From a virus (lineage: Duplodnaviria > Heunggongvirae > Uroviricota > Caudoviricetes), in IMG/VR virus record IMGVR_UViG_2799112330_000002, positions 64,001-128,000 of that record: a stretch of DNA of 64,000 nt. One strand, 5' to 3'. A program made the translations under genes and the position numbers. The notes below the pieces were generated by a model. That model was not told the origin of the DNA, ran no database searches, and saw only the letters and a list, made by a program, of their open reading frames with translations. Positions 1 to 64,000 of this stretch are shown piece by piece. Every line of letters starts with the position of its first letter. The first letter of the stretch is position 1.

Positions 1-1266
1 AACAAGTCAAGTTTTTCTAGAAAAACAAGCATTATGGAAGCTAGAAGAAAAAAAGATGAGTCTGATGTAAAGCAGGAAGATGTAGAAGGATTGTCTGCTG
101 AAGAAAACGGCTCAGAAGGAAAATGGGCAGTTGAGCCACCAACAGATGATGATCTATTAAAAGGTATTGATAGAGAAACTCTTACAAAGAACAAGAAACG
201 TATATTATTACGTATGAAAGCTAACAAACCATTCTTTGTTGAAGGTAGAGCTGGTTGGGGTAAGACAAGTATCATTACAAAGTTAGCTCATCAATGTAAA
301 CGTACAGTAATTACAGTATATCTTGATAAGATTCCACCTGAGGATCTTGGTGGTACTCCTGTTCCATTCAAATCAAAGAAGGGTGGTGACTATGTAAAGA
401 CACTTATGCCAGGATGGGCAGTAATTATGTATGATAATCCTGATACAGATTACTTATTGTTCTTTGATGAAATGAATCAGGCAGATCCTCAAGTAATGAA
501 TGCATTGATGCCTATTGTATTGAAGAATGTAATTTGCGGTGTTCAATTCAAGAACTTCATCGTTGGTGGTGCTGGTAACCTCGAAGATGAAAACCAGGGC
601 GGTGTAAACCAACTTTCAAAACCATTGAGATCTCGTTTTGGTGGTATTATTAAATGGGAAGATGGTGACTGGGCAAGTTCATTTGACTTCCTTCATAAGA
701 AATGGGACGCAAAACTAGGCCGTAAATTTGTTGACAGAATTCAAGACAACTGTGAATGCTTTGATAACCCTAGAGATATTGACAATCATATTATTGACAC
801 TATTGCAAATATCAAAGCAGGTAAAGAAGATGCAGATATCTTTGATGCTTCTGACTGGTTAGACCAATTGAATGACTTGGCAAAAGAAGATCTATCACAC
901 ACTCAAGAACATAATCTTGAAGAATTGGCAGACTACATCTACAATTATGTAAATGGAAATGAAGATGAAGATGATGATAGAACAGGTTCAAGTAAAGACA
1001 TCAATATGGTAGATGAAAAGGTAATTGCATTTATCAAGAAAATTATGACTAGAGGATGGGTAGAAGATCCACATAGCCCACAGAAGAAGTATGGTGTATC
1101 TAGAGAGAACCTGAAGGGAATAGCTGAAGAACTTCTTCCAAATGGTGAGTTAGTTGAAATCATTCTCGATAAGTTAGAAGCTGAAGGTGCTAAGTTCAAA
1201 TATGAAACAAATGCAGAATGGAAGAAAGCTAATCCTAAGTTATTAGACCCTGATGCAGAAGATTAA
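1..1266 (+). CDS. MoxR-like AAA+ ATPase; frame is open to the window edge, so the true start may lie upstream of the ATG at 34
   Basis: Walker A GRAGWGKTS, Walker B LLFFDEMN, EDLGG motif, LSKPLRSRF arginine-finger region; near a vWA/HExxH gene. Confidence 0.85.
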   Translation, partial: NKSSFSRKTSIMEARRKKDESDVKQEDVEGLSAEENGSEGKWAVEPPTDDDLLKGIDRETLTKNKKRILLRMKANKPFFVEGRAGWGKTSIITKLAHQCKRTVITVYLDKIPPEDLGGTPVPFKSKKGGDYVKTLMPGWAVIMYDNPDTDYLLFFDEMNQADPQVMNALMPIVLKNVICGVQFKNFIVGGAGNLEDENQGGVNQLSKPLRSRFGGIIKWEDGDWASSFDFLHKKWDAKLGRKFVDRIQDNCECFDNPRDIDNHIIDTIANIKAGKEDADIFDASDWLDQLNDLAKEDLSHTQEHNLEELADYIYNYVNGNEDEDDDRTGSSKDINMVDEKVIAFIKKIMTRGWVEDPHSPQKKYGVSRENLKGIAEELLPNGELVEIILDKLEAEGAKFKYETNAEWKKANPKLLDPDAED

Positions 1267-1324
1267 ATAATATCTAATAAATGACTATTATATTTATATA
1301 AATTAATTTATAAAACAAATAGCT

Positions 1325-1642
1325 ATGTTAATAAAACCAAGAAACATATTACAATTTGATAATGATGATGAGTTTGACAGATATTGCATTGTCCCTAAAC
1401 TTGTCAAGAAATCATATGTAAAGAAGGATGGAAGTAATAGTGATTATATAGATTTTGACTTTACTCCTGAATATGAAGATTCTGTAAAGAACAATGATGC
1501 GTTCATTATTTTAGACAGAGATTCAGCAACTCTAAGAAGAAAATGTGTATCATATAGAACAATTGCAAAGAAAGTAAAGAATCTATATCCTTGGTATTAT
1601 GAAAAGATCTTTAATAAAAACAAAAAGGTAAAGACAATTTAA
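1325..1642 (+). CDS. hypothetical protein
   Basis: 105-aa ORF tightly packed between the AAA+ and vWA genes. Confidence 0.6.
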   Translation: MLIKPRNILQFDNDDEFDRYCIVPKLVKKSYVKKDGSNSDYIDFDFTPEYEDSVKNNDAFIILDRDSATLRRKCVSYRTIAKKVKNLYPWYYEKIFNKNKKVKTI

Positions 1643-1643
1643 T

Positions 1644-3899
1644 ATGATAGAAATAAAAAGTACAATACTTAATTCAAAGAGTTTACGACATGTCAAGGAT
1701 AGTCTTATTGAAATATCCGAAATTGATCATGAAGAAACTTTCCGTGTAAAGGCTCTTGAATATATTAATTTTAGTTCATTGGAACAGGATGACCGATATT
1801 TCTATGATATGATGGAGTTTGTTCGCTTTCTAGATCCATCTTCAGACGCAATTGCTTATACTACACCAGAACATCTTATATATCTTAATGCTCCTAATAA
1901 TAAAATTGATAAGAATGTCAGATATTGGGAATTCATATTTGATCATGAATGCTTGCACCAGTTATGGGATACTTTTGGTGTAGAAAAGAAGATTAAAGAA
2001 TCTGGGGCAGTATTTGATCATTATATATTGAATGTAGCATCTGATTGTGTCATTAATGACTATTTGGCAAACATTAGAAAGAAAGCTTTGCCAAATGGTG
2101 GATTGATAACACCTGATCTTATATATAAAGAGACAGGAGTTGTATATGATAGAAAAAAGGATACACAGTTCTCATTATATATGAAATTGATAGCACAGAA
2201 AGATAAGGTGGACAAAAGTAATGCTCTTAAGAAAGCAGAAGAATTTGAAGGTAAATTGACTCCTAAATCAGTTCAAAAACAGCAGGTACCACCAGGTCCT
2301 CCACCTCCTCCAGGTGGCAAATTTTCAGATGAATATATTCAGGGAAGAATAGATGGTATACAAGATGTATTAGACAAGAAAGTTGATCCACATAAATTTA
2401 CACCAAAGACACCAGAAGATGATGATTACAATAAAGGTTATAATGATGTTATTGCAGAGATCAAAGAGGGATTAGACAAAGGAATCACATTACCCGATAG
2501 CCCAAGCGGAGGTGGAGGTGGTGATGATAATGGTCTACCACAAGTTCCATGGGATATTCCACAAGATCAGAAACAAAGTGGTCAATCTGATGGAGAAGGA
2601 GCTCAGCAAAATGGAGAAGGAGCTCAGCAAAATGATAGTATACCAAATAATGCTGAAGGTGCTCAAGATGCTGCTGATCAAGCTAAAGATGCCGCTGATA
2701 AAGCTCAGGATGCTGCTGATAAAGCCCAAGAAAATGCAGAAAAGGCTGAAAAGCAAGCAAAGTCTTCAGGTAAGCAAGAAGATAAAGAGACATTAGAAAA
2801 AGCTAAGAAGATAGCTGATCAAGCAAAGAAGGCAGCAAAAGAAGCTAAAGAAGCTGCAGATAAAGCTCAAAAGGCCGCAGACAAAGCTAAGGATGCTGCT
2901 GGAAATGATGGTAAAGACAAAAAGGATGCTAAAGGAAAAGATGGTACATCATCAAAAGAGTCAGATGCTGCAAAAGAAGCAAAAGATCAAATGCAGAAAG
3001 CTAAAGATGCTCAAGCAACAGCAGAAGCATGTAGTAAAGGCCAAGATCCAAGTAACCAAAAAAATAACAATTCATCACAAGGTGCTGGTAAAGGTCATAT
3101 AGCTCCAACTTTGTCAGATGCTGATCTTGAAGAAATAAGAGCAAAAGCTGCTAAGATCATTGAAAAGTATAAGAACAAAATATCTGGAGAATTTGGTAAG
3201 TTCATTTCAAAATGTCGTTCAAGCTTTACAATGAAAAAAGAAGGTCTTGTTGCCCAGATCAGTAAAGGAACAATGTGGAACAAACAAATGAACTCTATTT
3301 TACTTGGATATATCAAACAAAAGGTATTAATGAAGAAGAGACAATATGAGCCATCCTTCAAACGAGTAAAGAGAGGAACAGGATTTGTGAACTATGGAGA
3401 TCCATTACGTAAGGGAAAGATTCGTAAAGATGACAAACTATTGATAAATGGTGCTTTCTATGCTGATAGATCAGGAAGTATGGGTGGTACAATCAAGAAT
3501 GTTGTAAAAGCTATCTATGCAATTAGTGAATCATTGAAGAAATTGTTCGGTGGTGAAAGAGTTGTTGAAGATACAGTATTCAAATTGTATGCATTTGATG
3601 ACTATATGAAAGAAATTCCATGGGGTAAGTCATTCACTGATGGTGGTGGTACAATGCCATTTGATGAATTATTAGGAAAGATAATGGATCAGGATGAACA
3701 ATATCTATTCAATATTGTCATAACAGATGCAGAATTCCCTAGTATCAATAGAGCAAAAGTAAATCAATTCTTGAAGGATATCCCAGGAATAGTAATATTC
3801 ATCACTAATCATGACAATGATATAATGAAAGAAATTTCTAAAGATCATCCAACAAAACTTTTCTATATTTTGGCAGATTCTAATTTTGAAATTGAATAA
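1644..3899 (+). CDS. HExxH metallopeptidase-like domain + Ala/Lys-rich coiled-coil linker + vWA domain (DUF2201-like MoxR partner)
   Basis: DHECLHQ zinc motif and NVASDCVIN; low-complexity P/G/Q and AxDAA repeats; MIDAS DRSGS, GGGT, ITD. Confidence 0.8.
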   Translation: MIEIKSTILNSKSLRHVKDSLIEISEIDHEETFRVKALEYINFSSLEQDDRYFYDMMEFVRFLDPSSDAIAYTTPEHLIYLNAPNNKIDKNVRYWEFIFDHECLHQLWDTFGVEKKIKESGAVFDHYILNVASDCVINDYLANIRKKALPNGGLITPDLIYKETGVVYDRKKDTQFSLYMKLIAQKDKVDKSNALKKAEEFEGKLTPKSVQKQQVPPGPPPPPGGKFSDEYIQGRIDGIQDVLDKKVDPHKFTPKTPEDDDYNKGYNDVIAEIKEGLDKGITLPDSPSGGGGGDDNGLPQVPWDIPQDQKQSGQSDGEGAQQNGEGAQQNDSIPNNAEGAQDAADQAKDAADKAQDAADKAQENAEKAEKQAKSSGKQEDKETLEKAKKIADQAKKAAKEAKEAADKAQKAADKAKDAAGNDGKDKKDAKGKDGTSSKESDAAKEAKDQMQKAKDAQATAEACSKGQDPSNQKNNNSSQGAGKGHIAPTLSDADLEEIRAKAAKIIEKYKNKISGEFGKFISKCRSSFTMKKEGLVAQISKGTMWNKQMNSILLGYIKQKVLMKKRQYEPSFKRVKRGTGFVNYGDPLRKGKIRKDDKLLINGAFYADRSGSMGGTIKNVVKAIYAISESLKKLFGGERVVEDTVFKLYAFDDYMKEIPWGKSFTDGGGTMPFDELLGKIMDQDEQYLFNIVITDAEFPSINRAKVNQFLKDIPGIVIFITNHDNDIMKEISKDHPTKLFYILADSNFEIE
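2590..2631 (+). repeat. 21-bp tandem duplication (ATGGAGAAGGAGCTCAGCAAA x2) in the linker
   Basis: two adjacent exact copies encoding GEGAQQN twice. Confidence 0.9.
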
Positions 3900-3928
3900 A
3901 GTAATACATAAAAATTAAATAACCTAAT

Positions 3929-3963
3929 AAAAAGATCTATATTTTATATATAGGTCTTTTTTT
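3929..3963 (+). terminator. intrinsic terminator
   Basis: AAAAGATCTATA...TATAGGTCTTTT stem followed by a T-run after the vWA gene. Confidence 0.65.
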
Positions 3964-3995
3964 ATTTTTATATATAAAGTTATGATTATAATAAT

Positions 3996-4745
3996 ATGAT
4001 AACATTAAGAGAATATATATTAGAAGAGAAAATTCTGAATAAAGACAATGTATTTGTTTGGAATTATGCTCAATTTGATAAATGGGATGAGACAAAAGTA
4101 CTTGCGGAACTTAAAGAACAACTTGTCAAATTCCAGTTATCTTGTATTGTTACTATGGTAGGTGCAGCAAATGACAAAATGGAAAAAGATGAAAAAGAAT
4201 ATCCAGAAAAACTACGTAATGCTGCTATCAAAGCATCCAAAGAATACAAGTCATTTGAAAAGATGAATGATGAGAAAAAAGAACAATGGATTCTCAATAA
4301 GATAGAAGAAATCAAGAAGAATGCTGAGTATCTTACAAAGGACAATGGTAGATATAAGCATTTAGCTAAGAATTCTACAAAGGTTCCATTAATAGTTCCA
4401 CCAACAAAAATAGATACAACAACAATTGGTATTGATAATTTCAGAATACTAGTACGTAATGACATATATTCACAGCATTCTTCACAATTAATACATTGGG
4501 ATTCTACAGATATGGATCAATTGGCTAAATCAATATTCAAAGCTTTTCCTGATGACAATGAATTCAAAGATCATTTTAGAGGATTTGCGATATATACTGA
4601 TCAAAAGAACATAACTAGTTTTAATGCAATAAACATTACTTTTATGTTTGATGAAGAATTTGAAAACCAATTAGATAAATCTGTTAATCAATTTGCTGAT
4701 TTTATGCATCAAGAATATCAATCTGGAAGATATATGGGAGATTAA
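3996..4745 (+). CDS. putative internal head protein, leader MITLREYILE
   Basis: shared capsid-targeting-like N-terminal leader; cargo unrecognised. Confidence 0.7.
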   Translation: MITLREYILEEKILNKDNVFVWNYAQFDKWDETKVLAELKEQLVKFQLSCIVTMVGAANDKMEKDEKEYPEKLRNAAIKASKEYKSFEKMNDEKKEQWILNKIEEIKKNAEYLTKDNGRYKHLAKNSTKVPLIVPPTKIDTTTIGIDNFRILVRNDIYSQHSSQLIHWDSTDMDQLAKSIFKAFPDDNEFKDHFRGFAIYTDQKNITSFNAINITFMFDEEFENQLDKSVNQFADFMHQEYQSGRYMGD

Positions 4746-4776
4746 ATAAATTCATACTAGATAAAGAAGAAAATAA

Positions 4777-5610
4777 ATGAAAAGGTTGATAGATTATATT
4801 TGTGAATTAAGAGATGAAACATACTTTAAAGTTGCCCGTAAAAGAAATGAACAAGGCAAAGATATATCTGATATAATTTCGCATGCTAATGAAAGAATAA
4901 CTAAAGATTTTATCAAGGAATTGACATCATCAGATTGGTATAAAACATATGTAAAGAAAATAGAATACTCAGATGATTCATCAACTATTAAACTATTGTT
5001 GTCAGAACAAATGAGAGATGAATATGGGGCTGATCCAAAGTATGAAAATGAAAGACAGGAAATGTATGATAATCTTAAAACCCTTGCAAGAAAATATGGG
5101 CGTTTAATTCATGGATTACGATTTATGAACTGTTATGCAAATGAAGAACCAACTATTCTATTCTATTTGTTAGATAGAAAAAAATATTTGAAAGATATCA
5201 ATAAAGATACTATACTATATCATGTTACTTCAAAATTAGAAAATGCAAACAAAATTATTGAAAATGGAATTATAGTTAGTCAGCCGATTTTTACAACGTA
5301 TACATATAAATGTGTATTCGCATTCAAATCTAAAAGATTTATTGATATGTTTAGTAAAAAATTCTTAAAAAAGAAACAATATTATGTAATAGAATTCAAG
5401 GCTGGTGATAATATATATTTTGATGATTGGATGCTAAATAGTGAATTAATAACAGAATTACAATATAAATCACCTGGTGGCAATATGGATTCAATAAGAA
5501 AACGTGCATCACAAGCCATATTTACATTATCTAATATTGATAAAGAACAAATAGTTTCAGTAACAGAAATCAATGGTAAAAATAATAATGTAATATATTC
5601 AAAAGACTAA
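4777..5610 (+). CDS. putative internal head protein, leader MKRLIDYICE; possible ADP-ribosyltransferase-like C-terminal domain
   Basis: leader; LYHVTS...IIENGI...VFAF pattern. Confidence 0.6.
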   Translation: MKRLIDYICELRDETYFKVARKRNEQGKDISDIISHANERITKDFIKELTSSDWYKTYVKKIEYSDDSSTIKLLLSEQMRDEYGADPKYENERQEMYDNLKTLARKYGRLIHGLRFMNCYANEEPTILFYLLDRKKYLKDINKDTILYHVTSKLENANKIIENGIIVSQPIFTTYTYKCVFAFKSKRFIDMFSKKFLKKKQYYVIEFKAGDNIYFDDWMLNSELITELQYKSPGGNMDSIRKRASQAIFTLSNIDKEQIVSVTEINGKNNNVIYSKD

Positions 5611-5612
5611 TT

Positions 5613-5804
5613 ATGAAATCATTAAGACAATATCTAACCGAGGATTTACATGATGTTATTGTTAAAGTAGGAGACTACTGGAGAATAAAGGGACATGCTG
5701 GCAAGGGAACAAACACTCCTAAACGTGGATATTGGAAAGCTAAATATAAGACAAGAGAAAAAGCTGAAAATGCTTTGAAAGCATATTTTGCTAATAAAGG
5801 ATAA
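5613..5804 (+). CDS. small basic putative internal head protein, leader MKSLRQYLTE
   Basis: leader; Lys/Arg-rich, KTREKAENAL. Confidence 0.7.
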   Translation: MKSLRQYLTEDLHDVIVKVGDYWRIKGHAGKGTNTPKRGYWKAKYKTREKAENALKAYFANKG

Positions 5805-5828
5805 AAAATAAATAAAGAATATAAACTT

Positions 5829-6281
5829 ATGAAATCCTTAAATAATTATATAAATGAATCATTAGGTTATTATAAAACTTTATCAAATTTCTTAGAAACA
5901 TTTTGGTCTGAAGAAGATTGGTATGATGACATAAATGGAGCATTAGATGATAATGATGAACAAACTAGATTAAATTTAATTGATAACGGATATTGTTTGA
6001 CTGTATGTAATTGTGTATCATTTTTAGAAGACGAACCATTTTATGATGATGTTGAATATTACTTATTAGATGATGGTGGTTCAAGTTATCATTTCTTTAT
6101 GAAATATAAAGATCTTTATTATGATGCTTATAATTATAAAGGAGTAAAAAAATTATCAGATTTACAATTTTGCAAAAAATATATGAAAGGCAAATCTGAA
6201 GAATATTTAAATAAAAATTTAACTTTAGTAGGAAAAGGTGCCGATTTTAATTATGAAAAAGCACAAAGTTATATAAAATAA
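5829..6281 (+). CDS. putative internal head protein, leader MKSLNNYINE; possible papain/transglutaminase-like fold
   Basis: leader; GYC...HFFMKYKDLYYDA (C-H-D). Confidence 0.6.
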   Translation: MKSLNNYINESLGYYKTLSNFLETFWSEEDWYDDINGALDDNDEQTRLNLIDNGYCLTVCNCVSFLEDEPFYDDVEYYLLDDGGSSYHFFMKYKDLYYDAYNYKGVKKLSDLQFCKKYMKGKSEEYLNKNLTLVGKGADFNYEKAQSYIK

Positions 6282-6308
6282 TAAAAAAACATTCCTAAAA
6301 CATAAACC

Positions 6309-6758
6309 ATGAAGAATATTACTGAATATATAATAGAAGCTGCAAAATTCAATTATTGGGAAGATGTTATTGGATTTCCAGGCTATGAATTGAAAGTTCC
6401 TAAAAAATATATAAAGCCAATTAATAATACTAAATATTATCAAGCAGAATTTTTAGAAAAATATTTTGGTTGGCTTAACCAATGGATTGATAAGAATATT
6501 AAAAAGATAGTTCAAATAGTAACTAAAGAAAATAAAGATTTTCCAAAAGAAATTTCAATTAAGTTGCCAAGTGAATTAGGCGGTAGTTTACAATTGGACT
6601 GGGACTGCGGATGGACGGATAATATACCTCATGGTTCTGTTCGTGATGTTGAATTAAAAGTAAACAACGTTTCTCCATCATCAATGAGTCATAGTTCATT
6701 CTATCAAGCTCAAGAAGATTTAACTAGTTTTAAATTAATTAATGAAATTAAATTTTAA
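6309..6758 (+). CDS. putative internal head protein, leader MKNITEYIIE
   Basis: leader. Confidence 0.7.
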   Translation: MKNITEYIIEAAKFNYWEDVIGFPGYELKVPKKYIKPINNTKYYQAEFLEKYFGWLNQWIDKNIKKIVQIVTKENKDFPKEISIKLPSELGGSLQLDWDCGWTDNIPHGSVRDVELKVNNVSPSSMSHSSFYQAQEDLTSFKLINEIKF

Positions 6759-6777
6759 AATACATAAAATATAATAT

Positions 6778-7422
6778 ATGAAATCATTAATACAATACAT
6801 AACAGAACGAGTAAAAGATCTACCAAAGTCTATTACAGGATTAATTGTTTTTGATATTGATGATACTTTATTGAAAAGTAATCCTGCAACAATTGGTATA
6901 TATAAGAAAGAACCAGGGAAACCTGAAAAACGATTGACAACTGAAGAATTCGCAAAAGATCCAGATGCTGGTGATCCATCAAAGAAATCATGGTTTGACT
7001 ATAGAGAATTCAATGATCCAGTAAAAGTATATAACTCAATCATATCAGGAACGCCATTGATTAGAAATCTTAGAATAATGGATGACTATATTGAAGCCGG
7101 CTATGAATTCTGTTTTCTTACTGCAAGAAGTTGTGAAGAGACAATAAAGAAAGCTTTGAATGATTTCCTTAAAGTAAAGAAGACTGATGGTGCATTACAG
7201 GAACTTGGTGATATATTTAATAAGACATTATCACATGCAATAAATGATTCTTCTAAACAATATCCAGGCAGTTCTGATGCAGAAAAGAAAGCAAATGTAT
7301 TAAGAAAGCTTTGTAGTAAATATGATAGAGTTGTATTTGTTGATGATGACAGAAAAAATGTTATAGCAGCAAGAGAACTTAATCTTCCAAATCTTAAAGT
7401 CATAAAAGCATGGGATAACTAA
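6778..7422 (+). CDS. HAD-superfamily phosphatase with leader MKSLIQYITE
   Basis: motif I FDIDDTL, motif II LTAR, motif III K (EKKA), motif IV FVDDDRKN. Confidence 0.85.
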   Translation: MKSLIQYITERVKDLPKSITGLIVFDIDDTLLKSNPATIGIYKKEPGKPEKRLTTEEFAKDPDAGDPSKKSWFDYREFNDPVKVYNSIISGTPLIRNLRIMDDYIEAGYEFCFLTARSCEETIKKALNDFLKVKKTDGALQELGDIFNKTLSHAINDSSKQYPGSSDAEKKANVLRKLCSKYDRVVFVDDDRKNVIAARELNLPNLKVIKAWDN

Positions 7423-7440
7423 ATAAGAAAATATGATAAT

Positions 7441-7507
7441 ATATTAAAATCAATACTAAAATGTTAGAAGATCTGTGTAAATACGTAGGTCTTCTTTTTT
7501 ATTTTTA
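7441..7507 (+). repeat. intergenic terminator+promoter module, copy 1 (copy 2 at 14970-15037)
   Basis: ATATTAAAATCAATACTAAAATG, AGAAGATCT...GGTCTTCT hairpin, T-run, TTATTTTTA. Confidence 0.8.
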
Positions 7508-7535
7508 TATATAAGAATAAATTTGTTATATAATT

Positions 7536-8804
7536 ATGAAGCGACTTAAAGATTATATTTTTGAAAGTACATCAGATTTTATATTATTAAAAACATTTGA
7601 AGATGCTAAACAATGGTTTGAAAATACTGGGTGGATTAAAAATAATGATGATTCTAAACTTAAAGAAAAAATGAAAATTTCTTTAAATGATATATTAACT
7701 ATTTATGATATAGCTGATGAACATAATAAAATAGCACCATTAGTTGGTAATTATAAATCTAAAAGAGTATTTGCTATGCGTAGATGGATTGATAATTATA
7801 TTGATGAATGGTCAAAAATATCAAAAAATTCAAATATTACAGATGATTGGTTTTGGACTCCTATAAAAGGAATTTACGGTGGTCCTCATAACACAAATCT
7901 TAAAGAAGATGGATCATTTCAACCTACAGCAGAAGATATGGAATCTGTAATTAGTTTTGCGTATAATCATTTATCTAATGAAGAATATGATGATTATGAA
8001 AATATGAATTATGTTTGTAATTCTTCTAAAAATAAACCTAATCAAAAAGTAGAAAATTTATTAAATTATTATCAAGATGAAAAAAGATTTATGGATGGAT
8101 GTGCAAATGCATTAATTAAATTTATAAATAATAAATCTTTAAAATTTCATAAATTATTAACTAATGGGAAAACTTGCACGGAATTATGGAAAAAATTAGG
8201 AACATATGAAGAAGCTAATGAAAAAGTAAATAATACACCTAAAACAGATATTATATCATCAGATAATCAATATAAAATATCATTAAAAAAAGCTCATGGA
8301 TCTCAACTAATGTCAGGAGCATATTGTGAAAGTAAAGCAACAATAATGAGTATTGCAAAAGACACACTTAATAATGATGATTTTAAATTATTAGAAGATT
8401 TATTAAATGTAGATAAAAAATGGGCAAAATTATCTGGTAATAATAAAGGTATTGCAAAACAAAAAATAAATGGTTCTGATGAAATTAAAAAAATAATTAA
8501 TGATTCTGAGAATGCTGCTAATGATGTTAATAAAATATTAAATAATTTATTAGATCATAATGAAGAATTTAAAAAGGCATTATTATATGAAGCAATGACA
8601 GGAGAAATTAAATTTGGGGAAGAATCATTATTAGCAGCTAATTATGTATTTGTTTGGTCAACCAAAGAAACTGAAAATAAATTATATACAGTTAAAGATT
8701 ATCTTACATATTTATTAAGTAATAAATGTAAATTAAAAATTGAAGTTTCTTGGAAAACTGGTGGATCTACTTCATATCAAACATTAAGAATTGTAACAAA
8801 TTAA
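7536..8804 (+). CDS. putative PD-(D/E)xK nuclease-like protein with leader MKRLKDYIFE
   Basis: leader; E...TPKTDII...ISLKK...QLMSG pattern. Confidence 0.6.
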   Translation: MKRLKDYIFESTSDFILLKTFEDAKQWFENTGWIKNNDDSKLKEKMKISLNDILTIYDIADEHNKIAPLVGNYKSKRVFAMRRWIDNYIDEWSKISKNSNITDDWFWTPIKGIYGGPHNTNLKEDGSFQPTAEDMESVISFAYNHLSNEEYDDYENMNYVCNSSKNKPNQKVENLLNYYQDEKRFMDGCANALIKFINNKSLKFHKLLTNGKTCTELWKKLGTYEEANEKVNNTPKTDIISSDNQYKISLKKAHGSQLMSGAYCESKATIMSIAKDTLNNDDFKLLEDLLNVDKKWAKLSGNNKGIAKQKINGSDEIKKIINDSENAANDVNKILNNLLDHNEEFKKALLYEAMTGEIKFGEESLLAANYVFVWSTKETENKLYTVKDYLTYLLSNKCKLKIEVSWKTGGSTSYQTLRIVTN

Positions 8805-8820
8805 ATAAGTAATATAAATT

Positions 8821-9924
8821 ATGTCAAAACAAAAATTAAATATAGCAATCGGTCGTTTTCAACCATTTACTCAAGGCCATTTGAACATGGTTAATGAAGG
8901 TGAAGGACCATGTATAGTATATAGAATCAATTCATCAAATAAGACTATTGAACGTAAGAAGAAAGGAATTAAGATTGGTAGTAAGTCTTGGACTGATGAA
9001 TCTGTAAATAAGGTTATAGCTTATATTGATAATCCAACAGGTGACTTAACTGAGCAAGAAAAGGAGCTTCTTAAACGTCCTTTCACAAATGAATTAATTG
9101 ACAAAGAACTTGAGTCAGTCAAGAAGGCTAATAAGAATATAATTGATGTTGTTCCTGTTACTCATGTTTATGATGCTTTAGGAAGATTTAATGCATTTCT
9201 TACTGAACATTCTGATGAATATGAACCAGGATATTGGATGTGTGGAGATGATCGTAAAGCTGACTTTGAAAGTAATATTGAAAAGATGGCTAAATATACA
9301 GATCTTGAAACAGAATTCAAATCGGGAAAAACATATCCAAATATTCTTATTGGAAAACTTAAAGTGAATACTGGCAAGGGGCGTACTGAAGGAGTTTCTG
9401 GAACAGCAGTTCGTAAATCTATTCTCAATAAAGACAAAGCTGCATTTGAAAAAATAATGCCTAAGGGCGCAGGATCTTTATTCAATGATTTCACTAAAGC
9501 ATTTGATGAATTTAAAGCTCAATTACAAAATATCATTAAAGAACATAAGATGATGACACTTAAAGAATATATTTTTGAAGCACAAAAAACTTGGCAAACA
9601 GAAATAATAGATATTGCTAAACAATATATTATTGAACCAAATAATGGAGAATATGATATATCAGATATTACAAAAATGATCAATACTAAAAAAATAGATG
9701 AATATTTAATTGGCTATTTATGTGAATATCTTGCTTATTCTGTAACAAATAGATATGGGGATGATTTAACTGTTGATGAAATTGTGGACAAAATGAAATC
9801 TCAATCACGAAAAGAAGCATATTTAAAATTGCAAAACTATGAAGATTCAGATAAAGAAATAACTGATTTGATAATTCAAGGATTACAAAAAGGATTAAGG
9901 AGAAATCCTAATTTTCCAGAATAA
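8821..9924 (+). CDS. cytidylyltransferase-like (HxGH nucleotidyltransferase) fused to a C-terminal module beginning with internal leader MMTLKEYIFE
   Basis: GRFQPFTQGH, CGDDR, VSGTAVR motifs; internal in-frame ATG at 9550. Confidence 0.8.
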   Translation: MSKQKLNIAIGRFQPFTQGHLNMVNEGEGPCIVYRINSSNKTIERKKKGIKIGSKSWTDESVNKVIAYIDNPTGDLTEQEKELLKRPFTNELIDKELESVKKANKNIIDVVPVTHVYDALGRFNAFLTEHSDEYEPGYWMCGDDRKADFESNIEKMAKYTDLETEFKSGKTYPNILIGKLKVNTGKGRTEGVSGTAVRKSILNKDKAAFEKIMPKGAGSLFNDFTKAFDEFKAQLQNIIKEHKMMTLKEYIFEAQKTWQTEIIDIAKQYIIEPNNGEYDISDITKMINTKKIDEYLIGYLCEYLAYSVTNRYGDDLTVDEIVDKMKSQSRKEAYLKLQNYEDSDKEITDLIIQGLQKGLRRNPNFPE

Positions 9925-9947
9925 AAAATATAATTAAAGAACATAAA

Positions 9948-10322
9948 ATGCTGACACTTAAAGAATATATTACGGAAACAAAAGTTACAGATAACCAATT
10001 ATATGAAAATATAGAATGGTGTTTATCTGATTTATTAGAATTTAATGATGTCGATGAAAATTATTTATTATTGGCTATTGATGAATTTAATTCAGTTTAT
10101 AAAGCATTAACTGAAAAAAATGTAAAATATGATATTGATTTTATTTGGAAAACTTTATTAGAAAAATATGAAGATTTAATATATGAAAAAATAAATAAAA
10201 ATACATTTTTAAATATAATCAAAAAATATGATAAACAATTAACAGAAAATATATTGTTAAATGCAAAGGATAGTATAAAAGATATAAAAGACGAAATACA
10301 AAAAACAGGTAAATTAAGTTAA
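9948..10322 (+). CDS. putative internal head protein, leader MLTLKEYITE
   Basis: leader. Confidence 0.7.
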   Translation: MLTLKEYITETKVTDNQLYENIEWCLSDLLEFNDVDENYLLLAIDEFNSVYKALTEKNVKYDIDFIWKTLLEKYEDLIYEKINKNTFLNIIKKYDKQLTENILLNAKDSIKDIKDEIQKTGKLS

Positions 10323-10333
10323 TAAAAATTATT

Positions 10334-10627
10334 ATGAAATCAATTAATCAATATATTTCAGAATCACAGGATAAGTATTTTACACAACAAGAAATTGGTA
10401 AAATAACTAAAGATATGTGGGATAAGAATGGTCAATTTTATAAATTTATAAAAGATAAAGTTGATTCATTATCTAAAGAGGACATTAATGATTATCTTGA
10501 CCAATGTCTCGATGATGATAGATGCACAGCTGAATTTGCTTCCTATATTGAAATGATTATAGGACGTCATAACTTCAGTTTAGAACAAGTACAGCAGTTC
10601 ATAAATACAGAAGATTTAAAAGGATGA
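10334..10627 (+). CDS. putative internal head protein, leader MKSINQYISE
   Basis: leader. Confidence 0.7.
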   Translation: MKSINQYISESQDKYFTQQEIGKITKDMWDKNGQFYKFIKDKVDSLSKEDINDYLDQCLDDDRCTAEFASYIEMIIGRHNFSLEQVQQFINTEDLKG

Positions 10628-10630
10628 AAG
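10568..10630 (+). repeat. 63-bp direct repeat, copy 1 (copy 2 at 11659-11721; degenerate copy 3 at ~12089-12155)
   Basis: copies 1 and 2 match at 60/63 positions by manual alignment. Confidence 0.9.
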
Positions 10631-10664
10631 TAGTGAAAAATAAATATATTTAAATATTAATAAC

Positions 10665-11615
10665 ATGAAATCAATTAGAGAATATATTAATGAAGCATAT
10701 CAAGCAACATATTTAAAAGGTTGGAAACCCGTAGAACAATTAGATAATAAACATCATATTACTGTTAAAGATGATAATATATTAGGAGTATTTTTTGATA
10801 ATACATGGAAATGGCATCATAAGAGATATGGTAATATATATATAGGAATGCTTAATAAAAATGAAATATCTAATCCAGAAATTAAACTTTATAGTGATAA
10901 AGGAGTTTTCACAAGTATTAAAGAAATTCAAGATGCATATAATACTACTGAAAAGAATTTGTCAAAATTAGTTAAAGAAAATAAAATTAAAATGTCATTA
11001 GTACTTAATAATTTTAATATATATGTTAAAATAATAAAACGAAATGATCTTTGGTATGATGAGATTGCAGCAGCGGGATTAAAATTAGCAGGTGTAGGTA
11101 AATCATTAGGTAAATGTTCATTTGAAACATTCTCAGTTGTTGATATAGATTTATCAAATCCAGATAATAATGATGCAAAATATGTATATAAAAATTATTC
11201 TCAAATATCTATTAAAAACCAAGTTGAAACAAGTGCAAGAAAAGATGGCGGCAGAAAAGTAACAGGATATTGTGCATTTACATTTGTCCCATATCATAAT
11301 TATGAAGATATTGAAACTGATGTTATTAAAGATAATGTAGATAGAAATTTATTACCTGCATTATTACTTCAATATTTGAAAAATACAAATATAACATTTG
11401 ATGATAAAAAAATATCATTATCATTAATTAAGAATCAATTAGAATTACAAGAAGATAAATATAAAGAGTTTAAAGAATTTATAGATAATCATATTAAAAG
11501 TTTAAATGCTGATGTTTTAAAACGTCATGAAGAATACTTACAATCTGATGATTATAAAAATGGAGAAGCTAGTAGAAAACATGATGATTATTTATTAATG
11601 ACAAATGGAATGTAA
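10665..11615 (+). CDS. putative internal head protein, leader MKSIREYINE
   Basis: leader; flanked by the 63-bp repeats. Confidence 0.7.
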   Translation: MKSIREYINEAYQATYLKGWKPVEQLDNKHHITVKDDNILGVFFDNTWKWHHKRYGNIYIGMLNKNEISNPEIKLYSDKGVFTSIKEIQDAYNTTEKNLSKLVKENKIKMSLVLNNFNIYVKIIKRNDLWYDEIAAAGLKLAGVGKSLGKCSFETFSVVDIDLSNPDNNDAKYVYKNYSQISIKNQVETSARKDGGRKVTGYCAFTFVPYHNYEDIETDVIKDNVDRNLLPALLLQYLKNTNITFDDKKISLSLIKNQLELQEDKYKEFKEFIDNHIKSLNADVLKRHEEYLQSDDYKNGEASRKHDDYLLMTNGM

Positions 11616-11714
11616 TAAAAATAAACTATGAAATACACTTATTTAAAAAATTAAAATACATAATTTTAGTTTAGAACAAGTACAGCAGTTCATAAATACA
11701 GAAGATTTAAAGGG

Positions 11715-12062
11715 ATGAAAGACTTAAGTAATTTTATAATTGAAAGAGGAGCAGCTCCTAATGTTAATATTGATAAAAGCAAAGTTATGTCAAAATATCC
11801 TCATGTAAATATGGTTATGTCTATTATCGATGAGTTAAAGAAGCATAATGACTGTAAGTTTGATGGTAAACAATGGTCTGGTAATGATGCTGATTTATGG
11901 AAAGGTGCAGGACAATTCTTATTTGACTATATGAAAGAATTAGGACAAAAAGAACTAAAAGATATTGTTGCACATTTTGGATGGGAGGAATATATAACAG
12001 ATTTAAACAAGATCTATCCAGCAGAAATTTCTATATGTATGGCTCAAGAATTACAAAAATAA
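11715..12062 (+). CDS. putative internal head protein, leader MKDLSNFIIE
   Basis: leader. Confidence 0.7.
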   Translation: MKDLSNFIIERGAAPNVNIDKSKVMSKYPHVNMVMSIIDELKKHNDCKFDGKQWSGNDADLWKGAGQFLFDYMKELGQKELKDIVAHFGWEEYITDLNKIYPAEISICMAQELQK

Positions 12063-12164
12063 CATATATAATATATAGAGATAATATTGGATGTCATAAT
12101 TTTAGTTTAGAGCAAGTATAATAATTTATAAATATAGAAGATTTAAAAGGATAAAAAATAAACT

Positions 12165-12836
12165 ATGTTAACTTTATTAGAATATATCAATGCAGAACGT
12201 TCTAATTTTCCAGATGAAGTTTGGTTTAATGATAAATGGTATAACACAGAATCAAAATATGCTCGTCCATTCATCATTAATATAAAAACACACCAATCAT
12301 TATTTGGAGAAATTGGTCAATATCATTGTAAAATGTCTAAATTAAAAATAATGTTAAAATTTTTTTGTACATGGGATAGCTTAAAAGACGAATATAGAGT
12401 TAAAACATCAACATATCATGGGAGAATATGGGTAATTAATGATACAGATATAAATACCGTGTTAATATGTTGGTGGGAAGACTTAAATGATCAAAATTTT
12501 TATGAACTTAACAAAGAATTAATATTAAAATACAATAAAAAATTTAATACAAATATAACAAAAGCATTAGTAGTTAATAATAATGATGAATTTGTTAATT
12601 TTGACATAAATAATAAAAACATTGAACATATTAAACCACGTTCTTCTGATAATAAAAAACTAAAAGAAATGCATAAAATTATTCATTTGGCTTCTCAAAA
12701 GGATAAAGAAGAATACTTTAAACAATTTAAGAAAATAAGAGATGAAAATAATCAAACAAAATATTATAATCATACAAAATCAAAAACAGAAGCTGAATGG
12801 AGAAGTATTAAATATCAAGAAAGTTTAGAAGAATAA
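12165..12836 (+). CDS. putative internal head protein, leader MLTLLEYINAE
   Basis: leader variant. Confidence 0.65.
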   Translation: MLTLLEYINAERSNFPDEVWFNDKWYNTESKYARPFIINIKTHQSLFGEIGQYHCKMSKLKIMLKFFCTWDSLKDEYRVKTSTYHGRIWVINDTDINTVLICWWEDLNDQNFYELNKELILKYNKKFNTNITKALVVNNNDEFVNFDINNKNIEHIKPRSSDNKKLKEMHKIIHLASQKDKEEYFKQFKKIRDENNQTKYYNHTKSKTEAEWRSIKYQESLEE

Positions 12837-12856
12837 AATAAATAATAAATTTTAAT

Positions 12857-13207
12857 ATGAAATCTATTAATGAATATATAACGGAATCTGTAGCATCAAT
12901 TAAAGTGAATAAGATGAAACAAGAATTCAAACAGAAATTTGATAATAAAGTGACTATAGGTTCAGGCCGGGCAAATCATCAACAATTATATGATGTATAT
13001 ATCTATGATGATAAAATGAATACTCTGAAAGAAGTAAATGAAATTCTTAAACGTTATTTGAAAAAATGGAAAGGATTTAGTTATAAAGAATTAAAAGATA
13101 AACTTAAAGAAAAGGGAGATTTCTTTAAAGATTATCAAGATGATGATTTATGCACATTAGATAGATATCCAGTTGAATTTATCAGATTTACTTCCAGAGA
13201 TTTATAA
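12857..13207 (+). CDS. putative internal head protein, leader MKSINEYITE
   Basis: leader. Confidence 0.7.
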   Translation: MKSINEYITESVASIKVNKMKQEFKQKFDNKVTIGSGRANHQQLYDVYIYDDKMNTLKEVNEILKRYLKKWKGFSYKELKDKLKEKGDFFKDYQDDDLCTLDRYPVEFIRFTSRDL

Positions 13208-13215
13208 AGTACTAT

Positions 13216-13246
13216 AGAAGATCTAATCAATAGGTCTTCTTTTTTA
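13216..13246 (+). terminator. intrinsic terminator
   Basis: AGAAGATCTA-ATCAA-TAGGTCTTCT followed by T-run. Confidence 0.7.
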
Positions 13247-13315
13247 TTCATTTCCTTATAATATTTTTTTTTATTTTTAACTATATTATAAATGTATAAA
13301 TAAAATAGATCAATT

Positions 13316-13615
13316 ATGAAAGATATTAAACAATACATTACAGAAGGCAAAAATGGATGGGAATTTTTTGATAGTGCAACCGATACTTTTGGCGGTGGAA
13401 TAGAACTATCTGGACTTGAAAATAAAAAAATAAAATGGCTTTTAGTCAATACAGATTCAGAAATTATTGCTGGTGTTACAGAATATAATTTAGATTCATG
13501 GGCAGAGGATGATGAATATTTTAAAGATGCTGCAAAAGCAATCAAATCATTAAAGATAGGAGACTCTTATGATGCTGATGGCGGTATAAATATTTATCTT
13601 AGAATTAGAAAATAA
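13316..13615 (+). CDS. putative internal head protein, leader MKDIKQYITE
   Basis: leader. Confidence 0.7.
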   Translation: MKDIKQYITEGKNGWEFFDSATDTFGGGIELSGLENKKIKWLLVNTDSEIIAGVTEYNLDSWAEDDEYFKDAAKAIKSLKIGDSYDADGGINIYLRIRK

Positions 13616-13637
13616 AAATAAAATATTAGTAAATAGT

Positions 13638-14138
13638 ATGAAAAGTATTAATGCATACATAACAGAAAGATATCAGAATAATGCATCAAATAAAGAGGCT
13701 ATGTTCTTGCATTTAGATGGTTTGCGTCAATCAGAAGGATTTTCATTTACCGAAGGAGAAAAGGCTTTACTTTTAAAATATGATACTGATGGATATCGTA
13801 TTCAAGTTAGAGGTATTGTAGAAATTGAAAAGGTACTTAAGAACAGTATTCGTATAAAGACCGAAGATGCAGATTCAACCGATTTTTATCATAGTTTAAA
13901 ATTTGATAAGACTGGTATTGCTATAGTTAAGACAAATAGCAAATATCGTGGTAAGTCAACAGCATATTGGGTTCTATATAATAAAGAACTTATCAATAGT
14001 GATAAAGATGGTAAGGATATTACTGAAATATTAAATACTAAGGGTAATATCTGGGGATTCCATTTATATGGTCATGAAGATTTCCAAAAACAAGATCTTA
14101 AAGATCTTAAAAAATATGTTAAAGAAATGAATAAATAA
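13638..14138 (+). CDS. putative internal head protein, leader MKSINAYITE
   Basis: leader. Confidence 0.7.
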   Translation: MKSINAYITERYQNNASNKEAMFLHLDGLRQSEGFSFTEGEKALLLKYDTDGYRIQVRGIVEIEKVLKNSIRIKTEDADSTDFYHSLKFDKTGIAIVKTNSKYRGKSTAYWVLYNKELINSDKDGKDITEILNTKGNIWGFHLYGHEDFQKQDLKDLKKYVKEMNK

Positions 14139-14140
14139 AT

Positions 14141-14383
14141 ATGAAAGACATAATGAATTTTTTGATAAATGAATCTAGAACAAGATTTATAGACATTGAA
14201 CAATATGGAAATTCATGGATAAAAGAATGGGGTTCTGAATATTGTGGGGATGTTTTGAAAAACTTTATAAAAGGAGTTGAAAGAGGTATGAAATGTCTTA
14301 AATCAGATGATGCCAAATTTCAAAAACGTTGTGAAGATTGTATTAGTGAAATATTAGAAAAAATAAATAAAGACATATATTAA
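14141..14383 (+). CDS. putative internal head protein, leader MKDIMNFLINE; paralog of 14386-14655
   Basis: leader; SWIKEWGSEYCG and FQKRCEDCI shared with the next ORF. Confidence 0.75.
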   Translation: MKDIMNFLINESRTRFIDIEQYGNSWIKEWGSEYCGDVLKNFIKGVERGMKCLKSDDAKFQKRCEDCISEILEKINKDIY

Positions 14384-14385
14384 AT

Positions 14386-14655
14386 ATGAAGAACTTAAAA
14401 GAAAAGTTAATAAATGAAGCAAAGAAAACAGATTTTGAAAAAATAGAAGATCTTGGTGCTTCATGGATAAAAGAATGGGGATCTGAATATTGTGGTAATA
14501 TTCTTAGTTCTGTTATAAAAGGAATTCAGAAAGGAATAAAAGAAAATCCATATACTAATGATAAGAATGCATATCCAGCAAATAATACATTTCAGAAACG
14601 TTGTGAAGACTGCATTAAGAAAATCCTTAATGAAATAAATGAAGACATATATTAA
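14386..14655 (+). CDS. putative internal head protein, leader MKNLKEKLINE; paralog of 14141-14383
   Basis: leader variant; shared motifs. Confidence 0.75.
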   Translation: MKNLKEKLINEAKKTDFEKIEDLGASWIKEWGSEYCGNILSSVIKGIQKGIKENPYTNDKNAYPANNTFQKRCEDCIKKILNEINEDIY

Positions 14656-14690
14656 ATATGAAGAACTTAAAAAATATTATATATTAAATT

Positions 14691-14963
14691 ATGAAAGACA
14701 TTAAAAACTATTTAGTTAATGAAGCAAAATCATATAATTTTAAAGATATTAAATATACAATGATATCCTATTATAAACCAGAAGATCCATTAGCATTTTT
14801 ATTAGAAGATATATCAGAAATAAGTGATATATATTATGATTGGGATTTTAAACCTGAAGATGTCGATAAAATTATAGAAGAAGTTAATAAGCTTCAAGTA
14901 AATGAATGTTATGTAAATAAATCTGGCACAAATGATTTTGAAGTTATTTCAAGAATTAAATAA
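14691..14963 (+). CDS. putative internal head protein, leader MKDIKNYLVNE
   Basis: leader. Confidence 0.7.
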   Translation: MKDIKNYLVNEAKSYNFKDIKYTMISYYKPEDPLAFLLEDISEISDIYYDWDFKPEDVDKIIEEVNKLQVNECYVNKSGTNDFEVISRIK

Positions 14964-15062
14964 ATTATAATATTAAAATCAATACTAAAATGATTAGAAG
15001 ATCTGTATGAATATATGGATCTTCTTTTTTATTTTTAACTATATATTTAATTATTAAAGATT

Positions 15063-15383
15063 ATGGAAACAATTATAAGCTTTTTCTCAGATCATTTTTG
15101 GGCAACTTGTGCAATGCTGTCATCAATTACTGTAATTATTGCAGGTTATTTCAATGCATTATTGAATACAAATAAGATATGGAAACAAGTTGTATCTTGG
15201 TTAACTAGTATCATATTGACTGTAGGAGGTTATTTTGCTGGAACTATAACACTTAATGAGCCAGTATGGTTGACAATTATCTTAACAGGTATTATTGTTG
15301 GTTTGTCATCAAATGGTATCTATGATATTCCTAAGATCAAGGAGCTAATAAACAAAATAACTAAAAACATTCCTAAAGCATAA
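15063..15383 (+). CDS. small multi-pass membrane protein, holin-like
   Basis: three hydrophobic segments, GLSSNGIYD, basic C-terminal tail. Confidence 0.6.
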   Translation: METIISFFSDHFWATCAMLSSITVIIAGYFNALLNTNKIWKQVVSWLTSIILTVGGYFAGTITLNEPVWLTIILTGIIVGLSSNGIYDIPKIKELINKITKNIPKA

Positions 15384-15386
15384 GCT

Positions 15387-15794
15387 ATGAAAAAATTCTT
15401 TAGTAAAATTTGGAATTGGATCAAAGGATTATTCTTTGATAAGAAGATCAAATATGAAGATGAAATATTATTGACTTGGAATCCTAGTTGTCCCAAATGT
15501 GGAACAACAATGGGATATTTTGACACAGGTGTTGTTGAAGTTAAATATGAATGGTTTACCGGAGGAATACGAACACATATATCTGGTCATGGTTCACAAG
15601 AATATCAATTCCATTATTATAAATGTGGTCGTTGTGGAGAATGGCAGATGTATGAATACCGAGAAACTCCATCATGGTGGGATGATCTATGGGGAAATGA
15701 TTGCCCATTTACTCGAGGAGACATCATAAAGAAATGGCAAAATAATGAATTCCGTATGAAGGAATATGAAGGTCATACAATAACAAAATGGTAA
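15387..15794 (+). CDS. zinc-ribbon protein
   Basis: CPKCG...CGRCG; amphipathic N-terminus. Confidence 0.6.
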   Translation: MKKFFSKIWNWIKGLFFDKKIKYEDEILLTWNPSCPKCGTTMGYFDTGVVEVKYEWFTGGIRTHISGHGSQEYQFHYYKCGRCGEWQMYEYRETPSWWDDLWGNDCPFTRGDIIKKWQNNEFRMKEYEGHTITKW

Positions 15795-15815
15795 ACAAAA
15801 AATTAATATATAGTT

Positions 15816-16388
15816 ATGAAATCATTAAAACAATTTATAAATGAAACTATTAATAAATCATTAGATGAAATCATTTTTGAAGGATTTTTAGATAAATTAA
15901 AGAATGCTATTAGTGATGTGATTGATAATCCACAAAAATATATTGATAATGTCAAATCACAGGTTGATGAGTTAAAAAAGACAACATATATGCGGTATAA
16001 AAACAAAGAAAATATTGAAGCTGTAGCAAAAGAACTTGATAAATTAAATAATGATGAAAGCCTAAAGAACATATATAATTATGTTAAACAGATATTTAAT
16101 GGCAAAGATAAGCAATTAAAATTTGGTTTATTAGGTGATTCTGGATATTTAGAAGATATATTCAAAGATGTTGAAAAAACATTTAATTCTGATGATAATA
16201 AAACATTTGCTATTGTACAGATTGCAAATGCTATAGCTATAGCAACAAAAGATAAATTTCATGTTCCATCCGCATCAGATTATTATAGTAATTCGCATTC
16301 ACATAATAGTTATCATTCAAGTAAATCATCAAGAAAAGCAGGTATGATTTCAGCCGCAGTAGGAGCCGGAATGGCAATGAGAAGATAA
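15816..16388 (+). CDS. putative internal head protein, leader MKSLKQFINE
   Basis: leader; second IFE|G site; Ser/His-rich segment then hydrophobic AAVGAGMA tail. Confidence 0.7.
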   Translation: MKSLKQFINETINKSLDEIIFEGFLDKLKNAISDVIDNPQKYIDNVKSQVDELKKTTYMRYKNKENIEAVAKELDKLNNDESLKNIYNYVKQIFNGKDKQLKFGLLGDSGYLEDIFKDVEKTFNSDDNKTFAIVQIANAIAIATKDKFHVPSASDYYSNSHSHNSYHSSKSSRKAGMISAAVGAGMAMRR

Positions 16389-16420
16389 AGAAATATTAAA
16401 TAAACATAACAAATAATTTT

Positions 16421-17713
16421 ATGAAATCACTTATACAATATATTTCAGAAACTGAAAGAATATCATCAATAGATGATTATATACATGAAGCCTTGCAACC
16501 AATTTTAGAAGGTGGTGCTGGTGGTCACATGGCTCATCCTTTTGATTATACTGACTTTACAGCAAACGACTTGATAGAATTAGTTGACTCATTATTTCAA
16601 GGCAAGGTTGAAGACTTAAAAGAAAAACTTGATGGATTCAATATTGAAGCAACAATGAATAATGATGGTCAAGTTGTATTTGTAAGAAATGATGAGGAAC
16701 GAAATTCTGAACAAGGTGGTATTACTATTGATGAAATGTATAAGAAATGGGAAGGCAAAGATCAACAGATAAAAGTATATACATCTTCAGGAAAAGTCAT
16801 TGAACAGATTTTCAAGAAATTCCCTGTTAAGTTTTTCAATCCAGATCCCAATCATCGTAAAATGTATAATTGTGAATGCATAGTTTCAGGACAGACAAAC
16901 ATTATGCCTTATGCTGCTGATAGGGTAGCGTTTCATGGATATAAGATTTATGAAAAGGGAATAGGAACAAAGAAAGGTAAGTTCTTTAATAAGGAAGTTT
17001 GGAATGTTGTTGAAGACGTAGAAGGAAATGTTGATGATATCTATAAAGCTGCTGAAGGAATAGACAAAGCTAAGCCACGTCCTAATTTGGTTATACGTTC
17101 ATTAGAAGATGGAATTAAGTTTGCAAAGAAATTCTCACAAGACATATCTAAATTATGGTCTGATGAAGGATTAGAAAATACTGCTTCTGTGGAAGACTGG
17201 AAAAAGTCTAGATTTAGAAAATTTGCTCCTGCTTGGTGTAAAGATGATGATCGTATATTTAATCGTCTATGCAATGCTGACAAAACAGTCAACTTGAGAT
17301 TATTGAAAAAAGAATATGAAGATCATATTGATGAATTGAATGAGCTTGATAAGAAGGAAGGAAAGAAACTTGTGGGCAAGATCATGGAACCAATGGACAA
17401 TCTTTTCTTATCAATAGGTAATGAACTTATTGATCAACTTGATGGATTCATTAATTCAGGTTCAAAGGAAAAGATTGTAGCTCAATTGAAGGCAGATATG
17501 GAATCAACAGTTAAAGCAGTTGAAGCATCAGATTCTGTTGATGCAAAAGATAAACTTGAAAAATCAATACAACGTCTTCAAGCATTGAATAATAAGTATA
17601 ATGCAGCTGAAGGAATTGTAATAATGTATAAAGGTAGAAGAATGAAATTCACTGGAAGTTTTGCTCCATTGAATGCTGCCTTAGGGACAAGATTTATGTT
17701 AGAAGAAAAATAA
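16421..17713 (+). CDS. ligase-like (KxDG) nucleotidyltransferase-fold protein with leader MKSLIQYISE
   Basis: EGGAGGHMAHPFD, EKLDG (motif I-like), AEGIVI (motif IV-like), MKFTG (motif V-like). Confidence 0.65.
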   Translation: MKSLIQYISETERISSIDDYIHEALQPILEGGAGGHMAHPFDYTDFTANDLIELVDSLFQGKVEDLKEKLDGFNIEATMNNDGQVVFVRNDEERNSEQGGITIDEMYKKWEGKDQQIKVYTSSGKVIEQIFKKFPVKFFNPDPNHRKMYNCECIVSGQTNIMPYAADRVAFHGYKIYEKGIGTKKGKFFNKEVWNVVEDVEGNVDDIYKAAEGIDKAKPRPNLVIRSLEDGIKFAKKFSQDISKLWSDEGLENTASVEDWKKSRFRKFAPAWCKDDDRIFNRLCNADKTVNLRLLKKEYEDHIDELNELDKKEGKKLVGKIMEPMDNLFLSIGNELIDQLDGFINSGSKEKIVAQLKADMESTVKAVEASDSVDAKDKLEKSIQRLQALNNKYNAAEGIVIMYKGRRMKFTGSFAPLNAALGTRFMLEEK

Positions 17714-17727
17714 TAATAAAATAAATT

Positions 17728-18075
17728 ATGAAATCTATAACTCAATATTTAAAGGAAGACAGATTCAGTGATTATGAAAACAAAGCTTCCGAACATATTA
17801 TAAATGTTTTGCAAGATTATGCAGATTTAGAAACTCCAATTGAAAAGAATGATTATGTTATAAAGTTAAATTCAAATATCAAAAAGTCAGATCTTAAAGA
17901 TATAGATAAAGAATTATGTAAAGTACTTGCATCTCATGAAGTTTCTGTAGGATTAAAAAGTCTATCTGTCAATGTATTCAAAGAACCATTACTATCAATA
18001 TCTGAAGTTAATGGAAAATATATTGTTTGCTTAAAGGGCAAAGCAAAGACATACTATGAAAATAATTTTAAATAA
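17728..18075 (+). CDS. putative internal head protein, leader MKSITQYLKE
   Basis: leader. Confidence 0.7.
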   Translation: MKSITQYLKEDRFSDYENKASEHIINVLQDYADLETPIEKNDYVIKLNSNIKKSDLKDIDKELCKVLASHEVSVGLKSLSVNVFKEPLLSISEVNGKYIVCLKGKAKTYYENNFK

Positions 18076-18087
18076 ATATTATAAAAC

Positions 18088-18119
18088 AAAAAGGGAGTAA
18101 CTTAAGTTACTCCTTTTTT
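18088..18119. terminator. bidirectional intrinsic terminator
   Basis: AAAAGGGAGTAAC-TTAA-GTTACTCCTTTTT between convergent genes. Confidence 0.85.
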
Positions 18120-18765
18120 ATGATTGTTCTGCAAAAAGCGATAGTTGTTTAGATTCATTGGCTTTGTCTTCTTGTTTCTTGTTTTGTGTAATGCCTCGTT
18201 GTATCAATGAATTGATGAATTCTCTTGATCCTCTTACACGTTTTGTTCCATTCTCTTCATCCTCTTCAAGATCTTTCTCTTCAAATGTTTTCTCACAATT
18301 CTCTTGCATTTCTTTGAAGATATCTTCTACATCATTTGTAAGTTTGTTTAATTGTGCTTGGATAGATAATGTAGTATTTTGAAGAGATGTCAAAGACTGA
18401 TATAGACTTCCCTTTCCTGCATTTATAGTAATATTTTGAATCAATGAATCTTGTGCAGCCTCATTCACAGAAAGCATTTTCAATAGTCTTCTTATATTAT
18501 TGATCTCTTGACTAATTTTGTTTCTTAGATATGGATGCTCTTCAAGATATTTCTCATCAAAATAATAGTTAGACAAGCGTTCAGTAATCTCTGTTGCTTC
18601 CTGTCTAGCTGCTTCATTAATTTCATCAAGATTCAATATCAATGTTGGATTGTCTAATTCTTCTTCCGCATCATCTATAATTGGGTAATTAGAATCAACA
18701 TAAAGATCATTGATATTGATTTCGTTTTTATTATTAGATAAATTATCCCATTCAATTTCTTTCAT
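18118..18765 (-). CDS. helical hypothetical protein, possibly terminase small subunit (gp16-like)
   Basis: coiled-coil helices plus VRGSREFI; divergent from the head genes; function uncertain. Confidence 0.45.
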   Translation of the reverse strand: MKEIEWDNLSNNKNEININDLYVDSNYPIIDDAEEELDNPTLILNLDEINEAARQEATEITERLSNYYFDEKYLEEHPYLRNKISQEINNIRRLLKMLSVNEAAQDSLIQNITINAGKGSLYQSLTSLQNTTLSIQAQLNKLTNDVEDIFKEMQENCEKTFEEKDLEEDEENGTKRVRGSREFINSLIQRGITQNKKQEDKANESKQLSLFAEQS

Positions 18766-18909
18766 AATAGAAAAAAGTTGTTAAAATATATAATATTTAA
18801 TATAGTTAATAATAATTTTTTATTTTTAATAAAACTTAAAATTTGTTTTATTTTTAATTATAATTATTGACACACATATAATAAATATATTCAAATATAC
18901 AAAGCTTAA

Positions 18910-20607
18910 ATGGCAAACAAAAAATGTATGGTATTTGAGACCATGAACAATATCAACTCTAGTATGCATATTGTTGAGTCTTCAAATCCAAAAGAAATTC
19001 GTTTAACGGGTGTATTTGGTGTTGCAGGTGTTAAGAATAACAATAATCGTATTTATGACAAGAAAAACTATGGGATGATGGTTGAGTCACTTCAGAAGGT
19101 TATAACTACTGAAGGTTGTCTTGGTGAATTAGAGCATCCAAACTCTATGAACATCAATCTCAATAATGTATCTCATAAGATTGAGTCAATTCAAATGAAT
19201 GAAGATGGTACAGTAGTTGGAACAATAGTATTGCTTGATACTGATAAAGGTAGAAATGCAAAAGCTATTATTGAAGGTGGAGTTCCATTATACATTTCAT
19301 CTCGTGCTGCTGGATCAATTGATGCTTCTGGTCATGTTACATTGACAACTCTTAAGACTTACGATCTAGTTGGTACCCCTGGTTTTAGTCAAGCAAAACT
19401 TAATCTTTCTGAAAATCAGACATTTGAATCTTTGAATGAGTCAATGTGCGTTATATATGAGAATGATGACGAAGGTGATGATCTCTTAGGCGATGATACA
19501 GATGACAAGAAAGAAGAAAAAGATTCTAAAGATGAAAAAGATTCTAAAGAAGAAAAGGATTCTAAAGAAGACAAAGATTCTAAGGATGATGATAAGAAAG
19601 ATGAAGACAAAAAGGATTCTAAAGAAAAAGAAGAAAATAACAAAAATAAAGAAGATAATAACATTACTATGAAAGATGTAAAAGAAGCTATTGATAAACT
19701 AACTGAAAAAGTTGAATCACTTCAAGCCGATTTACATGTAGCTCAAGAAAGCTTAGAGGAAAAAGATCAAAAAATTCAAGAATTAACAGAAAAACTTGAA
19801 AGTAATAAAGTAGATTATCCTGCTATTCAGGAATGGGTAGAAACAGAATTTGCTAATAACTTCAAGAGTGATATCCTTGAATCAGTTGATGAATCAATTA
19901 AAGAATCAGCTGGTAAGAATGATCTTGATTCTATCAAAGAGTGGATTAATGAAGAATTTGCTCCTGTATTAGAAGAGTGGATTACAGAAGAATTCGCTCC
20001 AGAAATACAGAATTGGGTTACAGAAGAATTTGCTCCAGAAGTACAAAACTGGGTATGTGAAGAATTTGCTCCAGAAGTACAAGGATGGATCACAGAAGAA
20101 TTTGCTCCAGAAGTACAAAACTGGGTATGTGAAGAATTTGCTCCAGAAGTACAAGGATGGATCACTGAGGAATTTGCTCCTGTAGTTGATTCTTGGATCA
20201 ATGAGGAATGCATTCCTGAAAATGTAAACAAGATCTTTGAAACTCGTAAGAGTGAAAGTCTTAGTTCAATTGACAGCTTATTAGAAGCTATTGAAGGCAA
20301 CAACAAGCCAAATGAAGCTCTTGAACTACTTAAAGAAAAGCAAGTAGATGAAAAGTATAAAGGTGTCTATGTTGTTGAAAACATGCCAAGTGAATATATG
20401 CCTCAATGGTCAATGGTATCTGAAGCTAAACAACAAGATATCATTAGAAGATCAAAGATGTATGATTTCACAAAACAAGGCGTACTTGAATCATTCTGGG
20501 CTAGTGTAGACTTTACTGAACTTCCAAAGGAAACTATCAATGAAAGCAATGTAGACAGCTATCATGCAAACATTTTCCAGAGAATGAAGTCATTACGTAA
20601 GTTCTAA
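18910..20607 (+). CDS. prohead protease (T4 gp21-like) fused to an acidic scaffold domain
   Basis: NNNNRIY, GELEHP, ISSRAAG, TYDLVGTPGF; immediately upstream of the major capsid gene. Confidence 0.9.
   Translation: MANKKCMVFETMNNINSSMHIVESSNPKEIRLTGVFGVAGVKNNNNRIYDKKNYGMMVESLQKVITTEGCLGELEHPNSMNINLNNVSHKIESIQMNEDGTVVGTIVLLDTDKGRNAKAIIEGGVPLYISSRAAGSIDASGHVTLTTLKTYDLVGTPGFSQAKLNLSENQTFESLNESMCVIYENDDEGDDLLGDDTDDKKEEKDSKDEKDSKEEKDSKEDKDSKDDDKKDEDKKDSKEKEENNKNKEDNNITMKDVKEAIDKLTEKVESLQADLHVAQESLEEKDQKIQELTEKLESNKVDYPAIQEWVETEFANNFKSDILESVDESIKESAGKNDLDSIKEWINEEFAPVLEEWITEEFAPEIQNWVTEEFAPEVQNWVCEEFAPEVQGWITEEFAPEVQNWVCEEFAPEVQGWITEEFAPVVDSWINEECIPENVNKIFETRKSESLSSIDSLLEAIEGNNKPNEALELLKEKQVDEKYKGVYVVENMPSEYMPQWSMVSEAKQQDIIRRSKMYDFTKQGVLESFWASVDFTELPKETINESNVDSYHANIFQRMKSLRKF
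19942..20229 (+). repeat. about 8 tandem 36-bp units encoding W[IV]xEEFAPExxx
   Basis: visible in DNA (GAAGAATTTGCTCCAGAAGTACA) and protein. Confidence 0.9.
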
Positions 20608-20743
20608 TAGACCGATTAACACTTAAACATAAGCTTTTAGAAAATTTTATTTTTATATAAAATTAATTGCTTGTATTATAAGTTTTCGTATATACATATA
20701 CAAAAATATAAAATATAACAAATAAATTTTTAATTATAATTTA

Positions 20744-22540
20744 ATGATTACAAATACAAATGGCCAAGAAACATGGTCAAAACTTTTAACTGAACAGTTT
20801 GATATTAAAGATCAAAGTAAGTTAAATTGGGTATCTGAATACGCTGCTATTCATGAAATTCATGAAAGTATGTTAGGTGTAAATGCTACTCCAGCTCAAC
20901 CATCTTTAGTACCAAATATTCCTGCTGAAACTGGTGTAGGTCCTGTTTATTCTACTCCTCTTAACACACACGGTATAGGAAATCCTTATGCTCCAGGTCA
21001 GTTGAGCACTATTTCTGCTAAACCTTCTGATCTTTGGACACAAATGCCAGGATCTGGTGATATTCCAGTATCTACTCTTCCTATGGCATTAAATATTGCT
21101 CTTATGACAATTGGTTTCGAATTACTTCCTGTAGTTCCTGCTAAGGGTCCATGGCAAATGCTTTCTTATATGGACTTCCCATATGCTAACGGTAAGTTAG
21201 GTCGTCCAAATGAAGTAAAGGGTATTGACGGTATCGGGGACAATAGAGAGAACAAACCTCTTTATGTTAAGTTCATGGTAGATGCAGCTCCTATTCTTGA
21301 TGAAGATGGTAATGTAGATGTACAAGCTCAAGAAGCTAGAGATACTGCTATTAAAGCTCTTAAAGCTGCTGCTAAAGAAGAAAAAGAAAATGCTGCTGTT
21401 ACTGTTAGTGGTAATGGTGTTACATTCAATGGTTTCTTCAAGACATTTGGTAGAATGGATGGTGGTATCATCGTAGAAGTTAAGGATTGCAAGAAGGGTA
21501 ATGACAATGCTGCTATTGCTGATCTATTTGATGGAGATGCAGCTGTAACTCTTACTTTAGGTTCTGCTTCTGTTGAATTGCATCATGTTGACTATGCTCA
21601 GACAATGGTTGACTTCGTAGATGGTTTCGCTAACTTTGCAACTGGTAAGAAAGAACCAATGACACGTGCTCAGAATGAAACTGGTACTGGTAATGCTCTT
21701 TCTTTGAGATTGTTCACAAAGTGGGTTGAAATGGGTTCTTATGAAGTAACTGGTTCTGTAACTCGTCAGCAACTTCAGGATCTTCCATTATATGGAGTTG
21801 ATGCTGTTGCTAAGATCATGGAAGCAATGCAGAATGAAATCTCTCAGACAATCAATGCTCGTATCCTTGAACACGTATTCCAACTTGGTGTAACTAATGC
21901 TTTACATCAGAGATTATATCAAGGTGTAGACCTCAACTTACACATGGGTACATCTGATACAAATATGAAAGATACATCTGCTAAAGAATATACAGACGTA
22001 TTTGGTGTTGATCATAAGGAAACTTGGGGAATTATTGCTAACTCAGAAGTCAATACTTCTGCAGAAAACTTACACACACGTCAACGTCGTATCATGAGCC
22101 GTATCCTTGCAGCTGCTAACTTAATCCAGATCACTGGTCGTCGTGGACGCCCAACATGGATTGTAACTAATGGTCAGATTGCTACTGCTCTTCAGGACTG
22201 CGCTGGTTATGTAGTTGCTCCAATGGTTAACGGTATGGTACAGGATGGTTCTAAGGACCTTTACATGGCTGGTTCAGTAGCTGGTCTTAAGGTTTATGTA
22301 GATCCTTACATGGCTTGGGAAGATACACGTATCTGTGTTGGTCGTAAGGGTAATGGTAACGAACCTGGTGCAATCTTCATGCCTTATATCCTTGCTGATA
22401 CAGTATCTATTACTGCTGAGGGTACTATGGCTCCTAAGATGCTTATTAACTCAAGATATGCTATCGTTGATGCTGGTTTCTTCCCAGAAACACAGTATTA
22501 TACATTCGTTGTTGATAGCCCTGAGTTCGGTATCATCTAA
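20744..22540 (+). CDS. major capsid protein (T4 gp23-like)
   Basis: TRQQLQDL, NEISQTINARI, GRRGRPTWIVT, VYVDPY, GAIFMPY, SRYA; strong codon bias. Confidence 0.92.
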   Translation: MITNTNGQETWSKLLTEQFDIKDQSKLNWVSEYAAIHEIHESMLGVNATPAQPSLVPNIPAETGVGPVYSTPLNTHGIGNPYAPGQLSTISAKPSDLWTQMPGSGDIPVSTLPMALNIALMTIGFELLPVVPAKGPWQMLSYMDFPYANGKLGRPNEVKGIDGIGDNRENKPLYVKFMVDAAPILDEDGNVDVQAQEARDTAIKALKAAAKEEKENAAVTVSGNGVTFNGFFKTFGRMDGGIIVEVKDCKKGNDNAAIADLFDGDAAVTLTLGSASVELHHVDYAQTMVDFVDGFANFATGKKEPMTRAQNETGTGNALSLRLFTKWVEMGSYEVTGSVTRQQLQDLPLYGVDAVAKIMEAMQNEISQTINARILEHVFQLGVTNALHQRLYQGVDLNLHMGTSDTNMKDTSAKEYTDVFGVDHKETWGIIANSEVNTSAENLHTRQRRIMSRILAAANLIQITGRRGRPTWIVTNGQIATALQDCAGYVVAPMVNGMVQDGSKDLYMAGSVAGLKVYVDPYMAWEDTRICVGRKGNGNEPGAIFMPYILADTVSITAEGTMAPKMLINSRYAIVDAGFFPETQYYTFVVDSPEFGII

Positions 22541-22607
22541 AAACTCTAATAGATATATAAGCGAAAATATATATTCGCCTCTATATATATTTACAAGTTT
22601 AAATACT

Positions 22608-22642
22608 TGGGAAGAACGGAATTTAGTTCCGTTCTTTTTTTG
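22608..22642 (+). terminator. intrinsic terminator
   Basis: AAGAACGGAA-TTTAG-TTCCGTTCTT followed by T-run. Confidence 0.8.
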
Positions 22643-22681
22643 TGTATTAATAAATATCTATCTAAATAATAGACTAATCAT

Positions 22682-22710
22682 TTGAATTTTTCTTTATTAT
22701 TTACTATATT
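22682..22710 (+). promoter_or_regulatory. sigma70-like promoter TTGAAT-N17-TATATT
   Basis: same motif at 62169-62197, 63223-63250 and on the minus strand at 57785-57812. Confidence 0.7.
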
Positions 22711-22736
22711 ATTATTGAACTTAAAATTTATTAGTT

Positions 22737-23459
22737 ATGTTAGTTACAAAGGAATGGATTTCAAAGAATTACGCCAAGTTCAATAAGTTGTATTGGAATG
22801 ATCAACTTCCACACAATCTGAAGTTCAAGCTTTCTAGTGCAAAGAAATCATGGGGTTTTGCAGCATTCAAATATGACTACCCAAACAATACAATTATTCC
22901 TACCGAATTGACTATTTCTAACTATTATGATTCTCCAGAGGAAGTCAAACTGCATACATTACTTCATGAAATGATACATATTGCAGACTACACTTTTCAC
23001 CCTGAGCATTTCATTAAGAATCACCGAGCAGTTCACGGTAGACATTATGACGCTCACGGTTGGTGGTTTTTGAAAGAAGCAGAAAGAATCAATAAGTTTG
23101 GCTGGCATGTATCAAATATTGTAACAAATGAAGAAATAAAAGCTTCTAGACTTTCTGTAAGATCTCAAAGAAGTGAAAGTACAAAGAAAGCCAATGCTAT
23201 CATATGCGTCATCTATGGTACAAACTGCAATTTCTACTTCAAGACAGACGTAAATAAAATTGAAAATGTAAAGAATGCAATTAACCGATATACATTCATT
23301 AAGATTGGAGATATCAAAAAGGTAAAATACTACAAGTTTGACAATAAATCTATGGCAATGAGAAGAAGCTGTTCAAATTCATTAATAGGATGGTTTGCAA
23401 CTTATCAACAAACAATGAACATGCTTCAAAAGATAAAAGCAACAGAAGTAAGATTTTAA
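22737..23459 (+). CDS. SprT-like zinc metalloprotease
   Basis: FNKLYW, TLLHEMIH, HGWWF. Confidence 0.85.
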   Translation: MLVTKEWISKNYAKFNKLYWNDQLPHNLKFKLSSAKKSWGFAAFKYDYPNNTIIPTELTISNYYDSPEEVKLHTLLHEMIHIADYTFHPEHFIKNHRAVHGRHYDAHGWWFLKEAERINKFGWHVSNIVTNEEIKASRLSVRSQRSESTKKANAIICVIYGTNCNFYFKTDVNKIENVKNAINRYTFIKIGDIKKVKYYKFDNKSMAMRRSCSNSLIGWFATYQQTMNMLQKIKATEVRF

Positions 23460-23473
23460 AAATATATATAATC

Positions 23474-23752
23474 ATGAAAGAGTTTAAAGTAATTCAGATT
23501 AAAACATCAGAATTTGATGGTCGTATGTATTATGATTCATTTGAATATGTTTCTGGAATTATAACAGATTATCGTGGTAATATTAAAATTACTATATGTG
23601 AAGATGTTCTTGATGCTATGAGATTTAATGATTGGCATGTATTAGATGATCATGAGAAAAAAGTTCGGGACAAATTCTTGGATCTTGTCAAATCATATTT
23701 TCCAAAGAAAGATTATGAAATAACGTATCATACAGTAAAAATAGTTTATTAG
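23474..23752 (+). CDS. hypothetical protein (start moved to ATG 23474)
   Basis: ATG just after the SprT stop avoids overlap. Confidence 0.6.
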   Translation: MKEFKVIQIKTSEFDGRMYYDSFEYVSGIITDYRGNIKITICEDVLDAMRFNDWHVLDDHEKKVRDKFLDLVKSYFPKKDYEITYHTVKIVY

Positions 23753-23756
23753 AAAT

Positions 23757-23954
23757 ATGAATACAATTATATCAGCATTAATAGTTACTATTATATTATG
23801 GATGATTACTCGTTTATATATTATCTATAATATGGGTAAGTCAAGTATCAATGAGAATGCTAAAGATGCTATTATGACAATATATTATTTCCTTACAGGA
23901 GTAATTATAGGGCTTAGCATAGGATATATTATTATAACATTCAATAATATATAG
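23757..23954 (+). CDS. small two-TM membrane protein
   Basis: two hydrophobic stretches. Confidence 0.6.
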   Translation: MNTIISALIVTIILWMITRLYIIYNMGKSSINENAKDAIMTIYYFLTGVIIGLSIGYIIITFNNI

Positions 23955-23966
23955 TAACAATAACCA

Positions 23967-24275
23967 ATGAGTGATTTACTAGAAGCACTTACCATTCTTT
24001 GGAAGTATATTGCCGGATATCATGAAAAATATCCATTGCATTGCGAGCATGATGTTCTCTTTGTTTGCGGAATTGATTTCTCCATTATGGATCATAAGAC
24101 AATAAAGAAACTTATAGAGTTTGGATTCATACCTGGGATTGATGATGATTGGGATACTGTAGAGGCAATGCTTGGCAAGAATTTTGATTGGGATGATATG
24201 ACTGAAGAAGAATGGAAGAAAATTTCCCCAAACATTACCGCTTGCATGCATTCTTATAGATACGGTAGTTGTTGA
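23967..24275 (+). CDS. hypothetical phage protein
   Basis: DLLEALTI...PLHCEHDVL...SYRYGSC. Confidence 0.6.
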   Translation: MSDLLEALTILWKYIAGYHEKYPLHCEHDVLFVCGIDFSIMDHKTIKKLIEFGFIPGIDDDWDTVEAMLGKNFDWDDMTEEEWKKISPNITACMHSYRYGSC

Positions 24276-24433
24276 ATATACTTATTCTATATTATATTTT
24301 AACTTGAATACTTTGTCAATAAAGATAAAGTATTCTTTTTGTGTATTTATTGGCATTAAAAAGTTTTATTTTTAATTATAAAATTGGAAAACGCAAAAAA
24401 ATAATAAATATATACAAAAAGATAAATTATAAA

Positions 24434-27400
24434 ATGATTCCTGTATATTTACAACAATTCAAAGCTGCAGGTATTTATCGTGTAGTTTTTGATAAATCAA
24501 CAATTTTAAATGTCGATAGCGAAATTTTAAGATTAGTTGTAGGATATTCTGAAAAGGGACCTTTTAATATTCCAGTATATATTACAAATGTTACAGAATT
24601 CAAGATGTATTTCGGTGACATTTCTAAGAAATTGGAAAAGAGAGGTATCTATTTTCATCGTTTAGCTTTACAAGCTTTACAGGCAGGACCTATTCTTTGT
24701 CTTAACTTGAAGAAATTCAAGAATGAGGCTGTAGGCGGTTCCACAATTAGTACTACATTTAATTCTAAGTACGAGATCATTGAAAATGTCAAACTAAAGG
24801 TTGAAGACATTTACAATACTTCTAGATTCTGGGAACTTGATGCAGACAAATTGAATAACCTTAAGTCAATAGATGGACAAGTAATGGATCAATATATCAA
24901 TATTGCTACTACTAATACTAAAGAGTCATCTGCTTCATATTTTATTCGTAAAGCATCAGGAAATAAGGTATCACAGTTCAATATCACAGTATCTGATTGG
25001 TATAGTGATAGACAAGATGAAATGCCTGATTTCTTAGAGCCTTATAAGAATAGTCTTGTTAGTGACTTCTTTGCTGAAATCTATGTATTCGGCACAAAAT
25101 TTACTGCTGCACAAGTATTGTCTTCTAGTACATTGAAGAAATATTTTGAAGTAATCATCAATGAAGATGGTGCAATTGTAACAGATGATAACAATGAACC
25201 AGTATTGAGATTAGTAAATCATGTTACAGATGCTTATGGAGATTGGGTTGATACCCTTGATGAACTTTATAAGGATCCAACTTCTCATGCAATTGGTCAT
25301 TATGTAGGATGTCTTATTCCTGAATTTAGAGACAAGCAAGGTAACTATGCATCATTAGACACTGTATTCAATCAAGAACAAAGTGAGCATAACATGATGA
25401 TGGCATTCAATGTTGATATGCTTTATGAAGATGAGACTGCTGAAATTGATCTTTCAGGTCGTCTTGCTATTATCAATGAAAACAATACTACAGAAACAGC
25501 TCAAACCAATAAGTTGACATTGAAGAATATATTCAATGGAACAGCAACTACAAACTTACTTGGTAACTCTACTTCTAAAGTCATTGCAAACAAGATAACA
25601 TTCTATAACAATGCTGTTAAGTTTGATGAAAACGGTGAATTAGAACCAATTATTCCATTCAATAATACTCAAAAGAAGATCACTGGTACATTATTTGTAA
25701 GCGGTTATTCTTTAGGTACAAATGAAGGTGAATATTCTATTACATTACAACAGATTGGCCCTGGTAAAAATGGAGAAAATCCTGATTCAGTAACAATCAA
25801 GATTGGTAGTGATGAATATGCTAAGGCTGAGTTCTATAAATTAGCTGTAAGACTTGGATTTGGTTATGAAGTATTAGCAACATCTGAAGGTGCTGAAAAA
25901 ATCATTCAAAGAGATGGTATTACAAGATACTATAAGTTATATAAGAGTGGTTATGGTACATATTATAATCCAATGGAAGATGCTAATGTTTCTGCTGATC
26001 AAGCTGCAACATCTACTCCTTTCATTGAACAAGATGGTAATGTTAAATCATTTGTATTTGACGGACCACAAAAGGTAATTACTGCTATTACAAGAATTGA
26101 CAGAACAAATGAATCTTCAATTTATGATGATAGTGATAGAAACTTGAAGGCATCTATTATGGATGTAACTATTTCTATGGTAAATGATGAAGAAGATTCA
26201 GTATATGGAAATTCTATATCATTCATTCCTATTATTGATAATAACTGGGAAAATGGAAGTATCAATGGATCATTTGCATTAGTAACAGAAGAGATTTCCG
26301 ATATCTCTCTATATTCTATTGTAAAAGTTGGTGATTGCTTCCTTGCTGCTCATGAAGAAACAGATATAAATAATACAGATGTTAAAGTCAAGTATTATGA
26401 TAATGTATTTGTTCAAGAAGTAGGAGAAGAAAGAGATGCAGATGGTATAATCACAAAGTATTACATTAAGTTTGCTGGTGTTGGTAGAGATAGTAATAAT
26501 CCTTATACTGGAGAACCAGAATTCTATTCTAATGGAGATACAACTTATCTTGTAAGAATTGATCAGGCTCTTAACCAAGAAATTGGTACATTAAGCCCAC
26601 AATATCTTGAAGGTTATACATATGAATCTGCTAAACCCGCATCACCTACAATGTATGACAAGTTACAATGGCAGAAGTTTATTCTTTCAGCATTAACTGA
26701 GTATAAGGGTCTTAGAACTGGTCTTCTTAACAAGTCTGATATTGATTATCGTTACATTGTTGATACATTTGATTCTTATGTTGATAGTTCATTGAAGTCA
26801 ACATTAAGTTATCTTGCTAAGCAGAAAGAATCAGCATTTGCTATTCTTAACTTCCCAGCAGTAAAGACATTCATCAAGTGCCCATATACTTCATTCACAA
26901 ATTCTGAGGGTGTATTTGATGTCAACTATATTGCTAAGGGATACAACAAGAAGAAAGCTACATACATTAAGTTCAGCTTACCAGAAGATATTGAAGGTGC
27001 TTCATTCTGCGCATTCTATACTCCTCTTAAGTTCTCTGATGGTTATGTAGATTCAATTATTCCAGCAGCTGGTCTTGTATCTAACTTATTCATTGATAAG
27101 TATACATCACGTCAACCATATTACATTATTGCTGGTCCTACTTATGGTAAGATTACTGCATCTAACTTGATTGGTCCTGACTATAACTACTGTAAGGAAG
27201 AACTTTATGTAATGGAACCATTTGGAGTTAACTGTATGGTTTATCGTCCAAACTTTGGTACATTCATCAATTCTAACCAGACAGCTAAACAGACTCCTGT
27301 ATCAGCACTTTCTAAAGTCAATATTCGTGAGTTGGTTATCTACTTACAAGATGAGATTGAGAAAGTATTACAGCAATATCAATGGGATTTCAACAACCAA

Positions 27401-27637
27401 GTTACACGTAATGCAATCCTTGAAAGAGCTAATGCTATTTGTTCAAGAGTTCAAGCTAATGGTGGTATTGAAGTATTCCGTAACGTTATGGATGAATCTA
27501 ACAATACTCCTGAAATCATTGAAAATGAAATGGCAATCTTGTCTACATCAATTGAACCAGGATTTGGTTGTGGTAAGATGGTACAAGAACTTACTCTTTA
27601 TAGAAGAGGCATGCTTAAAGCATCTATTCAAGATTAA
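24434..27637 (+). CDS. tail sheath protein (T4 gp18-like) with large insertions; start moved to ATG 24434
   Basis: AAGIYRVVFDKS, GYSEKGPFN, YRYIVD, LSKVNIREL, VMDESNNTPEIIENE. Confidence 0.9.
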   Translation: MIPVYLQQFKAAGIYRVVFDKSTILNVDSEILRLVVGYSEKGPFNIPVYITNVTEFKMYFGDISKKLEKRGIYFHRLALQALQAGPILCLNLKKFKNEAVGGSTISTTFNSKYEIIENVKLKVEDIYNTSRFWELDADKLNNLKSIDGQVMDQYINIATTNTKESSASYFIRKASGNKVSQFNITVSDWYSDRQDEMPDFLEPYKNSLVSDFFAEIYVFGTKFTAAQVLSSSTLKKYFEVIINEDGAIVTDDNNEPVLRLVNHVTDAYGDWVDTLDELYKDPTSHAIGHYVGCLIPEFRDKQGNYASLDTVFNQEQSEHNMMMAFNVDMLYEDETAEIDLSGRLAIINENNTTETAQTNKLTLKNIFNGTATTNLLGNSTSKVIANKITFYNNAVKFDENGELEPIIPFNNTQKKITGTLFVSGYSLGTNEGEYSITLQQIGPGKNGENPDSVTIKIGSDEYAKAEFYKLAVRLGFGYEVLATSEGAEKIIQRDGITRYYKLYKSGYGTYYNPMEDANVSADQAATSTPFIEQDGNVKSFVFDGPQKVITAITRIDRTNESSIYDDSDRNLKASIMDVTISMVNDEEDSVYGNSISFIPIIDNNWENGSINGSFALVTEEISDISLYSIVKVGDCFLAAHEETDINNTDVKVKYYDNVFVQEVGEERDADGIITKYYIKFAGVGRDSNNPYTGEPEFYSNGDTTYLVRIDQALNQEIGTLSPQYLEGYTYESAKPASPTMYDKLQWQKFILSALTEYKGLRTGLLNKSDIDYRYIVDTFDSYVDSSLKSTLSYLAKQKESAFAILNFPAVKTFIKCPYTSFTNSEGVFDVNYIAKGYNKKKATYIKFSLPEDIEGASFCAFYTPLKFSDGYVDSIIPAAGLVSNLFIDKYTSRQPYYIIAGPTYGKITASNLIGPDYNYCKEELYVMEPFGVNCMVYRPNFGTFINSNQTAKQTPVSALSKVNIRELVIYLQDEIEKVLQQYQWDFNNQVTRNAILERANAICSRVQANGGIEVFRNVMDESNNTPEIIENEMAILSTSIEPGFGCGKMVQELTLYRRGMLKASIQD

Positions 27638-27673
27638 TTCTAATTAAAAAATATATTTTATAAAAATTATAAA

Positions 27674-28306
27674 ATGTCACAACAAATTTCACATTTACCA
27701 CATATAAAAACAGTTGAAGCCGGTATCAATAGATGGGATCCGATGCATCAATCAATCTATGAGGTAATGTTTACTACTCCAGTAGGACTTGAAGGTGTTG
27801 TAAGTGGTGAAGATTTCAATATTCTTAGCCAGCAAGTAATTTCAGTTTCTGGTTTGGATGCATTACAGAAGATTGCAGCAGCAGGTTCTCAAAAGTTCTT
27901 AGGAGTTGATGTATCATTCCTAAATCCTGTTCTTGATACAACATATGTAGAATTTACAATTAATTTCAACTTGAACATTAGAGACAATAATGATGCTTAT
28001 GTATTAAGACTATTCAAGGAATGGGGTAAACTATCATATGATATTGGTAAGGGACTTAGACGTCTTAAGAAAGACTATATGTGCGAAGCTATGACAATCA
28101 ATGAAGCTAACCGTGATGGTAGAGTTTGGAGACATGTTGTATTCCATGATGTATTCATTACAGGTATGACTGGTCTTGAAACATTAGACTACCAATCATC
28201 TGAAGCTCGTCAATTGTCTGTAACTTTCCGTTCTGACTACTGGGATGAATCTACAACAACTTATACAGTTGGTTGGGATGCTGAATTATTGGAAGGTGGA
28301 GAGTAA
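27674..28306 (+). CDS. tail tube protein (gp19-like) 1
   Basis: follows the sheath; FKEW, KKDY, LDY, VTFRSDYW. Confidence 0.85.
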   Translation: MSQQISHLPHIKTVEAGINRWDPMHQSIYEVMFTTPVGLEGVVSGEDFNILSQQVISVSGLDALQKIAAAGSQKFLGVDVSFLNPVLDTTYVEFTINFNLNIRDNNDAYVLRLFKEWGKLSYDIGKGLRRLKKDYMCEAMTINEANRDGRVWRHVVFHDVFITGMTGLETLDYQSSEARQLSVTFRSDYWDESTTTYTVGWDAELLEGGE

Positions 28307-28340
28307 TACATATATGAAAATATAATCAAAATTAATAATC

Positions 28341-28370
28341 AAATGGGTGGACTTAAGTCCACCCATTTTT
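28341..28370. terminator. intrinsic terminator
   Basis: AAATGGGTGGAC-TTAA-GTCCACCCATTT. Confidence 0.85.
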
Positions 28371-28407
28371 ATTTTTAATTATATAGAAATAAATACTTTT
28401 ATAATAA

Positions 28408-28995
28408 ATGCCATATCAAATAGCACATTTACCTCATTTGAAGAATGCTCCAGCAGCAATTGAAAGATGGGATCCTGTACACAATTCATTATTCAAAGTC
28501 ATTTTTAGTGTACCGGCTTCTATGAAAGGTGAATATAATTTGGAAGAATTAGACATTTTGAGTTCACAAATTATATCTATAGATGGTTTGGACAATCTAC
28601 AAAAACAAATACAAACTTATAAGAAAAAGCATTTGGGAATTGAGGTGACCTTTGTGAAGCCATTTGTCGAATCTACCGGAATTGAATTCACAATATCTTT
28701 TAATCTTAATCTTAGAAAGATATCTGATAACTATGTGTTTAAACTGTTCAAGGAATGGTTAGACACTATCTACAATCTTGCAACAGGTATGCAGACATTA
28801 AAATTCCAATATATGGCGGAAAACATGACTATCTTTCAGGCAAATAGAGATGGTACAATATGGCGTCAAATTGATCTTAAGAATGTATTTATTACTAATA
28901 TAGGTGGTCTTAACAATTTAGACTATTCAAGTTCTGATGCTCAAAATCTTAATGTTACATTTTTTGCTGAATATTGGGATGAGCATATAGCATAA
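28408..28995 (+). CDS. tail tube-like protein 2 (paralog)
   Basis: shares HLPH, RWDP, NLNxR, ANRDG, LDY, YWDE with tube 1. Confidence 0.85.
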   Translation: MPYQIAHLPHLKNAPAAIERWDPVHNSLFKVIFSVPASMKGEYNLEELDILSSQIISIDGLDNLQKQIQTYKKKHLGIEVTFVKPFVESTGIEFTISFNLNLRKISDNYVFKLFKEWLDTIYNLATGMQTLKFQYMAENMTIFQANRDGTIWRQIDLKNVFITNIGGLNNLDYSSSDAQNLNVTFFAEYWDEHIA

Positions 28996-29076
28996 TTTTA
29001 TAATCCTCCTTTATAAAATTTTATTTTTAATAAAGCATTTAATTAAAAAATATATAATATATTATAGATAATATTT

Positions 29077-32000
29077 ATGGCCACAAAACTTTTTACTGGA
29101 GACATTGATAAGAATGTTGATTGGGGCGGTGATCAAGAACATACTCAAGGATTGCCTGTATGTGGTGAAAAGGTCCAGAAATTTATCAAAGATACATTAA
29201 ACCAGAAATTTGGTTCTTTGTATTTTGATAATGAAAAGCTTCCTGAACCATACGCACAATACACTGGAACTAACCAATATATCATATTCTCTGATGATGC
29301 CGATAAAGCTAAATGGTTAAAAGATCCTGTTACTAATGCTGGATTGGTATTAGGTAGATTTGATGCACCAGCACCAGCAAGAATTCTTATTTCTAACCAA
29401 TCACTTATTAGCAATAATATTTTGCTTAATAACATTGGTGCAAGAAATGAAGATACTGGCGTAAGCAATACAACAATCTATTTTGATTACAGCATTGTTG
29501 ATAACTCTGATCAAGTTCAACCATCTCCAATTACTGTAAACATTACTATAAGTAATGCAACTTATGGAAATGTTGTACTATCACCTCAAACTGTTCCATT
29601 TACACCAAAGAAAGATGAAAATGGTGTAGAAGTGGAAGGTGTAGCACATTATGCAAAAGAAATTGGTGAATATCTTAATGAAGGTACAAATATCATTACA
29701 GTTACTGTTCTTTCTAACTTATTCAATGTATCAACAACTTTGATGTATACATTCAATATTTTGGACTTACAGATCAGATCTACATTCAACAACGATTTAG
29801 CTGATGGAGAAGATTCAAACAATGTATATAGAGCATTCAAACCAATTTCTAATCAAAATGAATCATTTACATTTGGTGTTACTGCAATAAGTACAGGGGC
29901 AAAATACCTTAGAGTATTTATTGACGGCAAACCAGTTGATTTAAGAGCTACAGCTACTGCTCAACCTGACAAGAATCTTTATTTGGGAACTGATAGACAA
30001 GTTGATAAGAATGTTATTGTCTATTTGGCTGATCTTGATGCTGACATGAAGACAAATACAAAGCATAGCTTACAGTTCTATTTCTATGCTAATGAAGAAT
30101 CATTAAAGTCTAATACACTTTATTATGATTTTGTATTTACAAATGGAGTTGGTCAAGACTCTAAGGAATTTGTATTGTTTAATAAAGAATTGTCTGCTGG
30201 TAAGATCTTAACATCTACAGAGGAACTATTCAACTTAGATTGCTATCAATATGACAAGATTGAAATTCCTTATGCTGTAGTTAAACAAAATTCTACAAAT
30301 CCATTAACTGTAAACATTAGAGTTATTAATAATGATACAGAGTCAGAGGTATATAAAGAATCTCCAGAAATTGGTTCTGGTAAGAAAGGAGAATTCAGAT
30401 ATACATTCTTGACATCAGGTAATATGTCAGTAATATTTGATGTAAACGGTAATGATGAAACAGCTATTCCATCAAAAGTAGAACCAATGAATTTAGGATT
30501 TACTGAAGTTGTTGATGAGACATTGATGATTAAATTATCTGCAGTAAATAAGAACAATTTGACTAATGCCAATTCTTGGGAACCTGAAATAATCAGCACA
30601 TATATTGAAGAAGCATTCAATGCTGCTGGTGGTGTACAATTTAGTGATAACTTTGCTTGGACTGACAAACAAAACGGTTGGATAGACAATACATTAGTTT
30701 TGAACAATAATACAACCGTTACAATACCAATTAATATTTTTGCACAAAAATCACCTAATGGATTGACATTTGAAATTGATTTTGAAACAAGAAATGTTCA
30801 AGATGATGATGCTATCATTATGAACTATAGTGGTGATACAGAAGCTGTTATAGCTGAAAAGGATGCTTCAGGTGGTAATGCCGGAAAACTTAAGACAACT
30901 GGTATTTTGATCAAAGCATGTGAAGCACAATTTAGGGGATCAGATGTATTGACAACAAACTATAAAGAGAATTCTAGACAAAAGATGCAATTCATTATTG
31001 TTGGTAATAATGATATGAATGCTGGTCTTATGTATATTGTTGTAAATGGTATTCTTGATAGAGTCACTACATTAGATTCAAACCAATTATTCAATGGTCA
31101 ATTGAATGAGTTTGTCATTGGTAATACAAACAATATGGCAGAAACTCGTATACATGGAATTAGAATATATAGTAAAGCATTATCACTTGATCAATGTGTA
31201 AATCATTATATTCTTGACTCTGATAATGTAAAGACTAATTATGACAAAAACAATATCTATGTTGAAAATAGCACAAATATAGATATTGATAATTTATTGA
31301 ATCAGAATATTCCTGTAATGATTATTTATGGAGATATTTCTAATTCAATTGAAGCAAAATTTGATAAGAAGGCAAATGTCCCTGTAGATGTATTATATAG
31401 AGACAACCTTCATCCAGAATTCAATTTCTTTGCTCTTAATGCTTGGATGTCTAATCAAGGTACTTCTTCAATGAACTACCCAAGACGTAATCTGAGACTT
31501 TATTTGAACAAGAAGCCAGATGCAAAGTCAGTTAGAGGATTTGCTCCAGCAACCGCATATCGTTATGAAACTGTTTTCTTGCCTGGATTGAAAAATACAC
31601 AAGAGGTAGAAAATTATATAACTAGGTTACAAGAATGTGTCGTAGATAGTGAACAAATTGATATTATGCCTGATATAGATGCATTAACTACTGATATATT
31701 AAGTGCTGGAAATTGTAAAACTCCAAGATATAATAGTAAGACTCTTAAGAGTAAATATTATGTTGTAGATGCTGATTTAGCTAGAGAATATGTACATGCT
31801 GGTATTAAATTGTATACACGTACATTGGATGAAAATACTGGTAAATATATATACAATAAACTTAAGCCAGCTAATTTCTCTAAAGCCTTCAAGGACAATG
31901 GAACAGTATATGCTCTAGGTGGTTATACCAAGTTCATGACTAAATCATTATATACAGATCGTTGGACATTGAAATGTGACTATGCTGAATCTTCAATGAC

Positions 32001-35000
32001 TCATAATGCTGGTATTGGACGTTTATGGGGAGATGTATTACAAAATACTATAATATCAGGATCTGGATTTACATATAACGTTGATGGTGATAGATTCTCA
32101 ACTGATACTCCTTGTAAGACAAATGCACAAAGAGCAGCTGACAAATATAATGCAGATCATCAAAAAGATAATGATGGCCAAGGATATAAATATGGAGATG
32201 TTCGTACATCATGTGATGGATATCCTATAGTAATATTTAACAAACCAAGAAAGAGAAATGATCAAGGCAAGATTGAACCCGGTAAATTTGATGAAATAAG
32301 ATTTATTGGTCTATATAATATTATGACTGATAAAGGTTCTACTCCTTTGTTCGGATTTGAAACACTTAATGAAGAAGACAAAGGTACTATCTTTGATGGT
32401 GGAACAAATCTTGAAACACAAGAAGTTAAAATTGAAGGTGAAAAGGTAGAAGTAACAGAACATGTCAATCAACGTACAGAATGTTGGGAATGCTTACAAA
32501 ATGGTTCACAACTTGCACAGATGAGTACATTGATTACCGATGAACAAGACGGTTCAACTGCTACAACAAATGAAAACAGATTGATCTGGAACACATATGA
32601 AGCTCGTTGGCCAGACAATGATGATCTTAATGACACTTTGACAAACAATCTTGAAACATTCATCAGATTCATTAACTTCTGTAAGAATGCTGTTTCTGTA
32701 AGAGTTGGTGAAGGAGAAGGAAAGGATGGTTATAACTTATCTGACTATAGCGAAATAGATATAGATACTGCAACATTCTTATTTGATAATAAAAACAATA
32801 AGAGTGCTATTGCAGAAACATATCCTAATTTAGCTAACTGGGATGGAAGACTATTCTTAATTGTTCCTGCTACAAGTTATAAAGACAAGAGCTCTGATTT
32901 CCAAACAACAAATGATGATGGAATACTAGTACCAAGATCTGTTGATGAGATCACTGCAATTATTCAGGCTCAAATGGACAAGGGAAAGAATACAATCTAT
33001 TTCTATCAATCATATGAATCTGGAAATGTAACAGGACAATCATTTGCTCCATTATTTGATGAAAATACTTCTGTAGCTGACAGAGCAGAAGCAATATTCA
33101 CTCAATTAAGTGGTGCACAAAATCAGGTATTTACAGAATCTGTTTCTGATGATCCAAGTGAAATTGATTATGTATTGACAAACCAAGCTCCTGAAATTGG
33201 TAATAACTATGCAATATTTGATAATACTTATGATAGAGCAATCATCAAGAAAGTAATCAGCACAGATACACTTAAAGAAACTGTAAAGACTGCAAGAGTT
33301 GCAACATTTGATGGTAAACGTATTTGGAATGCAAACGACAATCAAGTTAAAGCTGGTTTGAAAGAAGCTGGTGATTTCCGTTATCCAGATGGACAAGCAG
33401 ATGTTACTGTATATCTTACAACTGAAAACGGTAGATTATATTACACAAATGAAATGGGTGAAAAAACCCAATATACTGGTGAATATGAGGATGAAGGATA
33501 TAATGGTAGAACATTGATGGATTACTTCTCTGATAAGAAATATGAGCACTTAGATATCTGGAAGGTAGCAGCATATTATGTATATCTTATGAGATTTGCA
33601 GCTGTTGACCAAGTAATCAAGAATACCATGATGACAACTGAAGATGGTAAGCATTATTATTTCATCAATTATGATAATGATACTATCTTAGGTGTACGTA
33701 ATGACGGTTTCTTGGTATATGACTGGCAGATTGATAGAACAACATATGATGAGTCATTAGGATCTTATGCTTATGCAGGATTTGGTTCTGTACTTTGGAA
33801 CCTACTAGAGCAAGATGCGGACTTCATGGATAAAGTACAAACTGTAGCAAATGCTATGGTTACTTCAAATGCCTTGACATATGCTATTGCTTTGGATATG
33901 TTCAATGTTAAGCAATCTGGAACATGGTGTGAAAGACTTTATAACAGATCACAAGACTACAAATATCTTTCAATCTACAATAATGAATATGGAGACCAAA
34001 AGAGAGTAGGTAATGATAGATTCTTAGGCTTCTTACAAGGTTCAAGAAGATCTCATAGAGAATGGTGGTTAAGACATAGATTTGATCTATATGATTCAAA
34101 ATGGAGAGCTGGTGAGTATGCTCAATCATTCTTAACAGTATACATGCAAATTGATGGATCAACAGAAAAACCATTCCTTGATATTGAGGCAGCATCTAAA
34201 TATTACTTCACTGTTCTATCAAATGGACGTCTATATGGGAATAACTTTGTAGAATTGAATGCTGGAGACAAACATACATTTGTTGCACCTCGTGGAACTG
34301 GTACTACAATTGGTGACCCACCACAACTTTTAGGTGCTCATAAATGTAGAGTAATTGACTTTAGTCCTTACCGTGACATGCTATCTGGTGTAATGAGTTT
34401 TGACTGGACATCTGATATGTCAATGGTACAAGAAATTATATTAGGAGGTACTACACCTGAAGCTGGTCAACCTAACGGCGCTGCTAATTGTGGTGTAACA
34501 AATATCAATAACCTCCAAAACGTAATTTCATTACAGAAATTAGACATTAGAACATGTAAGAAGCTTGTTACAACTAACTTGCCATTTGATCAACTTCCTA
34601 ACTTGAAGGTTCTATATGCTGATTCATCAATCATCACTTCATTTGTAGGAGCAAAATCAAATATTTATGAAGAAATAACTTTACCAAGTGCTTCATTACA
34701 AACACTTAAGTTAGAAGAAAATGAAATCACAACAAGATTCAAGTATCAACCAACTTCTACACTTAAGAACTTGTCATTAAAATATGTAAAGGGTATTGAT
34801 ATTCCTCATCTATTATTTGACTGGTATAAGTCTATTGTAACTACAACTACATCTGAAACATTCAATGGATATACATGTACAATTACGCTTAATAATAATG
34901 AAGTATTAGACTTACCAAAATACATTGGTGCTTCTGATATGGCAACTGAAGCTGATGACAGCCCATCTGTTATATTAGTTGATCTTGAAACAGTTAGAAA

Positions 35001-38000
35001 CTTATCAGAAGAACAACGTATAGTATTAGGTGGTCAAGATGATTATGAAAAGGCTGTTAATTACTGGAAGCAACAAGTTTCATTAAATCCTGATAAAGAT
35101 GTAAGACTACATTCAATGATTTGGCTTGTAGCTATGAGAAGAGCATTTGGTACTAATTCATCAGGTAAGCATAACTTTGATTTTGTTGATAATGCAATCA
35201 TCAAACTTTGGGGTTCTACTAATAGTACAATTGCTAAGGAAGATGGTAAGTTGACAGAAGAAGACTATAACTTACTTATTGATGAGTCATTGTTTGGTCC
35301 TTCATATATGGCATCTACCTCAAGTGTAAGATTTGAAGCTGCATGTACTTCACAAGTAACATTCATTTCTATTGTAGAGGATGGAAAGATCATACAGCCA
35401 ACTCAAGAAATGAACCGTAATGTATATCGTCTTAATTCAGGATCTACTGCAAATATTGTTACAACAATATTCCCAATGGGTGGAAATGAAACACTCGTAT
35501 TTGCACCTTCATTATGCGGTGGTACTGGCGGATGGAATATAATCAATGGTTCATTCCAACCATCAGAAATTGATGGACAAATAGTATATACAAGAATAGG
35601 TAATATTGCTGGAGAAAATAGTGCTTCAGTTTTGACAAATAGATCACAAGGTGCAGAATTGTATATTGGTGAATTTATTGGATCACAATCAGATACTACA
35701 GTTAATATGCAAGTTTCTGTTATGACAAAGACTGGAAATGAACAACCTAATCCTACAGGTAATATTATTTATCTTTCTATTAATAAGATCATTCCGCCAT
35801 TAAATGAACAAATAGTTATTGAAGATGATAATCAGCAAGTCGTAAGTAATATTACAATAACTAAAGCTCAAAAATATACATATAGTATATATTATGATTT
35901 AGGAGTTGATAATACATTAGAGTTCATTAATCTAAAAGTTAGAAATATTAGTATTGGATATGATCTATCAGGATCAGGTATTACATTAGATCAAATAGGT
36001 CTTATTGGTACATTTACTCCACATCCTAATACAGAAAAACTTGTGGTTGAAAACAATAGAATCAAACTTGGTACTATTGAGTATGATGCAAAAATACATA
36101 AAGCAAATGTATCATTTATTACTAATATAACTATTGATTATGAAACTGTATTGAATAATCAAAATAATGCCGCATCATTAAGATTTGAGGTACAAAATAA
36201 CCCAATTGATGAAATTGATATTGAATTTAATGAGGAACTTCTTGAAAGAACTTCTTATAGTTATTCTGACTTAGAAACAAAACTTGTTGAAAATGGAATT
36301 AATTATATCAATTATCAAGGTATATTAGATCTAATTGGAAGTGATTATGCACAAAATATCAATTATATTGAGTTAACTCAATACTTACAAGAATCAGATA
36401 GCATTAATTATGACTATAATTTGAAGTTTGATAAAGATGACGGATATAACATTGATATTAAATCAGTTAATGTAACAGATGTATCTGGATTACTTAACGC
36501 AAATGTCATTTTGAATAACAGAAATGCCTTTACAGAAAACAAGTTCACTTTACAGTTTAATGATAATAAGTTCTCTTCAATATATATGGGTTATATCTTA
36601 GTAACATTAACTGATGAATTTGATAGAATAACATATCTTGTAATTAGATATGATGTTGGTATGCTATACCCAGATCAATATGTTATCTATAAGCAAGATT
36701 CATATGACAATGTTGGAGACATTACTGATACAACTGCTAAATATGTTATAAGCAATACTGGTAATATATCAAATACAATATTAGATACATATGTATTAAA
36801 TGAATTGAATTCAGAAAATGCATTAAAACAAAAAAATATTAGATATACAATTAAGATTGCTTCATTTGTAGATGGTATTACTAAAGAATGGGAAAGCATT
36901 GATAATATTAATCATAAAGCTATTAAAGACTATTTGTCTAAATTTGAATTAAGATATAGTGATGACACATTAATAATTAATGATAATTCTTCACAATCAG
37001 ATAATCAGTGGAATAATAGTGATACAACTACTATCAAATATGTACATATAGAAGGTCAAGATGATGCTATTTACATAGATGGTATAAAGACTGGATTTGT
37101 ATTTAATTTAGTTACTAAATATGACAAAGGAGTAAATAAACCTGATAGTATACATATTGATATTATAAAAACATTATCTGGTTCAACATCTGAATTTAAA
37201 TATTGTTATTATACCAATATATACAAAGTAATGGCAAAATATATCAATGGAGAAACCCCAACACAACCAGGAGTATATGTATTTGACAATAAACTCAATT
37301 TATATGACACAAGTGTTGAGGTAAGCCAAACAATTGGTCGTTCATATGAAGGTGTATGCATTGCGGTTGAAGTTGGTGATGATATTGTTACATACACAAT
37401 TGATAAAGATTGTTTCAGTAATGATAATAAGAAAGTATTCTTCAATCCTGGATCAAAATTTGCTCAAGCTATAACTACTCATCCAACAACAGGTTCTCCA
37501 AGTATACCTCGTATAATAACATTTGATCATTCAAATTCTGCCCAACATTATCTTAATACATTAATGCCATGTATAACTGATATTGAAAATCCATCAATTT
37601 CAGCAAATGTAAATAATAGGGAATGGAATCAAGACTGGTTTATGAGAGGCTATATTATGTTATGGATTATGATATGTTATCTAAATAATGATAATATTAA
37701 TGGTTTATATACAATATTGGATAATGGTTATATAAATATGAATACAGATAATAGTTTAGATAAAAGATATGTTAAATTTAATGATAGTAATAAATATGCA
37801 TGGGATAGAGATAATTTATCTGTAGTAATAAATGAGGTCATTAATCCACATATATATGAACTTATCAATGAAAATAAACTTTATGAATATATCTATAACT
37901 GGTATTGCTTTGTTTCTACAATGTTTACACTGGCCGACAATAATAATCAAAGAATGATTAATGGGCAAAAGGATGATATTAATATAATTATATCTTCTGT

Positions 38001-38781
38001 ATCATCATTAAAATCAATAGCAAATGGATCAATTCTTGGTTATGATAGCACAAATTCAATTGAAGAAATCACAGAGAATACAACGTTAGATGTTCTTTAT
38101 AAACTATTTGCATATAAGAAATATATGAAGAACAATAATGCAAGAACAAAATTTGTTCAAACTAATTCAATTATTGGTCTTCATGATAAATATGCAAACA
38201 ATATGGGTACAAATACTATTATCTATAATAAAGAACAAATATTCAATTTATATCAAATAATAGGAGATATACAATCTGATCTTAGTGCAGCTATCAGTAA
38301 GTTTGGTGATAATAACATATATAATATAAATAATTTATTCTATAACGCAACTAATACAGAAGGCGATAAATTAAGTAAGTATTTGAATAATTATCATACT
38401 ATAACTAATGATAGACCTGCTCTAAAATCAATGAATAGCGCTTATATAGCTGAAATTGCCGATAGTAAGTATAGAAATAGTACATCACCTATTGTTTCAA
38501 CTGAAGAAAGTGATTATAAAGTATATTGGACAGAAGATTCATTATTGAATTATGGCTATCCTAATGGAGATACTCTTTACATAAATGAATATGAAATGAT
38601 ATGTAATGAAGGATTGGTTGGACTTGGTGCTTGGTTATTCTATACTGGAACAAGCGGAGTAAGTGCTATGCAACTTGTAGATAATTATACAATATCTGGT
38701 GAAGGAAAAGTAATAAATAACTTACCAGTAAATAATAACTATAAATTATCTGTAATATATGGTCCTGAATTAAAGGGATAA
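29077..38781 (+). CDS. giant (3234 aa) putative virion/tail protein with LamG-like, CotH-kinase-like and LRR regions
   Basis: IRIYSKALS; QGTSSMNYPRRN, TLKCDYAESS, DGYPI, FIGLYN, YDNDTILG; LxxLxL repeats. Confidence 0.75.
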   Translation: MATKLFTGDIDKNVDWGGDQEHTQGLPVCGEKVQKFIKDTLNQKFGSLYFDNEKLPEPYAQYTGTNQYIIFSDDADKAKWLKDPVTNAGLVLGRFDAPAPARILISNQSLISNNILLNNIGARNEDTGVSNTTIYFDYSIVDNSDQVQPSPITVNITISNATYGNVVLSPQTVPFTPKKDENGVEVEGVAHYAKEIGEYLNEGTNIITVTVLSNLFNVSTTLMYTFNILDLQIRSTFNNDLADGEDSNNVYRAFKPISNQNESFTFGVTAISTGAKYLRVFIDGKPVDLRATATAQPDKNLYLGTDRQVDKNVIVYLADLDADMKTNTKHSLQFYFYANEESLKSNTLYYDFVFTNGVGQDSKEFVLFNKELSAGKILTSTEELFNLDCYQYDKIEIPYAVVKQNSTNPLTVNIRVINNDTESEVYKESPEIGSGKKGEFRYTFLTSGNMSVIFDVNGNDETAIPSKVEPMNLGFTEVVDETLMIKLSAVNKNNLTNANSWEPEIISTYIEEAFNAAGGVQFSDNFAWTDKQNGWIDNTLVLNNNTTVTIPINIFAQKSPNGLTFEIDFETRNVQDDDAIIMNYSGDTEAVIAEKDASGGNAGKLKTTGILIKACEAQFRGSDVLTTNYKENSRQKMQFIIVGNNDMNAGLMYIVVNGILDRVTTLDSNQLFNGQLNEFVIGNTNNMAETRIHGIRIYSKALSLDQCVNHYILDSDNVKTNYDKNNIYVENSTNIDIDNLLNQNIPVMIIYGDISNSIEAKFDKKANVPVDVLYRDNLHPEFNFFALNAWMSNQGTSSMNYPRRNLRLYLNKKPDAKSVRGFAPATAYRYETVFLPGLKNTQEVENYITRLQECVVDSEQIDIMPDIDALTTDILSAGNCKTPRYNSKTLKSKYYVVDADLAREYVHAGIKLYTRTLDENTGKYIYNKLKPANFSKAFKDNGTVYALGGYTKFMTKSLYTDRWTLKCDYAESSMTHNAGIGRLWGDVLQNTIISGSGFTYNVDGDRFSTDTPCKTNAQRAADKYNADHQKDNDGQGYKYGDVRTSCDGYPIVIFNKPRKRNDQGKIEPGKFDEIRFIGLYNIMTDKGSTPLFGFETLNEEDKGTIFDGGTNLETQEVKIEGEKVEVTEHVNQRTECWECLQNGSQLAQMSTLITDEQDGSTATTNENRLIWNTYEARWPDNDDLNDTLTNNLETFIRFINFCKNAVSVRVGEGEGKDGYNLSDYSEIDIDTATFLFDNKNNKSAIAETYPNLANWDGRLFLIVPATSYKDKSSDFQTTNDDGILVPRSVDEITAIIQAQMDKGKNTIYFYQSYESGNVTGQSFAPLFDENTSVADRAEAIFTQLSGAQNQVFTESVSDDPSEIDYVLTNQAPEIGNNYAIFDNTYDRAIIKKVISTDTLKETVKTARVATFDGKRIWNANDNQVKAGLKEAGDFRYPDGQADVTVYLTTENGRLYYTNEMGEKTQYTGEYEDEGYNGRTLMDYFSDKKYEHLDIWKVAAYYVYLMRFAAVDQVIKNTMMTTEDGKHYYFINYDNDTILGVRNDGFLVYDWQIDRTTYDESLGSYAYAGFGSVLWNLLEQDADFMDKVQTVANAMVTSNALTYAIALDMFNVKQSGTWCERLYNRSQDYKYLSIYNNEYGDQKRVGNDRFLGFLQGSRRSHREWWLRHRFDLYDSKWRAGEYAQSFLTVYMQIDGSTEKPFLDIEAASKYYFTVLSNGRLYGNNFVELNAGDKHTFVAPRGTGTTIGDPPQLLGAHKCRVIDFSPYRDMLSGVMSFDWTSDMSMVQEIILGGTTPEAGQPNGAANCGVTNINNLQNVISLQKLDIRTCKKLVTTNLPFDQLPNLKVLYADSSIITSFVGAKSNIYEEITLPSASLQTLKLEENEITTRFKYQPTSTLKNLSLKYVKGIDIPHLLFDWYKSIVTTTTSETFNGYTCTITLNNNEVLDLPKYIGASDMATEADDSPSVILVDLETVRNLSEEQRIVLGGQDDYEKAVNYWKQQVSLNPDKDVRLHSMIWLVAMRRAFGTNSSGKHNFDFVDNAIIKLWGSTNSTIAKEDGKLTEEDYNLLIDESLFGPSYMASTSSVRFEAACTSQVTFISIVEDGKIIQPTQEMNRNVYRLNSGSTANIVTTIFPMGGNETLVFAPSLCGGTGGWNIINGSFQPSEIDGQIVYTRIGNIAGENSASVLTNRSQGAELYIGEFIGSQSDTTVNMQVSVMTKTGNEQPNPTGNIIYLSINKIIPPLNEQIVIEDDNQQVVSNITITKAQKYTYSIYYDLGVDNTLEFINLKVRNISIGYDLSGSGITLDQIGLIGTFTPHPNTEKLVVENNRIKLGTIEYDAKIHKANVSFITNITIDYETVLNNQNNAASLRFEVQNNPIDEIDIEFNEELLERTSYSYSDLETKLVENGINYINYQGILDLIGSDYAQNINYIELTQYLQESDSINYDYNLKFDKDDGYNIDIKSVNVTDVSGLLNANVILNNRNAFTENKFTLQFNDNKFSSIYMGYILVTLTDEFDRITYLVIRYDVGMLYPDQYVIYKQDSYDNVGDITDTTAKYVISNTGNISNTILDTYVLNELNSENALKQKNIRYTIKIASFVDGITKEWESIDNINHKAIKDYLSKFELRYSDDTLIINDNSSQSDNQWNNSDTTTIKYVHIEGQDDAIYIDGIKTGFVFNLVTKYDKGVNKPDSIHIDIIKTLSGSTSEFKYCYYTNIYKVMAKYINGETPTQPGVYVFDNKLNLYDTSVEVSQTIGRSYEGVCIAVEVGDDIVTYTIDKDCFSNDNKKVFFNPGSKFAQAITTHPTTGSPSIPRIITFDHSNSAQHYLNTLMPCITDIENPSISANVNNREWNQDWFMRGYIMLWIMICYLNNDNINGLYTILDNGYINMNTDNSLDKRYVKFNDSNKYAWDRDNLSVVINEVINPHIYELINENKLYEYIYNWYCFVSTMFTLADNNNQRMINGQKDDINIIISSVSSLKSIANGSILGYDSTNSIEEITENTTLDVLYKLFAYKKYMKNNNARTKFVQTNSIIGLHDKYANNMGTNTIIYNKEQIFNLYQIIGDIQSDLSAAISKFGDNNIYNINNLFYNATNTEGDKLSKYLNNYHTITNDRPALKSMNSAYIAEIADSKYRNSTSPIVSTEESDYKVYWTEDSLLNYGYPNGDTLYINEYEMICNEGLVGLGAWLFYTGTSGVSAMQLVDNYTISGEGKVINNLPVNNNYKLSVIYGPELKG

Positions 38782-38788
38782 GATGACA

Positions 38789-38819
38789 AAATGTTAGGGA
38801 ACTTAGTTCCCTAACATTT
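38789..38819. terminator. intrinsic terminator hairpin
   Basis: AAATGTTAGGGAAC-TTA-GTTCCCTAACATTT. Confidence 0.8.
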
Positions 38820-38863
38820 ACAATATTTATTAAGAAAAAAATAAACATTATAATAATTTCATT

Positions 38864-39349
38864 ATGAATAAAATTTTTATAGAAACAGGAAGTTTTAACA
38901 AGTATATTCCATTATCACAAATCAAAAATGGTAAATATAAAATTTCTTGGGAATTAGAAGAAATTAATTCAGGAATGTATAAGTGGAAATATACAATTGT
39001 TGATAGCAAGCCATCATTATCATTTGTAAAAACATTAATTGAAGATAGCATTAATAATGATATTAAAAATGTTATTGTAAATGGTTTTTATTGGAATGAC
39101 ATGCATATTTATCTTACTGTTGAGCATCAATTAGACTATAAGTTATTATATGATTCTACAATGATACTTGATGGTACTAACTTACCAGAGAATGCAAGAT
39201 TTGAAGTAAATGGTAAACCAATTATCTATAAGTTCAAATCAATTGATGATCTACAGGATTTCATTTTATGTATGAATGAACATATTAGAAAATGCATTAA
39301 TGCTGGTTATGAAAGAAAAGAAAAGATAATATATTCTGACTATGAATAA
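38864..39349 (+). CDS. tail-fibre-associated hypothetical protein (DUF4376-like)
   Basis: KPSL...NGFYW...YLTVEHQLDY, downstream of the giant tail gene. Confidence 0.55.
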   Translation: MNKIFIETGSFNKYIPLSQIKNGKYKISWELEEINSGMYKWKYTIVDSKPSLSFVKTLIEDSINNDIKNVIVNGFYWNDMHIYLTVEHQLDYKLLYDSTMILDGTNLPENARFEVNGKPIIYKFKSIDDLQDFILCMNEHIRKCINAGYERKEKIIYSDYE

Positions 39350-39382
39350 ACAACAAGAAAGGTAGTATTTTATACTACCTTT

Positions 39383-39604
39383 TTATATTTGTGCAAGAAT
39401 ACGATTACATTCATCAAATATTTCTAAAGCATTATTTCTTATATTGAAAACATTTGTCCGATCCATAAAATTCTGATCATTTTTTGTTTGTTGATTTTCA
39501 GATATTCTATTCTCTAATGATTTCTTAGATACCATATTGTTAAATGCTATAGACAAATTCATTAAGTTATTTCGTAGTTTATCTATTTCATACTGAGTTA
39601 TCAT
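39383..39604 (-). CDS. hypothetical protein
   Basis: own minus-strand TTATTTTTA motif (39627-39635) and shared bidirectional hairpin at ~39358-39385. Confidence 0.55.
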   Translation of the reverse strand: MITQYEIDKLRNNLMNLSIAFNNMVSKKSLENRISENQQTKNDQNFMDRTNVFNIRNNALEIFDECNRILAQI

Positions 39605-39691
39605 AGTGTTAAACCTATATTTTTATTAAAAATAATTTTTTTTATTTTTAATTATATAAAATATACATAGAGCATATACATATATTATAAT

Positions 39692-40411
39692 ATGGGGAAT
39701 AGTTATAGTAATTCAGTGAAGACATCTGAATTGGCAAGAATAACTAATATTAACATCATTGAAGGTCTTGAAGATCAGTTTTGGATTCCTGTAGCTTATT
39801 ATAACAGTTTGACTAATTCATATAACAATTTAGCCATAAATCTATCTGCTATATTAAGTTACAGTAATTCTTATTCATATAACCTATTCTCATATGAACT
39901 ACAAAACATAGCTTATTATATTATAGATAACAATGATGTAAGCTATAGTTATGTTGAGCCTTATGATATAGATTATGATCAAATATATAATGTTTGCTAT
40001 ACGTATATAAATAGTGTCTATTCAGAAAAGCTGGCATATCTTATAGCAAATCAAAGACAGAAAACATCTTCTTCCTCAGCAATGAGATCAAATTCAAAGA
40101 AGATTTCTGAATTGACTGCAAGAGATGTAATTACTTATCATAAAGATCATTCTTGGTTCCCTGTTGCTCAATATGATTCACGAATTAATTCTTATGTCAA
40201 TCTAGCAATGAATCTTGAATCTATTACTTCATATTCTATCAATACTGTCAAGGATGACTATAAAGACTTAGAATCATTAAAGGGATTGGCATATTCATAT
40301 AATGATAGTTCAGAAATAGCATATGTCATCAATAATTCAAATATAGCTAACAATATAGTCTCATATGCTTTTGCATATAACAAAGACTATTTTGAATGGC
40401 AATTCTTATAA
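39692..40411 (+). CDS. putative tail/fibre structural protein with internal duplication
   Basis: KTSEL...WIPVAYY...NLAINL and KISEL...WFPVAQY...NLAMNL. Confidence 0.6.
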   Translation: MGNSYSNSVKTSELARITNINIIEGLEDQFWIPVAYYNSLTNSYNNLAINLSAILSYSNSYSYNLFSYELQNIAYYIIDNNDVSYSYVEPYDIDYDQIYNVCYTYINSVYSEKLAYLIANQRQKTSSSSAMRSNSKKISELTARDVITYHKDHSWFPVAQYDSRINSYVNLAMNLESITSYSINTVKDDYKDLESLKGLAYSYNDSSEIAYVINNSNIANNIVSYAFAYNKDYFEWQFL

Positions 40412-41445
40412 TTAGCATGCCAGACATAAACAATAAGATAACATTAGAAGAAATTCAGAATCTGTTGATTGAAAAGAAATTTGTAAGAATTGAATCTGAC
40501 AGATATACTGATGATGCTTATGATTTTATTCGTTCATTGATAGATCAGGAGCATGCTATATTATTTGACAAATCTAAACATCGTATCTATACATTAGGTG
40601 ATTATTATGGAGGTGATGTATTCAAGGAAAACTTATATTTTTATTCTAAGATAAAGCATGTAGATATAGATGACACTATAATTGAAGAGATCAATGCTAT
40701 AGCTCCAGAATCAGAATTATCTATAGAATCAAAGGATGGCATTAATATAAGTTTTGAAAATGAAAAGATAACATTTGGATTAACTATAAAAGAACTTATA
40801 GAAGAAAATTCAAATTCTAAATATAAGTTAATCATTAATGACAATAATAAGATTGATATTATTGAGTATCATTCTCCAGTTATTTCTATTAATAAAGTTG
40901 AATTCAATCCAAATAAGACACAGTTGACATTAGCATATCAGATTGATTCTATAAATAATCCTGATGACTGGGAAGAATTTGATGTAGAATGTGAAAACTG
41001 TGAACTAGTATCTTTGAATAAGACATCAAAATTAATAACAATTGGTACTAATAATGATAATTACTATAATCATATAAATGAAAAGATAAAGTTTGTTTAT
41101 AATGATTTATATGAAACAGGTGAAATCATAATAGATGGAATATATAACATATATGTATTCTATGGAACATATGACATTAACTATTCCAGATTTGTACAAT
41201 TAGGCAAGATCAATATTGATGATGTCTTTACTAGTGTTATTACAATCAATCAAAGAACAAATGAAAGAGCATATATACAATTACCAAGCAATATGAAAGT
41301 GATATTCATGGATAACATTAGAAATATTCAAGGGGCTTGGTATAAACAAAATACAACAGTCATAAACAATCTCAACTATAAGACTTATTGCACTACTAAT
41401 GACAAATTAGGAAAAATGAGTTGGAAAATTATTAATAATCAGTAA
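40396..41445 (+). CDS. hypothetical, probably structural
   Basis: ORF in fibre-like operon; true start may be ATG 40417. Confidence 0.55.
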   Translation: MAILIISMPDINNKITLEEIQNLLIEKKFVRIESDRYTDDAYDFIRSLIDQEHAILFDKSKHRIYTLGDYYGGDVFKENLYFYSKIKHVDIDDTIIEEINAIAPESELSIESKDGINISFENEKITFGLTIKELIEENSNSKYKLIINDNNKIDIIEYHSPVISINKVEFNPNKTQLTLAYQIDSINNPDDWEEFDVECENCELVSLNKTSKLITIGTNNDNYYNHINEKIKFVYNDLYETGEIIIDGIYNIYVFYGTYDINYSRFVQLGKINIDDVFTSVITINQRTNERAYIQLPSNMKVIFMDNIRNIQGAWYKQNTTVINNLNYKTYCTTNDKLGKMSWKIINNQ

Positions 41446-41447
41446 GA

Positions 41448-42647
41448 ATGGATCTATCATATAATAGAAGTATTTTCACAAAGGTCAATAAATGGGATAA
41501 TGAATATTCATATAATGGAATACTAGTATCTGGTAAGCTTAATCAGTTGAATGGGCAAGGCTACAAGATATTAGATGTCATTGATCTTGACTGGGATGGG
41601 GCATACATCAATAATCTTAATTCTTATATCTATACAACAGAAGATCTTATAAAAGTATTAGACAAGTATGCAGATAACTTTTCTTATATTGGGGCAAACT
41701 ATGTAAAATATTCTTATCTTAATGACTTTATTGAAGAAACAAATGAAAATATTGAAAATCTTATTGATGATAGAGCAACATATATTCAGTCTTATGTTCT
41801 TGAAAATATTATTGAAGCATTGACATTTGACTATGATATTCTTAATTCTATTTCTGATCTTATTCTTGACCGTACAAAATATATTGAAATTAATTATGAT
41901 GACATAGATTTCAATGATCCTACGGCTGAATACTATATATATGAAGATAATGAATATAAGCTTGTTGATTTTGACTATATAAGAAATCATCCAGATCAGA
42001 CATACTATGAATTCTTAATTAAAGACATTATCAAACTTCAAAAGAACTATAATATATTAAGAGATATAGTTGGCTCAAAAGAATATAATGAGATTGATGA
42101 TAGTTATACATATACTGGTCTGCAAGAAGATATCTATAATATAAATAATGATATAGCATATCTTACAGAATATACTGACCAATCTTATTATTATGCTTAT
42201 ACTGCTTATAATACTTCAAATATAAACAAAGAAAGAATAGGATATCATTCAATATATAATATATATGAAGTATGTAAGGATCCTGCAAATTATGATGGAC
42301 AACTATATGTTTATGACAATGAATCATATATTCCCGCTTCTTATAATTCATTATATAATGGAGATTATTATGTATATTATCCAAAGATAGATGGTACTGG
42401 CATTGAAAAAGAATTAGAAGATATTAAAGACAAGATATCTAGCAGTACTATAGAAGCTAACAATTTAGATCCAGAAAATGTTATTTTTAATATAAATAAT
42501 GATGGCATTAATAACAAGAAAATCATTAATTTAGGAATAAAGAAAAGTGAATTGAATAAAGAAAGCGGTGACATTAGTTATGGAATTGTAACTACAGAAA
42601 CGTTAATTGATTCATTTACATATTTTTATGAATGGAAATTATTATAA
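41448..42647 (+). CDS. hypothetical Tyr-rich protein, probably structural
   Basis: VIDLDWDGA; Y/S-rich; C-terminal YEWKLL. Confidence 0.55.
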   Translation: MDLSYNRSIFTKVNKWDNEYSYNGILVSGKLNQLNGQGYKILDVIDLDWDGAYINNLNSYIYTTEDLIKVLDKYADNFSYIGANYVKYSYLNDFIEETNENIENLIDDRATYIQSYVLENIIEALTFDYDILNSISDLILDRTKYIEINYDDIDFNDPTAEYYIYEDNEYKLVDFDYIRNHPDQTYYEFLIKDIIKLQKNYNILRDIVGSKEYNEIDDSYTYTGLQEDIYNINNDIAYLTEYTDQSYYYAYTAYNTSNINKERIGYHSIYNIYEVCKDPANYDGQLYVYDNESYIPASYNSLYNGDYYVYYPKIDGTGIEKELEDIKDKISSSTIEANNLDPENVIFNINNDGINNKKIINLGIKKSELNKESGDISYGIVTTETLIDSFTYFYEWKLL

Positions 42648-42692
42648 AAACAATATATAAATAATTAAAAAATATATAAAATATAAAATTTT

Positions 42693-44702
42693 ATGAGTAC
42701 AAAAATAGGAAATAAACTTTTTGCTTATCATAGTAGTTACGATTATGTTCAGCAACATGCTGATACTATTAGAGGAGAATATCCTAATTCTATTGTATTG
42801 ATTGGTGATGAGCAAATGTTATGGCAACCACTTACTAATTCATATGTAGGCGTTCCATATTCTAAATTTGCATATGCTTATAATCTTGCAATTCCAGACT
42901 TACAAGAAAGAATGGTTGAAATTGAAAAACAAGGTAATATTATAAGTAAAATTGATATTGATGGAACTAGTTCACCAACTGCGCAAGTTACACCTAATCT
43001 TTCTAACGAAATTGGATTAATTACAGTAAATACAGCTGCAGCAGGTAATGCATATCAATTAATAACAGTATCAGGACAAAACAGTGATATTACATTAGAT
43101 TCTGCTAATGCTTATAACTTTATTCTTGATCAAATTGAAGAAGCAAAGAAATATGCTGTAACTAATTCAATTGCTACATCTGATAATATCTACAAATTAT
43201 TATTAGGAGATGATAGCACATATATTGAACATGAAGCAACTGAATTTGTTAAAGAAAATACTTATACTGGAGATTATGATATATTCTATAACGGAGATAT
43301 ATATGGTAAACTAGATGGCAATTATCAAAAAATAAGATTTGTAAAAACTAATGATGGCTGGAAAGTCTACATTGATAGAGGAAATGCCACTGTTGATCCT
43401 AATGATGAAATTGGTGATTATGATCCTGCTACTGGTACATTTGATATTAATAGTAATAATACTAATAGATGGGAAATTGAAAATGGAGAAAATCTAGTAT
43501 TATATACTCTTAACAATACCACACAAAATTCATATAATATGAATATTACACAAGGTATTGAAACATTGAAAGAAGTTGCTTATATCTTAGATGTAATTAC
43601 AGATGGTTCTCAGGATGCTGGTATTAGTCTTGCATATAATATTGCTTATAATAATCAATATATTGATGCAACAAATGATAGAATTGATGATATTGTAGCT
43701 GGTTCTGTCGAAAATGTAAATAGTCTTTCATTATCAAATCCATTATCTGTTATAACAACATCATCTAAGGCAAATTATACGGGTAATGTTGTAACATATA
43801 ATAGTATTAAGACAGCAATAATTGGAGCAAATAAGGAAGCATATTGGAGTAGTGCACAATATGGAAATGTAGAAGGTGATATATTATCATATGTACAAAT
43901 ATTACCTACAACATTATCTGACGCGCAAATCAATGAACTTTATAACACAAATTCTGGATTATTTGTTGATAGTGTAGCTGGTAAACCAGCAGGAACATTT
44001 ATTCCAGTATCTCAAGGTAGTGGTGGTACATGGGGTAAAGATACTAGTAGTCCATCAAAATATCTCTTAACACATCAACCTGTAATACAAAAGGATGGTA
44101 ATACTATTGATGTTGAGGGTACCAATAATGATCTTGTTACAACTGTTAGTTGGGTTCTATCTTATGTAGATCAGGCAACAGCTGGTATAAAACAGGATAT
44201 GGATAGTCTTGATGTTAATGATAAGATACAGAAATATTTGGCAGGAGGCACATATGTAACATATACTCCTTATACTATTGATACATTAGGTGGTGCTAAT
44301 GATAGTTTACATGTTGTAAAATCAATCCCTACATCTTTTGCATCATATTTTATTACAAAAGATGATGCTGCAAATACGGTAGAATTTGTAACATTTGCAG
44401 GAGAAGAATACAATATTGTTAAGGATGAAATAAACATATCTCTTAGTTCAACATATTCATCTGATATTGTTGAATCATCATCTACTTATGGATATCAAAA
44501 TCATGCACTTGCTTATACAGTTCATGATGTTACATTACATACTCAAACATTACAAGAAGCAAGTGAAAGCAATGCAACATATACATATAATGGCTTTGCA
44601 TTAGCATATGATGTTGCATCTACAATTGAAGCAATGTTTACTTGGTATGATGTTTCAAGTGGTGATCCTATTGTAGATAATTGGAATTATAATAACCCAT
44701 AA
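42693..44702 (+). CDS. putative fibre/structural protein
   Basis: ETLKEVA motif typical of phage fibre proteins; T/S/N-rich. Confidence 0.55.
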   Translation: MSTKIGNKLFAYHSSYDYVQQHADTIRGEYPNSIVLIGDEQMLWQPLTNSYVGVPYSKFAYAYNLAIPDLQERMVEIEKQGNIISKIDIDGTSSPTAQVTPNLSNEIGLITVNTAAAGNAYQLITVSGQNSDITLDSANAYNFILDQIEEAKKYAVTNSIATSDNIYKLLLGDDSTYIEHEATEFVKENTYTGDYDIFYNGDIYGKLDGNYQKIRFVKTNDGWKVYIDRGNATVDPNDEIGDYDPATGTFDINSNNTNRWEIENGENLVLYTLNNTTQNSYNMNITQGIETLKEVAYILDVITDGSQDAGISLAYNIAYNNQYIDATNDRIDDIVAGSVENVNSLSLSNPLSVITTSSKANYTGNVVTYNSIKTAIIGANKEAYWSSAQYGNVEGDILSYVQILPTTLSDAQINELYNTNSGLFVDSVAGKPAGTFIPVSQGSGGTWGKDTSSPSKYLLTHQPVIQKDGNTIDVEGTNNDLVTTVSWVLSYVDQATAGIKQDMDSLDVNDKIQKYLAGGTYVTYTPYTIDTLGGANDSLHVVKSIPTSFASYFITKDDAANTVEFVTFAGEEYNIVKDEINISLSSTYSSDIVESSSTYGYQNHALAYTVHDVTLHTQTLQEASESNATYTYNGFALAYDVASTIEAMFTWYDVSSGDPIVDNWNYNNP

Positions 44703-44740
44703 TTCATATTAAGATAGTAACATTATAAATTATATAATAG

Positions 44741-44770
44741 AAAAGAGCAGATCTTAAGATCTGCTCTTTA
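44741..44770. terminator. intrinsic terminator
   Basis: AAAGAGCAGATC-TTAA-GATCTGCTCTTT. Confidence 0.8.
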
Positions 44771-44799
44771 TTTTTGAATAAAATACACATAAAATATAT

Positions 44800-45420
44800 A
44801 TGAAAAGACATTTTATTTTATTCATTAGTTTAGTTATGACCTTGTCTATTATTGCTCAAAAGATACATAAGTATGATCAAGTAATAGATATGACATACTA
44901 TAAGTCATTTTATTCTAAAGATATCATGGCTCCATCATTTGTCATCTATAAGTTATATAAAGGTGGTGGTGATGTTTCAAGAAGTGGAATGAATTTCAAG
45001 GCTTATGATAATCTTCCTCATTTCTCTTATAGATTGACAGGATATGACAAAGGACATCTTGCTAATGCTGAAGACTTTGCTTGGTCTAAAGAATCATTAA
45101 GAAGTACATTCTATTATATTAATGCTGTACCGCAGACATCTAAGTTAAATAGAGGAATATGGAAGAAATTTGAGACAGAAATAAGAAAGCTTTCACAAAC
45201 AGATAGTCTTCTTATAATATGTGGTGGTTGTGACTATAATGACATTGATGTTGGTGTTCCTCAAAATTGTTTTAAGATAGTATATAATCTTAGAAATCAT
45301 AGATGTGTATATGCATTAATGTTCAAAAATAATTGGTTGAATGAATATTGGGATGAGCCTAAGCTTAAGAGAAAGATGTCATTCAAAAAAGCTATGAAAC
45401 TCTATGAATCTACAAAATAA
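44800..45420 (+). CDS. DNA/RNA non-specific endonuclease (NucA/EndA-type) with signal peptide
   Basis: GYDKGHLA, STFYYINAVPQ, LNRGIW; basic then hydrophobic N-terminus. Confidence 0.9.
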   Translation: MKRHFILFISLVMTLSIIAQKIHKYDQVIDMTYYKSFYSKDIMAPSFVIYKLYKGGGDVSRSGMNFKAYDNLPHFSYRLTGYDKGHLANAEDFAWSKESLRSTFYYINAVPQTSKLNRGIWKKFETEIRKLSQTDSLLIICGGCDYNDIDVGVPQNCFKIVYNLRNHRCVYALMFKNNWLNEYWDEPKLKRKMSFKKAMKLYESTK

Positions 45421-45478
45421 TAATGACTATTTTAATTTATAATTTTATATATATTTAGTTTAAGAGAAAAATTAGATA

Positions 45479-47416
45479 ATGATACATTTTGTTTTTTCAG
45501 ACAAAGACCCAAGATATTTGTTTTTGAAATATGATACAGAAGAAGATGATAAATGGCTAAGACCAAATAATAACTATAAGAAACAACCTAATCTCACAAA
45601 TCATCTTAATCTTGTTGATCCCACATGCTATCTTAAGTCTTACAATGGTCCAATGTATACTCAAGATTTCTTATTTGAGTTCATTCAATCATCGGGCAAG
45701 AAGATATATTATTGTTCAATCGGATTATGGCAGGAGATATATAAGTTCTTCAAAGAGAACAATGTTGAATATGATGGGTTGGAGCCTGGATTCTTCAAGA
45801 GAAGTCTATTGCATACATATGATGAGTTCAAGGAGATTGTCAATTCTTGGGGTCTTTCATTAGAGCCAAGAGAATACCAGTATAAAGCCGCTTATACAAT
45901 ATTGAACTGGAAACGTTCCGTATCTGAATTAGCAACACGTGCTGGTAAGACATTGATTGCCTATATGGTTTTCAGATATTGTATAGAATATTTAGACATG
46001 AAGAAGATTCTTGTCATTGTGCCATCTATTAGTCTTGTTAAGCAGATGTATGATGACTTCAAAGAATATAAAGAGTTCTTCAATACTGAATGTGTTTGGG
46101 GAGGTGGTAAACTTGTTGAGTCATCAAACATAACGGTTGGTACATTTCAAAGTCTAATTAAGTTCTTAGAAAAGAAAAGCAAGAAATATAATCCATCCTT
46201 TTTCAATAATTATGATTGTGTATTTGTAGATGAGACACATAGAGCATCAGCAGAGCAGATAAAAACAATCATATCACAACCATTTATGAAGAATGTCATC
46301 ATTGGCTTTGGTATGACAGGAACATTACCTAAGGAGAAGACAATTGAAAGATATTGCATACATAGTCTATTGGGAGCAAAAATACAAGAGATATCAACTG
46401 CTGAACTAAAGGAGCAAGGGTATATTTCAGACATAGAGATCTATCAGTACAGATTAAAATATAATGACATACATAAGCAAATAAGACTATATAATACTTG
46501 TGCTGAATATGCATTGTCTAACTATGTAGAAGTAGATGATGAAAAGCATCCAGGAAAGAAAAAGAAACAAGATCTTCCAAATGCAAGATTTCTCATTAAG
46601 AATGTAAAGCAATTGTCATTTGGACTACAACAGGTGAAAGCTAATATCTATGGGAATAATGAGTATTCTGAAATAATGAAAGATGTGAAATGGATGAATA
46701 TGCTTAAGAAGCTTGTATCAGATTCTGTTTCTGCTAATTCATTGTTCATTGAAAGAATGATGATACATTTCATGGAAGAGCGTATAGATCTATTATGTGA
46801 CAAGATCATTCCAAAATGTGATAAGAATACATTGATACTTTGTCATCATACAGAATATATTATGCATCTTGTTGACATACTTGAGAAAAAGTTTAGTGAC
46901 AATCATATCATATTGAAGATTACTGGTAGTGTCAATACAAAAAGAAGAGAAGAGATAAAGCAATTACTTAAAGAGAACAATAACTGTATATTAGTTGCAA
47001 GTTATGGTACAATGTCTACCGGAATCACTTTAGCCAATCTTTGCTATGGGGTGCTATTTGAAAGCTTTAAGTCAGATGTTGTTAATATGCAGTCAATTGG
47101 TCGTGGATTGGGATTGTCAAAGTTTAAAGACAAATATAGACTATTTGATATAGTAGATGTATTTGACAAGAACATAACAAACAAGATCTTCCTGCAAGGA
47201 TTAGCAAGAATAAAGATATATAATAAAGATTTCAATAAGCATAAGTATTTCATTATTGAAGAACATCTTGGAGAAAACAATGTATCATATAATGAGTCTT
47301 TTAGAATTGCTATAGAAAAATGCAAAGAAGAAGAAAAGGAAGACAAGCCAGTAAAGAAAGCTAAGAAAGAAAAGAATGTTGAAATTTCAAATTTTATGGA
47401 AGATTTGTTTAATTGA
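45479..47416 (+). CDS. uvsW: SF2 DNA helicase (UvsW-like)
   Basis: PREYQ, ATRAGKT, DETH, GMTGT, ASYGTMSTGI, QSIGRGL. Confidence 0.85.
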   Translation: MIHFVFSDKDPRYLFLKYDTEEDDKWLRPNNNYKKQPNLTNHLNLVDPTCYLKSYNGPMYTQDFLFEFIQSSGKKIYYCSIGLWQEIYKFFKENNVEYDGLEPGFFKRSLLHTYDEFKEIVNSWGLSLEPREYQYKAAYTILNWKRSVSELATRAGKTLIAYMVFRYCIEYLDMKKILVIVPSISLVKQMYDDFKEYKEFFNTECVWGGGKLVESSNITVGTFQSLIKFLEKKSKKYNPSFFNNYDCVFVDETHRASAEQIKTIISQPFMKNVIIGFGMTGTLPKEKTIERYCIHSLLGAKIQEISTAELKEQGYISDIEIYQYRLKYNDIHKQIRLYNTCAEYALSNYVEVDDEKHPGKKKKQDLPNARFLIKNVKQLSFGLQQVKANIYGNNEYSEIMKDVKWMNMLKKLVSDSVSANSLFIERMMIHFMEERIDLLCDKIIPKCDKNTLILCHHTEYIMHLVDILEKKFSDNHIILKITGSVNTKRREEIKQLLKENNNCILVASYGTMSTGITLANLCYGVLFESFKSDVVNMQSIGRGLGLSKFKDKYRLFDIVDVFDKNITNKIFLQGLARIKIYNKDFNKHKYFIIEEHLGENNVSYNESFRIAIEKCKEEEKEDKPVKKAKKEKNVEISNFMEDLFN

Positions 47417-47490
47417 TTTTAAACTTCTAAATTATTATTAACTATATTTAATAAAGATCACAAATTAAAATATATAAAACTTAAATAATT

Positions 47491-47889
47491 ATGTTAAATT
47501 TATTAGATAATATTATGAATACGTTAAATACGTTAAGTCTTATTGATACTCCTGATTTGAAAGATGAGTTAGACTTTACAAAGAAAGAAGATCTCGATAA
47601 ACTTGATGATGCTATTGATGCGCTTAAGAGTAATAAATGGTTTATGAGTTTAATGGATAGTAGTCTATTAGATGAAATAAAAACTCAGGCTCATAAGATC
47701 TATAATGAATCTCAACAAAAGAAAGAAACTGATGTTCCAGAAACAGTAAAGAATACAATTATCAATCTTGCAACAGAATATGTCAATACAAAGATTGTTC
47801 CAGAAATGGATACTACTTTAAATGCAACTACATATAAAGCTATTGTAGATACATTTGCTGATTTTGGAACATGGATCTATAAGAAATAA
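47491..47889 (+). CDS. hypothetical protein
   Basis: 132-aa ORF with ACTATATT upstream. Confidence 0.6.
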   Translation: MLNLLDNIMNTLNTLSLIDTPDLKDELDFTKKEDLDKLDDAIDALKSNKWFMSLMDSSLLDEIKTQAHKIYNESQQKKETDVPETVKNTIINLATEYVNTKIVPEMDTTLNATTYKAIVDTFADFGTWIYKK

Positions 47890-47906
47890 ATTGGTTGTTA
47901 TATATT

Positions 47907-48239
47907 ATGCTTAATAAGAAATTTCTAAAAGATGAATTTCAAAACTGTTTTGAAAAGACTATTCCGGTTGCATTTGAAAGAGCATTATTAGAGACTTTTC
48001 CTGGTGTGACGGCTAAAGGAAATAAAGTCGCTAAACAGTTTGGTCAAACATTATCTGATCTTTTAGCAGAACAATGGGCAAATTATATGGCTGATGCTAT
48101 TCATATATATGTTAAGAATATGCAAATCAAAGGAAAGATCATTACAACAGGTTCAGCAACAACCCAAATGGCAAATGTAAATAGCACATCAATGCCATCT
48201 ATAAATGGATCAATTCCTAATACATTAAAAGTAGAATAA
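47907..48239 (+). CDS. hypothetical protein (start moved to ATG 47907)
   Basis: ORF track; ADAIHIYVK. Confidence 0.55.
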   Translation: MLNKKFLKDEFQNCFEKTIPVAFERALLETFPGVTAKGNKVAKQFGQTLSDLLAEQWANYMADAIHIYVKNMQIKGKIITTGSATTQMANVNSTSMPSINGSIPNTLKVE

Positions 48240-48351
48240 GATAAAAAAAATTAAAAGAATATTAAAATTTTTAAAGAATGTTGTCTATATTAAATTATAT
48301 ACAAAATAACTTAACAAAAATTATACAAATATATTATTAAATTTTACAATT

Positions 48352-49473
48352 ATGACAGAACAAGAAATTTTGGGCTTTAACCCTCAAGACTTATTTAACG
48401 AAAATTCAAGTGAAACAACAACAAGTGGAAATTCAATGGTCTATAAGACACGTCCCGCAGATTCAAAATCAGAGGATGGTGTATATAGAGCAAAAATCAA
48501 AATTATCTATAATCCAGAGAATCCTCGCCAGTCATTCCTTGAGCAGCAGTCTTATGGTATGCAGGATGTTAATGGATATTTCTCAGCGGTTTCTTCATTA
48601 ACAGTAGAAGACAAGAGTTGTCCTATCTTTACAGCATGGAAAAAATGTCATTATGCAGAAGCAGGAAGTACATTACATAATCAAGCTGTTCCTACAAAGG
48701 ATGGCGGTAAGGGATTATTTGACAAGCGATTTGCACGTTATGTAATTGTACAGATTTTGAAGGACAAGAATCAGCCAGATTTGGTAGGATCATTTAAGAT
48801 CTGGAAGCTCCCAACATCTATCTATACAATGCTTCAGCAAAAGATGAAGCCTTCAAAGGAAAGTGGAAAGATGCCTATTCCAGTAATGGACTATTTGTTT
48901 GGTAGAGCAATCAATATTGAAGTACATCCTGGACCAGATGATCCAAAGAATCCTCAGAGAAAGACTCGTGAAATTACTTATCTTGGAGAGATCTCTAATG
49001 ATGTAGTATCATGTATTAATCCTGATGGAAGTCCTATTCTTAATGATGAAGAGCAGAGCATTCTTGATGCTTATGTAGCAAAGATTCAGAAGGCATGGAA
49101 TATGGAATGTGAGGATGATGAGGATCTTGAAAAGAGAAATGCATTAGTTACTCAGATCAATCAGTCAGAAGAGTACAAGGCATTGCTTCCTATTTATGGT
49201 AAGGTAATTGCACAAATCAAGGAATGGGCTCCTAAGTTGGACAGTTTCTCATACAAGCCTTGGCCAGAAGATTTGAAGAAACGTGTAGAGGATTGGATTG
49301 AGGTTGTACTTAGTGGTAATGATCCTGCAACAACTTCAATTGATATGATAAAAAAGGGTACTAGTAATGCAACTACTGAAACTCCAACTCCTGCACCAGC
49401 AGCTCCAAAAGTAGAGACACCAAGTCCAGTTGTAGTAGAAGCTTCAGATCCTGCAGATGACTTACCATTCTAA
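48352..49473 (+). CDS. single-stranded DNA-binding protein (T4 gp32-like)
   Basis: CPI, YVIVQILKD...PDLVGSFKIWK, acidic C-terminal DDLPF. Confidence 0.8.
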   Translation: MTEQEILGFNPQDLFNENSSETTTSGNSMVYKTRPADSKSEDGVYRAKIKIIYNPENPRQSFLEQQSYGMQDVNGYFSAVSSLTVEDKSCPIFTAWKKCHYAEAGSTLHNQAVPTKDGGKGLFDKRFARYVIVQILKDKNQPDLVGSFKIWKLPTSIYTMLQQKMKPSKESGKMPIPVMDYLFGRAINIEVHPGPDDPKNPQRKTREITYLGEISNDVVSCINPDGSPILNDEEQSILDAYVAKIQKAWNMECEDDEDLEKRNALVTQINQSEEYKALLPIYGKVIAQIKEWAPKLDSFSYKPWPEDLKKRVEDWIEVVLSGNDPATTSIDMIKKGTSNATTETPTPAPAAPKVETPSPVVVEASDPADDLPF

Positions 49474-49663
49474 TAATGGAATTTTTGAAAATTAGTATAA
49501 AAATTAGTATATATTTTTTCTATTTATATTTTATATATTTTAATTTTTTGTATATATTATTAAGAAGGATTTCTTTTTAGAGGTCCTTCTTTTTTTGTGA
49601 AATAATGACAGGATATGACTATCTTAAAATATAATAAATAAAATATATGTAATAATTAAGCTT

Positions 49664-49999
49664 ATGAACAGTAATGAGACAATTATGGATGTTGTAGAAA
49701 CTACAAAGGTAGAAGATACTACAGAATTCACAGGAACAAATGTAGCTCCTCAGGTAATAAATACAAACAATATAGACATGTCTAAGTTTGTTATGCCAAG
49801 AAAGACAAGGACAATTATTAGGGAATATAATAAGAAGATCGGTAGAAATGACCCATGCCCATGTGGTAGCGGAAAGAAGTATAAGCACTGCTGCATGAAT
49901 GAAGAAAAGTACAATAATCGTATTGAACTTACTAGTGAGCAAATGTACAAAGTTAAACAGAGTAGTGCAAAAATAAACGGCATCAAGAGGGCGGTTTAG
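49664..49999 (+). CDS. SEC-C motif protein
   Basis: [20 protein letters not shown]. Confidence 0.9.
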
Positions 50000-50137
50000 A
50001 TGAATGAGATCATCATCAAATTCTATAGATATTAGTTTATATGTCTATTATATTTGAGATGAGCTCAGATGAGAAGAATGGCGTTCTGATGAATATTTGA
50101 ATATAGTTTGTAATGTTAAAAATATTTAATCATAGAA

Positions 50138-51175
50138 ATGGATAAAAAATATTTAATAATATATCATAAAGAAGATAATGATGGTGTATTTTCTGGTGCA
50201 ATCTTTAAGGACTATCTGATGTATGAATTGAATATTGCTGAAGCTGATATTGATGTATTGCCAGCTGACTACAATATATTAGCAGATTTCTCAAAAGCTT
50301 ATTCCGACATGGAGAAACTTAAAGAAGAATATACTCATATCATAATGACTGACTTGTCTTTCAATGACTGGAAATATATGAAGAAGCTTTATAATGCATA
50401 TGAGTCTAATCTTGTTTGGGTAGATCATCATGCTCCTATTATACAATGTTCAATTGACAATAATTTTGATGATATCCCAGGATTGAGAGACACAAGTAGG
50501 TCAGCAATATTGAATGCTTGGAAATATCTTTATGATCAATTTGATGAAGCATACAAGCAGAAGAAAGTACCAGAACTGTTGAGAATATTGTCTGCTTGGG
50601 ATTCTTGGTCATATGAACGTGAAGGATATGATTTTGGTTATGTTAAAGATGTCAATAAGGGTGTTACCGACAAATATGATCTAAATTTGAAGAAAGTATG
50701 CAAGCTTATTGAAATCATCAAAGTATATTATAGAGATGAATCTGACTTGACAAAAGACAACAATATCATTTTAGACATGTATAATCATGGTCATGCTCTT
50801 AATGAATATGAAGACAAGAAGATGACAGACATTGTAAAGAACTCTGGTGATATGACATGGCAAGTATGGGATTATGATGAAGAAGATTCTGCCCATCCAA
50901 TTATTCATAAAGCATGTGCAATATTTCATCAAGGTGCTACAAATTCTACTATGTTCAAGTGCTTAGAAGGCTCAGTAATAAGACATGGTTTAGTATTCAA
51001 GCATCAACCAAATGGTAATTGGGTATTGTCAATGTATAATGTTGAGAACAAAGATCCATTCCACTGTGGAGAGTTCTTGAAAAACAAATACAATGGTGGA
51101 GGTCATGCCGGTGCTGCTGGTTGTACATTCACTTTAGAGCAGTTTATAAAAATATTGAAGAACAAGAGACTATAG
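50138..51175 (+). CDS. DHH/DHHA1 phosphoesterase
   Basis: YHKEDNDG, TDLSF, VDHH, GGGHAGAAG. Confidence 0.9.
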   Translation: MDKKYLIIYHKEDNDGVFSGAIFKDYLMYELNIAEADIDVLPADYNILADFSKAYSDMEKLKEEYTHIIMTDLSFNDWKYMKKLYNAYESNLVWVDHHAPIIQCSIDNNFDDIPGLRDTSRSAILNAWKYLYDQFDEAYKQKKVPELLRILSAWDSWSYEREGYDFGYVKDVNKGVTDKYDLNLKKVCKLIEIIKVYYRDESDLTKDNNIILDMYNHGHALNEYEDKKMTDIVKNSGDMTWQVWDYDEEDSAHPIIHKACAIFHQGATNSTMFKCLEGSVIRHGLVFKHQPNGNWVLSMYNVENKDPFHCGEFLKNKYNGGGHAGAAGCTFTLEQFIKILKNKRL

Positions 51176-51176
51176 T

Positions 51177-51587
51177 ATGAAAAGATGGGATCAGTTGAAA
51201 GCTGGTGACTACATATATTATTATGATCATCAGAAAATACATAAGCAATTAGTAAAGAAAGTAGACACAATAGCATTTACCAAAAACGAAAAGTCATTTG
51301 ACGGTAATTTCAATATTGTCACATCAAAGGTTGTTGAAGAATATTTATTGATCTATGCTGGAAAGAATACATTGATAAAACTTCCAAAGAACTGGATAAA
51401 GACTCAATGTGAGAAATATAATGACTATTCTATAAGATATGAGTGCATGCCAAGGTTTTGTGATGAAGAAGATGCTCGAGCATATATGGAGAAACTCATT
51501 TCTATTCGTAAGAAAAGAGTAGAAAAATATGAGAAAAAATATCTTAAAGAAAAGAAGATCTTGGACTCTTATTGCTTAGAAATTTAA
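51177..51587 (+). CDS. hypothetical protein
   Basis: ORF directly after the DHH gene. Confidence 0.6.
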   Translation: MKRWDQLKAGDYIYYYDHQKIHKQLVKKVDTIAFTKNEKSFDGNFNIVTSKVVEEYLLIYAGKNTLIKLPKNWIKTQCEKYNDYSIRYECMPRFCDEEDARAYMEKLISIRKKRVEKYEKKYLKEKKILDSYCLEI

Positions 51588-51636
51588 GATCTATTGTTTA
51601 TTTTTATATACAAATTTCCTATTTTTATAACGTATT

Positions 51637-51885
51637 ATGAAGACACTTGAAGGCTATATAAATGAAATGCATATTGAAGATAATATATTGAAGAGAATAT
51701 ATTTTCATACTTGTATAGAATTCAAACTGCCACATAATCTTTATCCTTATATAGTTGAAAGCAATGGAAAGTTTGAGCAATTAGGCCCAAGACTAGTTTG
51801 TCAATATATAGACATGAATCTTAAAGAAGTATGTTTTGACAATAGTCTATTAGATGAAGAAACATATTGGGACAATTTAATATAA
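51637..51885 (+). CDS. putative internal head protein, leader MKTLEGYINE
   Basis: leader; TTATTTTTA motif at 51598. Confidence 0.6.
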   Translation: MKTLEGYINEMHIEDNILKRIYFHTCIEFKLPHNLYPYIVESNGKFEQLGPRLVCQYIDMNLKEVCFDNSLLDEETYWDNLI

Positions 51886-51911
51886 AAGAAAAATATATAT
51901 GGAAGAAATTT

Positions 51912-52712
51912 ATGAAAGTAATCAAACGTGATGGCACTCCTCAGGAATATTCGTTCATAAAGATTGCAGATGCTATAAGTAAAGCATTTGAATCAGTTGG
52001 ACAGGATGTTCCTGAAAAGTTTTTAGAACAAGTGAAAGACTCAGTTGAAAAGCTAATAATCAAAAACAATGGTCAAGGAACACCAATTGAAGAAATTCAA
52101 GATGTCATACAAAAGGAATTGATAAAAAGAAACAAATATGAAGTTGTAGAAGCATTCATAAACTATAGAAGAAAACGTGAAGAGATTCGTGAGCAGAAGA
52201 CCGACTTAATGAAGCAAATTCAGGAAAAACTTTCTGCAAGTAATGTCCAAAATCAGAACGCCAATCTAGATGAAGCTTCATTTGGCGGAAGACTTGGAGA
52301 GACTGCAGGAGCTGTTGCCAAGAATCTTGCATTGAAGAAAATGTCAAAACAGTCACGAAAGAATCATGATGACAATATGATATATGAGCATGATCTAGAC
52401 CATTTTATGACAGGAGACCATAATTGCTTAAGTATTCCATTTGATAAGTTATTAGCGGAAGGATTTAAGACAAGACAGACAGATGTTAGACCCGCTGGTT
52501 CAGTAAATACCGCAATGCAATTAGTAGCAGTAATTTTCCAATTACAAAGTCTTCAACAGTTTGGTGGTGTAGGTGCAACTCATATTGACTGGACAATGGT
52601 ACCTTATGTAAGAAAATCATTTATGAAACATTTTAAAGAAGGACTGAAATATTGTGAAGGAAAGACTGATGAAGAAATTGAAAAGATAATTAATGATATA
52701 TTAAAAGATTAA
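51912..52712 (+). CDS. nrdD: anaerobic ribonucleotide reductase NrdD, fragment 1 (ATP cone + N-terminal part)
   Basis: MKVIKRDG, NQNANLDE, IYEHDLD, HNCL, QSLQQFGG. Confidence 0.9.
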   Translation: MKVIKRDGTPQEYSFIKIADAISKAFESVGQDVPEKFLEQVKDSVEKLIIKNNGQGTPIEEIQDVIQKELIKRNKYEVVEAFINYRRKREEIREQKTDLMKQIQEKLSASNVQNQNANLDEASFGGRLGETAGAVAKNLALKKMSKQSRKNHDDNMIYEHDLDHFMTGDHNCLSIPFDKLLAEGFKTRQTDVRPAGSVNTAMQLVAVIFQLQSLQQFGGVGATHIDWTMVPYVRKSFMKHFKEGLKYCEGKTDEEIEKIINDILKD

Positions 52713-52713
52713 T

Positions 52714-52869
52714 ATGAAAAGATATAAGATACATTATAGAAAGAATAGTTTAGAAAATTGGACTGAATATGATAATGTAGTATATGAAGACTATTGTCTG
52801 GCTTATTATGTTATGAGAGATATTCAAGAGCAGTTTTCTAATTATTGTTTTGAAATATATGAAATATAA
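52714..52869 (+). CDS. small hypothetical protein (51 aa, MKRYKIHYRK...) between nrdD fragments
   Basis: manually translated; ATG one base after the fragment 1 stop. Confidence 0.5.
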   Translation: MKRYKIHYRKNSLENWTEYDNVVYEDYCLAYYVMRDIQEQFSNYCFEIYEI

Positions 52870-52887
52870 AAAAAAAATATATTATAT

Positions 52888-53124
52888 ATGAAAAGCTTTA
52901 AAAAATATATTAAAATAAATGAATCGGTCAAACCAGAAAATGGAAAAGACTGGGAAGTATATCTTGATGGTTCTTTAGACAATACTTTTACCGAATGGGC
53001 TAAGAAATGGAAGAAATATCCAAAAATAGGTAAAGGATGGTATGCCGGAGGAACTGTATTCAAGGTAGTAAAGATAGAAGACAATAAAGTATATGTTGAA
53101 GAAGATAAAAACTGCAAACCATAA
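52888..53124 (+). CDS. putative internal head protein, leader MKSFKKYIKINE
   Basis: leader variant. Confidence 0.6.
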   Translation: MKSFKKYIKINESVKPENGKDWEVYLDGSLDNTFTEWAKKWKKYPKIGKGWYAGGTVFKVVKIEDNKVYVEEDKNCKP

Positions 53125-53209
53125 AAATTTATAAAAAATAATGTGAAAATAAGTTGATTTCCAAAGCAAAAATGATTATTTTTAATTATAAAAATATGAA
53201 TTATAAAAT

Positions 53210-54526
53210 ATGTTAAAAGAAGAAATATTAACTATATTTAAACAAAAAAATATAATATCTTCAAATAATAAAAAACATTTTTGTTGGAAGAAATATTGGG
53301 ATTTGGAAGCAGAACAAATATTTAATGAGTTTAAACAAAATTATAGAACTGATAAAGAAGCATGGTTTTGTCTTTTACATAATATTGAACCATACCATTG
53401 TGAGATATGTGGTGAATTAGCAAAATTTACAGGAAATATAAAATCTAAAATTATTGGATATAATACAACATGTGAAAATCATTCTCCAAATCAAGTTAAA
53501 AATAAATTAGAAAAATTTTCACAAACAATTAGTAATCATACTGATAATGATAGAAAAAAAATATTAGAAAAACGCAAAAAAACTAATTTAGAAAAATATG
53601 GAGATGAAAACTATACTTTATTTGGATCTGATAGTTTTAAGCAAACTTTAAAAGAAAAATATGGAAATGAACATTATAATAATAGAGAAAAATTTAAAGA
53701 AACATGTTTAGAAAAATATGGAGTTACATGCAATTTATCATTAAATTCTTCAGAAAGAAATAAAAAAATATGGGATGAAAAATATGATAAAATCATTAAT
53801 AAAATTAAACAAACAAATTTAGCTAATTTAGGAGTAGAATTTATAGGACAATCTAAAGAAATAATTGATAAAATTGTTAATACTAAAAAGAATAATGTTT
53901 TAAATATAGAAAAAACTTATAATTGTACTCAACAACGAAAATTATTTCAAAAATATGGGCAGGGGTGGAAATCTTTACATTTAGATAAAATTATTATACA
54001 TGGTAGAAAATTTATATCAAATGAATATATTCCGCTAATAGAAAAATATTTTAATGAATGTCATCATACAAATCAATTTACGTCTAAAGGAGAAAAAGAA
54101 CTATTAAAATATATAAAATCAATATATTCAGGTATTGTACTAGAAAATGTTACAAATATAGTTGCAAACAATAATTATAGATATTATGAATTAGATATAT
54201 ATTTACCTGAAAAAAATATAGCATTTGAATTTAATGGTATATATTGGCATTCAATAAATTATAAAGATAAATTTTATCATCAAAGAAAAACATTATTATG
54301 TTATGCTCAAAATGTACAATTAATACATATATGGGAAAATGAATGGTTAAATAAGCAAGATCAAATAAAACAACAAATAAAAGAATTACTAAATGGTCAA
54401 GATTGTTCAAAATATAATTGGATATCTGTTAATGATTATTCTAATTATATTTTATCTGAACCAGAAGAAATACATGTAGGAAATTTAACAATATTTAATG
54501 AAGGAAAATTTATTAAAAATATATAA
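53210..54526 (+). CDS. free-standing homing-endonuclease-like protein (Vsr/DUF559-like C-terminal nuclease, KYG repeats)
   Basis: CEICG, repeated T[NC]LEKYG, SKGEKE, LDIYLPEKNIAFEFNGIYWH. Confidence 0.75.
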   Translation: MLKEEILTIFKQKNIISSNNKKHFCWKKYWDLEAEQIFNEFKQNYRTDKEAWFCLLHNIEPYHCEICGELAKFTGNIKSKIIGYNTTCENHSPNQVKNKLEKFSQTISNHTDNDRKKILEKRKKTNLEKYGDENYTLFGSDSFKQTLKEKYGNEHYNNREKFKETCLEKYGVTCNLSLNSSERNKKIWDEKYDKIINKIKQTNLANLGVEFIGQSKEIIDKIVNTKKNNVLNIEKTYNCTQQRKLFQKYGQGWKSLHLDKIIIHGRKFISNEYIPLIEKYFNECHHTNQFTSKGEKELLKYIKSIYSGIVLENVTNIVANNNYRYYELDIYLPEKNIAFEFNGIYWHSINYKDKFYHQRKTLLCYAQNVQLIHIWENEWLNKQDQIKQQIKELLNGQDCSKYNWISVNDYSNYILSEPEEIHVGNLTIFNEGKFIKNI

Positions 54527-54536
54527 AGTAAAATAT

Positions 54537-55438
54537 ATGAATGTAACAGATATTGAAATTACAGATTCCAAGTATAAACAATATAAAAATGCTTGGAATT
54601 ATGCTATGGATATGACTGAAAAAGAAATCCATCAAGCAGTTGAAGGAATGTATCACAACTTAAATACTTTGCAGTTGAATAAAAAATTTAATATGGCTGC
54701 CTAACTATATAATACATAAATAGTTATGAAAAAATGAGCAAAATCGGTAGCAGTTGGAATTAAGTTTCCGAGAGATAAGGTTAAATAACGAATAAGCTGC
54801 AGAAGAAAACCTAAGGTCCAAACATATATTTGGATAGCTGGTAATACCGAGGTAAATTTATAGATTACGAAAGGCTATAAATCACCGTAGAGCGTAGGAA
54901 ATGAATAAATATAATTTTCCCAAGAGTGCTCATCATCTTAGTTATTAAAAGATGAAAATGTACGCCGAACTTATGGAGAAATTACATAAGAAGTTAAGAT
55001 AAAAAGCTTAGCGATAACAAATTTGCAAGGAGTGGGAATCAGCTCCCGTTCACCAGTATCAATTATGGAACCTGTCCATTAGAAGCTGGACGTATGGTTA
55101 CTAAAGCATTGTTAGAAGTATCTATGGAGGGATTAGGCAATAATGGAGTAACATCAATTTTTCCATGTGGAATCTTCCAATATAAGAAAGGAATTAATGA
55201 CAAACCCGGAACACCAAACTATGACTTAAAGAGACTAGCATTAAAATCAACATCAATGAGAATATATCCAAATTATTGTAACGCTGACTGGACAAATAAT
55301 GCTAATGCACTAAAACAAGACAGAAAACAAAAGCAAGAATATATTGATTCATTGTCTGAAAAAGAATACGCAAAACTAGTGGAAGTTTTAGAACAAAATC
55401 CTAATGTTGCAGAAAAACTTGGATTAGAATTAGAATAA
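54537..55438 (+). CDS. nrdD: NrdD fragment 2, spliced: exon 54537-54675 + exon 55026-55438 (183 aa)
   Basis: splicing restores HNLNTLQ-SRSGNQLPFTSINYGTC; TSIFPCGIF, RIYPNY. Confidence 0.88.
54676..55025 (+). ncRNA. group I intron (350 nt, no internal ORF)
   Basis: exon ends in U of a P1 U.G pair (GCAGU with GCUGC), intron ends in G, P7 GCGUA/UACGC within R-like CGUAGAGCGUA and S-like AAAUGUACGCCG; splicing restores the frame. Confidence 0.88.
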
Positions 55439-55461
55439 TGATTAATGAATAATATTACAAT

Positions 55462-55635
55462 ATGAAAACAACAGATAAAAATTTGCATATAATAGCAAAA
55501 AGAATATCTTATAAAGTAAATGAAGAAGACATAAAGACAATTATTCCTATTATTATGCCATATAGTTTACATACAATTGGAATTATGACTTTAGGAAACT
55601 ATAATGATGACAAAAAATACAAAAGAAATATATAA
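55462..55635 (+). CDS. small hypothetical protein (57 aa, MKTTDKNLH...) between nrdD fragments 2 and 3
   Basis: manually translated; fills the gap. Confidence 0.4.
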   Translation: MKTTDKNLHIIAKRISYKVNEEDIKTIIPIIMPYSLHTIGIMTLGNYNDDKKYKRNI

Positions 55636-55647
55636 AGACATAAAGAT

Positions 55648-56814
55648 ATGAAGAAAATCAAAGTTAGTTTAGAAGAACGACCTATTGAATTATTTAACAC
55701 TATGGGGTGCCGCACGGTCAATTTATTAGATATAAATGCATTAGATAATTTCAAACAAAATATACAAAATGTCATTAATGGAGAATTCAACAAGATTGAT
55801 GATGTTTTCTCCGCTATTCAGAAAGATGGACGTGGAAATATATGCCCAGTAACTATCATATTACCTACTCTTGCTGCAATGACAAGAAGAAAACTTGAAA
55901 AGAAAGAACAGTTTGACAATAAAGAACTAGTATGGGAAGAATTCATGAAGTTAGTAGACAAGAAAATACATGAAGCAAAAGACATGTTATTAGAAAGATT
56001 CAACCATATCTGTTCACAATCACCAAAGTCTGCAAGATTTATGTATGAAAATAATACAATGTCGGGGTATCATAAAAATGAAGGAATCATATCAGCATTG
56101 AAGCATGGAACACTTGTAATAGGTCAAATCGGTATGTCTGAAACTTTATATCTTTTGTTTGGATTTGATCATACTACAGAAAAGGGAATGGAATATGCAA
56201 AACAGATTGAACAACTTTGGTTAGACAGAACATCAGAATTTAAGAAAGAATATAAACTAAACTTTGGAGTCTATTATACACCAGCAGAGAATCTTTGCTT
56301 CACTTCATTCAACAAATTTAGAAAAGCATTTCCTGAATATGACTTAGAAGGTGTCACTTATTTTGTTGATTCTAATGGAGAAAAGAACTACAAAAAATAT
56401 TTCACTAATTCTATTCATGTACCAGTATATTATAATTGCGATGTATTCAATAAGATTGATATAGAAAGTCAACTCACAGGTTATTCAAACGCCGGGTGCA
56501 TCACTTATGTAGAGTTAGACAGTACATGCTATAATAATATAGATGCTATTGAAAAGATTGTTGACTATGCTATGGATAAAGACATTCCTTACTTTGCATT
56601 GAACATACCATTGAACAGATGTGCAGAATGCGGTGAGCCTATCTATGATGAAGCATTGACAGAATGTCCAAAATGTGGTTGTGACAAGATAACAAGGCTT
56701 GGACGAATAACTGGCTATCTTTCTACAACTGTGGAACATTTCAATAAAGGAAAGCAAAAAGAATTCAAAGATAGAGTTGATCATATAGGACAAAGTATAT
56801 TTAGTGATTGTTGA
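55648..56814 (+). CDS. nrdD: NrdD fragment 3 (catalytic Cys, Zn ribbon, glycyl-radical loop)
   Basis: TMGCRT, KDGRGNICPVT, YYTPAENLC, YFTNSIH, CAECG...CPKCG, RITGYL. Confidence 0.92.
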   Translation: MKKIKVSLEERPIELFNTMGCRTVNLLDINALDNFKQNIQNVINGEFNKIDDVFSAIQKDGRGNICPVTIILPTLAAMTRRKLEKKEQFDNKELVWEEFMKLVDKKIHEAKDMLLERFNHICSQSPKSARFMYENNTMSGYHKNEGIISALKHGTLVIGQIGMSETLYLLFGFDHTTEKGMEYAKQIEQLWLDRTSEFKKEYKLNFGVYYTPAENLCFTSFNKFRKAFPEYDLEGVTYFVDSNGEKNYKKYFTNSIHVPVYYNCDVFNKIDIESQLTGYSNAGCITYVELDSTCYNNIDAIEKIVDYAMDKDIPYFALNIPLNRCAECGEPIYDEALTECPKCGCDKITRLGRITGYLSTTVEHFNKGKQKEFKDRVDHIGQSIFSDC

Positions 56815-57008
56815 TAGATTATGAAAAGAATTATTGGAGAAACTATCTATATGTCATATGTCTTGATTGTAAGCTTGATTGGGATTTTCTTTACATTCAA
56901 AAAATAATACATGTTTAACAGAAAGAAACTGTTTTTGAACAATTAGAAACTAAAATAATTATTTTTAATTATAAAATACTCAATTAATTACAAGTTTATA
57001 ATATTATT

Positions 57009-57695
57009 ATGTTAACTATTCCTATTTTCATTACGGCTAGAGGCAATGACAAGAATACGTTTGCTAAAAATAAAGAAGCATTGAAGTTTTCTTATTTGTT
57101 TATAAGGGATCAGAATCTTTTTGATCAGACGTATATCATATCGGACAACAAAGATATGCTTAACTATGCATTAAAGATAGGCTTCAAACATATAATCCAT
57201 TATCCATGTGGATCTAAGAAAGACCTTAAATATCTAGAATATTTTGCTACATATAGATTTGCTGTTGATAATGACTATAGACCTGATTGGATCATATTAT
57301 TAAATATCAATCAATTGTTTAAAGACAATTCATTATTGATAAACTGTATAAATAATATTGATGACAAATACAATGTTGTAGCATCTTATACAGAAATATC
57401 AAATAGAAGCCATTTCTTTATTAATGATGATATGGAACTTAATAAGACTGATGAGCATCTACTATCAAGTGAATATCATAGAGTACGGATGATAGATGCT
57501 GCTATATATGCAGTAAAGACAACATTTGCTTTTGAATGTATGGAATATGATGATCCTTCTGAACATTTCTGGTCAACAAAGATAAAGTATTTCAAGAATA
57601 AGTCATTGTTTACAGACATATATGAAATTGCTGACATAAACAAATATTATACAGTAGGAGATGTAATTAATGAAGTAAAGATGATTGAAGACTAA
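57009..57695 (+). CDS. CMP-sialic acid/KDO synthetase-like cytidylyltransferase fold protein
   Basis: IFITARG...KN, IILLN, DAAIYA, DIYEIADI. Confidence 0.6.
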   Translation: MLTIPIFITARGNDKNTFAKNKEALKFSYLFIRDQNLFDQTYIISDNKDMLNYALKIGFKHIIHYPCGSKKDLKYLEYFATYRFAVDNDYRPDWIILLNINQLFKDNSLLINCINNIDDKYNVVASYTEISNRSHFFINDDMELNKTDEHLLSSEYHRVRMIDAAIYAVKTTFAFECMEYDDPSEHFWSTKIKYFKNKSLFTDIYEIADINKYYTVGDVINEVKMIED

Positions 57696-57699
57696 TTAT

Positions 57700-57779
57700 A
57701 CAAAAAATGGTCAACTTGTTTCTCAACAAATCAACCATTGTATAAACAATTAAAATTCAAAAATTATTAACAACTTACA
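57700..57779 (-). ncRNA. candidate small non-coding RNA
   Basis: minus-strand promoter at 57785-57812, no ORF, then a 15-bp stem with GAGA tetraloop and U-run. Confidence 0.45.
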
Positions 57780-57816
57780 ATAATAATATAGTTTAATTAG
57801 AGAAAAATTCAAAATA

Positions 57817-57847
57817 AAAATGAGAAATTCTTAGAATTTCTCATTTT
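57817..57847. terminator. intrinsic terminator of the minus-strand gene 57880-58656
   Basis: AAAATGAGAAATTC-TTA-GAATTTCTCATTTT. Confidence 0.75.
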
Positions 57848-57879
57848 GTTTTTATATATGATTATTTATACTTTCTTTT

Positions 57880-58656
57880 TTATTTTGTATACTTATATCT
57901 AAGATTAAGTATTGATGTAAGTTCTGCAACTTGTATATGTAATTGGTTCAGGTTAAGATGTTCAATAGAATTCTCTTTCTTGTATTCTAGTACAAATAGA
58001 CCAACTAACATATTGTTCTTGTCATACATTCCAGTATATATGATTGTCTCACTTAAGTCTTCTTTAAGTAATGCATATAAACTTGGACTGTTTTGTTGTA
58101 GATCATCAATATTATATATTACTTGTTGGTTTTCAGCTTGTTTCAATTCATTTACTACATAAGATAAAGAGCTAATAGACAAGTTTCTGCATTTGAATTG
58201 TAATGGTGACAATCCTTTATCAAACCATTCATAGAAACAAGAATATCTTGGGAAAGGAATACCAGACAAATTTTCTCCAGAGTTATGAAAAGAAAGAACA
58301 AAAGCACGTTGAGCATTATGTATATTCATTATGTCTTTGAGCGTCATATTGATCTCTTCTGACAATTCCATTTTCTTATTAAGCATGACATTATGATTCT
58401 CTTGCCTAGATATGTCTTTCTTTATTATATAGTCTACTAATTGTTTTTGTTGATCTATAATAGTATTTGTGAGCTTGTCATTTTGCTCGGACATTTTGTT
58501 TACTAGATTTTCACCAACTTTATCTAAACCATTGGTTACATCTTTAGTGATCTTTTTTGAGATATGTTTACTTATTAAATATAAGACAATGCAGATAACA
58601 ATTCCAAGTAATCCCCACCATCCGTAAAGTTTGAAAATTTCAAAAAGTACAGTCAT
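57880..58656 (-). CDS. membrane-anchored coiled-coil + GAF-like protein (possibly holin-related)
   Basis: N-terminal TM, coiled coil, AQRAFVLSFHNSG, VGLFVLEY. Confidence 0.55.
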   Translation of the reverse strand: MTVLFEIFKLYGWWGLLGIVICIVLYLISKHISKKITKDVTNGLDKVGENLVNKMSEQNDKLTNTIIDQQKQLVDYIIKKDISRQENHNVMLNKKMELSEEINMTLKDIMNIHNAQRAFVLSFHNSGENLSGIPFPRYSCFYEWFDKGLSPLQFKCRNLSISSLSYVVNELKQAENQQVIYNIDDLQQNSPSLYALLKEDLSETIIYTGMYDKNNMLVGLFVLEYKKENSIEHLNLNQLHIQVAELTSILNLRYKYTK

Positions 58657-58989
58657 ATTTGTAATATTCTACATATAATTAATCATTGAATGATATATAT
58701 TAAAAATAAAAATTACCTCATTGGATAATTATTATACTTACTATATATTATCCTTATTTTATTTGCCTCCGTTCATATTTTAATGTCTTGAGCTCATAAA
58801 ACATTATGATCATTATGATGATAAAACATTAAAAAAATATTATTTATCTAATTAAAAATAAAACAAAAAATGTGACTATTTTTATTATATATAATATGTT
58901 GGGAAATCTACCCTAATTGATTGTCAGCATACGTTAGATACTTACTATTTTTTTATTTTTAATTATATCAAATATACATATATATAGAG

Positions 58990-59481
58990 GTGAATATGCT
59001 TAGAATTGTAGACATAACTGCTCCAGACATCAATAATGGAAATGGTATTAGAGTGACCTTATGGGTTGCGGGTTGTAAACATCATTGCAAAGGCTGTCAT
59101 AATCCTTGGACATGGAACTTTGATCAGGGAAAGTCTTGGTATTATGAAAAAGAATATATAAAGAAAAAATTGTCAGAATGGCTTTCGAAAGACTATGTTG
59201 AAGGTTTGACATTATCTGGAGGAGACCCATTATGCCAAGATATAGCAGGATTGCATGAGATAGTTGAAATTATTGGTTGGGTGCGAGAAACATTCCCTAC
59301 AAAAACTATCTGGCTTTATACTGGATATGTATATGAAGATCTTACTGATCTTAAAAAAGAAATTGCTAATTCAGTTGATGTATTAGTTGATGGTCCTTAT
59401 GTAGAAGAACTAAGAGACATTGCTCATACACCATTCAGAGGAAGCACAAACCAAAGACTTATTTATATGAAAGAAAAATAA
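58990..59481 (+). CDS. nrdG: anaerobic RNR activating enzyme
   Basis: NGNGIRVTLWVAGC, CxxxCxxC, LSGGDP, DVLVDG, RGSTNQR. Confidence 0.93.
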   Translation: MNMLRIVDITAPDINNGNGIRVTLWVAGCKHHCKGCHNPWTWNFDQGKSWYYEKEYIKKKLSEWLSKDYVEGLTLSGGDPLCQDIAGLHEIVEIIGWVRETFPTKTIWLYTGYVYEDLTDLKKEIANSVDVLVDGPYVEELRDIAHTPFRGSTNQRLIYMKEK

Positions 59482-59500
59482 TAATGATATATAGAGACAA

Positions 59501-59971
59501 ATGAAGAAGACAAACATATTAGTAGTATTTGACTATGGAGATACTCCTGATTCCAAATATGTACAAGAACTTAATAACGTATTGAACAAGAACAAATACA
59601 ATATCATATCAGAATATTATGCCCAATACAGTCCTAAAGAAGCTAAGACAGATATTGAAAACATTTCAAGGGAAAAGAAGATTGATATCTATGTAGGTAT
59701 TGGACTTGGTGGATATATTTTGACTTTATTAGATAATGATTTCAAGAAGATATTGATAGATCCTATATTTGATCCTGAGACAGAACTTAAAGACATTCCT
59801 GCTCATGTAATTGATTTCTATAAGAAAGACAAAATAGAAATGAAGAACAAAAACATTATAACTATGTTTATTGATAAAATCCCTAATGGATATAAAGATA
59901 TAACAGATGTGGCTAATATTCATGAAGAAGACATCTACAAGACTATAAAGAACATAATAGAAAAATCATAA
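59501..59971 (+). CDS. YqiA/YcfP-like alpha/beta-hydrolase fold protein, nucleophile apparently lost
   Basis: VGIGLGGY in place of GxSxG; KILIDP. Confidence 0.5.
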   Translation: MKKTNILVVFDYGDTPDSKYVQELNNVLNKNKYNIISEYYAQYSPKEAKTDIENISREKKIDIYVGIGLGGYILTLLDNDFKKILIDPIFDPETELKDIPAHVIDFYKKDKIEMKNKNIITMFIDKIPNGYKDITDVANIHEEDIYKTIKNIIEKS

Positions 59972-60007
59972 AATTATTTTTAATAAAATATAAATATATA
60001 CAAGAAT

Positions 60008-60319
60008 ATGAAGAATATAACAGAAAAAATATATGAAAATCAGCATTCATTATTTGGTGAAATTCAAAATGAAATAGAAAAGAATGCAGCATATCAGTCT
60101 TTTGACTATTCAGCAGGTTCTAAAAAATATAAGAATGGATTTATGATGTATAATAAAGATCAGGAATTTGTTTCTATAGTTGCATTCAATAAATATACTG
60201 ATCTTAATGAATTATTTGGTAATGATATTGACTATAAAGCACTAGAATCATTGAAGCCTGGTGAATATAGTGATATTGATGAACATGACTCTATTTGCAA
60301 ATATATTAAGATATGGTAA
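60008..60319 (+). CDS. putative internal head protein, leader MKNITEKIYE
   Basis: leader variant; C-terminus (SLKPGEY) resembles ORFs 13316 and 14691. Confidence 0.6.
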   Translation: MKNITEKIYENQHSLFGEIQNEIEKNAAYQSFDYSAGSKKYKNGFMMYNKDQEFVSIVAFNKYTDLNELFGNDIDYKALESLKPGEYSDIDEHDSICKYIKIW

Positions 60320-60327
60320 AATAGTTT

Positions 60328-61002
60328 ATGAAGAAACTAAATCAGTTTATAACAGAAAAGTTTAGACTTTCAAAAGACAATCTTAATTCTAAATATAACT
60401 ATTTCCCAGAAACAAGAGATGAACTAAGAGATTTAATTGATAAATTAATTAAAGAAAGAGGTAATGATGCAGATCTTAATGATATAGATACTTCTAAGAT
60501 TACAGATATGTCTTTTTTATTTAGTGATTCTAAGTTTAATGGAGATATATCTGAATGGGATGTAAGTAATGTTGAAAATATGGAAAGTATGTTTGATAAA
60601 TCCATTTTTAACGGAGATATATCTGGATGGGATGTTAGTAATGTTAAGTACATGGACTGGATGTTTTCTGACTCATACTTTAATGGGGATATATCTAGTT
60701 GGAACGTTACAAATGTTACTAATATGTTTGCAATGTTTTATCTGTCAAAATTTAATGAAGATATATCTAATTGGAATGTTAGTAATGTTAAAAATATGGG
60801 TAGTATGTTTGAAAACTGTATTTTTAACGGAGATATCTCTCAATGGGATGTTAGCAATGTTAAGAATATGCAAGAAATGTTTTATAATTCTAAATTCAAT
60901 GGAGACATATCTCAATGGAATGTAAGTAATGTTGAAAAAATGAATGATATATTTCGAAGTTGTCCATTAGAACAGAATCCACCCAAATGGTATAAAAAAT
61001 AA
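60328..61002 (+). CDS. DUF285/BspA-type LRR repeat protein with leader MKKLNQFITE, copy 1
   Basis: 22-aa repeats FNGDISxWxVSNVxxMxxMF. Confidence 0.85.
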   Translation: MKKLNQFITEKFRLSKDNLNSKYNYFPETRDELRDLIDKLIKERGNDADLNDIDTSKITDMSFLFSDSKFNGDISEWDVSNVENMESMFDKSIFNGDISGWDVSNVKYMDWMFSDSYFNGDISSWNVTNVTNMFAMFYLSKFNEDISNWNVSNVKNMGSMFENCIFNGDISQWDVSNVKNMQEMFYNSKFNGDISQWNVSNVEKMNDIFRSCPLEQNPPKWYKK

Positions 61003-61021
61003 CATAAACTAATATATATAT

Positions 61022-61696
61022 ATGAAGAAACTAAATCAGTTTATAACGGAAAAGTTTAGGCTTTCAAAAGACAATCTTAATTCTAAATATAACTATTTCC
61101 CAGAGACAAGAGATGAACTTCAAAAATTAGTAAAAAAATTGATTAAAGAAAGAGGTAATAATGCTGATCTAAATGATATAGATACTTCTGAAATTACTGA
61201 TATGTTCGGTATATTTTCTTGGGAAAAATTCAATGGAGATATATCAGAATGGAATGTAAGTAATGTTGAAAATATGAATACAATGTTCATGCATTCTAAA
61301 TTTAACGGAGATATATCTAAATGGAATGTAAGTAAAGTTGAAAACATGCATGGAATGTTTGCTGGCGCCGAATTTGATGGAGATGTTTCTAAATGGAATG
61401 TTAGTAATGTTAAATATGCTGGGTATATGTTTAGTGGTTCTAAATTCAATGGAGATATATCTAATTGGAATGTAAGCAATGTTGAAAACATGGAAGCTAT
61501 GTTTAAAGATTCTATATTTAACAGAGATATTTCTCAGTGGGATATAAGTAATGTTAAAAATATGAAAGAGATGTTTTTGGGATCTGAATTCAATCAAGAT
61601 ATATCTAATTGGAATACATCTAATGTTAAAGATATGAGATATATGTTTAATAATTCGCCATTAGCAAAAAATCCGCCCGCATGGTATAAAGAATAA
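61022..61696 (+). CDS. DUF285/BspA-type LRR repeat protein with leader MKKLNQFITE, copy 2
   Basis: same length (224 aa), identical first 33 aa, same repeats. Confidence 0.85.
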   Translation: MKKLNQFITEKFRLSKDNLNSKYNYFPETRDELQKLVKKLIKERGNNADLNDIDTSEITDMFGIFSWEKFNGDISEWNVSNVENMNTMFMHSKFNGDISKWNVSKVENMHGMFAGAEFDGDVSKWNVSNVKYAGYMFSGSKFNGDISNWNVSNVENMEAMFKDSIFNRDISQWDISNVKNMKEMFLGSEFNQDISNWNTSNVKDMRYMFNNSPLAKNPPAWYKE

Positions 61697-61718
61697 AATC
61701 AAGAATATAATAATATAT

Positions 61719-61907
61719 ATGAAAGAAATTAATGTAATATGTGTTGAAGACTTAAGTGTCAACAGAAAAGACATAAACATTACATTTAGAAAGAATGAAG
61801 AATATTCTGCTTCAAGAATAAACAGTAAATGGTGGATAGTGGAGCAGATAGGGATAGATAATGAGACATATGAAAAATATTTTATAGAAAAAATAAGTAA
61901 TAAATAA
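61719..61907 (+). CDS. hypothetical protein
   Basis: 62-aa ORF in operon. Confidence 0.5.
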   Translation: MKEINVICVEDLSVNRKDINITFRKNEEYSASRINSKWWIVEQIGIDNETYEKYFIEKISNK

Positions 61908-61909
61908 AA

Positions 61910-62167
61910 ATGAAGCAAATAAATGAATATCTGCAAGGAGGAAATACTTTTAAGAATGAAGTAAGATACTCTAAATCTGATTGGGAAAAATGGAAGAAAG
62001 CAACTACAGAAGATGTATTGGTTGGAAACTATGAAGATGACAAGGATCTAGAACTTGTATATATTCCTGATCATAATGACAAAAAAATTGAACATATAGG
62101 TACATATAACAAGAAAAAGGAGATTCTATGGTGTGATGACATAGCTTTCTTTGGACATGAAGTATAG
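61910..62167 (+). CDS. hypothetical protein with degenerate leader MKQINEYLQG
   Basis: ORF; partial leader match. Confidence 0.55.
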   Translation: MKQINEYLQGGNTFKNEVRYSKSDWEKWKKATTEDVLVGNYEDDKDLELVYIPDHNDKKIEHIGTYNKKKEILWCDDIAFFGHEV

Positions 62168-62244
62168 ATTGAATTTTTTGAAATAATTTACTATATTATT
62201 ATTGTAAATATTTTATTGTAAATAACATTAAATATCTGTAAGTC

Positions 62245-62469
62245 ATGGAAAAGTATTTTGTAGTTTGGTTCACAGTTAATGCAAAGAATCCCTATCACAC
62301 TGAGGAACAGGAGACTATCTATAATGAAGACCACTTCAATACAAGAAATGAAGCTCATAAGCTCATCAATAATACAACTATTGACTATGAAGAGGCAATG
62401 GTCTATCAAGTTAAAAAATATGACAACAGAACCATTTATAAACAAGTAGATGTATTTTGTAAAGTATAA
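62245..62469 (+). CDS. hypothetical protein
   Basis: preceded by TTGAAT-N17-TATATT at 62169-62197. Confidence 0.6.
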   Translation: MEKYFVVWFTVNAKNPYHTEEQETIYNEDHFNTRNEAHKLINNTTIDYEEAMVYQVKKYDNRTIYKQVDVFCKV

Positions 62470-62509
62470 TATATGAAACGTATAGAATAATTCACACAGA
62501 TATACACAG

Positions 62510-62585
62510 AATGAATCGGACTCATCTCAAATATATTTTATAAGTAATTTAATATTTACTAGAATTGAGATGAGTCCGATTCATT
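62510..62585. repeat. perfect 21-bp inverted repeat with 34-nt AT-rich spacer
   Basis: AATGAATCGGACTCATCTCAA (62510-62530) / TTGAGATGAGTCCGATTCATT (62565-62585). Confidence 0.9.
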
Positions 62586-62667
62586 TATGATGAGATTCTA
62601 CATATTTACTCTTAACATTTCTTTTATATTATTATTAAATATATATTAAATTAATTATACTAATATT

Positions 62668-63207
62668 ATGAAAAGTATTAATTCATTCTTAACGGAAGCT
62701 ATTAAAGATGTTGATAAGGGAATTATTGATATGCTTAATCTATTTGCTAATAATAGTGATGGATATAGAAAAGAACTGTATTCTCAAATGGCTAAAGATG
62801 CTAATTCAATTGATATAGTTTCATTAGATGAAGTTTTTACAAAAGAAGAAATAAAAGAAATAAAGAAAAGAGTACAACCACAACCAAAATGCTGTTATGA
62901 GAATGCTTGGAAACTTTGTGACAGATTTGAATATGAAGGAAAGCATAAGATAGAATACTGTGAAGGATATATGAACTATAAGGGACTGCCAATAGAACAT
63001 GCCTTCAATAAAGTAGACGGTAAATATGTAGACATAACAGTTGAGTTAGCGTTAAAAAGAGATCCCAATGATGACACTTATATAGTAATTGGAGAATTTG
63101 ATACCGATAAAGTAAGAGAAATACTTGTTCAAAACGGATTCTATGGTAATATCTATGATACAATATTTCTGAACAAATACAAAGAAAAAATATCTAAAGT
63201 TGCATAA
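62668..63207 (+). CDS. transglutaminase/papain-like fold protein with leader MKSINSFLTE
   Basis: leader; CCYENA, EGY, EHAFNKVDGKYVDIT (C-H-D triad). Confidence 0.7.
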   Translation: MKSINSFLTEAIKDVDKGIIDMLNLFANNSDGYRKELYSQMAKDANSIDIVSLDEVFTKEEIKEIKKRVQPQPKCCYENAWKLCDRFEYEGKHKIEYCEGYMNYKGLPIEHAFNKVDGKYVDITVELALKRDPNDDTYIVIGEFDTDKVREILVQNGFYGNIYDTIFLNKYKEKISKVA

Positions 63208-63277
63208 TTATATTCATTCTTATTGAATTTTTGAATATTGTTACTATATTAATAATGTAATTAAAACAATTAAAGAT

Positions 63278-63502
63278 ATGGATATACTTATTTATTATTT
63301 GATAGGTTGGCTGATTTTTTCAGTATGTATATATCTCTATAATGTATACGGAGATGATTGCAAAGAAAGCAAAAAGCTTTGGGTATGGAGAAGTTTCTGG
63401 TATGGAATATATTCTTGGGCTGGAATTATTCTTTGGTTAGTCATCTTCATTGTTTTTATAGTGTTTGAAATTAATGATTGGGTTGAAGAAAAACTAAAGT
63501 AG
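63278..63502 (+). CDS. small two-TM membrane protein
   Basis: two hydrophobic segments; promoter at 63223-63250. Confidence 0.6.
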   Translation: MDILIYYLIGWLIFSVCIYLYNVYGDDCKESKKLWVWRSFWYGIYSWAGIILWLVIFIVFIVFEINDWVEEKLK

Positions 63503-63530
63503 ACAAATTCATTATATATTATGAAAAACT

Positions 63531-63556
63531 AAGGGTAACTTTAATGTTACCCTTTT
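63531..63556. terminator. bidirectional terminator
   Basis: AAGGGTAAC-TTTAAT-GTTACCCTTTT between convergent genes. Confidence 0.8.
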
Positions 63557-63579
63557 CTTGTTTATATCTTAAATAATTA

Positions 63580-63999
63580 TTATCCCATTTCAAATGAGTC
63601 TTCTACATTACCGCAAGTTACTTTGATTTCATCTCCTTCATTGAATGTAGTAGCAGTAAATTGTGCAATATAATTTGAAGGATTGACTGTCTCTATAAAA
63701 GTATCATTTACATATAATGAAAGACTATCAGTTGTATCAAAGTTAGTATAGCATTTAATTACTCTGTCAACTTTCTTAGTATAGTTTTGTCCACATATAT
63801 GAATAAATGGAGTAGGATTCCACCACGCTTTATATAAGTAGAATGTATCTTTCTTAGTAATATGATCACGTTCTACAAGACCTTTATTGTTCAATCTTCT
63901 TAATGAATCATCTGTTGTTACTGTTTCTCCATCAAGACATACAGTATAACCTTCATTACGATTAGATACTGCAATATCAAATAATTGCCATTGTGATGT
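63580..63999 (-). CDS. glycoside hydrolase family 2 (beta-galactosidase-like), C-terminal part; gene runs off the window
   Basis: frame open to the edge: WQLFDIAVSNRNEG...NNKGLVERDH...KKDTFYLYKAWW...CYTN...LYVN. Confidence 0.8.
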   Translation of the reverse strand, partial: TSQWQLFDIAVSNRNEGYTVCLDGETVTTDDSLRRLNNKGLVERDHITKKDTFYLYKAWWNPTPFIHICGQNYTKKVDRVIKCYTNFDTTDSLSLYVNDTFIETVNPSNYIAQFTATTFNEGDEIKVTCGNVEDSFEMG

Positions 64000-64000
64000 A

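Follow-up and report, generated by a model that had tools for sequence, protein, structure and literature searches.

Introduction

The closest described counterpart of the leader analysed here is the capsid-targeting sequence (CTS) of bacteriophage T4, MKTYQEFIAE. Within the CTS of the T4 internal protein IPIII, residues 4 and 7 are needed for targeting and residues 8 and 10 for processing, and gp21 cleaves after L/I-x-E (PMC9026906). Alt, a packaged ADP-ribosyltransferase, is also processed by gp21, as are the core proteins gp22, gp67 and gp68, which then leave the head (PMC9026906). Many head-internal proteins, resembling the set proposed here, are found in the phiKZ-like giants (phiKZ, 201phi2-1 and SPN3US): the head of SPN3US contains some 50 proteins, its ejection proteins amounting to over 40 MDa, and in this group a distant gp21 homologue cuts after Glu and the cargo includes paralogue families (PMC9026906, PMC7411985). 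These phages differ from the one described below in their S/A-x-E motif, in having longer, non-uniform propeptides instead of a 10-residue tag (PMC9026906, PMC7411985), and in capsid and genome lineage.

A related capsid protein (32% identity) is encoded by the cultured jumbo phage PAU of Sphingomonas (JQ362498; head module gp142-146, 149, 150, 152-154). The PAU leader, MK[TS]L..L[YF]E, occurs on 18 genes, most of them close to those for the portal, protease, scaffold and capsid; 13 belong to the head module, and these include the gene annotated as scaffold and two that the depositors labelled "internal capsid proteins". Unlike the leader reported here, that of PAU has nine residues and another consensus with an L-[YF]-E end, and the PAU tagged set is smaller, chiefly confined to the head module and accompanied by separate protease and scaffold genes.

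The window analysed is a stretch of 64,000 nucleotides within a 410,106-bp contig of an uncultured phage with about 511 genes. The leader in this phage and the T4 CTS are both N-terminal, ten residues long and begin with M-K. In each, position 4 is hydrophobic (Tyr in T4, Leu or Ile here), position 7 aromatic, position 8 Ile or Leu and position 10 Glu, which yields an [IL]-x-E cleavage context. Each phage encodes a protease of the gp21 family and a capsid protein of the gp23 family, and in both the cargo bodies have only the leader in common and the loci are variable. T4, however, has three tagged proteins and its T-even relatives a handful, whereas 86 tagged genes are counted here, 21 of them in one array. 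We found no paper describing this phage tag.

Results

Occurrence of the leader

The initial annotation had listed 18 leaders and three longer variants in an array of unrelated genes. All of them were located at the starts given below, although one of the 18, MLTLLEYINAE at 12165, has 11 residues and falls outside the ten-residue class, as do the three variants (14141, 14386 and 14691), each of 11 residues. The array comprises the following genes:

3996..4745, + strand: tagged gene, 249 aa; leader MITLREYILE; PSSM score 18.6 bits; a search for its family found none
4777..5610, + strand: tagged gene, 277 aa; leader MKRLIDYICE
5613..5804, + strand: tagged gene, 63 aa; leader MKSLRQYLTE; mature part basic, pI 10.0
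5829..6281, + strand: tagged gene, 150 aa; leader MKSLNNYINE; acidic, pI 4.4
6309..6758, + strand: tagged gene, 149 aa; leader MKNITEYIIE
6778..7422, + strand: tagged gene, 214 aa; leader MKSLIQYITE; HAD-superfamily hydrolase/phosphatase (Pfam PF00702, 4e-7)
7536..8804, + strand: tagged gene, 422 aa; leader MKRLKDYIFE
8821..9924, + strand: ORF of 367 aa without an N-terminal leader
9948..10322, + strand: tagged gene, 124 aa; leader MLTLKEYITE
10334..10627, + strand: tagged gene, 97 aa; leader MKSINQYISE
10665..11615, + strand: tagged gene, 316 aa; leader MKSIREYINE
11715..12062, + strand: tagged gene, 115 aa; leader MKDLSNFIIE
12165..12836, + strand: tagged gene, 223 aa; 11-residue leader MLTLLEYINAE
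12857..13207, + strand: tagged gene, 116 aa; leader MKSINEYITE
13316..13615, + strand: tagged gene, 99 aa; leader MKDIKQYITE
13638..14138, + strand: tagged gene, 166 aa; leader MKSINAYITE
14141..14383, + strand: tagged gene, 80 aa; leader MKDIMNFLINE; paralogue of 14386
14386..14655, + strand: gene, 89 aa; degenerate leader MKNLKEKLINE, lacking the aromatic residue; paralogue of 14141
14691..14963, + strand: tagged gene, 90 aa; leader MKDIKNYLVNE
15063..15794, + strand: two untagged genes (15063 and 15387) with negative PSSM scores, encoding a hydrophobic 106-aa protein and a 135-aa protein with CxxC...CxxC
15816..16388, + strand: tagged gene, 190 aa; leader MKSLKQFINE
16421..17713, + strand: tagged gene, 430 aa; leader MKSLIQYISE; RNA-ligase-like, with a KxDG motif
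17728..18075, + strand: tagged gene, 115 aa; leader MKSITQYLKE; last gene of the array

The leader Met is the first ATG of each tagged ORF, 0-16 codons past the upstream stop. A further copy, MMTLKEYIFE at nt 9550, had been overlooked; it lies inside ORF 8821-9924, one of the three array ORFs (8821, 15063, 15387) lacking an N-terminal leader.

The frequency of the leader at array gene starts is far beyond chance. The regular expression M-K-x-[LI]-x-x-[YF]-[IL]-x-E fits 86 of the 511 gene starts on the contig as against 3/1478 in the rest of the bin, and a relaxed motif occurs at a rate of 0.157 per N-terminus and 0.00066 per internal residue. The motif scan against a shuffled background that had been proposed was run as a PSSM trained on 17 array leaders; of the 487 held-out contig genes, 59 reached 10 bits or more, compared with none among the bin's other 1478 genes. 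The background sets gave 2 hits at this cut-off among 9740 shuffled N-termini and 5 among 113,511 internal positions. In relatives with 57-59% capsid identity, 2-20 leaders were found in each, and reversed-pattern controls gave 0. The earlier figure of over 20 cargoes is too low for the genome, where 86 genes (17% of the proteome) are tagged. More than half of these belong to one DUF285 paralogue family outside the array, a repeat family with no such place among the tagged genes of T4. Within the window, the leader is absent from structural, tail and nucleotide-metabolism genes, in line with the initial annotation, and is present on these genes outside the array:

51637..51885, + strand: tagged gene, 82 aa; leader MKTLEGYINE
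60328..61696, + strand: two tagged DUF285 repeat proteins of the 46-copy paralogue class; leader MKKLNQFITE, then KFRLSKDN
62668..63207, + strand: tagged gene, 179 aa; leader MKSINSFLTE

To our knowledge, the tagged share is far above that of any known packaged set, and so extreme a share counts against capsid loading.

Layout of the array

The array was correctly placed just upstream of the head genes: it ends 0.8 kb before the protease gene and 2.7 kb before the capsid gene. The following signals punctuate it:

7466..7495, + strand: terminator-like hairpin, then a TTATTTTTA..TATA promoter-like motif; transcription-unit boundary
13216..13240, + strand: terminator-like hairpin, then promoter-like motif
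14996..15025, + strand: terminator-like hairpin, then promoter-like motif; stem sequence identical to that of the 7466 hairpin
18088..18119, no strand assigned: bidirectional terminator-like hairpin closing the array

The promoter-like motif of the array units also stands ahead of non-structural genes and hence does not demonstrate late co-expression with the head genes. The last 63 nt of 10334..10627 are repeated ahead of genes 11715 and 12165, and in ORF 8821-9924 the internal leader together with 26 nt upstream of it shares 85% identity with the region at the start of gene 9948; such repetition of gene-boundary segments indicates that recombination occurs at the array junctions. Of the array products, roughly half are neutral or acidic and several are longer than 400 aa, which tells against capsid loading, since the T4 internal proteins are small and basic; the cargo here is often large, acidic and enzyme-like.

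The head module

Two head genes follow the array:

18910..20607, + strand: prohead protease-scaffold fusion; gp21/Peptidase_S77 domain at residues 1-185
20744..22540, + strand: major capsid protein of the gp23 family (Pfam Gp23, 3e-29)

In the fusion, the protease domain is followed by an acidic linker, a coiled coil and a scaffold domain; T4 has a separate gp22. The protease (Peptidase_S77, 1.6e-11; phrog_207, 1.5e-41) matches the T4 gp21 structure 5JBL and retains the catalytic His and Ser motifs (GELEHP, SSR). Its scaffold domain contains W-[IV]-x-E eight times with a 12-residue period, the same four-residue motif as the end of the leader, and these periodic sites are conserved in all seven relatives examined. 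Further sites are VFE10 and VIYE184. For internal [FYW][ILV]xE, the fusion is the most enriched of 511 proteins (9 sites, Poisson p 1.8e-6), though the scaffold repeats are tandem copies and the 9 sites are hence not independent events. In the capsid protein, a K[LM]LTE site is conserved near residue 17. It is to be borne in mind, as a point against capsid loading, that L/I-x-E is a short motif.

Enzyme-like bodies behind the leader

The claim that the bodies are unrelated past the Glu holds at the BLASTP level, with 14141/14386 (53% identity) as the sole exception, and the bodies have differing folds. The C-terminal domain of 4777..5610 (about residues 135-277) adopts an ADP-ribosyltransferase fold in an AF2 model (pLDDT 87), for which the top Foldseek matches were all ADP-ribosyltransferases and VIA gave Tpt1/KptA (Z 10.1) and pertussis S1 (Z 9.6). 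The conserved residues suggest an H-Y-E-like active site rather than R-S-E, and the leader is retained in 10 of 10 homologues. The product resembles T4 Alt in combining a CTS-like leader with an ADP-ribosyltransferase-fold domain; it has, however, no sequence similarity to Alt, its nearest structures being Tpt1/KptA and toxin-type ARTs (Z 8-10). Residues ~115-422 of 7536..8804 were modelled as a HinP1I/MspI-type restriction-endonuclease fold (AF2, pLDDT 88; Foldseek match MspI, 1.3e-4; with VIA, HinP1I Z 10.0 and MspI Z 9.4, the next match being 4.4), and many homologues bear a leader. The HAD-superfamily protein 6778..7422 has kept the leader in 116 of 120 orthologues. The ligase-like 16421..17713 has 562 homologues; among the 120 listed, all 117 unfused ones have a leader-like N-terminus, and PF09414 was matched below threshold by 5 of 8 homologues. 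Two more [IL]-x-E sites (YIHE24, ILE30) precede its GGAGGH. ORF 8821-9924 joins a HIGH-motif nucleotidyltransferase domain, NMN-adenylyltransferase-like by weak Pfam and NCBIfam matches, in frame at residue 244 to its internal leader and a 124-aa body. The recognisable cargo bodies are most likely NAD- and nucleic-acid-directed enzymes.

These bodies bear on an alternative that we consider unlikely, namely that the leader does target the prohead and is cleaved, but that most tagged proteins are core or filler and there is no large injected arsenal; small acidic products especially would be degraded or expelled during maturation. Such a fate would be in keeping with the leader on the annotated PAU scaffold, with the exit of gp22, gp67 and gp68 from the T4 head after processing by gp21 (PMC9026906), with a length below 120 aa in 8 of the 21 array products that carry a leader (the degenerate 14386 included), and with the pI of 4.4-4.6 of several of them. 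However, the ART fold, the HAD hydrolase, the HinP1I/MspI-like nuclease and the ligase-like protein keep catalytic-type motifs across hundreds of phages, which would be unneeded in assembly filler, and among the array proteins internal strict cleavage motifs are enriched only in ORF 8821-9924.

Discussion

The neighbourhood of the array invites a different explanation, in our estimate a somewhat more doubtful one, in which the leader would direct its proteins to another machine, or mark them for recognition by it, and would not serve capsid loading. Candidates would be a MoxR-type AAA+ ATPase, an HExxH/vWA-like protein, a modifying enzyme, a degradation system or another intracellular compartment. 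An AAA_5 (MoxR-type AAA+) ATPase gene and one for a 751-aa HExxH + DxSxS (vWA-like) protein lie directly upstream of the array (34-3899), and the tagged genes are scattered over the whole genome, many of them distant from the head module, a dispersal that in itself speaks against capsid loading. Set against this are the agreement of the tag with the T4 CTS in length, functional positions and terminal [IL]-x-E; its co-occurrence with a gp21-family protease, the sole partner examined; the repetition of its four-residue motif in the scaffold domain; and the concentration of the PAU leader genes in the head module.

That the shared gene start is a nucleotide-level feature whose peptide has no role, be it an initiation region suited to a host that lacks Shine-Dalgarno sites or a scar left by recombination when cassettes were duplicated, is very improbable and disfavoured: the regions upstream of the leader genes are indeed AT-rich, no Shine-Dalgarno sequence was found there and the repeated boundary segments point to recombination at junctions, but synonymous codons are free to vary at the conserved residues, fusion proteins keep internal leaders without a start codon, and translation of this phage's untagged genes presumably needs no leader. 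Little or no variation is seen at positions 1, 2, 4, 7, 8 and 10, and conservation drops off sharply at position 11. Whether different families or orthologues are compared, positions 4, 7, 8 and 10 are fixed and 5, 6 and 9 vary; in the HAD orthologues the respective values are 0.83-1.0 and 0.29-0.53. The codons at the fixed positions (AAA/AAG 24/6, GAA/GAG 27/7, ATT/ATA 14/12) match genome-wide usage, which indicates selection on the peptide. In the natural fusions (P0083, P0120, P0264 and ORF 8821) the leader is kept internally between two enzyme domains, at times with the Met missing, as fits a cleavable targeting linker and not a translation-start element.

By analogy with T4, we judge it probable that the leader is a T4-type capsid-targeting sequence and propeptide, and that the cargo is loaded into the capsid and partly ejected. 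The gp21-family protease, the gp23-family capsid protein, the CTS positions, the end of conservation at the Glu, the cleavage motif repeated in the scaffold and the comparable leaders on head-module genes of relatives, PAU included, bear out this part of the initial annotation, which as a whole is partly supported; packaging, docking, cleavage, capsid retention and ejection are what we infer. During head assembly, the short amphipathic leader would dock each new protein to the prohead core, which in this phage would consist of the scaffold portion of the fusion protein. The gp21-family protease would then cut past the Glu at [YF]-[IL]-x-E, freeing the mature protein inside the shell, and would also cut up the scaffold at the eight W-[IV]-x-E sites. 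The mature proteins would remain with the DNA, and at least some would exit with it at infection. Some tagged proteins, the small acidic ones above all, may instead be prohead-core components that are degraded and not delivered. The 14-kb array, with at least four putative transcription units, would serve as a cassette store of cargo adjoining the head genes, reshuffled via recombination at conserved gene boundaries. Given a T4-like tag on 21 unrelated genes beside the head genes, and on 86 genome-wide, this phage probably packs a large enzyme kit into its capsid.

Results

Organization of the leader array

The window corresponds to positions 64,001-128,000 of contig C82, which comprises 410,106 bp at 29% GC and belongs to a 1.9-Mb bin with 103 contigs; a simple gene call resulted in 511 genes at a coding density of 92%. 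C82 is similar to the Jug gut phages (PMC12880540) in size, GC content and gene number. Judged by the capsid protein, even the nearest named phages are only remotely related, namely an uncultured phage of 462 kb (36% identity), the cultured Sphingomonas jumbo phage PAU (32%), the Lak phages (31%), and then Tenacibaculum phages.

A total of 24 ORFs, all on the plus strand, make up the array at 3996-18075. The initial annotation had reported 18 leaders of the form M-K-x-[LI]-x-x-[YF]-[IL]-x-E together with three longer variants, and every one of these was found at exactly the position assigned to it.

Table. Features of the array (window coordinates; all ORFs on the plus strand)
Clear leader: 20 of the 24 ORFs
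Degenerate leader: ORF 14386, a paralogue of 14141
No leader: ORFs 15063 and 15387
Internal leader only: ORF 8821-9924, with MMTLKEYIFE at residue 244 and an N-terminus without a leader
Terminator-like hairpins: 7466-7495, 13216-13240, 14996-15025 and 18088 (the last closing the array), with a promoter-like motif following the dividing hairpins

The array is split by these hairpins and the conserved promoter-like motif into at least four transcription units, and a similar hairpin and motif are also found ahead of gene 3996 (3940-3960). The hairpins at 7466-7495, 13216-13240, 14996-15025 and 3940-3960 are near-identical in their stems (AGAAGATCT...AGGTCTTCT), and TTTTTTATTTTTA(T/A)(A/C)TATA lies after each of them, approximately 35-47 nt ahead of the next ATG. 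Ten copies of this composite element are present on the contig, five of them ahead of tagged genes; it may represent a portable terminator-promoter cassette and recombination site. The TTATTTTTA..TATA promoter-like motif was considered as a late-class marker for the array and dropped, since it also occurs ahead of non-structural genes. A scan for sigma-70 promoters performed no better than it did on shuffled sequences.

The final 63 nt of gene 10334-10627 were found in three copies, at 10568-10630 (100%), 11659-11721 (95%) and 12095-12157 (83%), every copy lying directly ahead of a leader gene; the extra copies precede genes 11715 and 12165. Within the copy at 11659-11721, the region of the original stop codon now forms the start codon of gene 11715. 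The recurring segment looks like a trace left by cassettes that inserted where two genes meet.

The array is followed, ahead of the protease gene, by a single minus-strand gene, 18118-18765, the product of which is an acidic, coiled-coil-like protein of 215 aa with neither a family match nor a leader. The tail gene region contains one ORF of 3234 aa (29077-38781), also without a leader.

Conservation of the leader as a peptide

Alignment of 34 ten-residue leaders from the diverse class of tagged proteins localized the conservation to M1, [IL]4, [YF]7, [IL]8 and E10 (34 of 34 in each case) and K2 (30 of 34), while positions 3, 5, 6 and 9 are variable and conservation collapses from position 11 onward. 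Among the 120 homologues listed for the HAD family (70-100% identity), conservation across leader positions 1-10 was 1.00, 0.94, 0.82, 0.83, 0.29, 0.34, 0.99, 0.99, 0.53 and 1.00. At the fixed residues, the choice among synonymous codons is that of the genome as a whole. A role for the leader as a nucleotide-level element was rejected in view of synonymous variation and the internal copies.

The protein bodies had been described as mostly unrelated after the Glu, and an all-against-all BLASTP comparison of the mature parts bore this out, with only one related pair detected; the characterised cargo proteins possess distinct folds. That the tagged genes constitute a single paralogous family was hence rejected, and spurious ORFs were dismissed on the evidence of four families with hundreds of conserved homologues.

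Distribution of the leader and two tagged classes

The leader regular expression matched 92 ORFs on C82 versus 11 in the other 1.5 Mb of the bin; among called genes, the numbers were 86 of 511 and 3 of 1478, respectively. A relaxed form of the motif is approximately 240 times commoner at N-termini than at internal positions. We then used a PSSM trained solely on 17 leaders of the array, with a threshold of at least 10 bits, which identified 59 of 487 held-out C82 genes and none of the 1478 called on the other contigs of the bin. The comparison with shuffled sequence proposed in the initial annotation gave a background of 2 in 9740 shuffled N-termini; among internal positions, 5 of 113,511 scored as matches. 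The same matrix upheld the earlier statement that tail and metabolic genes lack the leader, as all structural, tail and ribonucleotide-reductase genes in the window scored negative.

The tagged proteins fall into two classes: 46 DUF285 repeat proteins, in which MKKLNQFITE is followed by KFRLSKDN, and 40 diverse proteins, half of which are encoded in the array. Two leaders in tandem were observed in three proteins of the DUF285 class encoded outside the window (C82 139330-139908, 250947-251741 and 292831-293712), for example MKKLNHYISE-AERIPRLHG-YITE-KF; the arrangement suggests either that the leader was duplicated or that the cleavage sites are redundant.

Protease, scaffold and capsid genes

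The gene at 18910-20607 encodes a protease of the type of T4 gp21, as evidenced by matches to PF03420 Peptidase_S77 (1.6e-11) and phrog_207 (1.5e-41), by alignment to the T4 gp21 structure 5JBL and by the presence of the His and Ser catalytic motifs (GELEHP and ISSR). This one gene joins the protease to an acidic linker, a coiled coil and a repeat (scaffold) domain. The linker, at residues 190-270, is of extreme Asp/Lys/Glu/Ser low complexity (KDSKDEKDSKEEKDSKEDKDSKDDD...) and its length is very variable among relatives.

Internal aromatic-[ILV]-x-E sites are more enriched in the protease-scaffold than in any other of the 511 proteins (9 sites, p 1.8e-6), and 9-11 such sites are kept in relatives with 45-60% identical proteins. 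Eight of the nine sites are spaced at exactly 12 residues (W[IV]xEEFAPEVQ). The scaffold domain contains 8-10 periodic W-[IV]-x-E motifs, which are conserved in relatives, and these repeats are candidate sites for the same protease. The protease itself displays a conserved [MLI]-[VI]-[FY]-E10 at its N-terminus and a V-I-x-E at the protease/linker boundary, which parallel the LIE-9 site of T4 gp21 (PMC9026906). The gene at 20744-22540 encodes a capsid protein of the gp23 family (Pfam Gp23, 3e-29) with a conserved K[LM]LTE near residue 17.

Putative cargo enzymes of the array

Four cargo families could be characterised.

4777-5610, plus strand: protein with a predicted ADP-ribosyltransferase (ART) fold in its C-terminal domain
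6778-7422, plus strand: HAD hydrolase
7536-8804, plus strand: protein with a predicted HinP1I/MspI restriction endonuclease fold
16421-17713, plus strand: ligase-like protein

A Pfam search with the 4777-5610 product gave no match. Its structure was predicted with confidence (pLDDT 87), and every Foldseek top hit of the C-terminal domain was an ART, with Tpt1/KptA at Z 10.1 (rmsd 2.3 over 95 aa) and pertussis S1 at Z 9.6. The leader was kept in 10 of 10 homologues, down to 37% identity; in these proteins H149 and Y175/Y177 show no variation and E206 almost none, and we infer that these may be the catalytic residues of an NAD site.

The model of the 7536-8804 product (pLDDT 88) matched the restriction endonucleases over their whole length. 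Z was 10.0 for HinP1I (194 aa) and 9.4 for MspI (199 aa), against 4.4 for the match that came next. Residues T237-D238 and S249-x-K251 (TD...SxK) are invariant among its homologues and form a candidate PD-(D/E)xK-type catalytic motif.

The 16421-17713 product carries a KxDG adenylation motif (EKLDGF). It had no Pfam match of its own, and phmmer against PDB sequences returned only noise; PF09414 (RNA ligase) fell just below threshold in 5 of 8 homologues (best 26.6 bits, cut-off 27). The family has 562 homologues, and among the 120 listed all 117 that are unfused begin with a leader-like N-terminus: roughly a third have the ten-residue leader and a second I-[LF]-E site, and roughly two thirds have a twelve-residue form, MLSLQRYIYLFE, ending directly before a conserved GGAGGH. 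Searches of Pfam, PHROGs and NCBIfam gave no match for most of the small array proteins and for ten other tagged proteins on the contig.

Internal leaders in fusion proteins

The sequence around the internal leader of ORF 8821-9924 shares 85% nucleotide identity with the region in which the following gene starts; the internal copy is therefore a tandem duplicate fused in frame. In other phages, a HIGH-motif or pol-beta-type nucleotidyltransferase is repeatedly fused upstream of a ligase-like or nuclease-like enzyme (proteins P0083, P0120, P0122, P0286 and P0264), and the junctions retain the leader, sometimes minus its Met, as in KLNLAEFIKE...LINE|GGAGGH and, in another, MPSLYKYLIE-SLPIQHFITE. 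ORF 8821-9924 has the same architecture. These arrangements fit a cleavable targeting linker at the junction, with the upstream domain riding along.

Leaders in related phages

In IMG/VR phages with 57-59% capsid identity, the leader pattern matched 2, 5, 6, 7 and 20 times, against 0 for the reversed pattern used as a control. The relative with 20 matches has its leader cluster 10-15 kb upstream of the capsid gene, as in this phage. The pattern had no match in PAU or in Tenacibaculum phage PTm1, and a narrow look within 15 kb of the capsid gene revealed no comparable leader in the uncultured phage LR756500 or in Lak-A2. PAU has a different, nine-residue leader, MK[TS]L..L[YF]E, on 18 genes, 13 of which lie in the portal-protease-scaffold-capsid region; among these 13 are gp152, annotated as the scaffold, and two 'internal capsid proteins', gp142 and gp154. 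Between this clade and PAU, the aromatic-[IV]-x-E motif of the scaffold changes in step with the end of the leader. From the leader-bearing relatives and the head-module leaders of PAU it follows that a short, putatively cleavable leader on head-module proteins is a feature of the lineage. The system is greatly expanded in this phage relative to that lineage.

Discussion

The most economical reading of the array is that it probably represents a capsid targeting and propeptide system of the T4 type, greatly expanded. In T4, residues 1-10 of the internal protein IPIII (MKTYQEFIAE) are enough for packaging, gp21 cleaves after L/I-x-E, and within this capsid targeting sequence (CTS) targeting depends on residues 4 and 7 and processing on residues 8 and 10 (PMC9026906). 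These functional positions, 4, 7, 8 and 10, are the four fixed internal positions of the megaphage leader. The L/I-x-E site is shared, [IL]8 and E10 being present in 34/34 leaders, whereas T4 has Y4 and F7 where the megaphage has [IL]4 and [YF]7 (34/34 each), such that the residue at position 4 differs.

The cargo differs as well. T4 IPI-III are small, highly basic and DNA-associated, whereas the mature array products range from 53 to 420 aa with pI values of 4.4-10.0, and about half of them are acidic or neutral. Because foreign proteins bearing the CTS are packaged by T4 (PMC9026906), a small and basic nature is a trait of the T4 internal proteins and not of the CTS mechanism. The internal proteins of T-even phages are themselves diverse, having only the CTS in common (PMC3012670). 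By T4 standards the number of tagged megaphage genes is implausibly large; beside SPN3US, which has approximately 50 proteins in its head and ejection proteins totalling over 40 MDa (PMC7411985), the scale is less implausible. The CTS, and the sharing of nothing else, are thus already established for T-even phages, and our literature search found no paper linking a capsid targeting sequence to jumbo, huge or mega-phages; neither a review of jumbo-phage genomics (PMC7824862) nor the Jug-phage paper (PMC12880540) mentions such a tag.

Some of the tagged proteins may belong to the core and be degraded instead of being delivered. Recognition of the tag by a receptor other than the head machinery appears improbable, although genes for a MoxR-type ATPase and a HExxH/DxSxS protein directly upstream of the array would speak for it. 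These two genes occupy 34-3899. One encodes a MoxR-type AAA_5 ATPase (34-1266) and the other a 751-aa protein with a HExxH motif (DHECLH), a long Lys/Ala/Glu/Asp-rich middle of low complexity and a C-terminal vWA-like DxSxS (DRSGSMGG). The pair could act as chaperone or metallopeptidase, possibly for head or cargo assembly.

We tentatively extend the T4-type reading to a second proposal, less likely than the first, in which the CTS has been turned into a general modular loading system and the tagged arsenal, including a nuclease and an RNA-repair/NAD kit, is injected with the DNA to counter the host. Any gene would then join the arsenal by gaining the tag of ten residues, placed either N-terminally or internally as a cleavable linker, and up to approximately 86 pre-made proteins would be injected together with the DNA. 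The HinP1I/MspI-like nuclease could cut unmodified host DNA and spare phage DNA if its cytosines were modified. The putative kit would consist of the ligase-like protein, the Tpt1-like ART fold, a HAD phosphatase and an NMNAT-like enzyme, and, acting ahead of phage transcription, could weaken abortive-infection defences based on tRNA cleavage or NAD depletion.

The tag offers a simple sequence rule by which virion cargo may be predicted in uncultured phages, and suggests a natural source of portable packaging tags and of cleavable linkers for engineered phage protein delivery. If it works as in T4, no known set of capsid-delivered proteins would come near that of this phage and its many gut relatives in size or diversity. 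The opening minutes of a megaphage infection would have to be re-read, with counter-defence coming from pre-loaded enzymes and not from early genes, and the purpose of a considerable part (17%) of the 410-kb genome would become easier to explain.
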